From assembly GCF_964355755.1 (NCBI RefSeq), contig NC_092679.1:9903432-9967431 (forward strand): 64,000 bases of DNA. The letters run 5' to 3'. The DNA is from Antedon mediterranea. Taxonomy: Eukaryota > Animalia > Echinodermata. Positions within the stretch are counted from its first letter, which is position 1. Each line of letters opens with the position of its first letter. Below, piece by piece: positions 1 through 64,000 of this stretch. The translations under genes and the position numbers were made by a program. Below the pieces are notes generated by a model that searched no databases, was not told where the DNA came from, and saw only the letters and a list, made by a program, of their open reading frames with translations.

Positions 1-93
1 CACATGTTTATTTTTCTTTGTGCTTATTACCATATTTATTTGTAATTTAAATGGATTAAAAAACTTTCTGTAACCCACATTTTTAGTGTAAGT

Positions 94-166
94 GGTTTTC
101 GTAGTGTAGTGGTTGTCAAGTCTGCTTAACACGCAGAAGGTCCCGGTTCGAGCCCTGGCGAAACCT
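94..166 (+). tRNA. tRNA-Val(AAC)-like gene, probably degenerate
   Basis: GGTTTTCGTAGTGTAGTGGTTGTCAAGTCTGCTTAACACGCAGAAGGTCCCGGTTCGAGCCCTGGCGAAACCT. Anticodon arm TCTGC-TTAACAC-GCAGA. Mismatches in the D and T stems and an extra T in the acceptor stem. Confidence 0.7.
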
Positions 167-327
167 CGGGTTTCTTTTACTTTATGGTGAAATAACTGTA
201 TACGTCTGTATACAGCTTCTTTCGCTGTACCCCGAGTATTGCACATTCGTGCTTTTTTGTTAATTAATTTGTTTAATTAAGAAGCCACATTGTGTGACAC
301 ACACCACAGCGTTATGTAGTTATATGC

Positions 328-399
328 GGCTTCTTGGCGTAGTGGTTATCACGTTTGCTCAATACGCAGAAGGTACCTGGTTCGAGCCCGGGCTAAACT
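328..399 (+). pseudogene. Degenerate tRNA-Val-like pseudogene
   Basis: TGGCGTAGTGGTTATCACG (A box/D arm) and GGTTCGAGCCC (B box) are retained. The anticodon loop is mutated and the acceptor stem is broken. Followed by a T run. Confidence 0.65.
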
Positions 400-606
400 T
401 TTTTTTTTAAACTTTATGGTGAAAAGTACTGTATACGCAATATGATAATTATACACAGTATATCTTATTATTTTTTTAAATACTTATTTTGTGTAATCGG
501 TAATTATCACTTTTACACATGTTTATTTTGCTTTGTGCTTATTACCATTTATTTGTAATTTAAATGGATTAAAAAACTTTCTGTAACCCACAATTTTAAT
601 GTAAGA

Positions 607-678
607 GGTTTCGTAGTGTAGTGGTTGTCAAGTCTGCTTAACACGCAGAAGGTCCCGGTTCGAGCCCTGGCGAAACCT
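607..678 (+). tRNA. tRNA-Val(AAC)-like gene, possibly degenerate
   Basis: Acceptor stem GGTTTCG/CGAAACC pairs perfectly, anticodon AAC, T-run terminator. Same D/T-stem mismatches as the copy at 94. Confidence 0.75.
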
Positions 679-1834
679 ATTTTTCTTTAACTTTCTAACT
701 GTATACGTCTGTATACAGCTTCTTTCGCTGTACCCCGAGTATTGCACATTCGTGCTTGTTAAAATCAGAAACAAAGTTACATGGCATTATTTTTCATTGA
801 TTTATTATTCATTTCATATAAATAGAGTATTATCAGCTCTTCAGTCATCTACTGGTTTGAGGCGTAACGGGTAATGCTCAAGTTTGAGTGCTCGCAGTAG
901 TGGGTTCGAACCTCTAGCGATATTTCTTTTATTTTTTTTTTAATTGAAAATAAATATTTTTTTTTAAAGTGAGATATTTTGAGGGTTGTAAATGTCAGGC
1001 CTAAACAAATGAACCTTTTTTAAAATCAGAAACAAAGTTGCATGGCATTATTTTTCATTGATTGATCATTAATTTCATATAAATAGACTATTATCAGTTC
1101 TTCAGTTATCTACTGGTTTGTGGCGTAACGGGTAATACCCAGGTTTGAGTGCTCTCAGTAGCGTGTTCAAACCTCTAGGGATATTGCTTTTTTTTTACTT
1201 ATTGAAAATAAATATTTTTGTTGAAAATGAGATATTTTTTAGGGTTGTGAATGTCAGGCCTAAAAAAATGAATCTTTTTTAAAATCAGAAACAAAGTTGC
1301 ATGGCATTATTTTTCATTGATTGATCATTCATTTCATATAAATAGACTATTATCAGCTCTTCAGTCATCTACTGGTTTGTGGCGTAACGTGTAATGCTCA
1401 GGTTTGAGTGCTCTGAGTAGTGGGTCGAACCTCTAGGGATTTTTTTTTTCTTTTTTTTTTTAAATATGGTTTTTGAAAGTGAGATATTTTGAGGGTTGTA
1501 AATGTCAGGCCTAAACAAGTGAACCTTTTTTAAAATCAGAAACAAAGTTGCATTGCATTATTTTTCATTGATTGATCATTAATTTCATATAAATAGACTA
1601 TTATCACCTCTTCAGTTATCTACTGGTTTGTGGCTTAACGGGTAATACCCAGGTTTGAGTGCTCTCAGTAGCGGGTTCCAACCTCTAGGGATATTGCTTT
1701 TTTTTCTTATTGAAAATAAATATTTATTTTGAAAATGAGATATTTTTTAGGGTTGTGAATGTCAGGCCTAAAAAAATGGATCTTTTTTAAAATCAGAAAC
1801 AAAGTTGCATGGCATTATTTTTCATTGATTGATC

Positions 1835-3855
1835 TGTTTGTTTCTGTCCACCGAACTCTCCAGTCTCCTTCTGGAATGACTTTAGTAACAATTTTCTTCT
1901 GCCTTTATTACCTCACTTACCAAAGTATGATGATATTTTTATTGTTAACGGTGTGAATGTTTCGTCACACCCTGTAACTGCTAGTTCATTTAATGATTTT
2001 TTTGTTTCTGTTTTTAACCCACCCATAATTTCCAGCTGTGAACCTCCGGTTTGTAATGTCCTAATCCCTGAACTTTCTCAACTTAACTTTAACGTCTACA
2101 ATGTTGAGAAGGTGATTAATGAACTTTCGTCTAATAAATCTCCAGGTCCTGATTCCGTGCATCCATACATATTGAAATCTGCTTCCGAATTTATTGCTCC
2201 AACCATTATTTAATTTGTTTAACTTGTCCCTGCATATGGGGGAAATCCCCGCTAAGTGGAAAATGTCACATATCACTCCTATGTTTAAATCTGTTGATAA
2301 AAATGCAATTTGTAATTACAAACCAATATCCCTTACCCCTATATGTTCGAAACTGCTTGAAAAAATACTGTTTTCAAGTATATCTGATCACGTTGCTTAT
2401 AATTGTCCAATTACTGAAGTCCAGCACGGTTTTTTCCCTCCCGTTCCTATGTTACCCAACTTACCAACCTAACTCATTCCTGGGCATCTTCGCTAGATAA
2501 AACTAAAGCCCCCAGAATTGATGTTATCTTTCTCGACTACGCCAAAGCGTTTGATAAACTGCCTCACCATATTATTTTAAATAAGCTGGCTAGTCTCTTC
2601 AATATCAGAGGCAATGTCTGGAAATGGATCAAGTCATTTCTTTTGTGACGTTCCTAAAGAGTCTTGTATCAAGGATCCATTAGCCCATCATCCCCAGTTA
2701 CCTCTGGCATACCACAGGGCAGCGTACTTGGACCCCTTATTTTTAACTTATTTATAAATGACCTTCCCTCATCTATTATTTCTCCATGTGCATTGTTTGC
2801 CGATGACACGATAATTTATAGAAATATATTTACTGTAGACGATGAAGTTGTTCTTCAGTGCGATCTGATCAGGCTTTACTCTTGGTGTGATCTAAATGAA
2901 ATGGAGCTTAACTTAAATAAAACCAAGGTTCTCCACATTACAAGATCAAGGAAAGAGTATAGATCTGTTTATCGTATAAATGACTTGCCTATTAAATCCG
3001 TATCTAGTCATTGTCATCTGGGGGTCACGATTAATAGTGAACTTACTTGGGATGACCATGTAAACTTAATTATTTCTCGTTCAAATCGAATGTTGGGTTT
3101 TATTACTAGTATTGCAGGAGGATCATCCCCTTCAGCTATTTTCTCACTCTATAAAGCTCTCATTGTCCCCATCCTTGAATATGGTGTCCCAGCGTGGTTG
3201 CCTCGAACCAAAAAACTTACGGAACGTATCGAGACAGTCCAGCGAAGGGCTACTAGGCTTGTCCTTAAACCAACAAGAGGTGAAATGGAATACGAGGAAC
3301 GTCTCACTAAGCTAAATTGGCCTACACTATCTAATCGAAGAAATTATCTTCTGTTATCCTTTATTTGTAAATCACTTATTGGAACGGTTGATTGTAGTAG
3401 TGTTCGTCAATCTATAGTTGTTAATGGCCGTCACCTTGATACACTTCAGTTCATTCATCACTATGCTCGAACCAATTGTCTTCATCATTCCGCTATTAAC
3501 ATATTCCCTAGGTTGTGGGAAGAATTACCGGAAATGATTAAAAATTCTTTAATTTTAGACAGTTTTCCAACATTTTTAAATTCACTTAAATCACATGTTT
3601 TATATTGACTTTGTTGAATCGACTATAATGCATTTTATCCGTTTATTTTATATTGACACTGTTGATTCGTCTATTTGTTATTTAAATATTTTTATATAGT
3701 TTATTATATATCATTGTTGTTACTTTGTGAGTACGGGACCTGAACTCTTGCTATAGTGATTAGGTTCACTTTTAGGTTCCTGCCTACTCCCTTAGTTTCT
3801 GTGTTTTTGTTTGTTTGTATCTGGTTTTTGGCAATAAATAATAATAATAATAATA
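1835..3855 (+). mobile_element. 5'-truncated CR1-type non-LTR retrotransposon
   Basis: RT fragments KSPGPDSVHP, NYKPISLT, PQGSVLGP, LFADD and a CR1-like C-terminus (LEYG..W.P...IETVQRRATR...YEERL). AATAAA then an (AAT)n tail to 3855. Splits the satellite at gattgatc|attcattt with no clear TSD. Confidence 0.88.
1953..3608 (+). pseudogene. Frameshifted reverse transcriptase (ORF2 remnant) of the CR1-type LINE
   Basis: ORF pieces 1953-2213, 2194-2472 and 2664-3608 are consecutive parts of one RT, broken by frameshifts and stops. Confidence 0.85.
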
Positions 3856-6670
3856 ATTCATTTCATATAAATAGACTATTATCAGCTCTTCAGGTATCTA
3901 CTGGTTTGTGGCGTAACGGGTAATGCTCAGGTTTGAGTGCTCTGAGTAGTGGGTCGAACCTCTAGGGATATTTTTTTCCTTTTTTTTTTAAATTGAAAAT
4001 AAATATGGTTTTTGAAAGTGAGATATTTTGAGGGTTGTAAATGTCAGGCCTAAACAAGTGGACCTTTTTTGAAATCAGAAACAAAGTTGCATGGCATTAT
4101 TTTTCATTGATTGATCATTAATTTCATATATATAGACTATTATCAGCTCCTAAGTCATCTACTGGTTTGTGGCGTAACGGGTAATGCTCAGGTTTGAGTG
4201 CTCTCAGTAGTGGGTTCGAACCTATACGGGTATTTTTTTTCTTTTTTTTTTAATTGAAAATAAATATTGTTTTTGAAAGTGAGATACTTTGAGGGTTGCA
4301 ACTGTCAGGCCTAAACAAGTGAACCTTTTTTAAAATCAGAAACAGAGTTGCATAACATCATTTTACATTGATGGATCATTCATTTTATATAAATAGACTA
4401 TTATCAGCTCTTCACTCATCTACTGGTTTGTGGCGTAACCGGTAATGCTCAGGTTTGAGTTATCTCAGTATGGGGTTCGAACCTCTAGGAATATTTTTTT
4501 TCTTTTTTTTTTATTTGAAAATAAATATTGTTTTTGAAAGTGAGATATTTTGTATGGTTTTAAATGTCAAGCCTAACCAAGTGGACCTTTTTTAAAATCA
4601 GAAACAAAGTTGCATAGCATTATTTTACATTGATGGATCATTCATTTCATATAAATAGACTATTATCAGCTCTTCACTCATCTACTGGTTTGTGGCGTAA
4701 CCGGTAGTGCTCAGGTTTGAGTTCTCGCAGTAGTGGGTTCGAATCTCTACGAATATTATTTTTCTTTCTTTTTTTTAATTGAAAATAAATATTGTTTTTG
4801 AAAGTGAGATATTTTTAAATTGAAAATAAATATTGTTTTTGAAAGTGAGATATTTTGAGGGTTGTAAATGTCAGGCCTAAACAAGTGGACCTTTTTTAAA
4901 ATCAGAAACAAAGTTGCATGGCATTATTTTTCATTGATTTATTATTTATTTCATATAAATAGAGTATTATCAGCTCTTCAGTCATCTACTGGTTTGTGGC
5001 GTAACGGGTAATGCTCAAGTTTGAGTGCTCTCACTAGTGGATTCGAACCTCTACTGATATTTTGTTTTTTTATTTTTTTTTTATTTAAAATAAATATTGT
5101 TTTTGAAAGTGAGATATTTTGAGGGTTGTAAATGTCAGGCCTAAACAAGTGAACCTTTTTTAAAATCAGAAACAAAGTTGCATGGCATTATTTTTCATTG
5201 ATTTATTATTCATTTCATATAAATAGAGTATTATCAGCTCTTCAGTCATCTAATGGTTTGAGGCGTAACGGGTAATGCTCAAGTTTGAGTGCTCGAAGTA
5301 GTGGGTTCGGACCTCTAGGGATATTTCTTTTCTTTTTTTTTTAAATTGAAAATAAATATTTTTTTTGAAAGTGAGATATTTTGAGGGTTGTAAATGTCAG
5401 GCCTAAACAAATGAACCTTTTTTTTAAATCAGAAACAAAGTGGCATGGCATTATTTTTCATTGATTGATCATTAATTTCATATAAATAGACTATTATCAG
5501 CTGTTCAGTTTTCTACTGGTTTGTGGCGTAACAGGTAATACCCAGGGTTGAGTGCTCTGAGTAGTGGGTCGAACCTCTAGGGATATTGCTTTTTTTTTCT
5601 TATTGAAAATAAATATTTTTTGTGAAAATGAGATATTTTTTAGGGTTGTGAATGTCAGGCCTAAACAAGTGAACCTTTTTTAAAATCAGAAACAAAGTTG
5701 CATGGCATTATTTTTCATTGATTGATCATTCATTTCATATAAATAGACTATTATCAGCTCCTCAGTCATCTACTGGTTTGTGGCGTAACGGGTAATGCTC
5801 AGGTTTGAGTGCTCTGAGTAGTGGGTCGAACCTCTAGAGATATTTTTCTATATTTTTTTTTTAAATAGAAAATAAATATGGTTTTTTAAAAGTGAGATAT
5901 TTTGAGGATTGTAAATGTCAGGCCTAAACAAGTGGACATTTTTTAAAATCAGAAACAAAGTTGCATGGCATTATTTTTCATTCATTGATCATTCATTTCA
6001 TATATATAGACTATTATCAGCTCCTCAGTCATCTACTGGTTTGGGGCGTAACGGGTAATGTTTAGGCTTGAGTGCTCTCAGTAGTGGGTTCGAACCTATA
6101 CGGGTATTTTTTTCTTTTTTTTTTAATTGGAAATAAATATTGTTTTTGAAAGTGAGATATTTTGAGGGTTTCAACTGTCAGGCCTAAACAAGTGAACCTT
6201 TTATAAAATCAGAAACAAAGTTGCATGGCATTATTTTTCATTGATTGATCATCCATTTTATATAAATAGACTTTTATCAGCTCTTCAGTCATATACTGGT
6301 TTGCGGCTAACGGGTAATGCTCAGGTTTGAGTGATTTCAATAGTGGGTTCGAACTTCTAGGGATATTTTTTTTCTTTTTTTTTTATTTGAAAATAAATAT
6401 TGTTTTTGAAAGTGAGATATTTTTATGGTTTTAAATGTCAAGCCTAACCAAGTGGACCTTTTTTTAAATCAGAAACAAAGTTGCATAACATCATTTTACA
6501 TTGATGGATCATTCATTTCATATAAATAAACTATTATCAGCTCTTCACTCATCTACTGGTTTGTGGCGTCACCGGTAATGCTCAGGTTTGAGTTCTCTCA
6601 GTAGTGGGTTCGAACCTCTAGGAATATTTTTTTCTTTTTTTTTAAATTGAAAATAAATATTGTTTTTGAA

Positions 6671-7940
6671 ATCAAATACATGTAAAAAGACTGCCATAAA
6701 GCCTTCAAAAGAAGCCAATGTGCTCCTTCATATTCAGTACTTCTTTTCCACCTGGAGTTCTTTTCGAGAGCTGCTGGGTTCCCGCCTGGAAAATGTTTTA
6801 TTTACATGATTTGAACCATATTCTAATGTAAATATTAACAGCATCAAAATTTAACAGTGTGGCGTGTTGACCGCGAATGATTAACATATTATCTTCCCCA
6901 TAATACACGTGCACAAGCTCATTTGCATAACAACCACGACGGCATACCAAACTGTTTAAAATAAAAAAATATAGTTGCACAGACTCCCGCCTGAAAATGG
7001 TACTTTACATGATTTGAAATTATATGAAGCAAAATATATAAGACTAACAAGGACAATAGAGCTTGTCCCCGGAAAGTGCACCTATTCATTGAAATATGAA
7101 ATTAAATATTAGGTCTCCAGTAGGCCTACTAGCCCACCATGTTTGGGGCAGAGCTAATAATGAAAATAGAGCCCAGAATTGCGCTTATACTTATACTTAT
7201 TACCATACATAATCACCTATGATATTTATGATATTTGTTAAAAATTCAACTATCCAGATGCGAATTCAAAAGTTTAGGTAGAGTTTTCTACTTTAAAAAC
7301 TCGACTTCGTATATGCCTAAGGCCTAGCCCGGCGGCGGAACTATTCTAAGTTTCGAAATCAGTCTGGAAATCGGCATCTTTGCAAATGTTTTTATATTTG
7401 ATCTATTTCACTCTCCATTAACCCCATACAAAAATCATCGGAGACAAATTATCTGTTTAAAACATGTTTATTCTGGGACTGTGCGGCCATACACACCAAC
7501 TACCATCCATAAATGTTTATTCATAACATATTACAATACAATATCTTGCATGAATCGGACATTTCGCTACCAATGTAGCAACATTGGTTAACAAAATCAA
7601 AATTCAACAGTGTGGCGTGTTGACCGCGAATTACTAACAATTCTATCTTTCCAACTACACCTGCAAAAACTCATTTGCATAATAACAAACGGCATACCAA
7701 ACTACGGTGAGACATACATTCTCTTCTAAACACGTAACGAAGATAAATATATTTCTTTTTACATTAAATTGAGGGCACTAAACATAAAATTTACGAGATC
7801 AAATACATGTAGCGAAAGCCCAAAAAAAAATTTAAAAATGTGCTCTCCCTGCTTCAGCACTAAGGCCCTGCCACGGCCTTGGGGTCGTTTCCACCACATC
7901 ATCACCAGATGCATTGCTAGTGCCTTCTGAAGATGTGGCA
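6671..7940. repeat. ~1.3-kb non-satellite block, copy 1 of a ~2.7-kb tandem duplication
   Basis: Near-identical to 9361-10638 (atcaaatacatgtaaaaagactg...gaagatgtg). The satellite units upstream of each copy also correspond. Confidence 0.85.
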
Positions 7941-10529
7941 TGCCTTATGGCATAACGGGTAATGCTCAGTTTTGAGTGCTCCCAGTAGTGGGTTCGAACC
8001 TCTAAGGATATTTCTTTTCTTCTTTTTTTTTAATTGAAAATAAATATTTTTTTTAAAGTGAGATATTTTGAGGGTTGTAAATGTCAGGCCTAAACAAATG
8101 AACCTTTTTTAAAATCAGAAACAAAGTTGCATGGCATTATTTTTCATTGATTGATCATTAATTTCATATAAATAGTCTATTATCAGCTCTTCAGTTATCT
8201 ACTGGTTTGTGGCGTAACGGGTAATACCCAGGTTTGAGTGCTCTCAGTAGTAGCGGGTTTCAACCTCTAGGGATATTGCTTTTTTTTGTCTTTTGAAAAT
8301 GAATATATTTTTTTGAAAATGAGATATTTTTTAGGGTTGTGGATGTCAGGCCTAAACAAATGGATCTTTTTTAAAATCAGAAACAAAGTTGCATGGCATT
8401 ATTTTTCATTGATTGTTCATTCATTTCATATAAATAGACTATTATCAGCTCTTCTTTCATCTACTGGTTTGTGGCGTAACCGGTAATGCTCAGATTTGAG
8501 TGCTCTGAGTAGTGGGTCGATCTCTAGGGATATTTTTCTTTCTTTTTTTTTTAAATTGAAAATAAATATGGTTTTTTAAAAGTGAGATATTTTGAGGGTG
8601 GTAAATGTCAGGCCTAAACAAGTGGACATTTTTTAAAATCAGAAACAAAGTTGCATGGCATTATTTTTCATTGATTGATCATTCATTTCATATATATAGA
8701 CTATTATCAGCTCCTCAGTCATCTACTGGTTTGTGGCGTAACGGGTAATGCACAGGTTTGAGTGCTCTCAGTAGTGGGTTCGAACCTATACGGGTATTTT
8801 TTTCTTTTTTTTTTTATTGAAATGAAATATTGTTTTTGAAAGTGAGATATCTTGATGGTTGCAACTGTCAGGCCTAAAGAAGTGAACCTTTTTAAAAATC
8901 AGAAACAAAGTTGCATGGCATTATTTTTCATTGATTGATCATCCATTTCATATAAATAGACTATTATCAGCTCTTTAGTCATATACTGGTTTGCGGCGTA
9001 ACGGGTAATGCTCAGGTTTGAGTGATTTCAATAGTGGGTTCGAACTTCTAGGGATATTTTTTTCTTTTTTTTTTTACTTGAAAATAAATATTGTTTTTGA
9101 AAGTGAGATATTTTTATGGTTTTAAATGTCTAGCCTAACCAAGTGGACCTTTTTTAAATCAGAAACAAAGTTGCATAACATCATTTTACATTGATGGATC
9201 ATTCATTTCATTTAAATAAACTATTATCAGCTCTTCACTCATCTACTAGTTTGAGGCGTAACCGGTAATGCTCAGGTTTGAGTTCTCTCAGTAGTGGGTT
9301 CGAACCTCTAGGAATTTTTTTTCTTTTTTTTTTAAATTGAAAATAGATATTGTTTTTGAAATCAAATACATGTAAAAAGACTGTCATAAAGCCTCCAAAA
9401 GAAGCCAATGTGCTCCTTCATATTCAGTACTAATGGGTGAGCCTCTTTTCCACCTGGAGTTCTTTTCGAGAGCTGCTGGGTTCCCGCCCGGAAAATGTTT
9501 TATTTACATGATTTGAACAATATTCTAATGTAAATATTAACAGCATCAAAATTTAACAGTGTGGCGTGTTGACCGCGAATGATTAACATATTATCTTCCC
9601 CATAATACACGTGCACAAGCTCATTTGCATAACAACCACGACGGCATACCAAACTGTTTAAAATAAAAAATAGAGTTGCACAGACTCCCGCCTGAAAATG
9701 GTACTTTACATGATTTGAAATTATATGAAACAAAATATATAAGCCTAACAAGGACAATAGAGCTTGTCCACGGAAAGTGCACCTATTTATTGAAATATGA
9801 AATTAAATATTAGGTCTCCAGTAGGCCTACTAGCCCACCATGTTTGGGGGCAGAGCTAATAATGAAAATAGAGCCCATAATTGCACTTATACTTATACTT
9901 ATTACCATACATAATCACCTATGATAATTATGATATTTGTTAAAAATTCAACTATCCAGATGCGAATTCAAAAGTTTAGGTAGAGTTTTCTACTTTAAAA
10001 ACTCGACTTCGTATATGCCTAAGGCCTAGCCCGGCGGCGGAATTAGTCTAAGTTTCGAAATCAGTCTGGAAATCGGCATCTTTGCAAATGTTCTATATTT
10101 GATCTATTTCACTCTCCATTAACCCCATACAAAAATCATCGGAGACAAATTATTTGTTTAAAACATGTTTATTCTGGGACGGTGCGGCCATACACACCAA
10201 CTACCATCCATAAATGTTTATTCATAACATATTACAATACAATATCTTGCATGAATCGGACATTTCGCTACCAATGTAGCAACATTGATTAACAAAATCA
10301 AAATTCAACAGTGTGGCGTGTTGACCGCGAATTACTAACAATACCATCTTTCCCACTACACCTGCAAAAACTCATTTGCATAATAACAAACGGCATACCA
10401 AACTACGGTGAGACATACATTCTCTTCTAAACACGTAACGAAGATAAATTATTTTCTTTTTACATTAAATTGAGGGCGCTAAACATAAAATTTACGAGAT
10501 CAAATACATGTAGCGAAAGCCAAAAAAAA

Positions 10530-10700
10530 ATTTAAAAATGTGCTCTCCCTGCCTCAGCACTAAGGCCCTGCCACGGCCTTGGGGTCGTTTCCACCACATC
10601 ATCACCAGATGCATTGCTAGTGCCTTCTCAAGATGTGTGATGGAAAGGGGGACGTAAATTCTGTGAACCCTAAACACAGTTGGTCGATTACCTTTAACTC
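10530..10700 (+). mobile_element. Possible SINE body fragment (Meta/MESC-like central domain); truncated copy at ~7830-7937
   Basis: GC-richer island taaaaatg...ctccctgcctcagcactaagg...ggggacgtaaa resembles the conserved central domains of metazoan SINEs. Recognised by eye only. Confidence 0.3.
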
Positions 10701-10708
10701 TATTTCAC

Positions 10709-10781
10709 CGACCAGCGTGGGAATCGAACCCACGACATATGTGTTGTCAACACGGCGCTCAGTCGTCTGAGCTAACTGGCC
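10709..10781 (-). pseudogene. tRNA-like sequence (Ile-like body, anticodon reads GAC); probable pseudogene
   Basis: Reverse complement GGCCAGTTAGCTCAGACGACTGAGCGCCGTGTTGACAACACATATGTCGTGGGTTCGATTCCCACGCTGGTCG. Acceptor and T stems pair; the anticodon stem has 2 mismatches; the D loop lacks GG. Confidence 0.65.
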
Positions 10782-12137
10782 ATTTTGGTTTTAGAAATGT
10801 TAATATGATATTTATGACGTAATGATGAATTACGTAATACACTTATAAATAGACTATTATAAACTGTTCTGTCGTGTACTACTTTATGGCATAACGGGTA
10901 ATGCTCAGTTTTGAGTGCTCCCAGTAGTGGGTTCGAACCTGTAAGGATATTTTTTTTTTATTTGAAAACAAATATTGTTTTTGAAAGTGAGATATTTTGA
11001 GGGTTGTAAATATCAGGCCTAAACAATTGGACCTTTTTTAAAATCAGAAACAAAGTTGCATGGCATTATTTTTCATTGATGTATTATTTATTTCATATAA
11101 ATAGAGTATTATCAGCTCTTCAGTCATCTACTGGTTTGTGGCGTAACGGGTAATGCTCAAGTTTGAGTGCTCTCACTATTGGGTTCGAACCTCTAAGGAT
11201 ATTTCTTTTCTTTTTTTTTTTAAATTGAAAATAAATATTTTTGTTAAAAGTGAGATATTTTGAGGGTTGTAAATGTCAGGCCTAAACAAAATGAACCTTT
11301 TTTAAAATCAGAAACAAAGTTGCATGGCATTATTTTTCATTGATTGATCATTAATTTTATATAAATAGACTATTATCAGCTCTTCAGTTATCTACTGGTT
11401 TGTGGCGTAACGGGTAATACCCAGGTTTGAGTGCTCTCAGTAGCGGGTTCCAACCGCTAGGGATATTGCTTTTTTTTTCTTATTGAAAATAAATATTTTT
11501 TTGGAAAGTGAGATATTTTGAGGGTTGTAAATGTCAGGCCTAAACAAATGAACCTTTTTTTAAAATCAGAAACAAAGTTGCATGGCATTATTTTTCATTG
11601 ATTGATCATTAATTTCATATAAATAGACTATTATCAGCTCTTCAGTTATCTACTGGTTTGTAGCGTAACAGGTAATACCCAGGTTTGAGTGCTCTAAGTA
11701 GTGGGTCGAACCTCTAGGGATATTGCTTTTTTTTTTCTTATTGAAAATAAATATTTTTTTTTGAAAATGAGATATTTTTTAGGGTTGTGAATGTCAGGCC
11801 TACTCAAGTGAACCTTTTTTTAAATCAGAAACAAAGTTGCATGGCATTATTTTTCATTGATTGATCATTCATTTCATATAAATAGACTATTATCAGCTCC
11901 TCAGTCATCAACTGGTTTGTGGCGTAACGGGTAATTCTCAGGTTTGCGTGCTCTTAGTAGTGGGTTCGAACCTCCAGAGATTTTTTTTTTTTTTTAAATT
12001 GAAAATAAATATTGTTTTTGAAAGTGAGATATTTTGAGGGTTGTAAATATCAGGCCTAATCAAGTGGACCTTTTTTAAAATCAGAAACAAAGTTGCATTG
12101 CATTATTTTTCATTGATTTATTATTTATTTCATATAA

Positions 12138-12978
12138 TGTAATATAACGATATACTTTTATATTTAAGAAATTGACCTTTGTATCGGAATTCAAATAGGT
12201 TCACAAACTTGACCCAGAAAGTCCAGAGGAGAGTTTGTCCAGATGTTTTAATGACCATTTAGTTTATAATAGAATCCTTAAAGAAAACACTTAGCTTAAT
12301 TTTGCGACTGTTCCCATCGTAAAACAATTAGATATTGACAGTTTTAAGCAGAGATTCGACAGGGCCAATTCATCATTGTAACCTCCCCAGATAAGATCAA
12401 TCACTCCCACTTAAACACCCCTGGATCAACTTAGGACCAATCGTTACCCTCACAGATTACGTAGTGACATATGCAAATGAACCGAGGGCCAATATACTCC
12501 CAAGTTTCAGAAGGGCTCAGGGACACCTTACAGCCATTTCACGGAGCACACACCTCACAGCCACTTCTTCAGAAGCAGACCTACACACTTCACACCTCAC
12601 CGACAGCATCATTGATCCTCCGTTCCTTATCTATACTTATAGTTGTATATTGTACTGAGGTATTATACTGAATAAACAATATATGTGTTACGACAGTCAA
12701 GCGAGTAAGAGTCTTCATTAGTACCTCAACAACGCAAACATTATATTACATGGTGGAAGACCCAAATCTTATGAGGAACAGAGTGAGAAAACAGAATAAC
12801 AAGAAAACAAGAAATAAACACTTAACAAGACACGAAGACGAAGACGAAGACAAAAATAACCATATTTGTTTGAAAGGAGAAAACCAGAAATTTACTTTGA
12901 CTCAAAAGACAAGCTGAAATTATATTTGAATGAGTTCGAGACAAGTAGAAATTTTATCAAAATTATTACCATTTGATG
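12138..12978 (+). mobile_element. LTR retrotransposon fragment: 613-bp 5' LTR, PBS and short internal region
   Basis: TGTAATATAA (12138) and TTATATTACA (12750) form a perfect 10-bp terminal inverted repeat with TG..CA ends. AATAAA at 12671. TGGTGGAAGA (PBS-like) follows immediately. A short gag-like frame PEIYFDSKDKLKLYLNEFE precedes the truncation. Confidence 0.75.
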
Positions 12979-13026
12979 ATAGAGTATTATCAGCTCTTCA
13001 GTCATCTACTGGTTTGTGGCGTAACG

Positions 13027-13618
13027 GATAGATAGATCAGCGAGAGAGAGATAGATCAGCTAAAGAGAGATAGATAGATCAGCGAGAGAGAGATAGATCA
13101 GCGAGAGAGATAGATTAGCGAGAGAGAGATAGATAGATGAGCGAGAGAGAGATAGATCAGCGAGAGAGAGATAGATCAGCGAGAGAGAGATAGATAGATG
13201 AGCGAGAGAGAGATAGATGAGCGAGAGAGAGATAGATCAGCGAGAGAGAGATAGTTCAGCGAGAGAGAGATAGATAGATCAACGAGAGAGAGATAGATAG
13301 ATCAGCGAGAGAGAGATAGATAGATCAGCGAGAGAGAGATAAATAGATCAGCGAGAGAGAGATAGATCAGCGAGAGAGAGAGAGATAGATCAGCGAGAAA
13401 GAGATAGATCAGCGAGAGAGATAGATAGATCAGCGAGAGAGAGATAGATCAGCGAGAGAGAGAGAGATAGATCAGCGAGAGAGAGAGAGAGAGATAGATC
13501 ATTGAAAGAGAGAGAGATAGATCAGCGAGAGAGAGATAGATCAGCGAGAGAGAGATAGATCAGCAAGAGGGAGAGATAGATCAGCGAGAGAGAGATAGAT
13601 CAGCGAGAGAGAGATAGA

Positions 13619-13649
<31 letters not shown>

Positions 13650-16600
13650 TAGATAAGCGAGAGAGAGAGATAGATCAGCGAGAGAGAGATAGATCAGCGA
13701 GAGAGAGATAGATAGATCAGCGAGAGAGAGATAGATCAGCTAAAGAGAGATAGATAGATCAGCGAGAGAGAGATAGATCAGCGAGAGAGATATATTAGCG
13801 AGAGAGAGATAGATAGATGAGCGAGAGAGAGATAGATCAGAGAGAGAGAGATAGATCAGCGAGAGAGAGATAGATCAGCGAGAGAGAGATAGATAGATCA
13901 GCGAGAGAGAGATAGATAGATCAGCGAGAGAGAGATAGATAGATCAGCGAGAGAGAGATAGTTAGATCAGCGAGAGAGAGATAGATCAGCGAGAGAGAGA
14001 GAGATAGATCAGCGAGAAAGAGATAGATCAGCGAGAGAGATAGATAGATCAGCGAGAGAGATAGATCAGCGAGAGAGAGATAGATCAGCGACAGAGAGAT
14101 AGATCAGCGAGAGAGATATAGATCAGCGAGAGAGATATAGATCAGCGAGAGAGAGATAGGTCAGCGAGAGATAGATAGATCAGCGAGAGAGAAAGAGATA
14201 GATCAGCAAGAGAGAGATAGATCAGCGAGAGAGAGAGATAGATCAGCGAGAGCGAGATAGATTAGCGAGAGAGAGATAGATCAGCGAGAGAGAGATAGAT
14301 CAGCGAGAGAGAGAGATAGATCAGCGAGAAAGAGATAGATCAGCGAGAGAGAGATAGATCAGCGAGAGAGATAGATCAGCGAGAGAGAGATAGATCAGCG
14401 AGAGAGAGAGATAGATCAGCGAGAGAGAGAAAGATCAGCGAGAGAGAGATAGGTCAGCGACAGAGAGATAGATCAGCGAGAGAGAGATAGATCAGCGAGA
14501 GAGATATAGATCAGCGAGAGAGAGATAGATCAGCGAGAGAGAGATAGATCAGCGAGAGAGAGAAAGATCAGTGAGAGAAAGATAGATCAGTGAGAGAGAG
14601 ATAGATCAGCGAGAGAGAGATAGATTAGCGAGAGAGAGATAGATCAGCGAGAGAGAGAGAGATAGATTAGAGAGAGAGAGAGAGAGATAGATCAGCGAGA
14701 GAGAGATAGATCAGCGAGAGAGAGATAGATTAGCAAAAGAGAGATAGATCAGCGAGAGAGAGATAGATCAGCGAGAGAGATCAGTGAGAGAGAGATAGAT
14801 CAGCGAGAGAGAGATAGATCAGCGAGAGAGATAGATCAGCGAGAGAGAGATAGATCAGCGAGAGAGAGATAGATCAGCGAGAGAGAGATAGATCAGCGAG
14901 AGAGAGATAGATCAGCGAGAGAGAGATAGATCAGCGAGAGAGAGATAGATCAGCGAGAGAGAGATAGATCAGCGAGTTAGAGAAAGATCAGCGAGAGAGA
15001 GATAGATCAGTGACAGAGAGATAGATCAGCGAGAGAGAGATAGATCAGCGAGAGAGATATAGATCAGCGAGAGAGAGATAGATCAGCGAGAGATAGATAG
15101 ATCAGCGAGAGAGAGATAGATCAGCGAGAGAGAGAGATAGATAGATCAGCGAGAGAGAGATAGATAGATCAGCGAGAGAGAGATAGATAGATCAGCGAGA
15201 GAGAGATAGTTAGATCAGCGAGAGAGAGATAGATCAGCGAGAGAGAGAGAGATAGATCAGCGAGAAAGAGATAGATCAGCGAGAGAGATAGATAGATCAG
15301 CGAGAGAGATAGATCAGCGAGAGAGAGATAGATCAGCGAGAGAGAGATAGGTCAGCGAGAGAGATATAGATCAGCGAGAGAGATATAGATCAGCGAGAGA
15401 GAGATAGGTCAGCGAGAGATAGATAGATCAGCGAGAGAGAGAGAGATAGATCAGCAAGAGAGAGATAGATCAGCGAGAGAGAGAGAGATAGATCAGCGAG
15501 AGCGAGATAGATTAGCGAGAGAGAGATAGATCAGCGAGAGAGAGATAGATCAGCGAGAGAGAGAGAGATAGATCAGCGAGAAAGAGATAGATCAGCGAGA
15601 GAGAGATAGATCAGCGAGAGAGATAGATCAGCGAGAGAGAGATAGATCAGCGAGAGAGAGAGATAGATCAGCGAGAGAGAGAAAGATCAGCGAGAGAGAG
15701 ATAGGTCAGCGACAGAGAGATAGATCAGCGAGAGAGAGATAGATCAGCGAGAGAGATATAGATCAGCGAGAGAGAAATAGATCAGCGAGAGAGAGATAGA
15801 TCAGCGAGAGAGAGAAAGATCAGTGAGAGAAAGATAGATCAGTGAGAGAGAGATAGATCAGCGAGAGAGAGATAGATTAGCGAGAGAGAGATAGATCAGC
15901 GAGAGAGAGAGAGATAGATTAGAGAGAGAGAGAGAGAGATAGATCAGCGAGAGAGAGATAGATCAGCGAGAGAGAGATAGATTAGCAAAAGAGAGATAGA
16001 TCAGCGAGAGAGAGATAGATCAGCGAGAGAGATCAGTGAGAGAGAGATAGATCAGCGAGAGAGAGATAGATCAGCGAGAGAGATAGATCAGCGAGAGAGA
16101 GATAGATCAGCGAGAGAGAGATAGATCAGCGAGAGAGAGATAGATCAGCGAGAGAGAGATAGATCAGCGAGAGAGAGATAGATCAGCGAGAGAGAGATAG
16201 ATCAGCGAGAGAGAGATAGATCAGCGAGATAGAGAAAGATCAGCGAGAGAGAGATAGATCAGTGACAGAGAGATAGATCAGCGAGAGAGAGATAGATCAG
16301 CGAGAGAGATATAGATCAGCGAGAGAGAGATAGATCAGCGAGAGATAGATAGATCAGCGAGAGAGATAGAGATAGATCAGCAAGAGAGAGATAGATCAGT
16401 GAGAGAGAGAGAGATAGATCAGCGAGAGCGAGATAGATTAGCGAGAGAGAGATAGATCAGCGAGAGAGAGATAGATCAGAGAGAGAGAGAGAGATAGATC
16501 AGCGAGAAAGAGATAGATCAGCGAGAGAGAGATAGATCAGCGAGAGAGAGAGAGAGATAGATCAGCGAGAGAGAGAGATAGATCAGCGAGAAAGAGATAG

Positions 16601-19600
16601 ATCAGCGAGAGAGAGATAGATCAGCGAGAGGGAGAGATAGATCAGTGAGAGAGATATAGATCAGCAAGAGAGAGATAGATCAGTGAGAGAGATAGATCAG
16701 CGAGAGAGAGATAGATCAGCGAGAGAGAGAGATAGATCAGCGAGAGAGAGAGATATATCAGCGAGAGAGAGAAAGATCAGCGAGAGAGAGATAGATCAGC
16801 GACAGAGAGATAGATCAGCGAGAGAGAGATAGATCAGCGAGAGAGATATATATCAGCGAGAGAGATAGATCAGCGAGAAAGAGATAGATCAGCGAGAGAG
16901 AGAAAGATCAGCGAGAGAGAGATAGATCAGCGAGAGAGAGATAGATCAGCGAGAGAGATAGATCAGCGAGAGAGAGAGATAGATCAGCGAGAGAGAGAGA
17001 GAGATAGATCAGCGAGAGAGAGATAGATCAGCGAGAGAGAGATAGATAAGCGAGAGAGAGATAGATTAGCGAGAGAGAGATAGATCAGCGAGAGAGAGAT
17101 AGATCAGCGAGAGAGAGAGATCAGCGAGAGAGAGAGATAGATCAGCGAAAGAGAGATAGATCAGCGAGAGAGAGATAGATAGATCAGCGAGAGAGAGATA
17201 GATAGATCAGCGAGAGAGAGATAGATCAGCGAAAGAGAGATAGATAGATCAGCGAGAGAGAGATAGATCAGCGAGAGAGATAGATCAGAGAGATAGATAG
17301 ATAGATGAGCGAGAGAGAGATAGATCAGCGAGAGAGAGAAAGATCAGCGAGAGAGAGATAGATCAGCGAGAGAGAGATAGATCAGCGAGAGAGATAGATC
17401 AGCGAGAGAGAGAGATAGATCAGCGAGAGAGAGAGAGATATAGATCAGCGAGAGAGAGATAGATCAGCGAGAGAGAGATAGATCAGCGAGAGAGAGATAG
17501 ATCAGCGAGATAGAGAAAGATCAGCGAGAGAGAGATAGATCAGTGACAGAGAGATAGATCAGCGAGAGAGAGATAGATCAGCGAGAGAGATATAGATCAG
17601 CGAGAGAGAGATAGATCAGCGAGAGATAGATAGATCAGCGAGAGAGATAGAGATAGATCAGCAAGAGAGAGATAGATTAGCGAGAGAGAGAGATAGATCA
17701 GCGAGAGCGAGATAGATTAGCGAGAGAGAGATAGATCAGCGACAGAGAGATAGATCAGAGAGAGAGAGAGAGATAGATCAGCGAGAAAGAGATAGATCAG
17801 CGAGAGAGAGATAGATCAGCGAGAGAGAGAGAGAGATAGATCAGGGAGAGAGAGAGATAGATCAGCGAGAAAGAGATAGATCAGCGAGAGAGAGATAGAT
17901 CAGCGAGAGGGAGAGATAGATCAGTGAGAGAGATATAGATCAGCAAGAGAGAGATAGATCAGCGAGAGAGATAGATCAGCGAGAGAGAGATAGATCAGCG
18001 AGAGAGAGAGATAGATCAGCGAGAGAGAGAGATATATCAGCGAGAGAGAGAAAGATCAGCGAGAGAGAGATAGATCAGCGACAGAGAGATAGATCAGCGA
18101 GAGAGAGATAGATCAGCGAGAGAGATATATATCAGCGAGAGAGATAGATCAGCGAGAAAGAGATAGATCAGCGAGAGAGAGAAAGATCAGCGAGAGAGAT
18201 AGATCAGCGAGAGAGAGATAGATCAGCGAGAGAGATAGATCAGCGAGAGAGAGAGATAGATCAGCGAGAGAGAGAGAGAGATAGATCAGCGAGAGAGAGA
18301 TAGATCAGCGAGAGAGAGATAGATAAGCGAGAGAGAGATAGATTAGTGAGAGAGAGATAGATCAGCGAGAGAGAGATAGATCAGCGAGAGAGAGAGATCA
18401 GCGAGAGAGAGAGATAGATCAGCGAAAGAGAGATAGATCAGCGAGAGAGAGATAGATAGATCAGCGAGAGAGAGATAGATAGATCAGCGAGAGAGAGATA
18501 GATCAGCGAAAGAGAGATAGATAGATCAGCGAGAGAGAGATAGATCAGCGAGAGAGATAGATCAGAGAGATAGATAGATAGATGAGCGAGAGAGAGATAG
18601 ATCAGCGAGAGAGATAGATCAGCGAGAGAGAGATAGATCAGCGAGAGAGAGATATATAGATCAGCGAGAGGGAGATAGATAGATCAGCGAGAGAGAGATA
18701 GATAGATCAGCGAGAGAGGGATAGATAGATCAGCGAGAGAGAGATAGATAGATCAGCGAGAGAGAAATAGATGAGCGAGAGAGAGATAGATCAGCGAGAG
18801 AGATAGATAGATCAGCGAGAGAGAGAGAGATAGATAGATCAGCGAGAGAAAGAGATAGATCAGCGGGAGAGAGATAGATCAGCGAGAGAGAGATAGTTCA
18901 GCGAGAGGGATAGATAGATCAGCGAGAGAGAGATAGATCAGCTAAAGAGAGATAGATAGATCAGCGAGAGAGAGATAGATCAGCGAGAGAGATAGATTAG
19001 CGAGAGAGAGATAGATAGATGAGCGAGAGAGAGATAGATCAGCGAGAGAGAGATAGATCAGCGAGAGAGAGATAGATAGATCAGCGAGAGAGAGATAGAT
19101 AGATAGATCAGCGAGAGAGAGATAGATAGATCAGCGAGAGAGAGATAGATAGATCAGCGAGAGAGAGATAGATCAGCGAGAGAGAGAGATAGATCAGCGA
19201 GAAAGAGATAGATCAGCGAGAGAGATAGATAGATAAGCGAGAGAGAGATAGATCAGCGAGAGAGAGAGAGATAGATCAGCGAGAGAGAAAGAGAGAGAGA
19301 TAGATCATTGAAAGAGAGAGAGATAGATCAGCGAGAGAGAGATAGATCAGCGAGAGAGAGATAGATCAGCAAGAGGGAGAGATAGATACGCGAGAGAGAG
19401 ATAGATCAGCGAGAGAGAGATAGATCAGCGAGAGAGAGAGGGAGAGAGAGAGATAGATAAGCGAGAGAGAGAGATAGATCAGCGAGAGAGAGATAGATCA
19501 GCGAGAGAGAGATAGATCAGCTAAAGAGAGATAGATAGATCAGCGAGAGAGAGATAGATCAGCGAGAGAGATATATTAGCGAGAGAGAGATAGATAGATG

Positions 19601-22600
19601 AGCGAGAGAGAGATAGATCAGAGACAGAGAGATAGATCAGCGAGAGAGAGATAGATCAGCGAGAGAGAGATAGATAGATCAGCGAGAGAGAGATAGATAG
19701 ATCAGCGAGAGAGAGATAGATAGATCAGCGAGAGAGAGATAGATCAGCGAGAGAGAGAGAGATAGATCAGCGAGAAAGAGATAGATCAGCGAGAGAGATA
19801 GATAGATCAGCGAGAGAGATAGATCAGCGAGAGAGAGATAGATCAGCGACAGAGAGATAGATCAGCGAGAGAGATATAGATCAGCGAGAGAGATATAGAT
19901 CAGCGAGAGAGAGATAGGTCAGCGAGAGATAGATAGATCAGCGAGAGAGAGAGAGAGAGATAGATCAGCAAGAGAGAGATAGATCAGCGAGAGAGAGAGA
20001 TAGATCAGCGAGAGCGAGATAGATTAGCGAGAGAGAGATAGATCAGCGAGAGAGAGATAGATCAGCGAGAGAGAGAGAGATAGATCAGCGAGAAAGAGAT
20101 AGATCAGCGAGAGAGAGATAGATCAGCGAGAGAGATAGATCAGCGAGAGAGAGAGATAGATCAGCGAGAGAGAGAAAGATCAGCGAGAGAGAGATAGGTC
20201 AGCGACAGAGAGATAGATCAGCGAGAGAGAGATAGATCAGCGAGAGAGATATAGATCAGCGAGAGAGAGATAGATCAGCGAGAGAGAGATAGATCAGCGA
20301 GAGAGAGAAAGATCAGTGAGAGAGAGATAGATCAGTGAGAGAGAGATAGATCAGCGAGAGAGAGATAGATTAGCGAGAGAGAGATAGATCAGCGAGAGAG
20401 AGAGAGATAGATTAGAGAGAGAGAGAGAGAGAGATAGATCAGCGAGAGAGAGATAGATCAGCGAGAGAGAGATAGATTAGCAAAAGAGAGATAGATCAGC
20501 GAGAGAGAGATAGATCAGCGAGAGAGATCAGTGAGAGAGAGATAGATCAGCGAGAGAGAGATAGATCAGCGAGAGAGATAGATCAGCGAGAGAGAGATAG
20601 ATCAGCGAGAGAGAGATAGATCAGCGAGAGAGAGATAGATCAGCGAGAGAGAGATAGATCAGCTAGAGAGAGATAGATCAGCGAGAGAGAGATAGATCAG
20701 CGAGAGAGAGATAGATCAGCGAGATAGAGAAAGATCAGCGAGAGAGAGATAGATCAGTGACAGAGAGATAGATCAGCGAGAGAGAGATAGATCAGCGAGA
20801 GAGATATAGATCAGCGAGAGAGAGATAGATCAGCGAGAGATAGATAGATCAGCGAGAGAGAGATAGATCAGCGAGAGAGAGAGATAGATCAGCGAGAAAG
20901 AGATAGATCAGCGAGAGAGATAGATAGATCAGCGAGAGAGATAGATCAGCGAGAGAGAGATAGATCAGCGACAGAGAGATAGATCAGCGAGAGAGATATA
21001 GATCAGCGAGAGAGATATAGATCAGCGAGAGAGAGATAGGTCAGCGAGAGATAGATAGATCAGCGAGAGAGAGAGAGAGATAGATCAGCAAGAGAGAGAT
21101 AGATCAGCGAGAGAGAGAGATAGATCAGCGAGAGCGAGATAGATTAGCGAGAGAGAGATAGATCAGCGAGAGAGAGATAGATCAGCGAGAGAGAGAGAGA
21201 TAGATCAGCGAGAAAGAGATAGATCAGCGAGAGAGAGATAGATCAGCGAGAGAGATAGATCAGCGAGAGAGAGAGATAGATCAGCGAGAGAGAGAAAGAT
21301 CAGCGAGAGAGAGATAGGTCAGCGACAGAGAGATAGATCAGCGAGAGAGAGATAGATCAGCGAGAGAGATATAGATCAGCGAGAGAGAGATAGATCAGCG
21401 AGAGAGAGATAGATCAGCGAGAGAGAGAAAGATCAGTGAGAGAGAGATAGATCAGTGAGAGAGAGATAGATCAGCGAGAGAGAGATAGATTAGCGAGAGA
21501 GAGATAGATCAGCGAGAGAGAGAGAGATAGATTAGAGAGAGAGAGAGAGAGAGATAGATCAGCGAGAGAGAGATAGATCAGCGAGAGAGAGATAGATTAG
21601 CAAAAGAGAGATAGATCAGCGAGAGAGAGATAGATCAGCGAGAGAGATCAGTGAGAGAGAGATAGATCAGCGAGAGAGAGATAGATCAGCGAGAGAGATA
21701 GATCAGCGAGAGAGAGATAGATCAGCGAGAGAGAGATAGATCAGCGAGAGAGAGATAGATCAGCGAGAGAGAGATAGATCAGCTAGAGAGAGATAGATCA
21801 GCGAGAGAGAGATAGATCAGCGAGAGAGAGATAGATCAGCGAGATAGAGAAAGATCAGCGAGAGAGAGATAGATCAGTGACAGAGAGATAGATCAGCGAG
21901 AGAGAGATAGATCAGCGAGAGAGATATAGATCAGCGAGAGAGAGATAGATCAGCGAGAGATAGATAGATCAGCGAGAGAGATAGAGATAGATCAGCAAGA
22001 GAGAGATAGATCAGCGAGAGAGAGAGATAGATCAGCGAGAGCGAGATAGATTAGCGAGAGAGAGATAGATCAGCGAGAGAGAGATAGATCAGAGAGAGAG
22101 AGAGAGAGAGATCAGCGAGAAAGAGATAGATCAGCGAGAGAGATAGATCAGCGAGAGAGAGATAGATCAGCGAGAGAGAGAGAGAGATAGATCAGCGAGA
22201 GAGAGAGATAGATCAGCGAGAAAGAGATAGATCAGCGAGAGAGAGATAGATCAGCGAGAGGGAGAGATAGATCAGTGAGAGAGATATAGATCAGCAAGAG
22301 AGAGATAGATCAGCGAGAGAGATAGATCAGCGAGAGAGAGATAGATCAGCGAGAGAGAGAGATATATCAGCGAGAGAGAGAAAGATCAGCGAGAGAGAGA
22401 TAGATCAGCGACAGAGAGATAGATCAGCGAGAGAGAGATAGATCAGCGAGAGAGATATATATCAGCGAGAGAAAGATAGATCAGCGAGAAAGAGATAGAT
22501 CAGCGAGAGAGAGAAAGATCAGCGAGAGAGAGATAGATTAGCGAGAGAGAGATAGATCAGCGAGAGAGATAGATCAGCGAGAGAGAGAGATAGATCAGCG

Positions 22601-25600
22601 AGAGAGAGAGAGAGATAGATCAGCGAGAGAGAGATAGATCAGCGAGAGAGAGATAGATAAGCGAGAGATAGATAGATTAGCGAGAGAGAGATAGATCAGC
22701 GAGAGAGAGATAGATCAGCGAGAGAGAGAGATCAGCGAGAGAGAGAGATAGATCAGCGAAAGAGAGATAGATCAGCGAGAGAGAGATAGATAGATCAGCG
22801 AGAGAGAGATAGATAGATAAGCGAGAGAGAGATAGATCAGCGAAAGAGAGATAGATAGATCAGCGAGAGAGAGATAGATCAGCGAGAGAGATAGATCAGC
22901 GAGAGAGAGATAGATAGATGAGCGAGAGAGAGATAGATCAGCGAGAGAGAGATAGATCAGCGAGAGAGAGATAGATCAGCGAGAGAGAGATAGATAGATC
23001 AGCGAGAGAGAGATAGATAGATCAGCGAGAGAGAGATAGATAGATCAGCGAGAGAGGGATAGATAGATCAGCGAGAGAGAGATAGATAGATCAGCGAGAG
23101 AGAAATAGATGAGCGAGAGAGAGATAGATCAGCGAGAGAGATAGATAGATCAGCGAGAGAGAGAGAGATAGATAGATCAGCGAGAGAAAGAGATAGATCA
23201 GCGGGAGAGAGATAGATCAGCGAGAGAGAGATAGATCAGCGAGAGGGATAGATAGATCAGCGAGAGAGAGATAGATCAGCTAAAGAGAGATAGATAGATC
23301 AGCGAGAGAGAGATAGATCAGCGAGAGAGATAGATTAGCGAGAGAGAGATAGATAGATGAGCGAGAGAGAGATAGATCAGCGAGAGAGAGATAGATCAGC
23401 GAGAGAGAGATAGATCAGCGAGAGAGAGATAGATAGATCAGCGAGAGAGAGATAGATAGATAGATCAGCGAGAGAGAGATAGATAGATCAGCGAGAGAGA
23501 GATAGATCAGCGAGAGAGAGAGATAGATCAGCGAGAAAGAGATAGATCAGCGAGAGAGATAGATAGATAAGCGAGAGAGAGATAGATCAGCGAGAGAGAG
23601 AGAGAGATAGATCAGCGAGAGAGAAAGAGAGAGAGATAGATCAGCGAAAGAGAGAGAGATAGATCAGCGAGAGAGAGATAGATCAGCGAGATAGAGATAG
23701 ATCAGCGAGAGGGAGAGATAGATCAGCGAGAGAGAGAGATAGATCAGCGAGAGAGAGATAGATCAGCGAGAGAGAGATAGATCAGCGAGAGAGATAGATC
23801 AGCGAGAGAGAGATAGATAGATCAGCGAGAGAGAGAGATAGATCAGCGAGAGAGAGAAAGATCAGCGAGAGAGAGATAGGTCAGCGACAGAGAGATAGAT
23901 CAGCGAGGGAGAGATAGATCAGCGAGAGAGATATAGATCAGCGAGAGAGAGATAGATCAGCGAGAGAGAGATAGATCAGCGAGAGAGAGAAAGATCAGCG
24001 AGAGAGAGATAGATCAGTGAGAGAGAGATAGATCAGCGAGAGAGAGATAGATTAGCGAGAGAGAGATAGATCAGCGAGAGAGAGAGAGATAGATCAGAGA
24101 GAGAGAGATAGATCAGCGAGAGAGAGATAGATCAGCGAGAGAGTGATAGATTAGCAAGAGAGAGATAGATCAGCAAGAGAGATAGATCAGCGAGAGAGAG
24201 AGAGATCAGCGAGAGAGAGATAGATCAGCGAGAGAGAGATAGATCAGCGAGAGAGAGATAGATCAGCGAGAGAGAGATAGATAGATCAGCGAGAGAGAGA
24301 TAGATCAGCGAGAGAGATATAGATCAGCGAGAGAGAGATAGATCAGCGAGAGATAGATAGATCAGCGAGAGAGAGAGAGAGAGATAGATCAGCAAGAGAG
24401 AGATAGATCAGCGAGAGAGAGAGATAGATCAGCGAGAGCGAGATAGATTAGCGAGAGAGAGATAGATCAGCGAGAGAGAGATAGATCAGCGAGAGAGAGA
24501 GAGATAGATCAGCGAGAAAGAGATAGATCAGCGAGAGAGAAAGATAGATCAGCGAGAGAGAGATAGATCAGCGAGAGAGAGAGAGATAGATCAGCGAGAG
24601 AGAGAGAGATAGATCAACGAGAGAGAGATAGATCAGCGAGAGAGAGATAGATCAGCGAGAGGGAGAGATAGATCAGTGAGAGAGATATAGATCAGCGAGA
24701 GAGAGATAGATCAGCGAGAGAGAGATAGATCAGCGAGAGAGAGAGAGATAGATCAGCGAGAGAGAGAGATAGATCAGCGAGAGAGAGAAAGATCAGCGAG
24801 AGAGAGATAGATCAGCGACAGAGAGATAGATCAGCGAGAGAGAGATAGATCAGCGAGAGAGAGAGACGTCAGCGAGAGAGAGAGATAGATCAGCGAGAGA
24901 GAGATAGATCAGTGAGAGAGAGATAGATAGATCAGCGAGAGAGAGATAGATCAGCGAAAGAGAGATAGATAGATCAGCGAGAGAGAGATAGATCAGCGAG
25001 AGAGATAGATTAGCGAGAGAGAGATAGATAGATGAGCGAGAGAGAGATAGATCAGCGAGAGAGAGATAGATGAGCGAGAGAGAGATAGATCAGCGAGAGA
25101 GAGATAGATCAGCGAGAGAGAGATAGATAGATCAGCGAGAGAGAGATAGATAGATCAGCGAGAGAGAGAGATAGATAGATCAGCGAGAGAGAGATAGATA
25201 GATCAGCGAGAGAGAGATAGATGAGCGAGAGAGAGATAGATCAGCGAGAGAGAGATAGATCAGCGAGAGAGAGAGAGAGAGATAGATAAGCGAGAGAGAG
25301 AGATAGATCAGCGAGAGAGAGATAGATCAGCGAGAGAGAGATAGATCAGCGAGAGGGAGAGATAGATCAGCGAGAGAGAGATAGATCAGCGAGAGAGAGA
25401 TAGATCAGCGAGAGAGATAGTTCAGCGAGAGAGAGATAGATCAGCGAGAGAGAGATAGATCAGCGAGAGAGAGAGATGGATCAGCGAGAGAGAGAGAGAG
25501 ATAGATCAGCGAGATAGAGAAAGATCTGCGAGAGAGAGAGATAGATCAGCGAGAGAGAGATAGATCAGCGAGAGAGAGATAGATCAGCGAGAGAGAGATA

Positions 25601-28600
25601 GATCAGCGAGAGAGAGAAAGATCAGCTAGAGAGAGAGAGATAGATAAGCGAGATAGAGAAAGATCAGCGAGAGAGAGATAGATCAGCGACAGAGAGATAT
25701 ATCAGCGAGAGAGATATAGATCAGCGAGAGAGATATTGATCAGCGAGAGAGAGATAGGTCAGCGAGAGATAGATAGAACAGCGAGAGAGAGATAGATCAG
25801 CGAGAGAGAGAGAGATAGATCAGCGAGAAAGAGATAGATCAGCGAGAGAGATAGATAGATCAGCGAGAGAGATAGATAGATCAGCGAGAGAGAGATAGAT
25901 CAGCGAGAGAGAGAGAGAGATAGATCAGCGAGAGAGAGAGAGAGAGAGATAGATCAGCGAGAGAGAGATAGATCAGCGAGAGAGAGATAGATCAGCGAGA
26001 GGGAGAGATAGATCAGCGAGAGAGATATAGATCAGCGAGAGAGAGATAGATCAGCGAGAGAGAGATAGATCAGCGAGAGAGAGAGAGATAGATCAGCGAG
26101 AGAGAGAAAGATCAGCGAGAGAGAGATAGATCAGCGACAGAGAGATAGATCAGCGAGAGAAAGATAGATCAGCGAGAGAGAGAGATCAGCGAGAGAGAGA
26201 GAGATAGATCAGCGAGAGAGAGATAGATCAGCGAGAGAGAGATAGATAGATCAGCGAGAGAGAGATAGATAGATAGATCAGCGAGAGAGAGATAGATAGA
26301 TCAGCGAGAGAGAGATAGATAGATCAGCGAGAGAGAGATAGATCAGCGAGAGAGAGAGAGATAGATCAGCGAGAAAGAGATAGATCAGCGAGAGAGATAG
26401 ATAGATCAGCGAGAGAGAGATAGATCAGCGAGAGAGAGAGAGAGATAGATCAGCGAGAGAGAAAGAGAGAGAGATAGATCAGCGAAAGAAAGAGAGATAG
26501 ATCAGCGAGAGAGAGATAGATCAGCGAGAGAGAGATAGATCAGCGAGAGGGAGAGATAGATCAGCGAGAGAGAGATAGATCAGCGAGAGGGAGAGATAGA
26601 TCAGTGAGAGAGATATAGATCAGCGAGAGAGAGATAGATCAGCGAGAGAGAGATAGATCAGCGAGAGAGAGAGATAGATCAGCGAGAGAGAGATAGATCA
26701 GCGAGAGAGATAGATCAGCGAGAGAGAGATAGATAGATCAGCGAGAGAGAGAGATAGATCAGCGAGAGAGAGAAAGATCAGCGAGAGAGAGATAGGTCAG
26801 CGACAGAGAGATAGATCAGTGACAGAGAGATAGATCAGCGAGAGAGATATAGATCAGCGAGAGAGAGATAGATCAGCGAGAGAGAGATAGATCAGCGAGA
26901 GAGAGAAAGATCAGCGAGAGAGATAGATCAGTGAGAGAGAGATAGATCAGCGAGAGAGAGATAGATAGATCAGCAAGAGAGAGATAGATCAGCGAGAGAG
27001 AGATAGATCAGTGAGAGAGAGATAGATCAGCGAGAGAGAGATAGATAGATCAGCGAGAGAGAGATAGATCAGCGAGAGAGAGATAGATCAGCGAGAGAGA
27101 GATAGATCAGCGAGAGAGATAGATCAGCGAGAGAGAGATAGATAGATGAGCGAGAGAGAGATAGATCAGCGAGAGAGAGATAGATCAGCGAGAGAGAGAT
27201 AGATCAGCGAGAGAGAGATAGATAGATCAGCGAGAGAGAGATAGATAGATCAGCGAGAGAGAGATAGATAGATCAGCGAGAGAGGGATAGATAGATCAGC
27301 GAGAGAGAGATAGATAGATCAGCGAGAGAGAAATAGATGAGCGAGAGAGAGATAGATCAGCGAGAGAGATAGATAGATCAGCGAGAGAGAGAGAGATAGA
27401 TAGATCAGCGAGAGAAAGAGATAGATCAGCGGGAGAGAGATAGATCAGCGAGAGAGAGATAGATCAGCGAGAGGGATAGATAGATCAGCGAGAGAGAGAT
27501 AGATCAGCTAAAGAGAGATAGATAGATCAGCGAGAGAGAGATAGATCAGCGAGAGAGATAGATTAGCGAGAGAGAGATAGATAGATGAGCGAGAGAGAGA
27601 TAGATCAGCGAGAGAGAGATAGATCAGCGAGAGAGAGATAGATCAGCGAGAGAGAGATAGATAGATCAGCGAGAGAGAGATAGATAGATAGATCAGCGAG
27701 AGAGAGATAGATAGATCAGCGAGAGAGAGATAGATCAGCGAGAGAGAGAGATAGATCAGCGAGAAAGAGATAGATCAGCGAGAGAGATAGATAGATAAGC
27801 GAGAGAGAGATAGATCAGCGAGAGAGAGAGAGAGATAGATCAGCGAGAGAGAAAGAGAGAGAGATAGATCAGCGAAAGAGAGAGAGATAGATCAGCGAGA
27901 GAGAGATAGATCAGCGAGATAGAGATAGATCAGCGAGAGGGAGAGATAGATCAGCGAGAGAGAGAGATAGATCAGCGAGAGAGAGATAGATCAGCGAGAG
28001 AGAGATAGATCAGCGAGAGAGATAGATCAGCGAGAGAGAGATAGATAGATCAGCGAGAGAGAGAGATAGATCAGCGAGAGAGAGAAAGATCAGCGAGAGA
28101 GAGATAGGTCAGCGACAGAGAGATAGATCAGCGAGGGAGAGATAGATCAGCGAGAGAGATATAGATCAGCGAGAGAGAGATAGATCAGCGAGAGAGAGAT
28201 AGATCAGCGAGAGAGAGAAAGATCAGCGAGAGAGAGATAGATCAGTGAGAGAGAGATAGATCAGCGAGAGAGAGATAGATTAGCGAGAGAGAGATAGATC
28301 AGCGAGAGAGAGAGAGATAGATCAGAGAGAGAGAGATAGATCAGCGAGAGAGAGATAGATCAGCGAGAGAGTGATAGATTAGCAAGAGAGAGATAGATCA
28401 GCAAGAGAGATAGATCAGCGAGAGAGAGAGAGATCAGCGAGAGAGAGATAGATCAGCGAGAGAGAGATAGATCAGCGAGAGAGAGATAGATCAGCGAGAG
28501 AGAGATAGATAGATCAGCGAGAGAGAGATAGATCAGCGAGAGAGATATAGATCAGCGAGAGAGAGATAGATCAGCGAGAGATAGATAGATCAGCGAGAGA

Positions 28601-31600
28601 GAGAGAGAGAGATAGATCAGCAAGAGAGAGATAGATCAGCGAGAGAGAGAGATAGATCAGCGAGAGCGAGATAGATTAGCGAGAGAGAGATAGATCAGCG
28701 AGAGAGAGATAGATCAGCGAGAGAGAGAGAGATAGATCAGCGAGAAAGAGATAGATCAGCGAGAGAGAAAGATAGATCAGCGAGAGAGAGATAGATCAGC
28801 GAGAGAGAGAGAGATAGATCAGCGAGAGAGAGAGAGATAGATCAACGAGAGAGAGATAGATCAGCGAGAGAGAGATAGATCAGCGAGAGGGAGAGATAGA
28901 TCAGTGAGAGAGATATAGATCAGCGAGAGAGAGATAGATCAGCGAGAGAGAGATAGATCAGCGAGAGAGAGAGAGATAGATCAGCGAGAGAGAGAGATAG
29001 ATCAGCGAGAGAGAGAAAGATCAGCGAGAGAGAGATAGATCAGCGACAGAGAGATAGATCAGCGAGAGAGAGATAGATCAGCGAGAGAGAGAGACGTCAG
29101 CGAGAGAGAGAGATAGATCAGCGAGAGAGAGATAGATCAGTGAGAGAGAGATAGATAGATCAGCGAGAGAGAGATAGATCAGCGAAAGAGAGATAGATAG
29201 ATCAGCGAGAGAGAGATAGATCAGCGAGAGAGATAGATTAGCGAGAGAGAGATAGATAGATGAGCGAGAGAGAGATAGATCAGCGAGAGAGAGATAGATG
29301 AGCGAGAGAGAGATAGATCAGCGAGAGAGAGATAGATCAGCGAGAGAGAGATAGATAGATCAGCGAGAGAGAGATAGATAGATCAGCGAGAGAGAGAGAT
29401 AGATAGATCAGCGAGAGAGAGATAGATAGATCAGCGAGAGAGAGATAGATGAGCGAGAGAGAGATAGATCAGCGAGAGAGAGATAGATCAGCGAGAGAGA
29501 GAGAGAGAGATAGATAAGCGAGAGAGAGAGATAGATCAGCGAGAGAGAGATAGATCAGCGAGAGAGAGATAGATCAGCGAGAGGGAGAGATAGATCAGCG
29601 AGAGAGAGATAGATCAGCGAGAGAGAGATAGATCAGCGAGAGAGATAGTTCAGCGAGAGAGAGATAGATCAGCGAGAGAGAGATAGATCAGCGAGAGAGA
29701 GAGATGGATCAGCGAGAGAGAGAGAGAGATAGATCAGCGAGATAGAGAAAGATCTGCGAGAGAGAGAGATAGATCAGCGAGAGAGAGATAGATCAGCGAG
29801 AGAGAGATAGATCAGCGAGAGAGAGATAGATCAGCGAGAGAGAGAAAGATCAGCTAGAGAGAGAGAGATAGATAAGCGAGATAGAGAAAGATCAGCGAGA
29901 GAGAGATAGATCAGCGACAGAGAGATATATCAGCGAGAGAGATATAGATCAGCGAGAGAGATATTGATCAGCGAGAGAGAGATAGGTCAGCGAGAGATAG
30001 ATAGAACAGCGAGAGAGAGATAGATCAGCGAGAGAGAGAGAGATAGATCAGCGAGAAAGAGATAGATCAGCGAGAGAGATAGATAGATCAGCGAGAGAGA
30101 TAGATAGATCAGCGAGAGAGAGATAGATCAGCGAGAGAGAGAGAGAGATAGATCAGCGAGAGAGAGAGAGAGAGAGATAGATCAGCGAGAGAGAGATAGA
30201 TCAGCGAGAGAGAGATAGATCAGCGAGAGGGAGAGATAGATCAGCGAGAGAGATATAGATCAGCGAGAGAGAGATAGATCAGCGAGAGAGAGATAGATCA
30301 GCGAGAGAGAGAGAGATAGATCAGCGAGAGAGAGAAAGATCAGCGAGAGAGAGATAGATCAGCGACAGAGAGATAGATCAGCGAGAGAAAGATAGATCAG
30401 CGAGAGAGAGAGATCAGCGAGAGAGAGAGAGAGATAGATCAGCGAGAGAGAGATAGATCAGCGAGAGAGAGATAGATAGATCAGCGAGAGAGAGATAGAT
30501 AGATAGATCAGCGAGAGAGAGATAGATAGATCAGCGAGAGAGAGATAGATAGATCAGCGAGAGAGAGATAGATCAGCGAGAGAGAGAGAGATAGATCAGC
30601 GAGAAAGAGATAGATCAGCGAGAGAGATAGATAGATCAGCGAGAGAGAGATAGATCAGCGAGAGAGAGAGAGAGATAGATCAGCGAGAGAGAAAGAGAGA
30701 GAGATAGATCAGCGAAAGAAAGAGAGATAGATCAGCGAGAGAGAGATAGATCAGCGAGAGAGAGATAGATCAGCGAGAGGGAGAGATAGATCAGCGAGAG
30801 AGAGATAGATCAGCGAGAGGGAGAGATAGATCAGTGAGAGAGATATAGATCAGCGAGAGAGAGATAGATCAGCGAGAGAGAGATAGATCAGCGAGAGAGA
30901 GAGATAGATCAGCGAGAGAGAGATAGATCAGCGAGAGAGATAGATCAGCGAGAGAGAGATAGATAGATCAGCGAGAGAGAGAGAGATAGATCAGCGAGAG
31001 AGAGAAAGATCAGCGAGAGAGAGATAGGTCAGCGACAGAGAGATAGATCAGTGACAGAGAGATAGATCAGCGAGAGAGATATAGATCAGCGAGAGAAAGA
31101 TAGATCAGCGAGAGAGAGATAGATCAGCGAGAGAGAGAAAGATCAGCGAGAGAGAGATAGATCAGTGAGAGAGAGATAGATCAGCGAGAGAGAGATAGAT
31201 TAGCGAGAGAGAGATAGATCAGCGAGAGAGAGAGAGATAGATCAGAGAGAGAGAGAGAGATAGATCAGCGAGAGAGAGATAGATCAGCGAGAGAGTGATA
31301 GATTAGCAAGAGAGAGAGATAGATCAGCGAGAGAGATAGATCAGCGAGAGAGAGAGATCAGCGAGAGAGAGATAGATCAGCGAGAGAGAGATAGATCAGC
31401 GAGAGAGAGATAGATCAGCGAGAGAGAGATAGATAGATCAGCGAGAGAGAGATAGATCAGCGAGAGAGAGATAGATCAGCGACAGAGAGATAGATCAGCG
31501 AGAGAGAGAGAGATAGATCAGCGAGAAAGAGATAGATCAGCGAGAGAGATAGATAGATCAGCGAGAGAGAGATAGATCAGCGAGAGAGAGAGAGAGATAG

Positions 31601-34600
31601 ATCAGCGAGAGAGAAAGAGAGAGAGATAGATCAGCAAAAGAAAGAGAGATAGATCAGCGAGAGAGATATATAGATAAGCGAGAGAGAGATAGATCAGCGA
31701 GAGGGAGAGATAGATCAGCGAGAGAGAGATAGATCAGCGAGAGAGAGATAGATCAGCGAGAGAGAGATAGATCAGCGAGAGAGAGAGATAGATCAGCGAG
31801 AGAGAGAAAGATCAGCGAGAGAGAGATAGGTCAGCGACAGAGAGATAAATCAGTGACAGAGAGATAGATCAATCAGCGAGAGAGAGATAGATCAGCGAGA
31901 GAGAGAGAGAGAGATAGATCAGCGAGAGAGAAAGAGAGAGAGATAGATCAGCGAAAGAAAGAGAGATAGATCAGCGAGAGAGAGATAGATCAGCGAGAGA
32001 GAGATAGATCAGCGAGAGGGAGAGATAGATCAGCGAGAGAGAGAAAGATCAGCGAGAGAGAGAGATAGATCAGCGAGAGAGAGATAGATAGATCAGCGAG
32101 AGAGAGAGAGATAGATCAGCGAGAGAGAGAAAGATCAGCGAGAGAGATATAGGTCAGCGACAGAGAGATAGATCAGTGACAGAGAGATAGATCAGCGAGA
32201 GAGATATAGATCAGCGAGAGAGAGATAGATCAGCGAGAGAGAGATAGATCAGCGAGAGAGAGAAAGATCAGCGAGAGAGATAGATCAGTGAGAGAGAGAT
32301 AGATCAGCGAGAGAGAGATAGATAGATCAGCAAGAGAGAGATAGATCAGCGAGAGAGAGATAGATCAGTGAGAGAGAGATAGATCAGCGAGAGAGAGATA
32401 GATAGATCAGCGAGAGAGAGATAGATCAGCGAGAGAGAGATAGATCAGCGAGAGAGAGATAGATCAGCGAGAGAGAGAGAGAGATAGATAAGCGAGAGAG
32501 AGAGATAGATCAGCGAGAGAGAGATAGATCAGCGAGAGAGAGATAGATCAGCGAGAGGGAGAGATAGATCAGCGAGAGAGAGATAGATCAGCGAGAGAGA
32601 GATAGATCAGCGAGAGAGATAGAGAGATAGATCAGCGAGATAGAGAAAGATCTGCGAGAGAGAGAGATAGATCAGCGAGAGAGAGATAGATCAGCGAGAG
32701 AGAGATAGATCAGCGAGAGAGAGATAGATCAGCGAGAGAGAGATAGATCAGCGAGAGAGAGAGAGATAGATAAGCGAGATAGAGAAAGATCAGCGAGAGA
32801 GAGATAGATCAGCGACAGAGAGATATATCAGCGAGAGAGATATAGATCAGCGAGAGAGATATTGATCAGCGAGAGAGAGATAGGTCAGCGAGAGATAGAT
32901 AGAACAGCGAGAGAGAGATAGATCAGCGAGAAAGAGATAGATCAGCGAGAGAGATAGATAGATCAGCGAGAGAGATAGATAGATCAGCGAGAGAGAGATA
33001 GATCAGCGAGAGAGAGAGAGAGATAGATCAGCGAGAGAGAGAGAGAGAGAGATAGATCAGCGAGAGAGAGATAGATCAGCGAGAGAGAGATAGATCAGCG
33101 AGAGGGAGAGATAGATCAGCGAGAGAGATATAGATCAGCGAGAGAGAGATAGATCAGCGAGAGAGAGATAGATCAGCGAGAGAGAGAGAGATAGATCAGC
33201 GAGAGAGAGAAAGATCAGCGAGAGAGAGATAGATCAGCGACAGAGAGATAGATCAGCGAGAGAAAGATAGATCAGCGAGAGAGAGAGATCAGCGAGAGAG
33301 AGAGATAGATCAGCGAGAGAGAGATAGATCAGCGAGAGAGAGATAGATAGATCAGCGAGAGAGAGATAGATAGATAGATCGGCGAGAGAGAGATAGATAG
33401 ATCAGCGAGAGAGAGATAGATAGATCAGCGAGAGAGAGATAGATCAGCGAGAGAGAGAGAGATAGATCAGCGAGAAAGAGATAGATCAGCGAGAGAGATA
33501 GATAGATCAGCGAGAGAGAGATAGATCAGCGAGAGAGAGAGAGAGATAGATCAGCGAGAGAGAAAGAGAGAGAGATAGATCAGCGAAAGAAAGAGAGATA
33601 GATCAGCGAGAGAGAGATAGATCAGCGAGAGAGAGATAGATCAGCGAGAGGGAGAGATAGATCAGCGAGAGAGAGATAGATCAGCGAGAGGGAGAGATAG
33701 ATCAGTGAGAGAGATATAGATCAGCGAGAGAGAGATAGATCAGCGAGAGAGAGATAGATCAGCGAGAGAGAGAGATAGATCAGCGAGAGAGAGATAGATC
33801 AGCGAGAGAGATAGATCAGCGAGAGAGAGATAGATAGATCAGCGAGAGAGAGAGAGATAGATCAGCGAGAGAGAGAAAGATCAGCGAGAGAGAGATAGGT
33901 CAGCGACAGAGAGATAGATCAGTGACAGAGAGATAGATCAGCGAGAGAGATATAGATCAGCGAGAGAAAGATAGATTAGCGAGAGAGAGATAGATCAGCG
34001 AGAGAGAGAAAGATCAGCGAGAGAGAGATAGATCAGTGAGAGAGAGATAGATCAGCGAGAGAGAGATAGATTAGCGAGAGAGAGATAGATCAGCGAGAGA
34101 GAGAGATAGATCAGAGAGAGAGAGAGATAGATCAGCGAGAGAGAGATAGATCAGCGAGAGAGTGATAGATTAGCAAGAGAGAGAGATAGATCAGCGAGAG
34201 AGATAGATCAGCGAGAGATAGAGATCAGCGAGAGAGAGATAGATCAGCGAGAGAGAGATAGATCAGCGAGAGAGAGATAGATCAGCGAGAGAGAGATAGA
34301 TAGATCAGCGAGAGAGAGATAGATCAGCGAGAGAGAGATAGATCAGCGACAGAGAGATAGATCAGCGAGAGAGAGAGAGATAGATCAGCGAGAAAGAGAT
34401 AGATCAGCGAGAGAGATAGATAGATCAGCGAGAGAGAGATAGATCAGCGAGAGAAAGAGAGAGATAGATCAGCGAGAGAGAAAGAGAGAGAGATAGATCA
34501 GCAAAAGAAAGAGAGATAGATCAGCGAGAGAGATATATAGATCAGCGAGAGAGAGAGATAGATCAGCGAGAGAGAGATAGATCAGCGAGAGAGAGATAGA

Positions 34601-37600
34601 TCAGCGAGAGAGAGATAGATCAGCGAGAGAGAGAGATAGATCAGCGAGAGAGAGAAAGATCAGCGAGAGAGAGATAGGTCAGCGACAGAGAGATAGATCA
34701 GTGACAGAGAGATAGATCAATCAGCGAGAGAGAGATAGATCAGCGAGAGAGAGAGAGAGAGATAGATCAGCGAGAGAGAAAGAGAGAGAGATAGATCAGC
34801 GAAAGAAAGAGAGATAGATCAGCGAGAGAGAGATAGATCAGCGAGAGAGAGATAGATCAGCGAGAGGGAGAAATAGATCAGCGAGAGAGAGAAAGATCAG
34901 CGAGAGAGAGAGATAGATCAGCGAGAGAGAGATAGATAGATCAGCGAGAGAGAGAGAGATAGATCAGCAAGAGAGAGAAAGATCAGCGAGAGAGAGATAG
35001 GTCAGCGACAGAGAGATAGATCAGTGACAGAGAGATAGATCAGCGAGAGAGATATAGATCAGCGAGAGAGAGATAGAACAGCGAGAGAGAGATAGATCAG
35101 CGAGAGAGAGAAAGATCAGCGAGAGAGAGATAGATCAGTGAGAGAGAGATAGATCAGCGAGAGAGAGATAGATTAGCGAGAGAGAGATAGATCAGCGAGA
35201 GAGAGAGAGATAGATCAGAGAGAGAGAGAGAGATAGATCAGCGAGAGAGAGATAGATCAGCGAGAGAGTGATAGATTAGCAAGAGAGAGAGATAGATCAG
35301 CGAGAGAGATAGATCAGCGAGAGAGAGAGAGATCAGCGAGAGAGATAGATCAGCGAGAGAGAGATAGATCAGCGAGAGAGAGATAGATCAGCGAGAAAGA
35401 GATAGATAGATCAGCGAGAGAGAGATAGATCTGCGAGAGAGATATAGATCAGCGATAGAGAGATAGATCAGCGAGAGATAGATAGATCAGCGAGAGAGAG
35501 ATAGATCAGCAAGAGGGAGAGATAGATCAGCAAGAGAGAGATAGATCAGCGAGAGAGAGATAGATCAGCGAGAGCGAGATAGATTAGCGAGAGAGAGATA
35601 GATCAGCGAGAGAGAGATATATCAGCGAGAAAGAGAGAGATAGATCAGCGAGAAAGAGATAGATCAGCGAGAGAGATAGATAGATCAGCGAGAGAGAGAT
35701 AGATTAGCGAGAGAGAGAGAGATAGATCAGCGAGAGAGAGATAGATCAGCGAGAGAAAGAGAGATAGATCAGCGAGAGGGAGAGATATATCAGCGAGAGA
35801 GATATAGATCAGCGAGAGAGAGATAGATCAGCGAGAGAGAGATAGATCAGCGAGAGAGAGATAGATCAGCGAGAGAGAGAGATAGATCAGCGAGAGAGAG
35901 AGATAGATCAGCGAGAGAGAGAAAGATCAGCGAGAGAGAGATAGATCAGCGACAGAGAGATAGATCAGCGAGAGAGAGATAGATCAGCGAGAGAGAGAGA
36001 GGTCAGCGAGAGAGAGAGATAGATCAGCGAGAGACAGATAGATCAGCGAGAGACAGATAGATAGATCAGCGAGAGAGAGATAGATAGATCAGCGAGAGAG
36101 AGATAGATCAGCGAAAGAGAGATAGATAGATCAGCGAGAGAGAGATAGATCAGCGAGAGAGATAGATTAGCGAGAGAGAGATAGATAGATGAGCGAGAGA
36201 GAGATAGATCAGCGAGAGAGAGATAGATCAGCGAGAGAGAGATAGATCAGCGAGAGAGAGAGAGAGATAGATAGATCAGCGAGAGAGAGATAGATAGATC
36301 AGCGAGAGAGAGAGATAGATAGATCAGCGAGAGAGAGATAGATAGATCAGCGAGAGAGAGATAGATGAGCGAGAGAGAGATAGATCAGCGAGAGAGAGAT
36401 AGATCAGCGAGAGAGAAAGAGAGAGAGAGATAGATCAGCGAAAGAAAGAGAGATAGATCAGCGAGAGAGAGATAGATCAGCGAGAGAGAGATAGATCAGC
36501 GAGAGGGAGAGATAGATCAGCGAGAGAGAGATAGATCAGCGAGAGAGAGATAGATCAGCGAGAGAGATAGATCAGCGAGAGAGAGATAGATAGATCAGCG
36601 AGAGAGAGAGATAGATCAGCGAGAGAAAGAAAGATCAGTGAGAGAGAGATAGGTCAGCGACAGAGAGATAGATCAGCGAGAGAGAGATATATCAGCGAGA
36701 GAGATATAGATCAGCGAGAGAGAGATAGATCAGCGAGAGAGAGATAGATCAGCGAGAGAGAGAAAGACCAGCGAGAGAGAGATAGATCAGTGAGAGAGAG
36801 ATAGATCAGCGAGAGAGAGATAGATTAGCGAGAGAGAGATAGATCAGCGAGAGAGAGAGAGATAGATCAGAGAGAGAGATAGATCAGCGACAGAGAGATA
36901 GATCAGCGAGAGAGTGATAGATTAGCAAGAGAGAGAGATAGATCAGCGAGAGAGAGAGAGATCAGCGAGAGAGAGATAGATCAGCGAGAGAGAGATAGAT
37001 CAGCGAGAGAGAGATAGATCAGCGAGAGAGAGATAGATAGATCAGCGAGAGAGAGATAGATCAGCGAGAGAGATATAGATCAGCGAGAGAGAGATAGATC
37101 AGCGAGAGATAGATAGATCAGCGAGAGAGAGATAGATCAGCAAGAGGGAGAGATAGATCAGCAAGAGAGAGATAGATCAGCGAGAGAGAGAGATAGATCA
37201 GCGAGAGCGAGATAGATTAGCGAGAGAGAGATAGATCAGCGAGAGAGAGATAGATCAGCGAGAAAGAGAGAGATAGATCAGCGAGAAAGAGATAGATCAG
37301 CGAGAGAGATAGATAGATCAGCGAGAGAGAGATAGATCAGCGAGAGAGAGAGAGATAGATCAGCGAGAGAGAGAGATAGATCAGCGAGAGAGAGATAGAT
37401 CAGCGAGAGAGAGATAGATCAGCGAGAGGGAGAGATAGATCAGCGAGAGAGATATAGATCAGCGAGAGAGAGATAGATCAGCGAGAGAGAGATAGATCAG
37501 CGAGAGAGAGATAGATCAGCGAGAGAGAGAGATAGTTCAGCGAGAGAGAGAAAGATCAGCGAGAGAGAGATAGATCAGCGACAGAGAGATAGATCAGCGA

Positions 37601-40600
37601 GAGAGAGATAGATCAGCGAGAGAGAGAGAGGTCAGCGAGAGAGAGAGATAGATCAGCGAGAGAGAGATAGATCAGCGAGAGAGAGATAGATAGATCAGCG
37701 AGAGAGAGATAGATAGATAAGCGAGAGAGAGATAGATCAGCGAAAGAGAGATAGATAGATCAGCGAGAGAGAGATAGATCAGCGAGAGAGATAGATTAGC
37801 GAGAGAGAGATAGATAGATGAACGAGAGAGAGATAGATCAGCGAGAGAGAGATAGATCATCGAGAGAGAGATAGATCAGCGAGAGAGAGATAGATAGATC
37901 AGCGAGAGAGATATAGATAGATCAGCGAGAGAGAGATAGATAGATCAACGAGAGAGAGATAGATAGATCAGCGAGAGAGAGATAGATGAGCGAGAGAGAG
38001 ATAGATCAGCGAGAGAGAGATAGATCAGCGAGAGAGAGAGAGAGAGATAGATAAGCGAGAGAGAGATAGATCAGCGAGAGAGAGATAGATCAGCAAGAGA
38101 GAGATAGATCAGCGAGAGGGAGAGATAGATCAGCGAGAGAGAGATAGATCAGCGAGAGAGAGATAGATCAGCGAGAGAGATAGATCAGCGAGAGAGAGAT
38201 AGATCAGCGAGAGAGAGAGATGGATCAGCGAGAGAGAGAGAGATAGATCAGCGAGATAGAGAAAGATCTGCGAGAGAGAGATAGATCAGCGAGAGAGAGA
38301 TAGATCAGCGAGAGAGAGAGATAGATAAGCGAGATAGAGAAAGATCAGCGAGAGAGAGATAGATCAGCGACAGAGATATAGATCAGCGAGAGAGATATAG
38401 ATCAGCGAGAGAGATATTGATCAGCGAGAGAAAGATAGGTCAGCGAGAGATAGATAAATCAGCGAGAGAGAGATAGATCAGAGAGAGAGAGAGATAGATC
38501 AGCGAGAAAGAGATAGATAAGCGAGAGAGATAGATAGATCAGCGAGAGATAGATAGATCAGCGAGAGAGAGAGAGAGATAGATCAGCGAGAGAGAGAGAG
38601 ATAGATCAGCGAGAGAGAGATAGATCAGCGAGAGGGAGAGATAGATCAGCGAGAGAGATATAGATCAGCGAGAGAGAGATAGATCAGCGAGAGAGAGATA
38701 GATCAGCGAGAGAGAGATAGATCAGCGAGAGAGAGAGATAGATCAGCGAGAGAGAGAGATAGATCAGCGAGAGAGAGAAAGATCAGCGAGAGAGAGATAG
38801 ATCAGCGACAGAGAGATAGATCAGCCAGAGAGAGATAGATCAGCCAGAGAGAGAGAGATCAGCGAGAGAGAGAGATAGATCAGCGAGAGAGAGATAGATC
38901 AGCGAGAGAGAGATAGATAGATCAGCGAGAGAGAGATAGATAGATCAGCGAGAGAGAGATAGATAGATCAGCGAGAGAGAGATAGATAGATCAGCGAGAG
39001 AGAGATAGATGAGCGAGAGAGAGATAGATCAGCGAGAGAGAGATAGATCAGCGAGAGAGAGAGATAGATAAGCGAGAGAGAGAGAGAGATAGATCAGCGA
39101 GAGACAGATAGATCAGCGAGAGGGAGAGATAGATCAGCGAGAGAGAGATAGATCAGCGAGAGAGAGAGAGATAGATCAGCGAGAGAGATAGATTAGCCAG
39201 AGAGAGATAGATAGATGAGCGAGAGAGAGATAGATCAGCGAGAGAGAGATAGATCAGCGAGAGAGAGATAGATAGATCAGCGAGAGAGAGATAGATCAGC
39301 GAGAGAGAGATAGATCAGCGAGAGAGATAGATCAGCGAGAGAGAGAGAGATAGATCAGCGAGAGAGAGAGAGAGATGGATCAGCGAGAGAGAGAAAGATT
39401 AGCGAGAGAGAGATAGGTCAGCGACAGAGAGATAGATCAGCGAGAGAGAGATAGATCAGCGAGAGAGATATAGATCAGCGAGAGAGAGAGATAGATCAGC
39501 GAGAGAGAGAGTTAGATCAGCGAGAGAGAGAAAGATCAGCGAGAGAGAGATAGATCAGTGAGAGAGAGATAGATAAGCGAGAGAAAGATAGATTAGCGGG
39601 GGAGAGATAGATCACCGAGAGAGAGAGAGATAGATCAGAAATAGAGAGATAGATCAGCGAGAAAGAGATAGATCAGCGAGAGAGAGATAGATTAGCAAGA
39701 GAGAGATAGATCAGCGAGAGAGAGGTAGATCAGCGAGAGAGAGAGAAATCAGCCAGAGAGAGATAGATCAGCGAGAGAGATAGATCAGCGAGAGAGAGAT
39801 AGATCAGCGAGAGAGAGATAGATAGATCAGCGAGAGAGAGATAGGTCAGCGAGAGAGAGATAGATCAGCGAGAGAGATAGATAGATCAGCGAGAGAGAGA
39901 TAGATCAGCGAGAGAGAGAGAGAGATAGATCAGCGAGAGAGAGATAGATCAGCGAGAGAGAGATAGATCAGCGAGAGAGAGATAGATCAGCGAGAGGGAG
40001 AGATAGATCAGCGAGAGAGAGATAGATCAGCGAGAGAGATAGACCAGCGAGAGAGAGATAGATCAGCGAGAGAGATAGATCAGCGAGAGAGAGAGATAGA
40101 TCAGCGAGAGAGAGAGAGATAGATCAGCGAGAGAATGAAAGATCAGCGAGAGAGAGATAGGTCAGCGACAGAGAGATAGATCAGTGAGAGAGAGATAGAT
40201 CAGCGAGAGAGATATAGATCAGCGAGAGAGAGATAGATCAGCGAGAGAGAGATAGATCAGCGAGAGAGAGAAAGATCAGCGAGAGAGAGAGAGATAGATC
40301 AGTGAGAGAGAGATAGATCAGTGAGAGAGAGATAGATTAGCGAGAGAGATAGATCAGTGAGAGAGAGAGAGAGAGAGATAGATCAGAGAGAAAGAGATAG
40401 ATCAGCGAGAGAGAGATAGATCAGCGAGAGAGAGATAGATTAGCAAGAGAGAGATAGATCAGCGAGAGAGAGATAGATCAGCGAGAGAGAGAGAGATCAG
40501 CGAGAGAGAGATAGATCAGCGAGAGATAGATAGATCTGCGAGAGAGAGATATATCAGCGAGAGAGAGATAGATAGATCAGCGAGAGAAAGATAGATCAGC

Positions 40601-41580
40601 GAGAGAGATATAGATCAGCGAGAGAGAGATAGATCAGCGAGAGATAGATAGATCAGCAAGAGATAGAGAGAGATAGATCAGCAAGAGAGAGATAGATCAG
40701 CGAGAGAGAGAGATAGATCAGCGAGAGCAAGATAGATTAGCGAGAAAGAGATAGATCAGCGAGAAAGAGATAGATCAGCGAGAGAGAGAGATAGATCAGC
40801 GAGAAAGAGATAGATCAGCGAGAGAGATAGATAGATCAGCGAGAGAGAGATAGATCAGCGAGAGAGAGATAGATCAGCGAGAGAGAGATAGAACAGCGAG
40901 AGAGATAGATCAGCGAGAGAGAGATAGATCAGCGAGAGAGAGAGATAGATCAGCGAGAGAGAAAAAGATCAGCGAGAGAGAGATAGGTCAGCGACAGAGA
41001 GATAGATCAGCGAGAGAGAGATAGATCAGCGAGAGAGATATAGATCAGCGAGAGAGAGAGATAGATCAGTGAGAGAGAGATAGATCAGCGAGAGAGAGAA
41101 AGATCAGTGAGAGTGAGATAGATCAGTGAGAGAGATATAGATCAGCGAGAGAGAGATAGATTAGCGATAGAGAGATAGATCAGCGAGAGAGAGAGAGATA
41201 GATCAGAGAGAAGAGAGATAGATCAGCGAGAGAGAGATAGATCAGCGAGAGAGAGATAGATTAGCAAGAGAGAGATAGATCAGCGAGAGAGAGATAGATC
41301 AGCGAGAGAGAGATAGATCAGCGAGAGAGAGATAGATCAGCGAGAGAGAGATAGATCAGCGAGAGAGAGATAGATCAGCGAGAGAGAGATAGATCAGCGA
41401 GAGAGAGATAGATCAGCGAGATAGAGAAAGATCAGCGAGAGAGAGATAGATCAGTGACAGAGAGATAGATCAGCGAGAGAGAGATAGATCAGCGAGAGAG
41501 ATATAGATCAGCGAGAGAGATATAGATCAGCGAGAGATAGATAGATCAGCGAGAGAGATAGAGATAGATCAGCAAGAGAG
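13027..41580 (+). repeat. Purine-rich minisatellite TAGATCAGC(GA)n (~19-bp modal unit), ~28.5-kb block
   Basis: Continuous tandem copies with variable GA number, optional TAGA duplications and recurring point variants. Confidence 0.98.
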
Positions 41581-43730
41581 CACATTCATTTAGACTAGAC
41601 AAAAAGTAGTGAGCCCTCTAGCGGTCATTTGTGATTTCTGAGATTCATCGAAGCGCGACAACATCACCCGGAAATGATGTGAATTTAAAATTTTAATAGG
41701 GTTAAACTCTTTTAACCAATTGAAAGCCTTAAAATTATAGTTCCTTATGAATAATTCATGAGAATAATTAAAGCAAGGGTTGAAGAAGCATGTGACTTGG
41801 TTTTTGGAATAGGATAGCAGTTATGATCGTGTCAGGTAATCATTGAATTTGCTCTTCTTTTTGTTAGATTTTTTACGGTTTTTATCAATAATAATATTTT
41901 ACATTTTTACGAGACCATAAAAAAATTCCTCAATTTTTGAGTAAACGAGTGACTAAATAAAAAGTTACTATGTAATGTAAAGATTCGTTTGACAAAAAAT
42001 GGGCATGTTGATATTTTCAGATATTTTTTAAATGGCGATTGAAATAGGTAAACAAATCACATGTATAACGGTGGTTTGTGCGAAGCTGGGCCTAGCCTTT
42101 ATGGTCCAACGCGTACTGCGTGTTAATCAATGCGTATAGATACACACGTAGTCGTTTAGGCCATTTTTTTACATGTTTATTTATTAATATTAGGCCCCAT
42201 TCTCATTTATTTTAATTAATGTACTGAATGTACCACACTTTACAACTCTATTTAAATTAGATTTTGTACTTGTATTAAATTCAAACGTTTTATGGGATTT
42301 AAAACATTAAGCTAGGCCTTGTAGTAGGCCTATGACCACATGTTAGGTTTTTCAGCCTAATTTATCATGCAGTATACCTCTAGCCCATCTTTCAAATACA
42401 TATTTAAATTAACATACTTTTTATATTTCTATATTTTTTATAGGATCTGACTCCAGAAAACATTTGCATCACTTGAAAGCGGCTATTTATGGACAGCATG
42501 TTGACATTCAAAAAAATTTGACCAGCTCTTATTAATTAAATGTCTTTTAAATTAAAGGTGTTCATTATAATGAAATGTACGGTGACAGAAATTTAAATCA
42601 TTCTCATAATTGAGGTTTCTCATAGATTTAATATTGAAGGTAAATAAATAAAGCTGTTTGTTATTCTTGCCTTTAGAAATAAACATGTTGTTAGTACTAT
42701 ATTATTAGGCCTAGGCCATTATACAAATTAAAACTAAAAAATACAGTAATCATATTTAAGGCCTACACAGCAGTACCTTACTTGATTTGATTTCTTTCAA
42801 ATATTTAATTGATGAAATAAATGAGTTTGACTTTTCAATTAGTTGCCATTTTATTAGTTTCTGTGTGTTTTTTATTTATATTCTTAAATTAATTGTATAC
42901 AACAACTTTAAAGTATTGCGAAGAAGTGATCAAATTATAGTAGGCCTATTTGTATGTTATTGTCGCTTAAAATTATGCAGTTAAAGTATTTGATTTTAGG
43001 GTGACAGAAACGGTTAGGCAAGAAAAGAAATAAATGTGGTTATTTTGTTATGCGGTAAAAACAATTAAACATAATTTACCCCTAATGCATGTAAATGTAG
43101 AAAACATTGCTTATGTTAGCGCGACCGAAACTCGCTACTGGGAATAGAGCCTGCAAAAGCGACGCGTACACACCTACTCGGGCACCGGCGGAGCCCGATC
43201 GATAGTAAATATACCCGATTTCCAATGGTCATAAAATTCTTTTAAAAAATATCAACATTTTGATTTTTTGAAGATTAAAAGTAAAGATATTGAAATTTAA
43301 CAAACTATTTACAAATATGTATTTAAAAATTCGGAAACAATTTTAGCGTGATATTAAAACAAACTTTTTAGAGTTCCGCGATTTCCTACGCAGGATGTTT
43401 GTTTTCATTGTTAATGGGCAAATGTTACCTAAACTAGAATCGTTATAAATCTTTTAAATTTGTATTATAATTAATTTCTTTAGTATTCTTAGTAACATCG
43501 AATGTCTCTAATTAACTAGCAGTTATTTATATTAACTGTTGTTTAATAATAAGCGTGTATGAAGTGAAAATCTATAGTAATAATGTTCTTAGTCAGTTCG
43601 TCTCGCTCGCGTGAAGTCTTCGGGTTTCTCAATACAATTCTCAGCGGTAAGATAGGCTCGCGCTAATGTTTAAATCAAAAGCGCTCTCAAAACACTTTTT
43701 GTCCAAAATTCGCAATATGACGTGAGTGTG
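41581..43730. mobile_element. 2,150-bp non-autonomous CAC...GTG DNA transposon with asymmetric RSS-like ends
   Basis: Left end CACATTC-11 bp-ACAAAAAGT-AGTGAGCCCTCTA. Right end (reverse complement) CACACTC-21 bp-ACAAAAAGT-GTTT. Flanked by agag/agag: the equivalent empty satellite unit has 4 AG and here there are 3+3, consistent with a 4-bp TSD. No long ORF. Confidence 0.85.
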
Positions 43731-44379
43731 AGAGAGATAGATCAGCGAGAGAGAGAGATAGATCAGCGAGAGCGAGATAGATTAGCGAGAGAGAGATAGA
43801 TCAGCGAGAGAGAGATAGATCAGCGAGAGAGAGAGATAGATCAGCGAGAAAGAGATAGATCAGCGAGAGAGATAGATCAGCGAGAGAGAGATAGATCAGC
43901 GAGAGAGAGAGAGAGAGATAGATCAGCGAGAGAGAGAGATAGATCAGCGAGAAAGAGATAGATCAGCGAGAGAGAGATAGATCAGCGAGAGGGAGAGATA
44001 GATCAGCGAGAGAGATATAGATCAGCGCGAGAGAGATAGATCAGCGAGAGAGAGAGATAGATCAGCGAGAGAGAGAAAGATCAGCGAGAGAGAGATAGAT
44101 CAGCGACAGAGAGATAGATCAGCCAGAGAGAGATAGATCAGCCAGAGAGAGAGAGATCAGCGAGAGAGAGAGAGATAGATCAGCGAGAGAGAGAGATAGA
44201 TCAGCGAGAGAAAGAGAGATAGATCAGCGAGAGAGAGATAGATCAGCGAGAGAGAGATAAATCAGCGAGAGAGAGAGATAGATCAGCGAGAGAGAGATAG
44301 ATCAGCGAGAGAGAGATAGATCAGCGAGAGAGATATAGATCAGCGAGAGAGAGATAGATCAGTGAGAGAGAGATAGATC
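43731..44379 (+). repeat. TAGATCAGC(GA)n minisatellite
   Basis: Same unit; continues in register across the 41581-43730 insertion. Confidence 0.97.
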
Positions 44380-44804
44380 GAAGAAATTTGGTTAATGCAA
44401 TCTAGGAACAATGAAGCGCAACCAGTACGCTACTTGAAAGATATCTCTTAATTGTTGTTATTATTTGACAATAATTTGGACTTTTATTTGGTGTTGAACT
44501 CATAGTGATAAACAAAGAACTCATATAAAAGGAAAGTACACTTTTTATTACAGAACCTATTGCTAGATCCAAGTGATTTAGACCTTCAACGCCTAGGCCC
44601 ACGGATAGGAAAAAAAAGTTGTACCATACGATCTATACAGGGTTAGTTTGGCCCTTTTCATTGCTGGGACCTGAAACGATCGTACCGCGTCTTTTCTGCC
44701 TTCTAATCGGCCAATCAGTGCGAGGCGTCGTTGTGCTAGGCAACAGTACTTTCTATTGTCTTCTTTTGTTCATTGAAATCGTACAAATACCACTGCATAG
44801 CGAG

Positions 44805-46683
44805 ATGGCTAATGCAACAATGCAACACATAGAAATGGCTGAAAAACTAATTAAATCTAAGAAAACTAAAAAGAAAAAGGTTTATGCTGTTGCTGTCGGG
44901 AAACAACCAGGTATATATTTATCCTGGCTGGAATGCAAAGCAAACACACATTTTTTAGTGTTGAAAAAGCCGAAAAATATCTCAGCGAAAATGGGGTGTG
45001 CAATGACTTAGAATGTACTGATGCAACTAAAGTCATTGATGCTGAAGAGGAACTACCTTTAGTAAATACAGCTATTGAAAGTAACAAAATAGATACTGAA
45101 TGTAATGATACATATTACATGACCTGGTAACCACTTATGTAAATGACCTCCAAAACCTCCATTCCGCTTGCACTCAATCACATTTTGATCACTCATTAGC
45201 TTCTCCAAATCTATCTGATTTGCTAAAAGAAAACTTCGAACTTAAAATTAAAATGTCTGAAAATGAGAATAGAGTCCTGAAAGATAAATTACTAGGTAAA
45301 AACAATGATTGTGCTATTTTGTTTGAAGCTCTAAAAGATATTCGACGTGAGCTTAAAGAATTTAAAAAAGAGGTTAAATCCCTACAAGAAAATAGAAAAT
45401 TCAAACAGAATGTAAATATTAAATTCGAAGCTCTTAAGTCCGATGTAACACATTTGCAGCATACTTTACAACTGTTGCAGCAAAAAGATAAGGAAGTGAC
45501 AAAACTACACGATCTACTTATCTCAGTTCATAAAGATGCTGCTAAAGCCAAAGATGAAGCATACGATGCGAAAATAACCCAAGTTGCTATTGACACATCT
45601 GACTTTATTACTGTGAAGGGGCATAGTGTTACTCAACATAAAACCTGTCCCCAACTTGGTCTGCACGATAGATGTTCCTCTCCTCAAGAACAGTCTATAC
45701 ATCTGACCTCATTGGACCTCCCGAAACAAAATCGGTCTAATGTAGAACCAAATTGTGACAGCAAAGTTATCGATGATTCTCGGACTTATTCTGAGCAGCT
45801 AATTGACACTCTATATAACGCATTGGATACGACTAGCCCTACTAAAGATGTAACGAAGAGTACTGGAAAAGTTGATTCTTATCAACTACAGCTTCATAAA
45901 TACCGTAATAAACATAAAGCACTAAGCGACACACAACAAATTGCTGATAAAACTGCTAGTACTCAAGATTACACAATTCCAGCTGACGTTCTGATTATTG
46001 GCGATTCAATGATTAAACATCTTCGTCCCAAACGATTAAATAATTCTACTGAAAAAAAAGTGATATGCCACACTATGCGTGGTGCAAAAATAGAAGACCT
46101 CGCGCATTGTGCCAAGCGTCTTGCAGTAAAACATGGTGTTGAAAGAGTGATTGTTCATGTGGGAACTAACAATAGAAATGACAGTTCAGACACTTTGACC
46201 TCAAAAACGACATCTCTGTGTGAAACCTTGAAGCCAATAAAGTGCACAGTTTCCTCCATCATACACCGACGCAATTCAACCAGACAGTCTCGAAATGCGA
46301 TGATGTAGAGAGAGCAAATCACCATATGAAACTCATATGCAAAGAGAATGGCTGGGGATTTACTAATAATACAAATATTCCATTCATGAAACTATCTTCT
46401 GATGGAGTTCATCTTAGCGAAGAACATTATTGATCACATAAGTAGTGAATCGGCGATGAGTCCACCTCCGTCATTTTTTTCTGCTCTCAAATCAGTACCA
46501 ACCAATTCGTCAGAGAGAATGCGTCAATCATCAACAAGGGACTATAAAAATCGATGCAAGAAAAGAAAGAAAAGAGTGGTTCAAGTACCTGGAACTTGTA
46601 CGAGAGCTGCTAAATCCACAAAAACCTACCTACACAAATTAAATTCAATTTTGCAAATTCGTCACTTATATTTTGTTTGCTAA
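44805..46683 (+). pseudogene. L2 ORF1 (frameshifted): RNase H1-type hybrid-binding domain, coiled coil, SGNH esterase
   Basis: VYAVAVGKQPGIYLSWLECKA / FFSVEKAEKYL, a K/E/L-rich coiled-coil-like stretch, and SGNH blocks VLIIGDSMIK, RGAKI, IVHVGTNN, DGVHLS. Spread over several frames. Confidence 0.78.
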
Positions 46684-49521
46684 ATGCTCGTTCATTGCGT
46701 AACAAAAGTGATGAATTCACAGACTTTGTTGTTAGTAATGACATTGATATCGTGTCTGTGTCTGAAACATGGCTTCAACCTGATGACAACCTCTCCATTA
46801 GAAACATAACTCCACTTGGATATTGTTTCAAACATGTTCCTAGATTGGATAAAATCGGTGGAGGGATTGGAATTTTATATAAATCTAGTATAAGTGTTAA
46901 TATGAAAAATGATGTAAATGTTTATTCTTCATTTGAAACAATACATTAACAGTTTACATTAAGTTCAAAAACAATTTATATTGTATGCATCTACAGACCA
47001 CCGAGTTTGTCTGTCACCGACTTTCTTAATGAATTTGAAAATATGATTTTTGATTATCTCATTATTCCATCAGAAGTAATTTTTTGTGGTGATTTTAATA
47101 TCCACATTGATGAAAATGAGAATATCGCTGCAAATAAATGTAATCGTCTATTGCAGTCTTTCAATCTTATACAGCATGTAAATGAACCTACGCATGATGG
47201 TGGTCATTGTCTTGATCTCATTATTACTAGAGATGTTTCTCTGATCTCGGGGATCACTGTAAAACCGGGTATCTCTGATCATTTTTCTATACTTTGTAGT
47301 CTCGACTTCAAGAAACCACCTCTACCTAAATCTAAAATTAAAATCCGCAAATATAAACAGTATTGATACAACAATATTTTCATATGACATACAAGCTCGG
47401 TTGTCTGATATGCATGATGGTACTTTGCAAGAAAATATTGAAAGATACTGCTCTTTAAGAGAAGTTATGGATAAACACGCACCTTTAAAAACAAAATGTA
47501 TCAAACTAAATTCTTCAAAACCGTGGTATACTGATGAAATTAGATCTGCGAGAAAACTCCGTCGCGTATTTGAGAGAAAATGGATGAAATCAAAAAATAC
47601 ATTAGATAGACAGAAATATTGTCATCAGCGGTGTATTGTTAATATGCTTGTTGAAAGTGCTAAGAAACAATATTATTCTGATCTGGTCGAAGATTGCTCA
47701 GGTGATCAGAAGAAGCTGTTTAAAGTTGTAAATAATCTTTTACACTGTTCTAAATCGTCGGTGCTTCCATTTTCTCACTCAGATGAGTTGCTTGCAGAAA
47801 GATTTTCCATATTTAAAAAAAATAAAATTGTTAATATTCGTAAACTTTTTGTTAAAGATAGTGCTGGAAGTTTGTCTCATTACTTTAATAACGACGTATG
47901 CTGTGAAAATTATAATTGTCCCTCCCTTTGTATATTTGAACCTGCAAGTGAAAAAGAAATTTCTGAAATTGTCAAAAACTCGCCTGCTAAATTTTGCAGT
48001 CTTGATCCAGTTCCTATTCTGTTAATTAAGAGAAATGCTGTTGTTTTTGTTCCACTAATTACACGTGTCGTTAATCTGTCTTTGGAAACTGGGGTTTTCC
48101 CAGATATTTGTAAAATCTCACACATACGTCCTCAATTAAAGAAATCGGGTCTTGCTCCTGAAAAGCTATCCAATTACAGACCAGTATCAAATCTGTGTTT
48201 TCTTGGAAAAGTAATTGAAAAAGTGGTATCTAAACGTATACTATCACATGTAAAGGATAATTCTTTACTTGACCCGTTTCAATCAGCGTATAAAGCACAT
48301 CACAGTACTGAAACTGCACTCCTGCGCGTTAGCAATGATATACTTCGTGCGATGGATGTTGAAAAAGTAACTGCTTTAATTTTACTTGATTTGAGTGCTG
48401 CGTTTGATACGGTAGATCATAGTATTCTGACTGAGAGGTTGCATGCTTCTATTGGTGTTCAAGGATGTACACTAAGATGGTGTCAATCATACTTGGAGGA
48501 CAGACCTCAACACATTTGTATTAGAGAGGAAATCTCTCAACCTACCACTTTAAATTACTCTGTTCCGCAAGGATCTGTGTTAGGTCCACAATTGTTTACA
48601 ATTTATGTATATCCTATTCGTGATATCATTAAGAAATATAATCTTAGTTATCATGTTTACGCTGATGACACTCAGATATATATATCGTTTAAACCTACCA
48701 TGACAAAGAGTGAATTATCAATTGATTTGCTTGAAAAATGTATCTCTGAAATTCGTGTCTGGATGGCCAAAAACTTTTTGAAACTTAATGATGATAAGAC
48801 TGAGTGCATCCTATTTGGTTCGCAACAACAATTAGAGAAAATTCCATCTAAGAGGGTTTCCATTGGTAACTTTTGTACTAAAAATACTACACAAGTTACA
48901 AATCTTGGTGTAATTCTGGATTCTAATATGACAATGACGGCTCATAATTTCTAAAATTACGTCTGCATCGTCATATCATTTAAGAAATATTCAAGGCATC
49001 AGAAAATACTTAAATTGTGCAGCTGCTGAGCAACTTGTACATGCATTTGTTAGTTCGCGTCTCGATATGTGTAACTCCTTGTTATTTGGTCTCCCACAAA
49101 AACAACTCCACAGGCTTCAGCTGATTCAAAATACAGCGGCACGAGTTGTTAAAAACTACCAAGATATGCACACATATCAAATACCTTGGAAACTTTGCAT
49201 TGGCTTCCTGTTAGGTACCGCATTGTTTTTAAATTATTACTCTATGTTTTTAAGTCTATTAATGGCATGGCTCCTGAATATATTTCTGACATGCTTAGGC
49301 TGTATGTTCCCAGACGGAATCTGCGTTCTAGTGATACGCTGCTTCTACATCAACCTAAGTCTCACCACTCATGGGGAGACAGAGCTTTCACCGTTACTGC
49401 TTCTCGTCTATGGAATGCAATACCAAGCTCTATCAGATTTTGCAAAACTTTTGATACTTTTAAAAAATTATTAAAAACACATTTATTCATTAAGGCATAT
49501 GGAAATCATGAGGTTTCTTAA
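46677..49521 (+). pseudogene. L2 ORF2 (APE endonuclease + reverse transcriptase), with stops and frameshifts
   Basis: APE: LNARSL, SETWL, GGGIGIL, GDFNIH, HCLDLI, SDHF. RT: NYRPVSNL, LDLSAAFDTVDH, PQGSVLGP, YADDTQIY. Confidence 0.92.
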
Positions 49522-49816
49522 AGTTCTAGAATTTTATAGTATACTTTTTCCTGACCAGCATTATCTTATCTTGGTTGTTGTCTCTGAGCACCCGGTCGTC
49601 TGTGGCAAGGCAAATGTGTATCCTGTTCCTTTGTTTGGTCATCTAGGTAGGGGTCCGAGACCGCGACAGAACGAGAACGGATGGGGACCCTCCAAAGAAA
49701 TTGCATTTTATTTGTCAGGCATTTGTATGATTCGTTTTAAATTTTTTTTTGAATGCGCCTTGAGCACTCTTGAGTGGTATGTGCGCTATAAAAACCCTGT
49801 TATTATTGTTATTATT

Positions 49817-50108
49817 ATAGATCAGCGAGAGAGAAATAGATCAGCGAGAGAGATAGATCAGCGAGAGAGAGATAGATCAGCGAGAGAGAGAGAGAGAGAG
49901 AGATCAGCGAGAGAGATAGATCAGCGAGAGAGAGATAGATCAGTGAGAGAGAGATAGATCAGCGAGAGAGAGATAGATCAGCGAGAGAGATAGATCAGCG
50001 AGAGAGAGATAGATTAGCGAGAGAGAGATAGATCAGCGAGAGAGAGATAGATCAGCGAGAGAGAGATAGATCAGCGAGAGAGAGAGAGATCAGCGAGAGA
50101 GAGATAGA

Positions 50109-50155
<47 letters not shown>

Positions 50156-53037
50156 AGCGAGAGAGAGAGAGATAGATCAGCGAGAGAGAGAGAGATAGAT
50201 CAGCGAGAGAGAGATAGATCAGCGAGAGAGAGATAGATAGATCAGCGAGAGAGAGATAGATAGATCAGCGAGAGATAGATAGATCAGTGAGAGAGAGATA
50301 GATCAGCGAGAGAGAGATAGATAGATCAGCGAGAGAGAGATAGGTCAGCGAGAGAGAGATAGATCAGCGAGAGAGATAGATAGATCAGCGAGAGAGAGAT
50401 AGATCAGCGAGAGAGAGAGAGAGAGAGAGAGATAGATCAGCGAGAGAGAGAGAGATAGATGAGCGAGAGAGAGATAGATAGATCAGCGAGAGAGAGATAG
50501 ATCAGCGAGAGAGATAGATCAGCGAGAGAGAGATAGATAGATAGATGAGCGAGAGAGAGATAGATGAGCGAGAGAGAGATAGATCAGCAAGAGAGAGAGA
50601 TAGATAAGCGAGAGAGAGATAGATCAGCGAGAGAGAGATAGATAGATAGATCAGCGAGAGAGAGATAGATAGATCAGCTAGAGAGAGATAGATCAGCGAG
50701 AGAGAGATAGATAGATCAGCGAGAGAGAGAGAGATAGATCAGCGAGAGAGAGATAGATCAGCGAGAGAGATAGATAGATCAGCGAGAGAGAGAGATAGAT
50801 CAGCGAGAGAGAGATAGATGAGCGAGAGAGAGATAGATCAGCGAGAGGGAGAGATAGATCAGCGAGAGAGAGATAGATCAGCGAGAGAGATAGATCAGCG
50901 AGAGAGAGATAGATCAGCGAGAGAGAGATAGATCAGCGAGAGAGAGATAGATCAGCTAGAGAGAGAGATAGATCAGCGAGATAGAGAAAGATCAGCGAGA
51001 GAGAGATAGATCAGCGACAGAGAGATAGAACAGCGAGAGAGAGATAGATCAGCGAGAGAGATATAGATCAGCGAGAGAGAGATAGATCAGCGAGAGATAG
51101 ATAGATCAGCGAGAGAGAGAGAGATAGATCAGCAAGAGAGAGATAGATCAGCAAGAGAGAGATAGATCAGCGAGAGAGAGAGATAGATCAGCGAGAGCGA
51201 GATAGATTAGCGAGAGAGAGATAGATAAGCGAGAGAGAGATAGATCAGCGAGAGAGAGAGAGATAGATCAGCGAGAAAAAGATAGATCAGCGAGAGAGAT
51301 AGATAGATCAGCGAGAGAGAGAGAGAGATAGATCAGCGAGAGAGAGAGATAGATCAGCGAGAGAGAGATAGATGAGCGAGAGAGAGATAGATCAGCGAGA
51401 GGGAAAGATAGATCAGCGAGAGAGAGATAGATCAGCGAGAGAGATAGATCAGCGAGAGAGAGATAGATCAGCGATAGAGAGATAGATCAGCGAGAGAGAG
51501 ATAGATCAGCGAGAGAGAGAGAGAGATAGATCAGCGAGAGAGAGTGAGAGAGATAGATCAGCGAGAGAGAGATAGATCAGCGAGAGAGAGATAGATAGAT
51601 CAGCGAGAGAGAGATAGATAGATCAGCATGAGATAGATAGATCAGCGAGAGAGAGATAGATCAGCGAGAGAGAGAGATAGATAGATCAGCGAGAGAGAGA
51701 TAGGTCAGCGAGAGAGAGATAGATCAGCGAGAGAGATAGATAGATCATCGAGAGAGAGATAGATCAGCGAGAGAGAGAGAGAGAGAGAGATAGATCAGCG
51801 AGAGAGAGAGAGAGAGAGAGATAGATCAGCGAGAGAGAGAGATAGATCAGCGAGAGAGAGATAGATCAGCGAGAGAGATAGATAGATCAGCGAGGGAGAG
51901 ATAGATCAGCGACAGAGAGATAGATCAGCGAGAGAGAAAAAGATCAGCGAGAGAGAGATAGATCAGCGACAGAGAGATAGATCAGCGAGAGAGAGATAGA
52001 TCAGCGAGAGGGAGAGATAGATCAGCGAGAGAGAGATAGATCAGCGAGAGAGAGATAGATCAGCGAGAGAGAGATAGATCAGCGAGAGAGAGATAGATCA
52101 GCGAGAGAGAGAGAGATAGATCAGCGAGAGAGAGAGAGATAGATCAGCGAGAGAGAGAAAGATCAGCGAGAGAGAGATAGGTCAGCGACAGAGAGATAGA
52201 TCAGCGAGAGAGAGATAGATCAGCGAGAGAGATATAGATCAGCGAGAGAGAGATAGATCAGCGAGAGAGAGATAGATCAGCGAGAGAGAGAAATAGATCA
52301 GCGAGAGAGAGAAAGATCAGCGAGAGAGAGATAGATCAGTGAGAGAGAGATAGATCAGCGAGAGAGAGATAGATTAGCGAGAGAGAGATAGATCAGCGAG
52401 AGAGAGAGAGATAGATCAGAGAGAGAGATAGATCAGCGAGAGAGAGATAGATCAGCGAGAGAGAGATAGATTAGCAAGAGAGAGATAGATCAGCGAGAGA
52501 GAGATAGATCAGCGAGAGAGAGAGAGATCAGCGAGAGAGAGATAGATCAGCGAGAGAGAGATAGATCAGCGAGAAAGAGATAGATCAGCGAGAGAGAGAT
52601 AGATAGATCAGCGAGAGAGATAGATCAGCGAAAGAGAGATAGATAGATCAGCGAGAGAGAGATAGATCAGCGAGAGAGATAGATCAGCGGGAGAGAGATA
52701 GAGAGATAGATGAGCGAGAGAGAGATAGATGAGCGAGAGAGAGATAGATCAGCGAGAGAGAGATATATAAGCGATAGAGAGATAGATCAGCGAGAGAGAG
52801 ATAGATAGATAGATCAGCGAGAGAGAGATAGATAGATCAGCTAGAGAGAGATAGATCAGCGAGAGAGAGATAGATAGATCAGCGAGAGAGAGATAGATCA
52901 GCGAGAGAGAGAGATAGATCAGCGAGAGAGAGATAGATCAGCGAGAGAGAAAATGATCAGCAAGAGAGAGATAGATCAGCGACAGAGAGATAGATCAGCG
53001 AGAGAGAGATAGATCAGCGAGAGAGATATAGATCAGC
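49817..53037 (+). repeat. TAGATCAGC(GA)n minisatellite
   Basis: Same unit, plus orientation. Confidence 0.97.
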
Positions 53038-53187
53038 GATCTATCTCTCTCTCGCCGATCTCTCTCTCTCTCCCCCGCTGATCTATCTCTCTCGCTGATC
53101 TCTCTCTCTCTCTCTCTCTCTCGCTGATCTATCTCTCTCTCGCTGATCTATCTCTCTCGCTGATCTATCTCTCTCTCGCTGATCTAT
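53038..53187 (-). repeat. Inverted ~150-bp stretch of the minisatellite
   Basis: Strand switches to (TC)nGCTGATCTA at ~53038 and runs up to the tail of the inverted L2. Confidence 0.92.
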
Positions 53188-53835
53188 AATAATAATAATA
53201 ACAGGGTTTTTATAGCGCACATACCACTCAAGAGTGCTCAAGGCGCATTAAAAAAAAAAAAATTTAAACAAATCATACAAATGCCTGACAAATAAAATGC
53301 AATTTCTTTGGAGGGTCCCCATCCGTTCTCGTTCTGTCGCGGTCCCGGACCCCTACCTAGATGACCAAACAAAGGAACAGGATACACATTTGCCTTGCCA
53401 CAGACGACCGGGTGCTCAGAGACAACAACCAAGATAAGATAATGCTGGTCAGGAAAAAGTATACTATAAAATTCTAGAACTTTAAGAAACCTCATGATTT
53501 CCATATGCCTTAATGAATAAATGTGTTTTTAATAATTTTTTAAAAGTATCAAAAGTTTTGCAAAATCTGATAGAGCTTGGTATTGCATTCCATAGACGAG
53601 GAGCAGTAACGGTGAAAGCTCTGTCTCCCCATGAGTGGTGAGACTTAGGTTGATGTAGAAGCAGCGTATCACTAGAACTCAGATTCCGTCTGGGAACATA
53701 CAGCCTAAGCATGTCAGAAATATATTCAGGAGCCATGCCATTAATAGACTTAAAAACATAGAGTAATAATTTAAAAACAATGCGGTACCTAACAGGAAGC
53801 CAATGCAAAGTTTCCAAGGTATTTGATATGTGTGC

Positions 53836-53872
53836 CACGGCAGTTTCAAACGCGATATCCGAGACACAAAGT
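53836..53872 (+). promoter_or_regulatory. 5' end: RSS-like heptamer - 21-bp spacer - nonamer
   Basis: CACGGCA gtttcaaacgcgatatccgag ACACAAAGT gttt. Confidence 0.7.
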
Positions 53873-54496
53873 GTTTACAACGCGCTTTTGATTGATACGC
53901 CTGGCGCGTGCCTTGAGCAGCTATTTATAGCCCACCAACATCGAGCGAAATGTTTACATTCGCTAGCTATAAACAGAGAGTGTATCATACGAAGTAAATA
54001 CAGTCTTACAATGACCAATTAATAAAGTTTTCCTCGAATCTTACAGTGTTTGCTTTGTTATTGTATTTTGTATTAGGGAAAATTGTCTAGGATTAAAAAA
54101 TATTATTAAAAAAGCGAAATTTTAACGATGTTTGCGATAGTTTCAAAAGCTGAAAATTTACATAAATAGCGCCCTCACGGCGAAAGTTTATCGTCGCGGT
54201 AAGTTCAAGCTTTTGATCGTCTGATAGCAAATCTCTGCAATTTTTTCGAGCAACACCGTTAATTCCAAGTGAAAGCGGAGACTTTATTCTTTATTTAGCT
54301 CAAAATTCAGGCTGACGTCTACTTTCAAATTGATTTGAGCTAAATTTGAAATTGACTTATTTCTGTTCAAAATTCCAGTGATTTTATAGGTAAAAATAGG
54401 CCTAGGGCAAAGTTAATTATATATTTTTTAAAGAATTGTGTATTGGTTTTGCATTGACTGTATGTGGTATGTTACTGTTATTTATTGTCTTGTGAA

Positions 54497-57400
54497 ATGG
54501 AGTACCATACATATGCATTGAGTAATTTATGTCGTGTATGTGGTGTCAAGTTAACACGAAATCAGCGAAAATTTGACCTAACTAAAGTAAAAGATAGCGT
54601 CCTGACATTTTTAAATATCAATTTAACTCATGAAAACAAAGATGTACATCCACCATTCATTTGCAAGAACTGTCAATTTTCAAGCTATAACAAGGTTAGC
54701 ACAACTCAAAGGTACATCTGGAGACAACACACACAACAATCATGTTTCACATGTTATTTATTATCAGAACAGTCAAAACCAGGTAAGAGACTAAAACAAG
54801 TAAAACTCAACACATTATTTTCTGAAACAGAATGTGACGTTATTCCATCAAAATTTACAGTCAATGACAAAATCAATTCTGAACCTTTCATTTGCCAAAT
54901 ATGCAACTCGATTTTGTCTTTCAACAGTCTTGAGTCAAACTGTTCACATCACTATTGTTCTAGTTGTATGTATAATTTGTTTAGTACCCTCCATGTTAAC
55001 GTATGTTCATGTCTTGTGTGCGCAAAGCCAATGCACATGCTGGAATTTAAACCCGCCTCCCAAATTGTAATAGAGTCTCTAAAATCACTAGAATTACAAT
55101 GCTCGTGCAATAAGTTCATAAAATACTCTCAACATCAGAGACATATTTGTGAACACCAGACAACTAAAGAAGTGATTTATCATAATGTTTCAAAAGCTGT
55201 ATCAATGTTAGAGAAATCACTAGAAGATAGTCATGTCTCCCAAACAATACAAACGTTTGCAGAAAAAGTTGTTTACAATCAACTAAAGAAAAGTAAGGAA
55301 ATGCTGATTGCAACAAATGGTCGGGTGAGTGCTTTAAAACAAATTCTGTAATTATCATATTGCATGTTATAAAAAGTAGATTAATATTATTATAACAGAA
55401 TTGTTAGCATAAAACATACAAATACAATTCTTATCTACAGCCAGCAAAGATTGCTATGATACCAAACACCAAAGTCTCAAGCGATAAGGCCAGTTCTCGA
55501 ACTGTTTCAAGACGAGCAAATAGCATCAGCAGCATCATAAAATCAGTTGGCAATAGTGAGGCTGGTGATTTCCATCAAAAAGTGTACTCAGCCAAACATA
55601 TGAGTCAAGCGGTCTTAAAAACAGCCAACATAGCATCAACTTCGTCTATAGATACAGATAAGGCTCTGGCAATGGTGTCAGACTGCCATCTGGCATGGAA
55701 CCAGCTACGAAAGCTAAGAAGGTAAACAAACAATTATGTGATTAAATAAAACCATGCATGAATACAGGCATTTTAGACACAGTCAAGTATGTCTAATAAT
55801 AAAGCGAGACTACATTATTAATCATTTTTTATGTACTAGATATGTGGAGAAGGGGACAATACCATCAGAGAAAAGGATGCGGCAGCGGCAAAATGATCTC
55901 ATTGGGGATTATTTTGAATCCACAATGGAAATGCTATGTTTTAGGTCTGAGACGTCCCCAGACGGGATAGAATTAAGATCAACGCCTACTGTCAAACTGA
56001 AAAACATTAAAAAAGTTGTATTTTCATATCTTGATGAACACTCAAGGTACGCTGAAGTTAAATTTAAATATGTGCTTACAAAGTGTAGAACTTACTTTTT
56101 AGGACTTTACTTTTGTTCCTATGGATTTTGCTATGGAAATAAAAGTTAAAAGAAATTAATTAAAAACTGAATTAATATTTACTAAATTTTTTACAGACTG
56201 AACAACCTATCTCCCAATAATAACGAGATTTGGATAAAGTTTGGCGGGGATAAGGGAGGTGGAAGTACCAAATATGAGGTACAGATATGTAGCCTCGCCA
56301 AACCAAATTCAATTAACAACATCATCGTCGTACTAATATTTGATGCCCCTGACATGATGTTTAATATTAACCGGACTCTTCCGGAAGTGGCCCACCAAGT
56401 TGTTGCTTTGAACGGGGAAAAATGGCGGTAAGAATACAACTAGTATATCAACTTAACAATTATGTGGATGCGTATATAAGTAATAAAATAAAAATATATG
56501 TATAATTTCTTTCAGCAATTACACACTGAGAGTTTTCTGTTTTGGGGACTATGAATATCTAACAAAACTCTATGGATTAAATGGACCAAATGGTAAACTA
56601 TTAAATTATTTTATCATCATTTAATTTATACAAAATCTTTCTAAGCCAATTTTATTTATACTGTATTACTGCATATTTTAGCATTTTTAAACATTGTGAA
56701 AAAATTTGAATACTTTTAGCTCGATACTGCTGTCTCTTTTGTGAAAAACCAAAAGCAGAAATGCAATTAAAGGCACCACCCGCCAAACAGCGATCATTGG
56801 CTTCAATCAGAGCCAACTATAGAATGTTTATGGAAGATGGCGGAATTGAAAGCCGATCTAAGGATGTTTCCATGAGCGTTGTTAATAATCCCTTAGTATC
56901 AATTGAGGTAGATCATGTAAGTACATCAGTTTTGTTTTTAATTATCTTTATATTAGAGAAACAAATGTACTTACTTCATTATATGGCACTGTTGGTATTA
57001 AAATTTATATCTTTTAGGTGTCTGTTCCTAGCCTGCACTTGTCATTGGGCATATTCAAGAAGCTCTTTGATATGCTTGAGACGGAGGCGCACAGCATAGA
57101 TTGCCTCATATATTCCCTAAGGAAAAATGGAGAACTTGATGACACTTCTGAATCAAAGTTTGATAAAATAATTCAACATCAGATCCAAACACAAATTGAT
57201 ATCAAAGAAAAGATTGAAGAAAAGAAATTAAAGTTGACTGAGATGGAGGATGCAATGCCATTAATCTATCTTAAAGGAAGTGTTGATGGTAGCATCATTA
57301 CCAATGTGGGAAAGATAGTCAAATTGAGAGAAGAGATTGAGTCACTGGTAAGTTACTCAAACAATAAATGACATGTATGTGTCTGGCAAGACGCATCTAC

Positions 57401-58396
57401 ACACACACATACTCTAAAGACAAAACTTGTATTATATTTTATTTTACAGACAAAATGCATGGAAAATGGGCTTCCATTTGGAACGGGTCCAATTGTCACA
57501 TCACTGGAGCGTGTGCTACAAAAAAATCGCATCCAACGGCAAGCCTATCATGGTAAATCATTTATTGGTAACCATGTTCATAAATGTTGTCAGGTAAATT
57601 AACTATTCTTTTAATTGATATTGTTTCAACTGTTAATTATTAAAATTGTAGTTTTTAAAATGTATATTTGTTTTTAATAGGACCACGTTAGGAATGAACT
57701 AGTGAATGCTCCACTACATGAAATGAAAATTCAAGAAGCTGAGATTCCTATCGGAAAAATTCAGCTAATTGACAAAAGAGTAAAAGAATTAGTCACCAAG
57801 TACGATGCACTCCTTTCAAAATTTTCTAGGGTTCACAACAACTTGAATAATTCAAAACCTGTCACAGATGTTGATATTCAAAGAAATGGTAATGTAATTA
57901 TGCTTACCTTTCAAGGTATTCCTTAGACATGCCATTGTTTCTTTTCCTACAACACACTGCAACTGTTTCTTTTCTCTTCTACAAAAAAAAATTCAGATGA
58001 AGCCATAAAAGACTTTATGGAGGAATATCGAAAAACCAACAAAAGTATATCTCCAAAATTACATATGCTCGAGGAACATGTCATTCCCCAATTAAAGGCT
58101 TGGAGATTTGGTCTGGGACTGGTTAGCGAGCAAGGTGGGGAGTCTATTCACGCCGCGCTTAATAAAAGGAAAAGAACAGTTGCTGGGATGCATGACAGAC
58201 TTGGACAGTTAACATCCATGATGCGGTCACATGCAATTACCACTCAGCCATGCATAATAGAAGAAATAGTTGAACCCAAAAGAAGAAAAATTGGTAACAA
58301 TTTACACTTTATTGATTACACTATTTGTGCTTTTTAGCTCCCTGCTCACCAAAAATTAAATAAACCTGTTTATATTTTTCAGAAAAAGAAGAATAA
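54497..58396 (+). CDS. RAG1-like / Chapaev-type DDE transposase with N-terminal Zn domain and RING finger, 11 exons, ~937 aa, no stops in the spliced model
   Basis: Hand-built GT-AG model with compatible phases: 54497-55324, 55441-55721, 55840-56046, 56197-56427, 56516-56592, 56720-56916, 57018-57347, 57450-57593, 57681-57888, 57997-58293, 58383-58396 (last exon uncertain; the alternative stop is at 58337). Motifs: LCRVCG..HPPFICKNC..WRQH..CFTC; RING CQIC..CSHHYCSSC..CLVC; NGRP; GGDKGGG (D1); FGDYEYL (D2); CCLFC; LHLSLG; RQAYHGKSFIGNH; PKLHMLEEH; SEQGGESIH (E). Confidence 0.88.
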
Positions 58397-59542
58397 AGTA
58401 CACGACAATGAATACGAAATAAAAGAAAATATAGGCTTACTGATAAATCTGACGGAGTGCCATCTTCTTCTTTATTATGGATTCTCTTATGAACCACACT
58501 TGCATCAATAAAGTAGTCGTACTTGTTTGTGTTGGTGGTATTTTTGGAACCTGTAGTACAATTTTTGAATTATAAATATTTATCATCATTATTTTAAAAA
58601 AATGGTGGACTAGCGATTGAAATACATGATGAAATATTATATTATTATTAGGACTATACTGTCAAAATTAAAATCAAAATTTTATTTTTTATTCTACAAA
58701 TGCAATGCTGTTGCTGCCATAGTTTAGTAATATTCAAGCCATAGGAAGATAGACTATGATATTTTCACATTTTCTACTGTAGAATAACTTAGGCCCTCAT
58801 GAAAGCTAGTTAGTAAGTATACCTATCCTCCTAGGCCTACCTATGTCTTGATGGTACCATATTAAAAAATTAGGCCTAGCCTAGCTAGATAGAGCTGTTA
58901 CTAAGCCTGGCCCTGCTGATTTCCCCTCTTAACGACATATACTTGGGCTAGGCCTACTAAGAGTATATTATTCTAGGCCTAGGCCTATACAGTATTTATT
59001 TTTCGTGGCTTAAACCTAGTACTTGGTGACAAACCTTTGTTAGGCCTAGGCCTTTAGCAGCACACCCACGTGTGCAAAACAGGCAAATGGGCCCCGACTT
59101 TCTGTGTATATAATTATTAAACTGGATTAGACGTCAGCGAGATTTTTTAAATATTGTTTATCAAGTTTTTGAATTTTCACATCGACTAGGCGCCGATGTT
59201 TATGTAAATTGCAAAAAAAATATATAACCTCACCATTACCCTGTAATTAAACTGCTATTTTTTACTGTTTTTTGTCGCAAAATAGACGTAAGATTTCAAT
59301 ACTCATATCTGGTGAAGTCTTGAGAAACGGAGTGACCGCTGGCTTCGAATATCAATTACATGCCTTCTTCTTCGAATATAACATGAATATTCATTAAATT
59401 TTCAATTATAACACTGTCTATTGGTCAGTTTATTCCCTCTCTTTTACCAGGGTATTAAAAATAGTCTTCCGGGTATTTAAACTAGCGCCCTCTATAACAT
59501 AAAATAAGAAAAAGCGAGCATCGAAACTATAGAGGGCTCACC

Positions 59543-59570
59543 ACTTTTTGTCTCGCTGGAAACTGCCGTG
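59543..59570 (-). promoter_or_regulatory. 3' end: RSS-like heptamer - 12-bp spacer - nonamer
   Basis: Reverse complement CACGGCA gtttccagcgag ACAAAAAGT ggtgagccctcta. Confidence 0.75.
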
Positions 59571-60449
59571 GTGCATATCTTGGTAGTTTTTAACAACTCG
59601 TGCCGCTGTATTTTGAATCAGCTGAAGCCTGTGGAGTTGTTTTTGTGGGAGACCAAATAACAAGGAGTTACACATATCGAGACGCGAACTAACAAATGCA
59701 TGTACAAGTTGCTCAGCAGCTGCACGATTTAAGTATTTTCTGATGCCTTGAATATTTCTTAAATGATATGACGATGCAGACGTAATTTTAGAAATTATGA
59801 GCCGTCATTGTCATATTAGAATCCAGAATTACACCAAGATTTGTAACTTGTGTAGTATTTTTAGTACAAAAGTTACCAATGGAAACCCTCTTAGATGGAA
59901 TTTTCTCTAATTGTTTTTGCGAACCAAATAGAATGCACTCAGTCTTATCATCATCATTAAGTTTCAAAAAGTTTTTGGCCATCCAGACACGAATTTCAGA
60001 GATACATTTTTCAAGCAAATCAATTGATAATTCACCCTTTGTCATGGTAGGTTTAAACGATATATATATCTGAGTGTCATCAGCGTAAACATGATAACTA
60101 AGATTATATTTCTTAATGATATCACGAATAGGATACACATAAATTGTAAACAATTGTGGACCTAACACAGATCCTTGCGGAACAGAGTAATTTAAAGTGG
60201 TAGGTTGAGAGATTTCCTCTCTAATACAAATGTGTTGAGGTCTGTCCTCCAAGTATGATTGACACCATCTTAGTGCACATCCCTGAACACCAATAGAAGC
60301 ATGCAACCTCTCAGTCAGAATACTATGATCTACTGTATCAAACGCAGCACTCAAATCCAGTAAAATTAAAGCAGTTACTTTTTCAACATCCATCGCACGA
60401 AGTATATCATTGCTAACGCGCAGGAGTGCAGTTTCAGTACTGTGATGTG

Positions 60450-63400
60450 ATTGAGAGAGAGAGATAGATCAGCGAGAGCGAGATAGATTAGCGAGAGAGA
60501 GATAGATCAGCGAGAGAGAGATAGATCAGCGAGAGAGAGATAGATCAGCGAGAAAGAGATAGATCAGCGAGAGAGATAGATAGATCAGCGAGAGAGAGAG
60601 AGAGAGATAGATCAGCGAGAGAGAGAGAGATAGATCAGCGAGAGAGAGAGATATAGATCAGCGAGAGAGAGATAGATCAGCGAGAGGGAAAGATAGATCA
60701 GCGAGAGAGAGATAGATCAGCGAGAGAGAGAGAGAGATCATCGAGAGAGAGAGATAGATCAGCGAGAGAGAGATAGATCAGCGAGAGAGAGAGAGATAGA
60801 TCAGCGAGAGAGAGATAGATCAGCGAGAGAGGAAAAGTTCAGCGAGAAAGATATAGATCAGCGACAGAGAGATAGCTCAGCGAGAGAGAGATAAATCAGC
60901 GAGAGAGATATAGATCAGCGAGAGAGATAGATCAGCGAGAGAGAGATAGATCAGCGAGAGAGAGAAAGATCAGCGAGAGAGAGATAGATCAGCGAGAGAG
61001 AGATAGATCAGCGCGAGAGATAGATCAGCGAGAGAGAGAGAGATAGATCAGCGAGAGAGAGATAGATCAGCGAGAGAGAGAGAGAGAGAGATAGATCAGC
61101 GAGAGAGAGACAGATAGATCAGCGAGAGAGAGTGAGAGAGATAGATCAGCGAGAGAGAGAGATAGATCAGCGAGAGAGAGGGATAGATCAGCGAGAGAGA
61201 GATAGATCAGCGAGAGAGAAAAAGATCAGCGAGAGAGAGATAGATCAGCGAGAGAGAGATAGATCAGCGACAGAGAGATAGATCAGCGAGAGAGATATAG
61301 ATCAGCGAGAGAGATAGATCAGCGAGAGAGAGATAGATCAGCGAGAGAGAGAAAGATCAGCGAGAGAGAGAGATAGATCAGCGAGAGAGAAATAGATCAG
61401 CGAGAGAGATAGATCAGCGAGAGAGAGAGATAGATCAGCGAGAGAGATAGATCAGCGAGAGAGAGAGATGGATCAGCGAGAGAGAGAGATAGATCAGCGA
61501 GATAGAGAAAGATCTGCGAGAGAGAGATAGATCAGCGAGAGAGAGATAGATCAGCGAGAGAGATATAGATCAGCAAGAGAGAGATAGATCAGCGAGAGAG
61601 AGATAGATCAGCGAGAGAGAGAGAGAGATCAGCGAGAGAGAGATAGATCAGCGAGAGAGAGATAGATCAGCTAGAGAGAGAGATAGATCAGCGAGATAGA
61701 GAAAGATCAGCGAGAGAGAGATAGATCAGCGACAGAGAGATAGATCAGCGAGAGAGCGATAGATCAGCGAGAGAGATATAGATCAGCGAGAGAGAGATAG
61801 ATCAGCGAGAGATAGATAGATCAGCGAGAGAGAGAGAGAGATAGATCAGCAAGAGAGAGATAGATCAGCAAGAGAGAGATAGATCAGCGAGAGAGAGAGA
61901 TAGATCAGCGAGAGCGAGATAGATTAGCGAGAGAGAGATAGATCAGCGAGAGAGCGATAGATCAGCGAGAGAGAGAGATAGATCAGCGAGAAAGAGATAG
62001 ATCAGCGAGAAAGATAGATAGATCAGAGAGAGAGAGAGATAGATCAGCGAGAGAGAGAGAGAGAGATAGATCAGCGAGAGAGAGATAGATCAGCGAGAGA
62101 GAGAAAGATCAGCGAGAGAGAGAGATAGATCAGCGAGAGAGAAATAGATCAGCGAGAGAGATAGATCAGCGAGAGAGAGATAGATCAGCGAGAGAGAGAT
62201 AGATCAGCGAGAGAGAGAGATGGATCAGCGAGAGAGAGAGATAGATCAGCGAGATAGAGAAAGATCTGCGAGAGAGAGATAGATCAGCGAGATAGAGATA
62301 GTTCAGCGAGAGAGAGATAGATCAGCAAGAGAGAGATAGATCAGCGAGAGAGAGATAGATCAGCGAGAGAGAGAGAGAGAGATCAGCGAGAGAGAGATAG
62401 ATCAGCGAGAGAGAGATAGATCAGCTAGAGAAAGAGATAGATCAGCGAGATAGAGAAAGATCAGCGAGAGAGAGATAGATCAGCGACAGAGAGATAGATC
62501 AGTGAGAGAGAGATAGATCAGCGAGAGAGATATAGATCAGCGAGAGAGAGATAGATCAGCGAGAGATAGATAGATCAGCGAGAGAGAGAGAGATAGATCA
62601 GCAAGAGAGAGATAGATCAGCAAGAGAGAGATAGATCAGCGAGAGAGAGAGATAGATCAGCGAGAGCCAGATAGATTAGCGAGAGAGAGATAGATCAGCG
62701 AGAGAGAGAGATAGATCAGCGAGAAAGTGATAGATCAGCGAGAGAGATAGATAGATCAGCGAGAGAGAGAGATAGATCAGCGAGAGAGAGAGAGATAGAT
62801 CAGCGAGAGAGAGAGATATAGATCAGCGAGAGAGAGATAGATCAGTAAGAGGGAGAGATAGATCAGCGAGAGAGAGATAGATCAGCGAGAGAGAGAGAGA
62901 GATCAGCGAGAGAGAGAGATAGATAGGCGAGAGAGAGATAGATCAGCGAGAGAGAGAGATAGATCAGCGAAAGAGAGATAGATCAGCGAGAGAGAAAAAT
63001 ATCAGCGAGAGAGAGATAGATCAGCGACAGAGAGATAGATCAGTGAGAGAGAGATAGATCAGCGAGAGAGATATAGATCAGCAAGAGAGATAGATCAGCG
63101 AGAGAGAGATAGATCAGCGAGAGAGAGAAAGATCAGCGAGAGTGAGATAGATCAGCGAGAGAGAGATAGATCAGCGAGAGAGATAGATCAGCGAGAGAAA
63201 GAGATAGATCAGCGAGAGAGAGAGATAGACCAGCGAGAGAGATAGATCAGCGAGAGAGAGATAGATAAGCAAGAGAGAGATAGATTAGCGAGAGAGAGAT
63301 AGATCAGCGAGAGAGAGATAGATCAGCGAGAGAGAGAGAGGTCAGCGAGAGAGAGATAGATCAGCGAGAGAGAGAGAGAGATAGATCAGCGAGAAAGAGA

Positions 63401-64000
63401 GAGACAGATAGATCAGCGAGAGAGAGTGAGAGAGATAGATCAGCGAGAGAGAGAGAGAGAGATATAGATCAGCGAGAAAGAGAGATAGATCAGCGAGAGA
63501 GAGATTGATCAGCGAGAGAGAAAAAGATCAGCGAGAGAGAGATAGATCAGCGACAGAGAGATAGATCAGCGAGAGAGAGATAGATCAGCGAGAGAGATAT
63601 AGATCAGCGAGAGAGATAGATCAGCAAGAGAGAGATAGATCAGCGAAAGAGAGAAAGATCAGCGAGAGGGAGATAGATCAGCGAGAGAGAGATAGATCAG
63701 CGAGAGAGATAGATCAGCGAGAGAGAGAGATAGATCAGCGAGAGAGAGAGAGATAGATCAGCGAGAGAGATAGATCAGCGAGAGAGAGATAGATAAGCGA
63801 GAGAGAGATAGATTAGCGAGAGAGAGATAGATCAGCGAGAGAGAGATAGATCAGCAAGAGAGAGATAGATCAGCGAGAGAGAGATAGATCAGCGAGAGAG
63901 AGAGAGAGATCAGCGAGAGAGAGATAGATCAGCGAGAGAGAGATAGATCAGCTAGAGAGAGAGATAGATCAGCGAGATAGAGAAAGATCAGCGAGAGAGA
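60450..64000 (+). repeat. TAGATCAGC(GA)n minisatellite (continues beyond the window)
   Basis: Same unit, plus orientation. Confidence 0.97.

Follow-up and report, generated by a model that had tools for sequence, protein, structure and literature searches.

A likely non-autonomous Chapaev-type transposon with short and long RSS-like ends beside an intact Chapaev element

The Locus

The 64-kb stretch of DNA analyzed here (the window) carries two elements whose ends resemble each other (Table 1). The non-coding element splits a 19-bp satellite array, whose repeats reach 41580 on one side and start again at 43730/43731 on the other; the element is AT-rich and its ORFs are all at most 76 aa long. 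The coding element contains a transposase gene and lies in one copy of a repeated retroelement, of which an uninterrupted copy is found at 48293-49750. As an earlier sequence-only reading of the window had proposed, the two elements are in opposite orientation, the short end being at the left in the non-coding element and at the right (59570) in the coding one.

Table 1. Features of the two elements in the window.
Feature	Position	Strand	Description
Non-coding (non-autonomous) element	41581..43730	.	2150 bp, 30.6% GC; orientation opposite to coding element
Candidate left copy of 4-bp duplication	41577..41580	.	AGAG; from sequence and satellite-unit length
Candidate right copy of 4-bp duplication	43731..43734	.	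AGAG; from sequence and satellite-unit length
Short end, non-coding element	41581..41620	+	CACATTC 41581-41587; 11-nt spacer 41588-41598; ACAAAAAGT 41599-41607; extension AGTGAGCCCTCTA 41608-41620
Long end, non-coding element, inward from 43730	43653..43730	-	CACACTC 43724-43730; 21-nt spacer 43703-43723; ACAAAAAGT 43694-43702; then GTTT..GCGCTTTTGATT
Spliced, polyadenylated transcript in non-coding element	41811..42838	+	exons 41811-41835 and 42444-42838; AATAAA at 42817
Coding (autonomous-type) element	53836..59570	+	5735 bp; termini set by paralogous empty site
4-bp duplication of coding element	53832..53835 (left), 59571-59574 (right)	.	GTGC; single copy in empty paralog 49168-49171
Transposase gene	54497..58396	+	11 exons, introns all GT-AG; 937 aa; no internal stop codon

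The Coding Element and Its Transposase

Contigs of the host retroelement family from public run X7 connect position 53835 immediately with what lies past 59574, and in the same run one contig begins exactly at 53836 and another stops at 59570. Taken alone, this site would formally also allow a duplication of 2 bp, with tips of CCAC.

The coding element is a real transposon, with exact ends, a 4-bp duplication, a gene free of internal stop codons and near-identical proteins elsewhere (on two other large contigs); it is apparently young, intact and multi-copy. An NCBI gene model (P0001) has the same splicing, differs at 4 of 555 residues and is 99.3% identical to exons 3-11. The Pfam family DUF1280 is recognized both in exon 4 (50.8 bits) and in P0001 (58.2 bits; cut-off 25), and this family is equated with Chapaev transposases in the accessible text of Majorek et al. 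(2014; PMC3985635). As judged from gene structure and domain content, the product of 54497-58396 is an intact Chapaev (DUF1280) transposase of 937 aa.

The N-terminus of this enzyme resembles that of RAG1, like a Chapa domain plus RING, as far as sequence comparison indicates. Exon 1 matches the RING/zinc-finger region of RAG1 (RING+ZFA) in PDB with E=8e-4, the value against the RAG1 N-terminal clusters being 0.95. Its own Pfam matches lie below the cut-offs; in full-length relatives RAG1_imp_bd is found in eight of nine and a RING family in five of nine, and none of the nine has a match to any Pfam RAG1 DNA-binding family. A search for exon 1 homologs limited to longer proteins returned none, and exon 2 had no match to PDB sequences at E<=10.

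For the catalytic core, a phmmer search of P0001 against PDB sequences gave no RAG1 core match at E<=10, so that the link to the RAG1 core is one of predicted fold only. The AlphaFold model of P0001 (pLDDT 85.7) was compared by Foldseek, and the listed matches with E<=0.001 were all RAG1, BbRAGL or HzTransib (best E=1.3e-11; TM 0.54-0.60). In structural superposition of the relative P0017, the VIA Z of its predicted core was 28.4 for mouse RAG1 residues 449-1008 (rmsd 3.8 A, 466 residues aligned), 25.2 for HzTransib and 24.4 for BbRAGL (PDB 6b40), against 9.7 for the next unrelated fold. The enzyme of the coding element is thus predicted to have the RAG1/Transib fold. A family-wide GGRP motif lies about 50 residues ahead of the segment aligned with RAG1 residue ~460 in the superposition, at the position of RAG1's nonamer-binding domain; for full-length P0017 the AlphaFold model has pLDDT <50 over the greater part of residues 1-352 (1-32, 49-317 and 326-352).

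A further relative, intronless and 934 aa long, is encoded at locus L001 of a marine-metagenome contig. No convincing CAC-tipped inverted ends were found there, only subterminal repeats (AAAAAG-N7-8-CCCTT) which resemble the short-end island described below and are given no weight.

Insertion and Content of the Non-Coding Element

The sequence-only reading had also held that the flanks of the non-coding element fit a 4-bp target-site duplication. They do, although the (GA)n flanks are compatible with 2 or 6 bp as well. Removal of the element plus 4 bp leaves a satellite unit of 19 bp, the modal length (142 of 261 units), while the other duplication lengths would leave rarer units: 21 bp for a 2-bp duplication (31 units), 23 bp for none (31 units) and 17 bp for 6 bp (7 units). 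Because 4 bp restores the modal unit, a 4-bp duplication is favored from the sequence, though not proven.

The content of the element agrees with the proposal that it is a second, non-autonomous member of the same kind, as do the homologous ends and the signs of multiple copies treated in the following sections. No transposase remnant was detected by tblastn with 183 family proteins (best E=0.033), tRNA scans of the element found none, and Rfam gave nothing above threshold, with a single sub-threshold match at E=0.69. The element includes a transcript of its own, for which the evidence is one 460-nt contig of run X2 that skips 608 nt with GT..AG ends and has a poly(A) loose end past 42838; its other loose end, at the 5' side, is presumably the template-switch oligo. 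The longest ORF in this transcript is 34 aa. When transposase RNA was sought in the cDNA-like runs X2 and X5, only 31-letter low-complexity pieces were found on the coding element.

Comparison of the Ends

At all four ends a CAC-initiated tip is followed, after a spacer, by the block (A/G)GACA[A/C]AAAGT and by an extension characteristic of the short or the long end. In the coding element the long end, at 53836, reads CACGGCA-21-ACACAAAGT-GTTT, and the short end, inward from 59570, reads CACGGCA-12-ACAAAAAGT-GGTGAGCCCTCTA. The short-end nonamer of the non-coding element is followed by A and GTGAGCCCTCTA, and the conserved island of its long end occupies 43669-43704.

The sequence-only reading described this anatomy correctly in outline, including the end-specific likeness, and was mistaken in two details. 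It gave spacers of 11 and 21 nt for both elements, which holds for the non-coding element and for the long end of the coding one, whereas the short spacer of the coding element is 12 nt, since the empty site puts the termini at 53836 and 59570. It also described a kept nonamer: ACAAAAAGT is present at three ends, and the long end of the coding element has ACACAAAGT, with one mismatch. The heptamers (CACATTC and CACACTC, as against CACGGCA) and the spacers (6 of 23 positions identical at the long ends) do differ between the elements, as claimed, and the extensions are kept, with GTTT at the long ends; here the shared sequence proved larger than had been noticed, forming islands of 24 nt at the short ends and 36 nt at the long ends.

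These likenesses exceed what shuffled sequence yields. The nonamer ACAAAAAGT occurs four times in the window (0.02 expected; 0 of 100 shuffles reach four), three of these occurrences being at element ends, and the 12-mer AGACAAAAAGTG has eight matches with at most two mismatches, of which the four with at most one mismatch are exactly the four element ends. Local alignment scores are 43 for the short ends (13.9+-2.3 in shuffled sequence) and 40 for the long ends (13.6+-2.1), values reached by 0 of 1000 shuffles in either case, while short-versus-long cross pairs have only GACAAAAAGT(G) in common. When the whole elements were compared by blastn, the only two matches with E<1e-3 were the two matched ends (24 nt at 96% for the short ends, 51 nt at 76% for the long ends), at equivalent offsets from the CAC tips.

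The likeness is confined to end-specific islands, as read from the alignments. The short-end island is identical at 23 of 24 positions, falling to 9/49 past it, and the long-end island (positions 27-62) at 28 of 36, including GCGCTTTTGATT, falling to 4/28. Outside the islands, positions 4-26 of the long ends stand at chance level (28% expected), as do the short-end tips past CAC, with 4 of 13 positions identical. The alignments support homology, end by end, of the ends of the non-coding element to those of the coding element, and likewise a drift of the spacer between CAC and block to chance identity. The block has kept its distance from the tip exactly at the long ends (27 and 27) and with a 1-nt offset at the short ends (17 and 18), so the claim that nonamer position is conserved while the spacer drifts is borne out in full at the former and nearly so at the latter. 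Short and long ends differ by 9-10 bp, about one helical turn.

The tips show a different pattern: the two tips of one element agree with each other, at 12/12 for the coding and 8/12 for the non-coding element, and differ from those of the other element. Because they match within each element but, past CAC, not between elements, the pattern suggests recognition of the tip sequence by a cognate enzyme and a possible dependence of the non-coding element on a transposase other than its neighbor's.

Copies in Public Sequence Data

Pieces of the non-coding element were found in public-run contigs from four studies, and the element appears to be multi-copy. In run X7 its interior has a contig depth of ~420-440 compared with ~50 for the coding element, about 8-fold, contig depth not being equivalent to copy number. 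The X7 contigs differ from the window by ~1-2.5%, and three of them diverge from it directly past 43730. Contig support for a boundary applies to 43730, the place of 41581 being swamped by satellite contigs. In run X1 the non-coding element is present in parts at a depth of 2.4-2.8, and the coding element only as 19-27-letter pieces. Among the public-run contigs there was no second copy of the non-coding element with both flanks. X7 joints across 41577-43735 were considered as empty sites and rejected; the matches run satellite-to-satellite. The short-end motif had 0 matches in each of three contig collections scanned (metagenome, prokaryote-genome and viral).

That the element is not mobile at all, but a unique sequence or an assembly artifact within the satellite with a chance likeness to transposon ends, is strongly disfavored and, in our estimate, highly improbable. 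The ambiguous duplication in the (GA)n flanks and the single copy in the window would agree with it; against it stand the shuffles for both end pairs, the equivalent offsets of both blastn matches from the CAC tips, the recurrence of parts of the element in four studies, an X7 depth about eight times that of the coding element, and the X7 contigs that diverge at 43730.

The Candidate Mobilizing Enzyme and a Possible Role of the Asymmetry

We consider it likely that 41581-43730 is a non-coding DNA transposon which shares islands, CAC tips and a short/long asymmetry with its Chapaev-type neighbor and is mobilized in trans by a Chapaev transposase that resembles RAG1. The element itself is best read as non-autonomous and of Chapaev type, with bipartite ends that are asymmetric and RSS-like; its membership in Chapaev would follow from end homology, DUF1280 being a feature of the coding partner. 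The 54497-58396 enzyme is the only mobilizer candidate in view and is not proven. We infer the block binding, the pairing rule and the choice of transposase as follows: the enzyme would dock on (A/G)GACA[A/C]AAAGT plus the end-specific extension, with the block 16-17 nt from the tip at a short end and 26 nt at a long end, would cut at the CAC tip, would bring a short and a long end together as a pair, and would insert the element with a 4-bp target duplication. Points against this best reading include the tips, which past CAC fail to match between the elements, the short spacers of 11 versus 12 nt, and the long spacer of 21 nt, which lies outside the 23+-1 of RSSs.

The tip pattern bears on which enzyme is involved. 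A credible minority reading is that the non-coding element belongs to a sister lineage and is moved by an autonomous parent of its own, with CACAYTC tips, rather than by the 54497-58396 enzyme, the islands being inherited family features. Such a parent would fit tips that are concerted within each element and at chance identity between them at least as well as the neighbor's enzyme does, the interior of the element is unrelated to the coding element, which is therefore not its source by deletion, and further divergent Chapaev-like proteins do occur in the same genus (P0012, of 951 aa and 32% identity, and P0032). No such parent is in view, however, and the identity of 23/24 in the short-end island argues for a much closer kinship than a protein identity of 32% would imply. 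RAG and Transib systems strictly require only CAC in the heptamer, and divergent tips are therefore no necessary obstacle to cross-mobilization.

A separate matter is whether the asymmetry of the ends has a function. It might be a neutral legacy of one old 9-10-bp indel in an imperfect terminal inverted repeat, with the islands acting as ordinary subterminal binding sites that have no 12/23-like role in pairing, a reading which we rate as rather unlikely. Ends of unequal length occur in many cut-and-paste transposons, the two elements disagree by 1 nt in their short spacers, 21 is not 23, and the comparison covers two elements only. A neutral origin accounts less readily for the exact preservation of the long-end distance across intervening bases with 6/23 identity, for the persistence of both the asymmetry and the end-specific extensions in two lineages, for a difference close to one helical turn, and for an enzyme with a predicted RAG1/Transib fold. 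Asymmetry of the 12/23 type is, besides, reported for RSSs and some Transib ends in the accessible text of Yakovenko et al. (2021; PMC8355894).

Likeness to Known Systems

In RSSs the heptamer is CACAGTG-like, with CAC essential and the remaining bases preferred, and the nonamer is ACAAAAACC. The four ends described here share with them the CAC-initiated heptamer, positions 4-7 being unrelated to that consensus, and an A-rich nonamer whose first seven of nine bases agree with the RSS nonamer (ACAAAAAGT at three ends, ACACAAAGT at the fourth). As in RSSs and in those Transib elements whose ends are of the 12/23 type (Yakovenko et al., 2021; accessible part), each element has one short end (11-12, within 12+-1) and one long end, and the coding partner encodes an enzyme predicted to have the RAG1/Transib fold. 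They differ from RSSs in long spacers of 21 in both elements, in the 4-bp duplication of the coding partner instead of 5 bp, and in end-specific extensions of the conserved block, which are absent from RSSs. A further difference is that the coding element leaves no space in which a RAG2-like gene could lie.

ProtoRAG and RAG-like transposons are similar in that the predicted core superposes on BbRAGL and in being intact, CAC-tipped transposons of deuterostome invertebrates, but ProtoRAG has a 27/31 asymmetry, no distinct nonamer, RAG2L and 5-bp duplications, according to the accessible sections of PMC8355894. The same sections describe N-RAG-TP of Aplysia, likewise a mobile element that encodes a sequence like the N-terminus of RAG1; in the protein of the coding element such an N-terminus is joined with a complete catalytic core.

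Chapaev (CMC superfamily) is placed in the "Transib superfamily" in the accessible text of Kapitonov and Koonin (2015; PMC4411706). With Chapaev elements the pair shares a coding partner with DUF1280 and a Chapa-like N-terminus plus RING, tips that start with CAC, and the partner's 4-bp duplication, CMC elements being credited with 2-4 bp in the portion of the sources available. Chapaev3 of lizard differs, with a 3-bp TWA duplication in the source excerpt. In the searchable literature, which does not include the original Repbase Reports, neither bipartite short/long ends nor a nonamer-like block was found described for Chapaev.

The non-coding element is comparable with MITE-like partners in its lack of coding capacity, ends in common with an autonomous element, unrelated interior and greater abundance. 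It differs in its length (2150 bp), in its own spliced, polyadenylated transcript, and in that only subterminal islands, and not the tips past CAC, are held in common, the usual pattern being the opposite.

Implications

The origin of the RSS design (heptamer, nonamer and 12/23 rule) is an open question, and certain Transib elements are the only known case of 12/23-type asymmetry apart from V(D)J recombination, as stated in the accessible text of PMC8355894. Chapaev systems lack any experimental validation according to the available portion of a 2026 Chapa-domain preprint (10.64898/2026.01.24.700457), in which the term TIR is absent and "nonamer" occurs once, in a figure legend that names RAG1's nonamer-binding domain. 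If the asymmetry were a neutral legacy, the finding would simply add a new family of non-autonomous Chapaev elements, in a genome of echinoderm type.

A bolder proposition, unlikely as it stands, is that Chapaev transposons, as the branch of the RAG1/Transib fold in which a RAG1-type N-terminus is already present, use a true heptamer-spacer-nonamer signal, one end being longer by one helical turn, that is read by a RAG1-like module, as the place of the GGRP motif would suggest. Nonamer reading and the short/long pairing of V(D)J recombination would then predate the RAG/Transib split or have arisen twice on one fold, and the gene-less element would be an independent replicate indicating that selection keeps spacing and nonamer but not spacer sequence.

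In this locus the end asymmetry, the nonamer-like block and the spacing between block and tip are all preserved in an abundant gene-less relative whose intervening bases are randomized. Together the two elements represent a natural two-point comparison as well as a substrate pair for the questions of bipartite signals and short/long pairing, with which the origin of the "12/23" signal design of antibody genes could be tested in an invertebrate.

Shared Ends of the Two Elements

The non-coding element (gene-less) and the coding element (the transposon carrying the transposase gene) lie in opposite orientation, as previously proposed, and both have asymmetric ends resembling recombination signal sequences (RSS), in which a heptamer beginning with CAC, a spacer, an A-rich nonamer and an extension are read inward. 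This short/long design, first noticed in the sequence-only reading, is real and, apart from two small corrections, well beyond chance. In the 64 kb, ACAAAAAGT occurs 4 times (0.02 expected), 3 of them at element ends, and the 4 occurrences of AGACAAAAAGTG with at most one mismatch are all four element ends. Comparison of the whole elements by blastn gave two matches with E<1e-3, both between matched ends: the short ends match over 24 nt (96%) and the long ends over 51 nt (76%). When the outermost 100 nt were aligned locally, short-short pairs scored 43 and long-long pairs 40, against ~14±2 for shuffled sequences (0 of 1000 shuffles reached either value); short-long alignments share only GACAAAAAGT(G).

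The likeness is confined to islands. Between the long ends, identity is 6/23 at positions 4–26 (28% expected by composition), 28/36 at 27–62 and 4/28 at 63–90, and between the short ends it is 4/13 in the first 16 nt, beyond CAC, 23/24 in the island and 9/49 in the following 49 nt; the proposed end-specific extensions are indeed kept in both elements. The islands start at position 27 from the tip at both long ends, in exact register, and at 17 and 18 at the short ends, offset by one. From these identities and this register, the pattern is CAC, a randomised spacer and a conserved end-specific island, located 9–10 bp deeper at the long end, which is consistent with fixed-spacing reading by a transposase.

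Features of the two elements and their surroundings (window positions)
Feature	Position	Strand or orientation	Description
19-bp satellite array	36000-41580 + 43731-44379		unit GATAGATCAGCGAGAGAGA; at least 180 units
Non-coding element	41581-43730	opposite to coding element	2150 bp; 30.6% GC; splits 19-bp satellite
Left (short) end	from 41581	inward	CACATTC, 11 nt, ACAAAAAGT, AGTGAGCCCTCTA
Right (long) end	from 43730	inward	CACACTC, 21 nt, ACAAAAAGT, GTTT
Spliced, polyadenylated transcript	exons 41811-41835 + 42444-42838	+	one 460-nt contig of run X2
Retroelement	44619-49957		RVT_1 ORF (1.2e-34); RNase H1 N-terminal-like piece
Coding element, long end (left)	53836	inward	CACGGCA-21-ACACAAAGT-GTTT
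Coding element, short end (right)	59570	inward	CACGGCA-12-ACAAAAAGT-GGTGAGCCCTCTA
Transposase gene	54497-58396		11 exons, GT-AG introns; 937 aa without stop
GGRP-type motif region	55310-55721 + 55840-56046		residues ~272-380 of coding-element protein; W-x-x-L-R-K-L-R-R block after serine-rich stretch

Boundaries and Target-Site Duplications

For the retroelement stretch 48293-49750, which carries RVT_1, a search for inverted repeats found an inverted, 99% identical paralog split by the coding transposon into two halves (53253-53835 and 59571-60452) that overlap by 4 bp at 49168-49171 of the intact copy, thus providing a natural empty/filled site pair. The three junctions read against the empty paralog place the coding element at 53836-59570 with GTGC duplicated on both sides; this site taken alone would formally also allow CCAC tips and a duplication of 2 bp. 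In the public sequencing run X7, one contig begins exactly at 53836 and another stops at 59570, and retroelement-family contigs link 53835 directly to the sequence after 59574, in agreement with these boundaries. Since the terminus is at 59570, the coding short spacer is 12 and not 11; of the spacers of 11 and 21 claimed for both elements, 21 stands at both long ends and 11 in the non-coding element. Similarly, the nonamer is retained as ACAAAAAGT at three ends, the coding long end having one mismatch. The coding short end also includes GCCCTCTA as an inverted pair within 59487-59541 (+ strand at 59487, − strand at 59530) that could form a stem, against a single copy in the non-coding element (41613).

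The satellite stops at 41580 and restarts at 43730/43731, interrupted by the non-coding element, whose (GA)n flanks are compatible with a duplication of 2, 4 or 6 bp. Excision of the element with 4 bp leaves a unit of 19 bp, which is the modal length and is found in 142 of 261 units, versus 21 for 2 bp (31 units), 23 for 0 bp (31) and 17 for 6 bp (7). The 4-bp duplication suggested earlier is favored because it restores the modal unit and matches the coding relative, although the flanks alone fit 2 or 6 bp as well. Similar arrays occur at 49803-53188 and 60532-62942 (inverted-repeat list), and the depth of the 19-bp satellite in public runs is very high (~5e4–5e5 in X7).

Content and Abundance of the Non-coding Element

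The element is poor in GC compared with the window mean of 40.7%. It contains no ORF >76 aa, a tRNA scan and Rfam (threshold) gave no tRNA and no match above threshold, and tblastn with 183 transposase-family proteins found no transposase remnant (best E 0.033), which, with ends homologous to those of the coding element, supports the proposal of a non-autonomous relative. Its transcript, from the cDNA-like run X2, has a GT..AG intron, AATAAA at 42817, poly(A) after 42838 and a longest ORF of 34 aa, and is antisense relative to the gene orientation of the transposon family. A GC-rich patch of 60–80 nt (43109-43190) has an X7 depth of 801 against ~440 around it, about twofold, which suggests a further small embedded repeat.

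Parts of the element are present in ten public runs from four studies. In X7, long contigs cover its interior at a word depth of ~420–440. Relative to the window they have 12 letter differences plus 3 gaps over 1272 letters, 5 plus 1 over 291 and 11 plus 3 over 544; the last 65 nt are covered by variant contigs of lower depth (6.5–11). Immediately after 43730 three contigs run on unlike the window (median 255 letters; mutual agreement 0.58), as expected from different insertion sites; this comparison covers the long end, satellite contigs dominating at the short-end boundary. The element is apparently multi-copy and in X7 roughly 8 times as abundant as the coding element (depth ~50), depth not being equal to copy number.

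The Transposase and Its Relatives

A near-identical protein is modeled by NCBI in Antedon mediterranea (P0001, 555 aa; identical splicing, 4/555 residues different), and a second model lies on another large contig. The transposase matches Pfam DUF1280 above cut-off, a family equated with Chapaev transposases and grouped with RAG1 in the retrieved text of Majorek et al. (2014; PMC3985635). Exon 1 aligns with the RAG1 RING and zinc-finger A region in PDB (E=8e-4, residues 131-225), and its nearest protein-atlas clusters are RAG1 N-terminal fragments (0.95). HMMER found 205 relatives of the N-terminus at E<=1e-3; among 22 scanned proteins (18 of the 150 listed N-terminal matches and 4 full-length relatives), RAG1_imp_bd occurs in 15 at E<=0.001 (13 above the Pfam cut-off) and DUF1280 in 6. 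Core relatives (31 at E<=1e-3) come from echinoderms, hemichordates, amphioxus and cnidarians.

At the level of sequence, no RAG1 entry in PDB matched the core. With its AlphaFold model (pLDDT 85.7), the Foldseek rows listed at E<=0.001 are only RAG1, BbRAGL and HzTransib (best E 1.3e-11, predicted model), and P0017, a full-length relative, superposes on mouse RAG1 449-1008 (Z 28.4, rmsd 3.8 Å, 466 residues), HzTransib (Z 25.2) and BbRAGL (Z 24.4), the next fold scoring 9.7. This RAG1-like N-terminus and distant core agree with the Chapaev picture in the retrieved sections of Kapitonov and Koonin (2015; PMC4411706), where some Chapaevs have a Chapa domain and RING and the core is distantly related to Transib.

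Alignment with nine full-length relatives reveals a conserved G-G-R-P block (NGRP here, residue 275), after which comes a basic stretch rich in serine; GGRP occurs in 62 of the 150 N-terminal relatives among the matches listed. In P0017 it lies at residue 301, and the residue superposing on RAG1 residue 460 follows 52 positions later; the RAG1 nonamer-binding domain, with its GGRPR motif, lies just upstream of residue ~460. Model confidence is low across this region, and scanning the nine relatives gave no match to RAG1 DNA-binding Pfam families. As a hypothesis, the region may be the reader of the A-rich block.

The Chapaev-like proteins of Antedon mediterranea include at least two others, both divergent: P0012 (951 aa, 32% identity, RAG1_imp_bd and DUF1280) and P0032 (467 aa). 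Several lineages thus coexist and could supply alternative parents of the non-coding element. An intronless relative (L001, 30% identical) on a marine-metagenome contig has inward-facing subterminal repeats AAAAAG-N7-8-CCCTT on both sides (387-425, 500-540, 3639-3657), which recall ACAAAAAGTGGTGAGCCCTC from the short-end island of the window elements; no convincing inverted ends with CAC tips were found there.

Mobilization and Comparison with Known Systems

The insertion in the satellite carries no gene, has CAC at its tips and shares the two end-specific islands of a Chapaev family. A Chapaev transposase would bind the conserved block and its extension, cut at CAC and pair one short with one long end. 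Only CAC is common to the tips of both elements, which agree within the coding (12/12) and the non-coding element (8/12); agreement within and difference between elements suggest that a cognate enzyme reads the tips, and thus point to a putative parent with CACAYTC tips rather than the neighboring enzyme, whereas the near-identity of the short-end islands indicates a very close relationship of the two elements. On this evidence the neighboring enzyme and that of a putative closer relative seem roughly equally probable as mobilizers.

By end homology the non-coding element belongs to the Chapaev (CMC) kind, and the 4-bp duplication of the coding element and the CAC tips fit the values quoted for these elements in the portions of papers retrieved. 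The ends of the non-coding element appear to work like an RSS pair but are not one: the long spacer is 21 and not 23±1, the duplication (in the coding partner) 4 bp and not 5, and the heptamer unrelated beyond CAC; the coding partner, at 5.7 kb, is too short to accommodate a RAG2-like gene. In the retrieved text of PMC8355894, V(D)J recombination apart, only some Transib elements are known to show 12/23-type asymmetry; the asymmetry of ProtoRAG is 27/31, and its ends lack a distinct nonamer. The searchable literature yielded no account of Chapaev ends that are both bipartite and asymmetric, and original Repbase Reports or consensus sequences may already show such ends; in the retrieved text of a 2026 Chapa-domain preprint (10.64898/2026.01.24.700457) the term TIR is absent and "nonamer" appears once, in a figure legend, for the RAG1 nonamer-binding domain. 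Taken simply as a transposable element, the non-coding element is of an ordinary kind; because it independently replicates an RSS-like end design in a Chapaev branch bearing the RAG1 N-terminus, it is of real interest for research on how V(D)J recombination arose.

Follow-up and report, generated by a model that had tools for sequence, protein, structure and literature searches.

The locus examined here bears on whether RAG1-type proteins follow the 12/23 rule by themselves or whether the rule was an invention that needed RAG2. Asymmetric ends are known from RAGL and Transib elements, and Chapaev is a more distant branch with 4-bp target-site duplications (TSDs); such ends in Chapaev, if the observation holds, would mean that the design predates the split of these lineages or arose repeatedly. 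The window analyzed is a stretch of 64,000 nucleotides from the feather star Antedon mediterranea, and all positions refer to it. The copy at 53836..59570 is intact, spliced and equipped with the Chapa and RING domains of RAG1 while lacking RAG2, and thus makes a one-protein test of the question possible. Its family additionally supplies natural variants, with offsets of 9, 10 and 11 bp and the long end on either side.

An intact element with bipartite ends

The element at 53836..59570 is a genuine, intact Chapaev transposon of the cut-and-paste type. In the letters of the window, CACGGCA begins at 53836 and its reversed copy ends at 59570, with GTGC adjoining the element on both flanks (53832..53835 and 59571..59574, forward strand) as a 4-bp TSD. 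An empty site with a single GTGC is present in all four sequencing runs examined. Contigs from the runs begin at 53836 and stop at 59570; loose contig ends lie at 59570 in runs X5 and X9, and two runs continue past this position into different flanks, i.e., those of other insertions. This site taken alone would agree just as well with a 13-bp repeat and a 2-bp TG duplication, a delimitation ruled out by the other flanks, in which the base following 59570 is A or T. Hence, the element coordinates, CACGGCA heptamers, spacers of 21 and 12 nt and GTGC duplication given in an earlier note on this DNA are all borne out by the window letters and the empty sites. Outside the element, the insertion splits a reverse transcriptase open reading frame (ORF) of the host on the minus strand (53482..60468, from the window ORFs), which its motifs suggest to be of the LINE type; its frame reads on through the empty site made in silico.

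Following the heptamer, ACACAAAGT stands at 21 nt on the left and ACAAAAAGT at 12 nt on the right. A more apt description of each end is a 12-bp terminal inverted repeat without mismatches, CACGGCAGTTTC, followed further in by a second block, CGAGACA(C/A)AAAGTG. The left terminal block (53836..53847, forward strand) coincides with the contig start and the right one (59559..59570, minus strand) with the loose contig ends. The left second block (53860..53873, forward strand; offset 24, with 21 nt from the heptamer to the 9-mer at the nonamer position) defines the long end, and the right second block (59542..59555, minus strand; offset 15, with 12 nt) the short end. The two are identical at 13 of 14 positions; 12 nt separate the second block from the terminal block at the left end and 3 nt at the right end, the left one sitting 9 bp deeper. 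A 9/10 match between the subterminal regions was obtained in 15 of 1000 shuffles, and one at a 9–11 offset in a single shuffle of 1000. The resemblance to the recombination signal sequence (RSS) proper is more limited: the heptamer agrees with CACAGTG at only 4/7 positions, sharing CAC plus one further base, and the 9-mers agree with the nonamer ACAAAAACC at 7/9 positions on the right and 6/9 on the left, such that the previously claimed 7/9 nonamer match holds for the right end and fails for the left.

The transposase and the transcripts of the locus

The element carries one intact protein-coding gene on the forward strand, with 11 exons and an open frame of 937 aa. Exon 1 (54497..55324), whose splice is inferred solely from GT–AG and the reading frame, encodes the Chapa zinc finger (aa about 4–86), the RING (133–175), a further zinc finger and the GR of a GRP motif; exon 2 (55441..55721) encodes predicted NBD-like and DDBD-like helices (family profile match, E 1.7e-18). 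The predicted RAG1-like DDE core, delineated by the open frame, splice joints and a fold search, occupies exons 3–11 (55840..58396), namely 55840–56046, 56197–56427, 56516–56592 and 56720–56916 (exons 3–6), followed by 57018–57347, 57450–57593, 57681–57888, 57997–58293 and 58383–58396 (exons 7–11). Six of the ten introns were seen as GT..AG joints in run X5, and 551 of 555 residues are the same as in the annotated protein P0002.

The predicted catalytic triad comprises D457 (56249), D527 (56547) and E883 (58140), accompanied by C546/C549 as C(2)C, L613/H614 as LH and H857/H862 as H(4)H; each of these residues is present in 73–81 of the 81 family rows. The closest solved folds to the core are those of RAG1, BbRAG1L and HzTransib: the predicted fold aligns with RAG1 over 409 residues (Z 22.6, rmsd 3.6) at 13–15% identity (about 14%), and with HzTransib over 359 (Z 20.5, rmsd 3.4). 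At the sequence level, a core profile matches RAG1 with E 0.005, and phmmer searches of the PDB with the core or the last large exon did not find RAG1.

Upstream of the core, the Chapa region shows, by eye, a zinc-finger pattern like that of the Chapaev_BF/NV rows in the supplement of PMC4411706, and gives a BLASTP match (E 2e-6) to P0170, a carrier of PF12560; the element's protein itself has no direct PF12560 match. The RING matches zf-C3HC4 with E 0.013, below the curated cut-off, and its best PDB match is the RING region of RAG1 (E 8e-4). The NBD-like region, modeled from the relative L001, aligns with RAG1 391–510 over 112 residues (Z 6.4, rmsd 10.4), and with the isolated NBD (3gna) at Z 3.0. 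The best 16 Foldseek matches listed and the best 17 VIA rows for this region are all RAG1, the best Foldseek E being 0.09; its sequence profile yielded no RAG1 match. At the start of this region T-G-G-(R/Q/K)-P recurs across the family, the element itself having NGRP, and, compared with RAG1, some ten additional residues separate the GRP motif from the first helix. The CCGHC tail is absent from the element's protein and from all 47 long relatives.

The element is transcribed, with splicing on both strands. Records annotate none of the sequencing runs, X5 included, as RNA; we treated X5 as RNA because splice joints are seen in it. Its five CT..AC joints define a spliced antisense transcript spanning 53836..59570 on the minus strand, convergent with the transposase gene, with exons at about 59570–59234, 58550–58441, 57978–57908, 57116–56975, 56130–56096 and 55713–53836, the outer limits being approximate as no contig marks its start or end. 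The longest ATG ORF of this RNA, translated from the window copy, is 65 aa, and the longest stop-free frame of the minus strand is 82 aa, which rules out a RAG2-like product from it. No RAG2 or RAG2-like ORF occurs in the element, its minus-strand frames and the spliced antisense RNA included, in agreement with the earlier reading. The accompanying statement that there is a single gene stands for protein-coding genes, but has to give way to a second, convergent spliced transcript.

End geometry across the family and its possible reading

Relatives at about 30% protein identity (28–45% between families) have the same end layout. Both ends were recovered in only 7 of 78 loci, representing five families; counting the element's own, five of six two-ended families have long/short offsets of 9, 10, 10, 11 and 11 bp, none is symmetric, and in the sixth (L042) no clear second block was found. 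Since the best match lands at 9–11 in 12% of shuffled controls, five families out of six correspond to p about 1.5e-4, or 0.002 when scored as three lineages. The two-ended families fall in three separate branches of the tree (FastTree, 36 of 47 rows, family members only); in two of these branches the left end is the long one, in the third the right end. Thus, the bipartite ends differing by about one helical turn that had been proposed for this element are real and kept in three separate branches.

Among short-type ends, base 19 is G in 20/20 and base 27 is G in 18/20, 14 of these 20 being unpaired ends chosen on their terminal block that might come from symmetric families; A/T is kept at bases 22–25 in 20–22 of 23 short ends. 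The end counts leave out near-duplicates (L040, L044, L061, L068, L072, L073, L075 and L077) and terminal-block matches that were low-scoring or in coding spans (e.g., L001, L017, L027, L035, L059, L060, L067 and L069), while L025 was retained by eye notwithstanding its low terminal score. A wrong-strand control gave three matches in 190,774 bases, none at offset 15 or 24–26. Beyond these loci, 117 pattern matches in viral contigs contained no true relatives, and the two short contigs matched in prokaryote genomes were both without ends.

The short spacer of 12 is set by the invariant G19, and the long spacers are 22, 22, 23 and 23 in four relatives, with no clear value in L042; the 21 of the element is not the long spacer of the family. 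Conservation of the RSS nonamer likewise did not survive comparison of the relatives' ends, as a likeness of 7/9 is reached in 2 of 23 short ends and most score 2–4. This lack of family-wide likeness is what might be expected if the RSS-like spacing had come about by chance in one element. However, the geometry recurs in unrelated families, which refutes chance for the geometry and leaves it standing for the nonamer sequence; as an account of the spacing it has a negligible probability.

We are moderately confident of the following proposal: the element, whose bipartite ends are one long and the other short, is likely bound by a single RAG1-like transposase, at the terminal 12 bp of each end through its catalytic core and at the inner block through its NBD-like domain, and this enzyme probably works best on a long/short pair. 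To elaborate, from what is known of RAG and Transib, a dimer would nick beside CAC, hairpin the flank and insert the element at target cuts staggered by 4 bp; minor-groove contacts might allow the G-R-P motif to read the A/T tract; and the one-turn offset could let a tilted NBD dimer meet the two inner blocks on one and the same face of the DNA. RAG2 would take no part. In RAG, the 12/23 rule is imposed by an NBD dimer that pivots (bioRxiv 2023.08.20.553239). Counting against the proposal are the small number of two-ended families (six), the L042 exception, the lack of a TSD in L002 and L018, the weak NBD match and the displaced GRP motif, together with the symmetric ends found among subgroup II Transibs (PMC9435367) and the report that RAG1 without RAG2 does not favor 12/23 over 12/12 (PMC8355894).

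That last report also favors a reading in which the transposase does use the inner block as a site, but the asymmetry affects only how efficiently it works or has simply been inherited, with no pairing rule. The TR5 block of ProtoRAG barely affects cleavage in vitro (PMC8289069), and the drift of the offset between 9 and 11 and the change of sides of the long end point the same way. Set against this are the lack of any symmetric two-ended family, the confinement of offsets to a single helical turn among families about 30% identical in protein, and the preference of ProtoRAG for its own asymmetric pair in cells (PMC8289069); on balance we consider it unlikely, though well within contention. To another reading, that the inner block serves the sense and antisense transcripts, as a promoter element or a site for a host factor, rather than the transposase, we attach little probability. 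It would accommodate the spliced transcription of both strands and has a parallel in the host factor YY1, reported to act on ProtoRAG ends (PMC7481187). In contrast, the spacing between block and cut site is fixed, G19 is invariant, and the block sequence differs by family yet matches between both ends of each element, a pattern fitting co-evolution with each transposase.

As an intact element and several distant relatives share the one-turn end difference, the long/short design underlying the 12/23 rule likely has an earlier origin and a broader distribution than so far described. Going further, we tentatively raise the possibility, more doubtful than probable, that such ends and an NBD reading them are ancestral to the RAG1–Transib–Chapaev clade, and that Chapaev enforces a 12/23-type rule as a single protein with the N-terminal domains of RAG1 and without RAG2 or the CCGHC tail, an arrangement hitherto undescribed.

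Comparison with known systems

In the accessible parts of PMC4411706 and PMC4079192, the hallmarks of Chapaev are CAC..GTG termini, a 3- to 4-bp TSD, a DDE core with C(2)C/LH/H(4)H and Chapa, two subgroups carrying a RING after Chapa. The element shares with those subgroups its termini (PMC4079192), 4-bp TSD, triad, N-terminal Chapa followed by a RING, and single transposase gene, which supports the Chapaev-type identity assigned earlier; the DDE/C(2)C/LH/H(4)H set, being common to Transib and RAG1, is not discriminating. It departs from Chapaev as described in these parts in its bipartite long/short ends, NBD-like region and spliced antisense RNA. In what was accessible of the Chapaev and RAG literature, the original Chapaev and N-RAG-TP papers aside, we found no account of asymmetric ends in Chapaev.

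Publications of 2005 (Transib5, Transib2_AG and others; PMC1131882) and 2022 (subgroup I; PMC9435367) report Transibs that have a single gene and 12/23-type ends, and RAG2 independence is therefore not new. The absence of a RAG2 ORF holds for this element, but the weight given to RAG2 independence was overstated; as far as the accessible literature goes, the possibly new part is the presence of asymmetric ends in Chapaev. Like the asymmetric Transibs, the element has one gene without RAG2, a CAC heptamer, a second block roughly 12 and 23 nt further in and a RAG1-like fold, whereas Transibs have 5-bp TSDs as a rule, an A-rich nonamer and neither Chapa nor RING. Classing the element as a solo RAG1L or a Transib that has diverged, its ends an ordinary published layout of those groups, would agree with its closest folds, the RING match and the lability of TSD length in some Transibs (bioRxiv 2026.08.26.747230). 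This is nevertheless very improbable: the TSD is 4 bp in seven of nine two-ended copies and 5 bp in none (none was found in L002 and L018), RAG1 core identity is low with no phmmer match, Chapa and RING are absent from Transib, and DUF1280 is found throughout the family.

Of the RAGL elements, AanRAGL (PMC9435367) has the same 9-bp offset, with 13-bp and 10-bp blocks and spacers of 4/13 as against 12-bp and 14-bp blocks and 3/12 here, and PflRAGL-A (bioRxiv 2023.08.20.553239) has conserved bases beside the heptamer and a 10-bp asymmetry. Unlike the element, both carry RAG2L and 5-bp TSDs, and PflRAG1L-A has a CCGHC tail; the element also lacks clear RAG1 core sequence similarity (over 30%, as for TransibSU). 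N-RAG-TP of Aplysia similarly has a RAG1-like N-terminal region on a transposon, described, according to PMC8355894, as N-terminal sequence only. From RAG1/RAG2 and the V(D)J RSS the element differs in core sequence, in heptamer, in its unconserved nonamer, in a long spacer of 21, in TSD length and in the lack of RAG2; with them it shares the predicted core fold, catalytic residues, RING, CAC terminus, 12-nt short spacer, one-turn offset and a GRP-like motif.

Boundaries and insertion site

The element at 53836–59570, flanked on either side by GTGC, interrupts a host minus-strand reverse transcriptase ORF, whose frame is continuous across the reconstructed empty site. The empty site with a single GTGC was present in 4/4 runs examined, and these reads may reflect either empty alleles or further copies of the host repeat. 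Contig starts at 53836 and contig ends at 59570 coincide with the termini, and in sequencing runs X5 and X9 the sequence passes from 59570 into two other flanks. Hence, the termini are CAC..GTG, the target site duplication (TSD) is 4 bp, as the earlier note had proposed, and further insertion sites exist. The stretch, in whole or in part, occurs in 11 runs of 5 studies, with at least half of its words in 8. At 59587, the host retroelement copy lacks one T relative to the empty-site reads, which shifts the frame about 13 bases away from the insertion. CT/GA microsatellite arrays punctuated by GATC flank this copy in inverted orientation (53000–53196 and 60436–60500).

The transposase gene and its antisense transcript

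The gene comprises a 937-aa open frame from 11 exons with GT-AG introns, 6 of the 10 introns being covered by splice joints in X5. Residues 383–937 are identical at 551/555 positions to P0002, an annotated protein assigned to Antedon mediterranea by its sources. Compared by eye with the supplement of PMC4411706, the N-terminus fits the Chapa pattern, and it matches a PF12560-bearing relative (BLASTP E 2e-6); the RING finds RAG1 as its best PDB match (E 8e-4). The element is real, intact and of the Chapaev type. The core matches DUF1280, and a search at E up to 0.001 gave 2012 relatives, those named being from echinoderms, an acorn worm, a lancelet, Hydra, Hydractinia and a coral; D457, D527, E883, C546/C549 and H857/H862 are each conserved in 73–81 of 81 aligned rows. 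The predicted model of P0002 (pLDDT 94.9) has RAG1 as its best structural match (Z 22.6, rmsd 3.6, 409 aligned, 15% identity), followed by BbRAG1L (Z 21.5) and HzTransib (Z 20.5), with the P element much lower (Z 11.4). This model also has a long coiled-coil hairpin inserted in the zinc-binding domain (residues about 230–340), at the place in the fold that serves RAG1 for contact with RAG2. In many relatives at about 30% identity (L013, L016, L042, L074, L076 and other loci), the open frames start at the P of GRP and stop after the DDBD helix, much like window exon 2 (junctions 55324/55441 and 55721/55840), which suggests that the intron positions around this exon are old and common to the window and these relatives.

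The claim of a single gene holds for protein-coding genes, the longest minus-strand frame being 82 aa, with no RAG2 ORF; however, it overlooked a second, antisense transcript. Five minus-strand GT-AG introns in X5 mark a spliced, convergent RNA running from the right end, in the same orientation as RAG2L of ProtoRAG, with a longest ATG ORF of 65 aa in the window copy. Its joints have a contig depth of 66–101 in X5 versus 5–13 for the sense joints; contig depth reflects transcript level poorly. Past the right end, one contig continues for 51 letters into the flank, making read-through from a host promoter possible; the RNA may be such read-through or a repressor of the element.

Long and short ends across the family

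The two ends have in common a perfect 12-bp repeat, CACGGCAGTTTC, and an inner block, CGAGACA(C/A)AAAGTG, whose start lies at offset 24 in the left end and offset 15 in the right; the spacers of 21 and 12 originally reported are these same offsets counted from the heptamer. A left/right subterminal match of equal quality arose in 15/1000 shuffles, and at an offset of 9–11 in 1/1000. The heptamer agrees with the RSS consensus at 4/7 positions; the 7/9 nonamer match stands for the right end, whereas the left reaches 6/9. A 10-mer, TAGCGCCCTC, which resembles part of a CTCF site, has a single copy close to either end (54167 and 59483), both copies pointing the same way.

A scan of metagenome contigs gave 78 loci of relatives. 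A terminal-block profile trained on ends already recognised located both ends in 7 of them, representing five families, or six with the window. Between the subterminal regions, the best match is offset by +9 in the window, +10 in L002, −10 in L018, and −11 in both L074 and L076 (copies L068 and L075); for L042 the comparison gave no significant match. Shuffles place it at 9–11 in 12% of cases, as against 5/6 families observed (p about 1.5e-4, or 0.002 counted as three lineages). The six transposases share 28–45% pairwise identity, and a tree of 36 rows built with FastTree places the asymmetric families in three branches; the window and L002 carry the long end on the left, the L018/L074/L076 clade on the right. 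Seven of the 9 two-ended copies have a 4-bp TSD, the other 2 have none, and a 5-bp TSD was never seen. The long/short geometry of about one helical turn is real and family-wide.

Stacked without gaps, 20 short-type ends (6 chosen as the short member of a pair and 14 unpaired, from about eight groups, chosen on the terminal block) have G at base 19 in 20/20 and at base 27 in 18/20. Three further ends, recognised through the block itself, bring the set to 23; bases 22–25 are A/T in 20–22 of these, and the nonamer reaches 7/9 in only 2/23; a wrong-strand control yielded 3 matches in 190,774 bases, with 0 at family offsets. Thus, the position of the inner block and the A/T tract are conserved and the nonamer sequence is not. 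The 14 unpaired ends all belong to the short type, three in agreement with their clade, where the long end is the missing one; the others may come from symmetric families.

The single contig of L074 holds two different Chapaev families 3 kb apart (1974–6487 and 9466–13141), each with its own 4-bp TSD. L013 has a further long-type end (position 361, offset 26), its partner not found, upstream of the left end that belongs to the element. Two bacterial MAGs contain family members on contigs of 2257 and 908 bp (L079 and L080), probably through binning contamination.

Reading of the ends and relation to known systems

Upstream of the core, a T-G-G-(R/Q/K)-P motif (TNGRP in the window) precedes a basic helix family-wide. 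A sequence profile of this region had zero matches. A model built for relative L001, which heads a set of 30 rows including window exon 2, gave non-significant Foldseek hits (best E 0.09), the top 16 rows shown all being RAG1 chains; against RAG1 391–510 it scored Z 6.4 (rmsd 10.4, 21% identity). The isolated nonamer-binding domain (NBD) and the best unrelated row both scored Z 3.0. This modeling suggests that the region is NBD-like.

RAG and Transib provide the analogy for the following, fairly probable mechanism. The transposase, as a dimer, would bind the terminal 12 bp, nick beside CAC, form a hairpin on the flank and insert at a stagger of 4 bp. Reading of the inner block would fall to the NBD-like region, and with an offset of one turn both blocks would lie on one helical face, as with the pivoting NBD dimer of RAG (bioRxiv 2023.08.20.553239). 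The main rival, which we regard as rather unlikely, keeps the same binding and dispenses with a long/short pairing rule; in its favor, RAG1 alone is reported to lack a 12/23 preference (PMC8355894), and some Transibs have symmetric ends (PMC9435367).

The supplement of PMC9435367 makes no mention of 'Chapaev'. No description of asymmetric Chapaev ends was found in the passages searched, which included neither Panchin and Moroz 2008 nor the Repbase report of 2007. The novelty of such ends is provisional, since the abstract of Panchin and Moroz 2008 reportedly already calls them RSS-like.

The element is not the first case independent of RAG2: asymmetric ends without RAG2 have already been published for Transib (PMC1131882 and PMC9435367). 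Among RAGLs, AanRAGL is described with 4/13-bp spacers (PMC9435367) and PflRAGL-A with a 10-bp asymmetry (bioRxiv 2023.08.20.553239). The element shows every Chapaev hallmark tested. RAGL has RAG2L and a 5-bp TSD, both of which it lacks; Transib has a 5-bp TSD and neither Chapa nor RING, in contrast to its 4-bp TSD, Chapa and RING. By analogy, the element would work in a RAG1/Transib-like way while being a member of neither.

Follow-up and report, generated by a model that had tools for sequence, protein, structure and literature searches.

Kapitonov and Jurka reportedly described, in Repbase Reports in 2007, Chapaev transposons in which a RING finger follows the Chapa domain of the transposase, and Panchin and Moroz are said to have reported in 2008 an Aplysia transposon protein, N-RAG-TP, with a region resembling the RAG1 N terminus. 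Transib elements, according to published descriptions, duplicate 5 bp of their target. One account gives a 3- to 4-bp target duplication and invariable CAC/GTG termini as hallmarks of Chapaev (PMC4079192). In another, by Kapitonov and Koonin, the Chapa domain together with a RING is said to occur in no other transposable elements, and the Transib transposase is said to lack the Chapa, RING, and zinc-finger region; the Chapa-plus-RING architecture in Chapaev and its kinship to RAG1 have been in print since 2015 (PMC4411706).

The element described here joins this group. In a 64,000-nt window (the whole stretch of DNA analyzed) from the feather star Antedon mediterranea (contig NC_092679.1), positions 53836 to 59570 form a 5,735-bp DNA transposon whose sole gene is an 11-exon transposase gene, and we consider it very probable that this is a complete, autonomous copy of a cut-and-paste transposon of the Chapaev group, Chapa-plus-RING subgroup, and likely still mobile. 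Like the described elements of that subgroup, it has CAC/GTG termini, a target duplication in the 3- to 4-bp range, an N-terminal zinc domain of the Chapa type, a RING, and a DDE core with distant kinship to those of Transib and RAG1 (PMC4411706). It differs from those elements in its crinoid host, its 10 introns, and a first exon no more than 40% identical to any cluster representative found. The element is a well-preserved additional member of an already published transposon group, and its kinship to RAG1 is not in itself new. The parts outside the gene are as follows.

53832 to 53835, no strand: left copy of the target-site duplication, GTGC, directly before the CAC terminus
53836 to 53855, + strand: left terminal inverted repeat, CACGGCAGTTTCAAACGCGA; 12-mer perfect, 17 of 20 positions matching the right end
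53836 to 54496, + strand: 5' non-coding part, 661 bp, 34.5% G+C
53860 to 53873, + strand: subterminal 14-nt motif, CGAGACACAAAGTG, positions 25 to 38 from the left end
58397 to 59570, + strand: 3' non-coding part, 1,174 bp, with no frame longer than 82 aa on either strand
59542 to 59555, - strand: subterminal 14-nt motif, CGAGACAAAAAGTG, positions 16 to 29 from the right end
59551 to 59570, - strand: right terminal inverted repeat, reverse complement CACGGCAGTTTCCAGCGAGA
59571 to 59574, no strand: right copy of the target-site duplication, GTGC
48293 to 49960, - strand: paralogous empty site, where the retrotransposon fragment that the element entered recurs in inverted orientation

The inverted ends read 5'-CAC...GTG-3', and the repeats are short. 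An initial search for inverted ends with 8- to 9-nt seeds was swamped by satellite repeats, and its sole yield, a 13-nt match, was the real terminus. The perfect terminal 12-mer, CACGGCAGTTTC, lies inverted at 53836 (+) and 59570 (-) and has no other site in the 64-kb window (0.03 expected). Internal to it is the A-rich 14-nt motif; CGAGACAMAAAGTG is matched perfectly at only two places in the window, each of them subterminal. The two ends differ by a 9-nt indel between 12-mer and motif, such that the motif lies 12 nt past the terminal 7-mer at the right end, where it is nearer the tip, and 21 nt past it at the left.

GTGC stands on both flanks as a perfect 4-bp target-site duplication. The target was a fragment of a non-LTR retrotransposon located between satellite arrays, and the same window holds a paralogue of this fragment in which the flanks are joined, uninterrupted, over a single GTGC (49168-49171). 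The left flank (53038-53835) is 97.3% identical to 49960-49168 and the right flank (59571-60452) is 98.5% identical to 49171-48293. The retrotransposon itself is frameshifted, and it was the paralogous empty site, rather than a continuous frame across flanks joined in silico, that settled the question.

The transposase frame runs unbroken for 937 codons, from the ATG at 54497 to the stop codon ending at 58396, as the original prediction had it; neighboring retroelements had been described as broken, and they are, with reverse transcriptase frames of 399, 563, 178, and 160 aa (45109-49957) and 226 aa (59788-60468). All 10 introns are GT-AG and 86 to 150 nt long. The exons below, all on the + strand, come from trying every GT donor and every AG acceptor no more than 4 nt away from boundaries placed by eye.

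54497 to 55324, + strand: exon 1, aa 1-276; Chapa/NZD-like zinc domain, C3HC4 RING, zinc finger, G275 and R276 of GRP
55441 to 55721, + strand: exon 2, aa 277-370; P277 of GRP, SRTVSRR, EAGDF, helix LAMVSDCHLAWNQLRKLRR
55840 to 56046, + strand: exon 3, aa 370-438
56197 to 56427, + strand: exon 4, aa 439-515; GGDKGGG with putative catalytic D457 (56249-56251), Pfam DUF1280
56516 to 56592, + strand: exon 5, aa 516-541; GDYE with putative catalytic D527 (56547-56549), family-invariant
56720 to 56916, + strand: exon 6, aa 542-607; CxxC pair C546/C549, family-invariant
57018 to 57347, + strand: exon 7, aa 608-717; LHLSLG and a long coiled-coil insertion
57450 to 57593, + strand: exon 8, aa 718-765; QRQAYHG...GNHVH block
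57681 to 57888, + strand: exon 9, aa 766-834
57997 to 58293, + strand: exon 10, aa 835-933; H857/H862 (HxxxxH), putative catalytic E883 in EQGGESIH, KRRK 929-932
58383 to 58396, + strand: exon 11 and stop codon

Residues 383-937 match the A. mediterranea RefSeq protein XP_071945125.1 at 551 of 555 positions without a gap, and the RefSeq model therefore shares introns 3 to 10; this model of a near-identical copy begins at M383 (55877) and so omits the N-terminal 382 residues. Contigs of read run X1 (RNA by guess, its type being unrecorded) show six of the 10 introns (3, 5, 6, 8, 9, and 10) removed at GT..AG joints, and contigs of the DNA runs X2 to X4 contain no spliced joints. Introns 1 and 2 are based on their GT-AG borders, the continuous frame, and a family profile match that passes unbroken over both junctions. 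An alternative pairing for intron 1 (55328/55445) likewise preserves the frame; we favored 55324/55441 because the crinoid relative P0044 reads ...TNGRPLK... without interruption. The X1 contig that spans exons 1 and 2 is unspliced and is probably part of an antisense RNA; spliced antisense RNA covers the element in X1, at a depth of about 98 versus about 12 for the sense joints (contig depth ranks poorly).

Every motif quoted in the original prediction is present and in the order given: TNGRP at residues 273-277, SRTVSRR at 295-301, EAGDF at 316-320, the exon 2 helix at 352-370, GGDKGGG at 455-461, GDYE at 526-529, CCLFC at 545-549, LHLSLG at 613-618, LHMLEEH at 856-862, and EQGGESIH at 879-886. 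The Chapa/NZD-like domain has eight conserved Cys/His ligands (C12, C15, H51, C56, C59, H78, C83, and C86), the RING has its full C3HC4 set (C133, C136, C149, H151, C154, C157, C172, and C175), and the finger that follows has C202, C204, and H216; the Pfam zf-C3HC4 model scores the window sequence alone at an E value of 0.013, below cut-off. D457, D527, C546, and C549 vary little or not at all in the family, and the E-G-ES-H block is found in 11 of 11 alignment rows that reach it. The family consensus pairs H857, H862, and E883 with RAG1 H937, H942, and E962 in a second, non-significant HMM stretch, and the putative catalytic and zinc residues were assigned from family invariance, this stretch, and RAG1 residue numbering, not from a residue-level structural alignment.

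The transposase belongs to the Chapaev group (CACTA-Mirage-Chapaev or CMC superfamily), specifically to the subgroup that adds a RING and another zinc finger to the Chapa zinc domain. This class assignment rests on ends, target duplication, domains, and core motifs as likened to published descriptions of Chapaev. Searches with exon 1 gathered 205 proteins at E values of 1e-3 or lower, and found no match among the longer proteins of a word-indexed protein collection. Full-length relatives combine RAG1_imp_bd, RING, and DUF1280, the nearest named ones coming from sponges and a crinoid, Anneissia japonica. For the Chapa domain, PF12560 is found in 13 of 18 relatives, with window exon 1 alone reaching only an E value of 0.14. 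The core motifs had been called Chapaev-like rather than RAG1-like, and the profile searches bear this out: DUF1280, which we infer to correspond to CMC cores, matches exon 4 (E value of 3e-13) and 17 of 18 relatives, and the Pfam RAG1 core model PF12940 matches none of the 18 relatives at E values up to 10 and none of 10 window exon translations at E values up to 1. Exon 2 met with low recognition in the ESM Atlas, where the nearest named clusters were hypothetical, one with DUF1280 in 11% of its members, and included no RAG1. Ten metagenome loci of 1.2 to 5.9 kb encode relatives 21 to 50% identical; CAC/GTG inverted repeats surrounded none of the three longest loci examined. A search of titles on A. 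mediterranea transposons brought up no published work on this element.

Profile A5, built from exon 1 together with its relatives, aligns with mouse RAG1 100-389 in one continuous match (E value of 3.4e-36) and also matches the NZD NMR chain 21wb_A (1.3e-16) and 1rmd (1e-16); the A3 profile gives 9e-29. By these profile comparisons the N-terminal 230 residues are homologous to the NZD-RING-zinc finger region of RAG1, as the original prediction had proposed by eye, with the same domain order as in mouse and zebrafish RAG1 and amphioxus BbRAGL.

From about residue 350 to the C terminus, the protein is predicted to adopt the RAG1/Transib core fold, with dimerization and DNA-binding helices, an RNase H-like domain, a CxxC and HxxxxH zinc site, and a C-terminal domain. 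The AlphaFold2 model of relative P0085 has a pLDDT of 73.7 (about 85 to 95 in the core), and the Foldseek matches listed for it to rank 43 are all RAG1 chains (E values of 1e-13 to 1.6e-10), after which come amphioxus RAG1-like protein and HzTransib. VIA-align superposes P0085 model residues 473-1084 on RAG1 459-1005 with a Z of 25.0 (rmsd of 3.4 Å, 459 residues aligned), compared with a Z of 11.4 for the P element transposase. This alignment begins at the ALAIKSDL helix, paired with RAG1 459, which upholds the predicted correspondence to the first DDBD helix. Relative P0001 is 99.3% identical to window residues 383-937; its model (pLDDT of 76.6), compared with 48,161 chains, matches RAG1 at a Z of 19.9 (394 residues aligned), amphioxus RAG1-like protein at 19.0, HzTransib at 14.3, the P element at 11.1, and all others at 9.3 or lower. 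The predicted superposition on RAG1 and HzTransib thus agrees with the RAG1-like core first proposed, extending from the first DDBD helix to the core end at Z values of 19 to 25 for RAG1 and RAG1-like proteins and 14.3 to 22.8 for HzTransib (PDB 6pqn/6pqx), whose ends likewise begin with CAC. The CxxC pair after the second D and the HxxxxH before the E stand at places matching those in RAG1. We found no title on the Chapaev core fold among published work on Chapaev with AlphaFold, judged by titles only.

Could the element then be a true RAG1-family transposase, of the RAG-like/Transib-SU lineage? The N-terminal match, the rank of RAG1 as best structural match of the core, and the CAC ends all point that way. 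Yet the core, with its long coiled-coil insertion, has diverged too far for the RAG1 Pfam model to recognize it and matches DUF1280 instead, the structural-alignment identity to RAG1 is only 14 to 16%, the duplication is 4 bp and not 5, and the element has no RAG2-like or other second gene (no other frame longer than 82 aa in 53836-59570). We consider membership scarcely credible: because PF12940 matches no relative, the duplication is 4 bp, and a RAG2-like gene is absent, the transposase is a relative of RAG1 and not a member of its family. Transib membership was rejected as well, given the 4-bp duplication and the presence of Chapa, RING, and zinc finger.

The other alternatives concern mobility. 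Contigs of all four read runs break exactly at 53836 and 59570, with three different foreign flanks beyond 59570 (X1, X3, and X4) and one before 53836 (X3); the same element beside other flanks means that it is multi-copy. The copies are about 1% apart. Coding substitutions relative to the window number 15 in the X2 version and 20 in the X1 version, neither of which is interrupted by a stop codon, and all five indels within the gene among the versions are intronic; pN/pS is 0.40 for X2 (p = 0.07) and 0.26 for X1 (p = 0.004). A pN/pS below 1, the many introns, the spliced sense contigs, and the NCBI annotation of a near-identical copy as an ordinary protein-coding gene would all suit a domesticated host gene of Chapaev-transposase origin, immobile and kept by selection for a cellular role. 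We hold this to be very improbable, given intact inverted ends, a perfect duplication, an empty site in a paralogue 97 to 98.5% identical, identical ends adjoining at least three other flanks, and a location inside a retrotransposon fragment between satellite arrays. It is less of a stretch, but still unlikely, that the copy died recently, its frame open for lack of time and its family inactive or silenced: the abundant spliced antisense RNA in X1 speaks for this, but in three independent versions (window, X2, and X1) the frame has stayed open, synonymous changes are in excess, and indels fall only in introns. The original prediction of a young, possibly active element fits the duplication, the empty site, the other flanks, the low divergence, and the pN/pS values, and a mobile Chapaev transposon remains our preferred reading.

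For such a transposon, the transposase would bind as a dimer to the CAC 12-mer at the tips and to the 14-nt motif internal to it, and D457, D527, and E883 would nick and release the element, probably via hairpins on flanking DNA by analogy with RAG and Transib, before integration with a 4-bp stagger. The conserved G-R-P and basic segment (273-350) may contribute to end binding, and the RING, which the original prediction cast as a possible E3 ligase, could ubiquitylate.

The original prediction had equated the GRP segment with the nonamer-binding domain (NBD) of RAG1, and this is partly supported by the comparisons of sequence. The segment is a conserved family module (family profile E value of 2e-24), and an hhalign alignment to the RAG1-like fragment P0114 runs through it; taken alone against P0114, the segment scores in its second half only (23.4, versus 11.5 ± 2.2 for shuffles, 0 of 200 of which reach it). 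HMMER gives an alternative register in which RAG1 GGRPR is paired with a different family segment, and a family HMM of the post-RING module has no match to P0114. Structural aligners left the RAG1 NBD unaligned to P0085 model residues 400-472, a segment modeled only within the whole chain, and this carries no weight either way. The pLDDT of the GRP segment is 46 to 74 within larger models. A RAG1-type NBD was seen in only 1 of 169 proteins gathered, too few for a RAG1-side profile. The post-RING module of exon 2 is possibly NBD-like, with a first DDBD-like helix. It is doubtful that this module, made up of G-R-P, a basic stretch, and three helices by prediction, is genuinely homologous to the RAG1 NBD and reads the A-rich 14-nt motif, such that asymmetric heptamer-spacer-nonamer ends and their reader would predate the split of Chapaev from Transib/RAG; if it were so, the root of the 12/23 rule would be much older than RAG. 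We found no account of a Chapaev NBD in published work that names both Chapaev and the nonamer, and the supplements of PMC4411706 and bioRxiv preprints may show Chapaev alignments that extend over the post-RING region.

Chapa-plus-RING Chapaev elements are the only known transposons bearing the non-core N-terminal region of RAG1. Exact ends, a verified insertion site, indications of splicing, and a frame preserved in three versions make this copy a concrete candidate for testing activity, which could address a possible regulatory role of NZD/Chapa and RING in transposition, possible binding of the GRP segment to the subterminal motif, and the importance, if any, of the unequal spacing at the two ends. 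Should none of these hold, the element would count only as another young DNA transposon of a crinoid. Beyond the stop codon, the 3' non-coding part contains AATAAA at 58418 and 58507 and six TAGGCCTA palindromes between 58832 and 59041.

The 53836-59570 element is most likely a young autonomous Chapaev-group transposon. It has defined ends, a target duplication, and a matching empty site, occurs at other positions as well, and carries an intact, constrained gene whose product is homologous to RAG1 at the N terminus. The kind is already known, and what is new is a well-preserved copy from a crinoid. Its gene is an interrupted open frame on the plus strand (54497-58396). When every GT donor and AG acceptor no more than 4 nt from the apparent boundaries was enumerated, a single chain was open over 937 codons, starting with the ATG at 54497 and closing with a stop codon whose last base is 58396, giving 11 exons and 10 GT-AG introns of 86 to 150 nt. 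This enumeration reproduced the intact spliced frame of about 937 aa with 10 introns claimed in the original prediction, and all of the motifs quoted there occur in the spliced translation in the order stated. For intron 1, an alternative pairing shifted by 4 nt is likewise in frame, and homology favors boundaries at 55324/55441.

A search with exon 10 retrieved an Antedon mediterranea RefSeq "uncharacterized protein" of 555 aa (XP_071945125.1). Residues 383-937 of the window translation are identical to it, gap-free, at 551/555 positions, so an independent model of a near-identical copy shares introns 3-10. This points to that feather star, or a species very near to it, as the most likely source of the window. 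The proposed check for spliced junctions came out in part: contigs of run X1, which is guessed rather than recorded to be RNA, carry GT..AG joints at 6 of the 10 predicted introns (3, 5, 6, 8, 9, and 10), while introns 1 and 2 are without them, and contigs of the DNA runs X2 to X4, from a second sample, have none at any predicted intron. Introns 1 and 2 are predicted from canonical splice sites, frame continuity, and the family-profile match, which spans both junctions unbroken (residues 248-385, E = 2e-24). The public RefSeq models of the near-identical copy (P0001/P0002) begin at M383, without the Chapa, RING, and GRP part (54497-55876), and exons 1 and 2 in contigs bearing that copy's amino acid differences have 0 stops and 0 indels. 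The RefSeq annotation is probably truncated at its N terminus.

The gene sits within 7.3 kb of unique sequence with a 19-nt satellite array on either side, and the immediate flanks of the element are a retrotransposon fragment with reverse transcriptase. The sole inverted match between the flanks is the 12-mer CACGGCAGTTTC, at 53836 (plus) and 59570 (minus), with no further occurrence in the 64-kb window (0.03 expected). The terminal match extends to 17/20 positions, and GTGC abuts both termini on the outer side. An inverted second copy of the retrotransposon fragment (48293-49960) served as an empty-site control in the window; it matches the left flank at 97.3% up to 49168 and the right flank at 98.5% from 49171, and its junction reads left flank, one GTGC, right flank. 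This uninterrupted paralogue with a single GTGC identifies 53836-59570 (5,735 bp) as inserted DNA that duplicated 4 bp of its target. Judged from sequence divergence, the insertion postdates the 1.5-2.7% separating the two host retrotransposon copies. The introduction of PMC4079192 gives CAC/GTG termini and 3-4 bp duplications as Chapaev hallmarks; the element shares the termini, and its 4-bp duplication falls within that range. The two host copies are as follows.

45109-49960, plus strand, non-LTR retrotransposon copy 1, with RVT_1
53038-53835 and 59571-60452, minus strand, non-LTR retrotransposon copy 2, entered by the Chapaev element, with RVT_1

Their frames are fragmented (RVT_1 E = 1.6e-34 and 4.3e-23), and their shared 3' part is 97-98.5% identical. 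A reverse-transcriptase fragment also lies at 2658-3608 (plus; RVT_1 E = 2.2e-13). The 19-nt satellite, GAGAGAGAGATAGATCAGC, forms large arrays at 50000-53039 and 60455-64000 and occurs in opposite orientation at 53037-53187. These arrays adjoin the 3' ends of the two retrotransposon copies, which face one another, and may be expanded 3' tails of the retrotransposon or its preferred target.

Contigs of all four runs end exactly at 53836 and 59570, and they continue into three distinct foreign sequences past 59570 (X1, X3, and X4) and one ahead of 53836 (X3), which places the element at several sites. The X2 version differs from the window by 15 coding substitutions (6 synonymous, 9 nonsynonymous) and the X1 version by 20 (10 of each); neither has a stop codon in the coding sequence, and the indels within the gene in these versions are intronic (5/5). 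Over 588 synonymous and 2,223 nonsynonymous sites, pN/pS against the window is 0.40 for X2 (p = 0.07) and 0.26 for X1 (p = 0.004). One low-depth X2 contig (35.5 versus ~230 over the element, contig depth in these runs not being copy number) joins flanks 53829/59571 with the element absent; this may be the same site in an unoccupied allele or a different copy of the retrotransposon.

In Pfam, exon 4 hits DUF1280 (E = 3e-13), and exon 1 alone matches RING and RAG1_imp_bd, both weakly. Exon 1, scanned against 1.84 billion cluster representatives, returned 205 proteins at E ≤ 1e-3, all at ≤40% identity and mostly single-exon fragments, the long ones combining RAG1_imp_bd, RING, and DUF1280. A further 18 relatives came from a profile search, and ten of these measure 950-1,106 aa. 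Relatives with a named source belong to the crinoid Anneissia japonica and to the sponges Oscarella and Sycon. In an alignment of 18 family sequences (A3), DUF1280 matches 17 and RAG1_imp_bd and the RING model 13 each, while the RAG1 core model PF12940 matches 0/18, in keeping with the original view of the core as Chapaev-like rather than RAG1-like. Kapitonov and Koonin (2015, PMC4411706) describe two Chapaev subgroups with a Chapa domain and then a RING, "similar to RAG1," and a core only distantly related to Transib; the window protein has the Chapa-plus-RING architecture given there. In a 2026 preprint (10.64898/2026.01.24.700457), the Chapa domain is shown to be similar to RAG1's N-terminal zinc domain. 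Most relatives carry an AT-hook-like G-R-P-(K/A)-K-K directly after the Chapa domain (A3 columns ~165-180), a stretch that is degenerate in the window protein (PGKRLKQVK, residues ~103-115).

Kinship with RAG1 was tested by sequence and by predicted structure. The top PDB matches of exon 1 alone are RAG1 chains, over the RING-zinc finger part (E = 8e-4). A profile of exon 1 and 39 relatives (A5) aligns as a single stretch with residues 100-389 of full-length mouse RAG1 (E = 3.4e-36), bearing out the RAG1-like N-terminal zinc domain, RING, and zinc finger that had been recognized by eye; it also matches the NZD NMR chain (E = 1.3e-16) and the RING dimerization domain 1rmd (E = 1e-16). The full-length family profile finds the same N-terminal region (E = 9e-29) and, in a second, nonsignificant stretch, pairs the family's HxxxxH with RAG1 H937/H942 and the glutamate of G-x-E-S with E962, by positions counted from the alignment.

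For the core, the AlphaFold2 model of a relative, P0085 (pLDDT 73.7; core ~85-95), retrieved RAG1 chains with Foldseek in all listed rows to rank 43 (E = 1e-13 to 1.6e-10), followed by amphioxus RAG1-like (1.9e-10) and HzTransib (1.5e-6). VIA-align superposed model residues 473-1084 on RAG1 459-1005 (Z 25.0, rmsd 3.4 Å, 459 residues), with amphioxus RAG1-like and HzTransib both at Z 22.8 and the next transposase, P element, at 11.4. The P0001 model (pLDDT 76.6), a proxy for window residues 383-937 at 99.3% identity, was searched against 48,161 chains without a pre-filter and scored 19.9 with RAG1, 19.0 with amphioxus RAG1-like, 14.3 with HzTransib, and 11.1 with P element; remaining chains scored ≤9.3, all helical hairpins. 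As a prediction, these scores support the originally proposed colinearity with RAG1, here spanning the first DDBD helix through the end of the core, and the core is predicted to be RAG1/Transib-like. The protein is not a RAG1 family member, since it lacks a match to the RAG1 core model, no RAG2-like gene lies within the element, and the duplication is 4 bp.

Equivalence of the GRP segment to the RAG1 nonamer-binding domain (NBD) is a plausible reading, with points for and against it. Residues 248-385 form a conserved family module, and G275 is near-invariant across the 40 sequences of A5. Profile-profile comparison with P0114, a RAG1-like N-terminal fragment weakly matching PF12940 positions 8-131, gave a single alignment running from the Chapa domain across the GG/basic segment to the LA[IM] helix (E = 5e-21), whose GG/basic extension could be carried by the strong N-terminal part. 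The module alone scores 23.4 against P0114 293-460 (200 shuffles, 11.5 ± 2.2, maximum 19.6), in an alignment that covers only its second half, as far as the LA[IM] helix and including it. This alignment leaves out the GRP part, and HMMER gives another register, pairing zebrafish RAG1 GGRPR...TRRAQKHRL with the segment preceding the family's GRP at low posterior. GRP and the LA[IM] helix lie 77 residues apart in the window protein, ~80 in P0085, and ~86 in P0114; over the GRP segment, the P0085 model has three predicted helices at low confidence (pLDDT 46-74).

The element ends carry a 14-nt motif, CGAGACA[C/A]AAAGTG, whose only two perfect matches in the window are mutually inverted.

Left end, positions 25-38, 14-nt motif
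Right end, positions 16-29, 14-nt motif, inverted relative to the left

In the MAFFT alignment, a 9-nt gap on the right end separates this motif from the terminal 12-mer. If the ends are read as 7-mer, spacer, and A-rich 9-mer, the spacer measures 12 nt at the right end, ahead of ACAAAAAGT, and 21 nt at the left end, ahead of ACACAAAGT. The RSS consensus is CACAGTG and ACAAAAACC with spacers of 12 and 23, against 12/21 in the element, a post hoc comparison. A transposase dimer would bind the ends via their CAC tips together with the subterminal motif, with putative DDE catalysis through D457, D527, and E883, a candidate zinc site from C546, C549, H857, and H862, and integration at a 4-bp stagger; the RING may play a regulatory part. 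The element would suit activity assays that address the non-core modules of RAG1 within a transposon.

X1 also contains five CT..AC joints, at contig depth above that of the sense joints. Joined, these contigs make a 2,573-nt spliced antisense RNA across the whole element, its five minus-strand introns all being GT-AG. Its exons are as follows.

59234-59570, minus strand, antisense exon (X1 contigs)
58441-58550, minus strand, antisense exon
57908-57978, minus strand, antisense exon
56975-57116, minus strand, antisense exon
56096-56130, minus strand, antisense exon
53836-55713, minus strand, antisense exon

The longest frame in the joined sequence is 64 codons. One antisense contig (59232-59570) runs on into flanking sequence that differs from the window's, which points to RNA from a copy elsewhere, with transcription entering from outside the element. 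There are 12 copies of the palindrome TAGGCCTA in the window, 7 of them in the element, with 6 clustered in the 3' noncoding part (58832-59041) and one at 54397.
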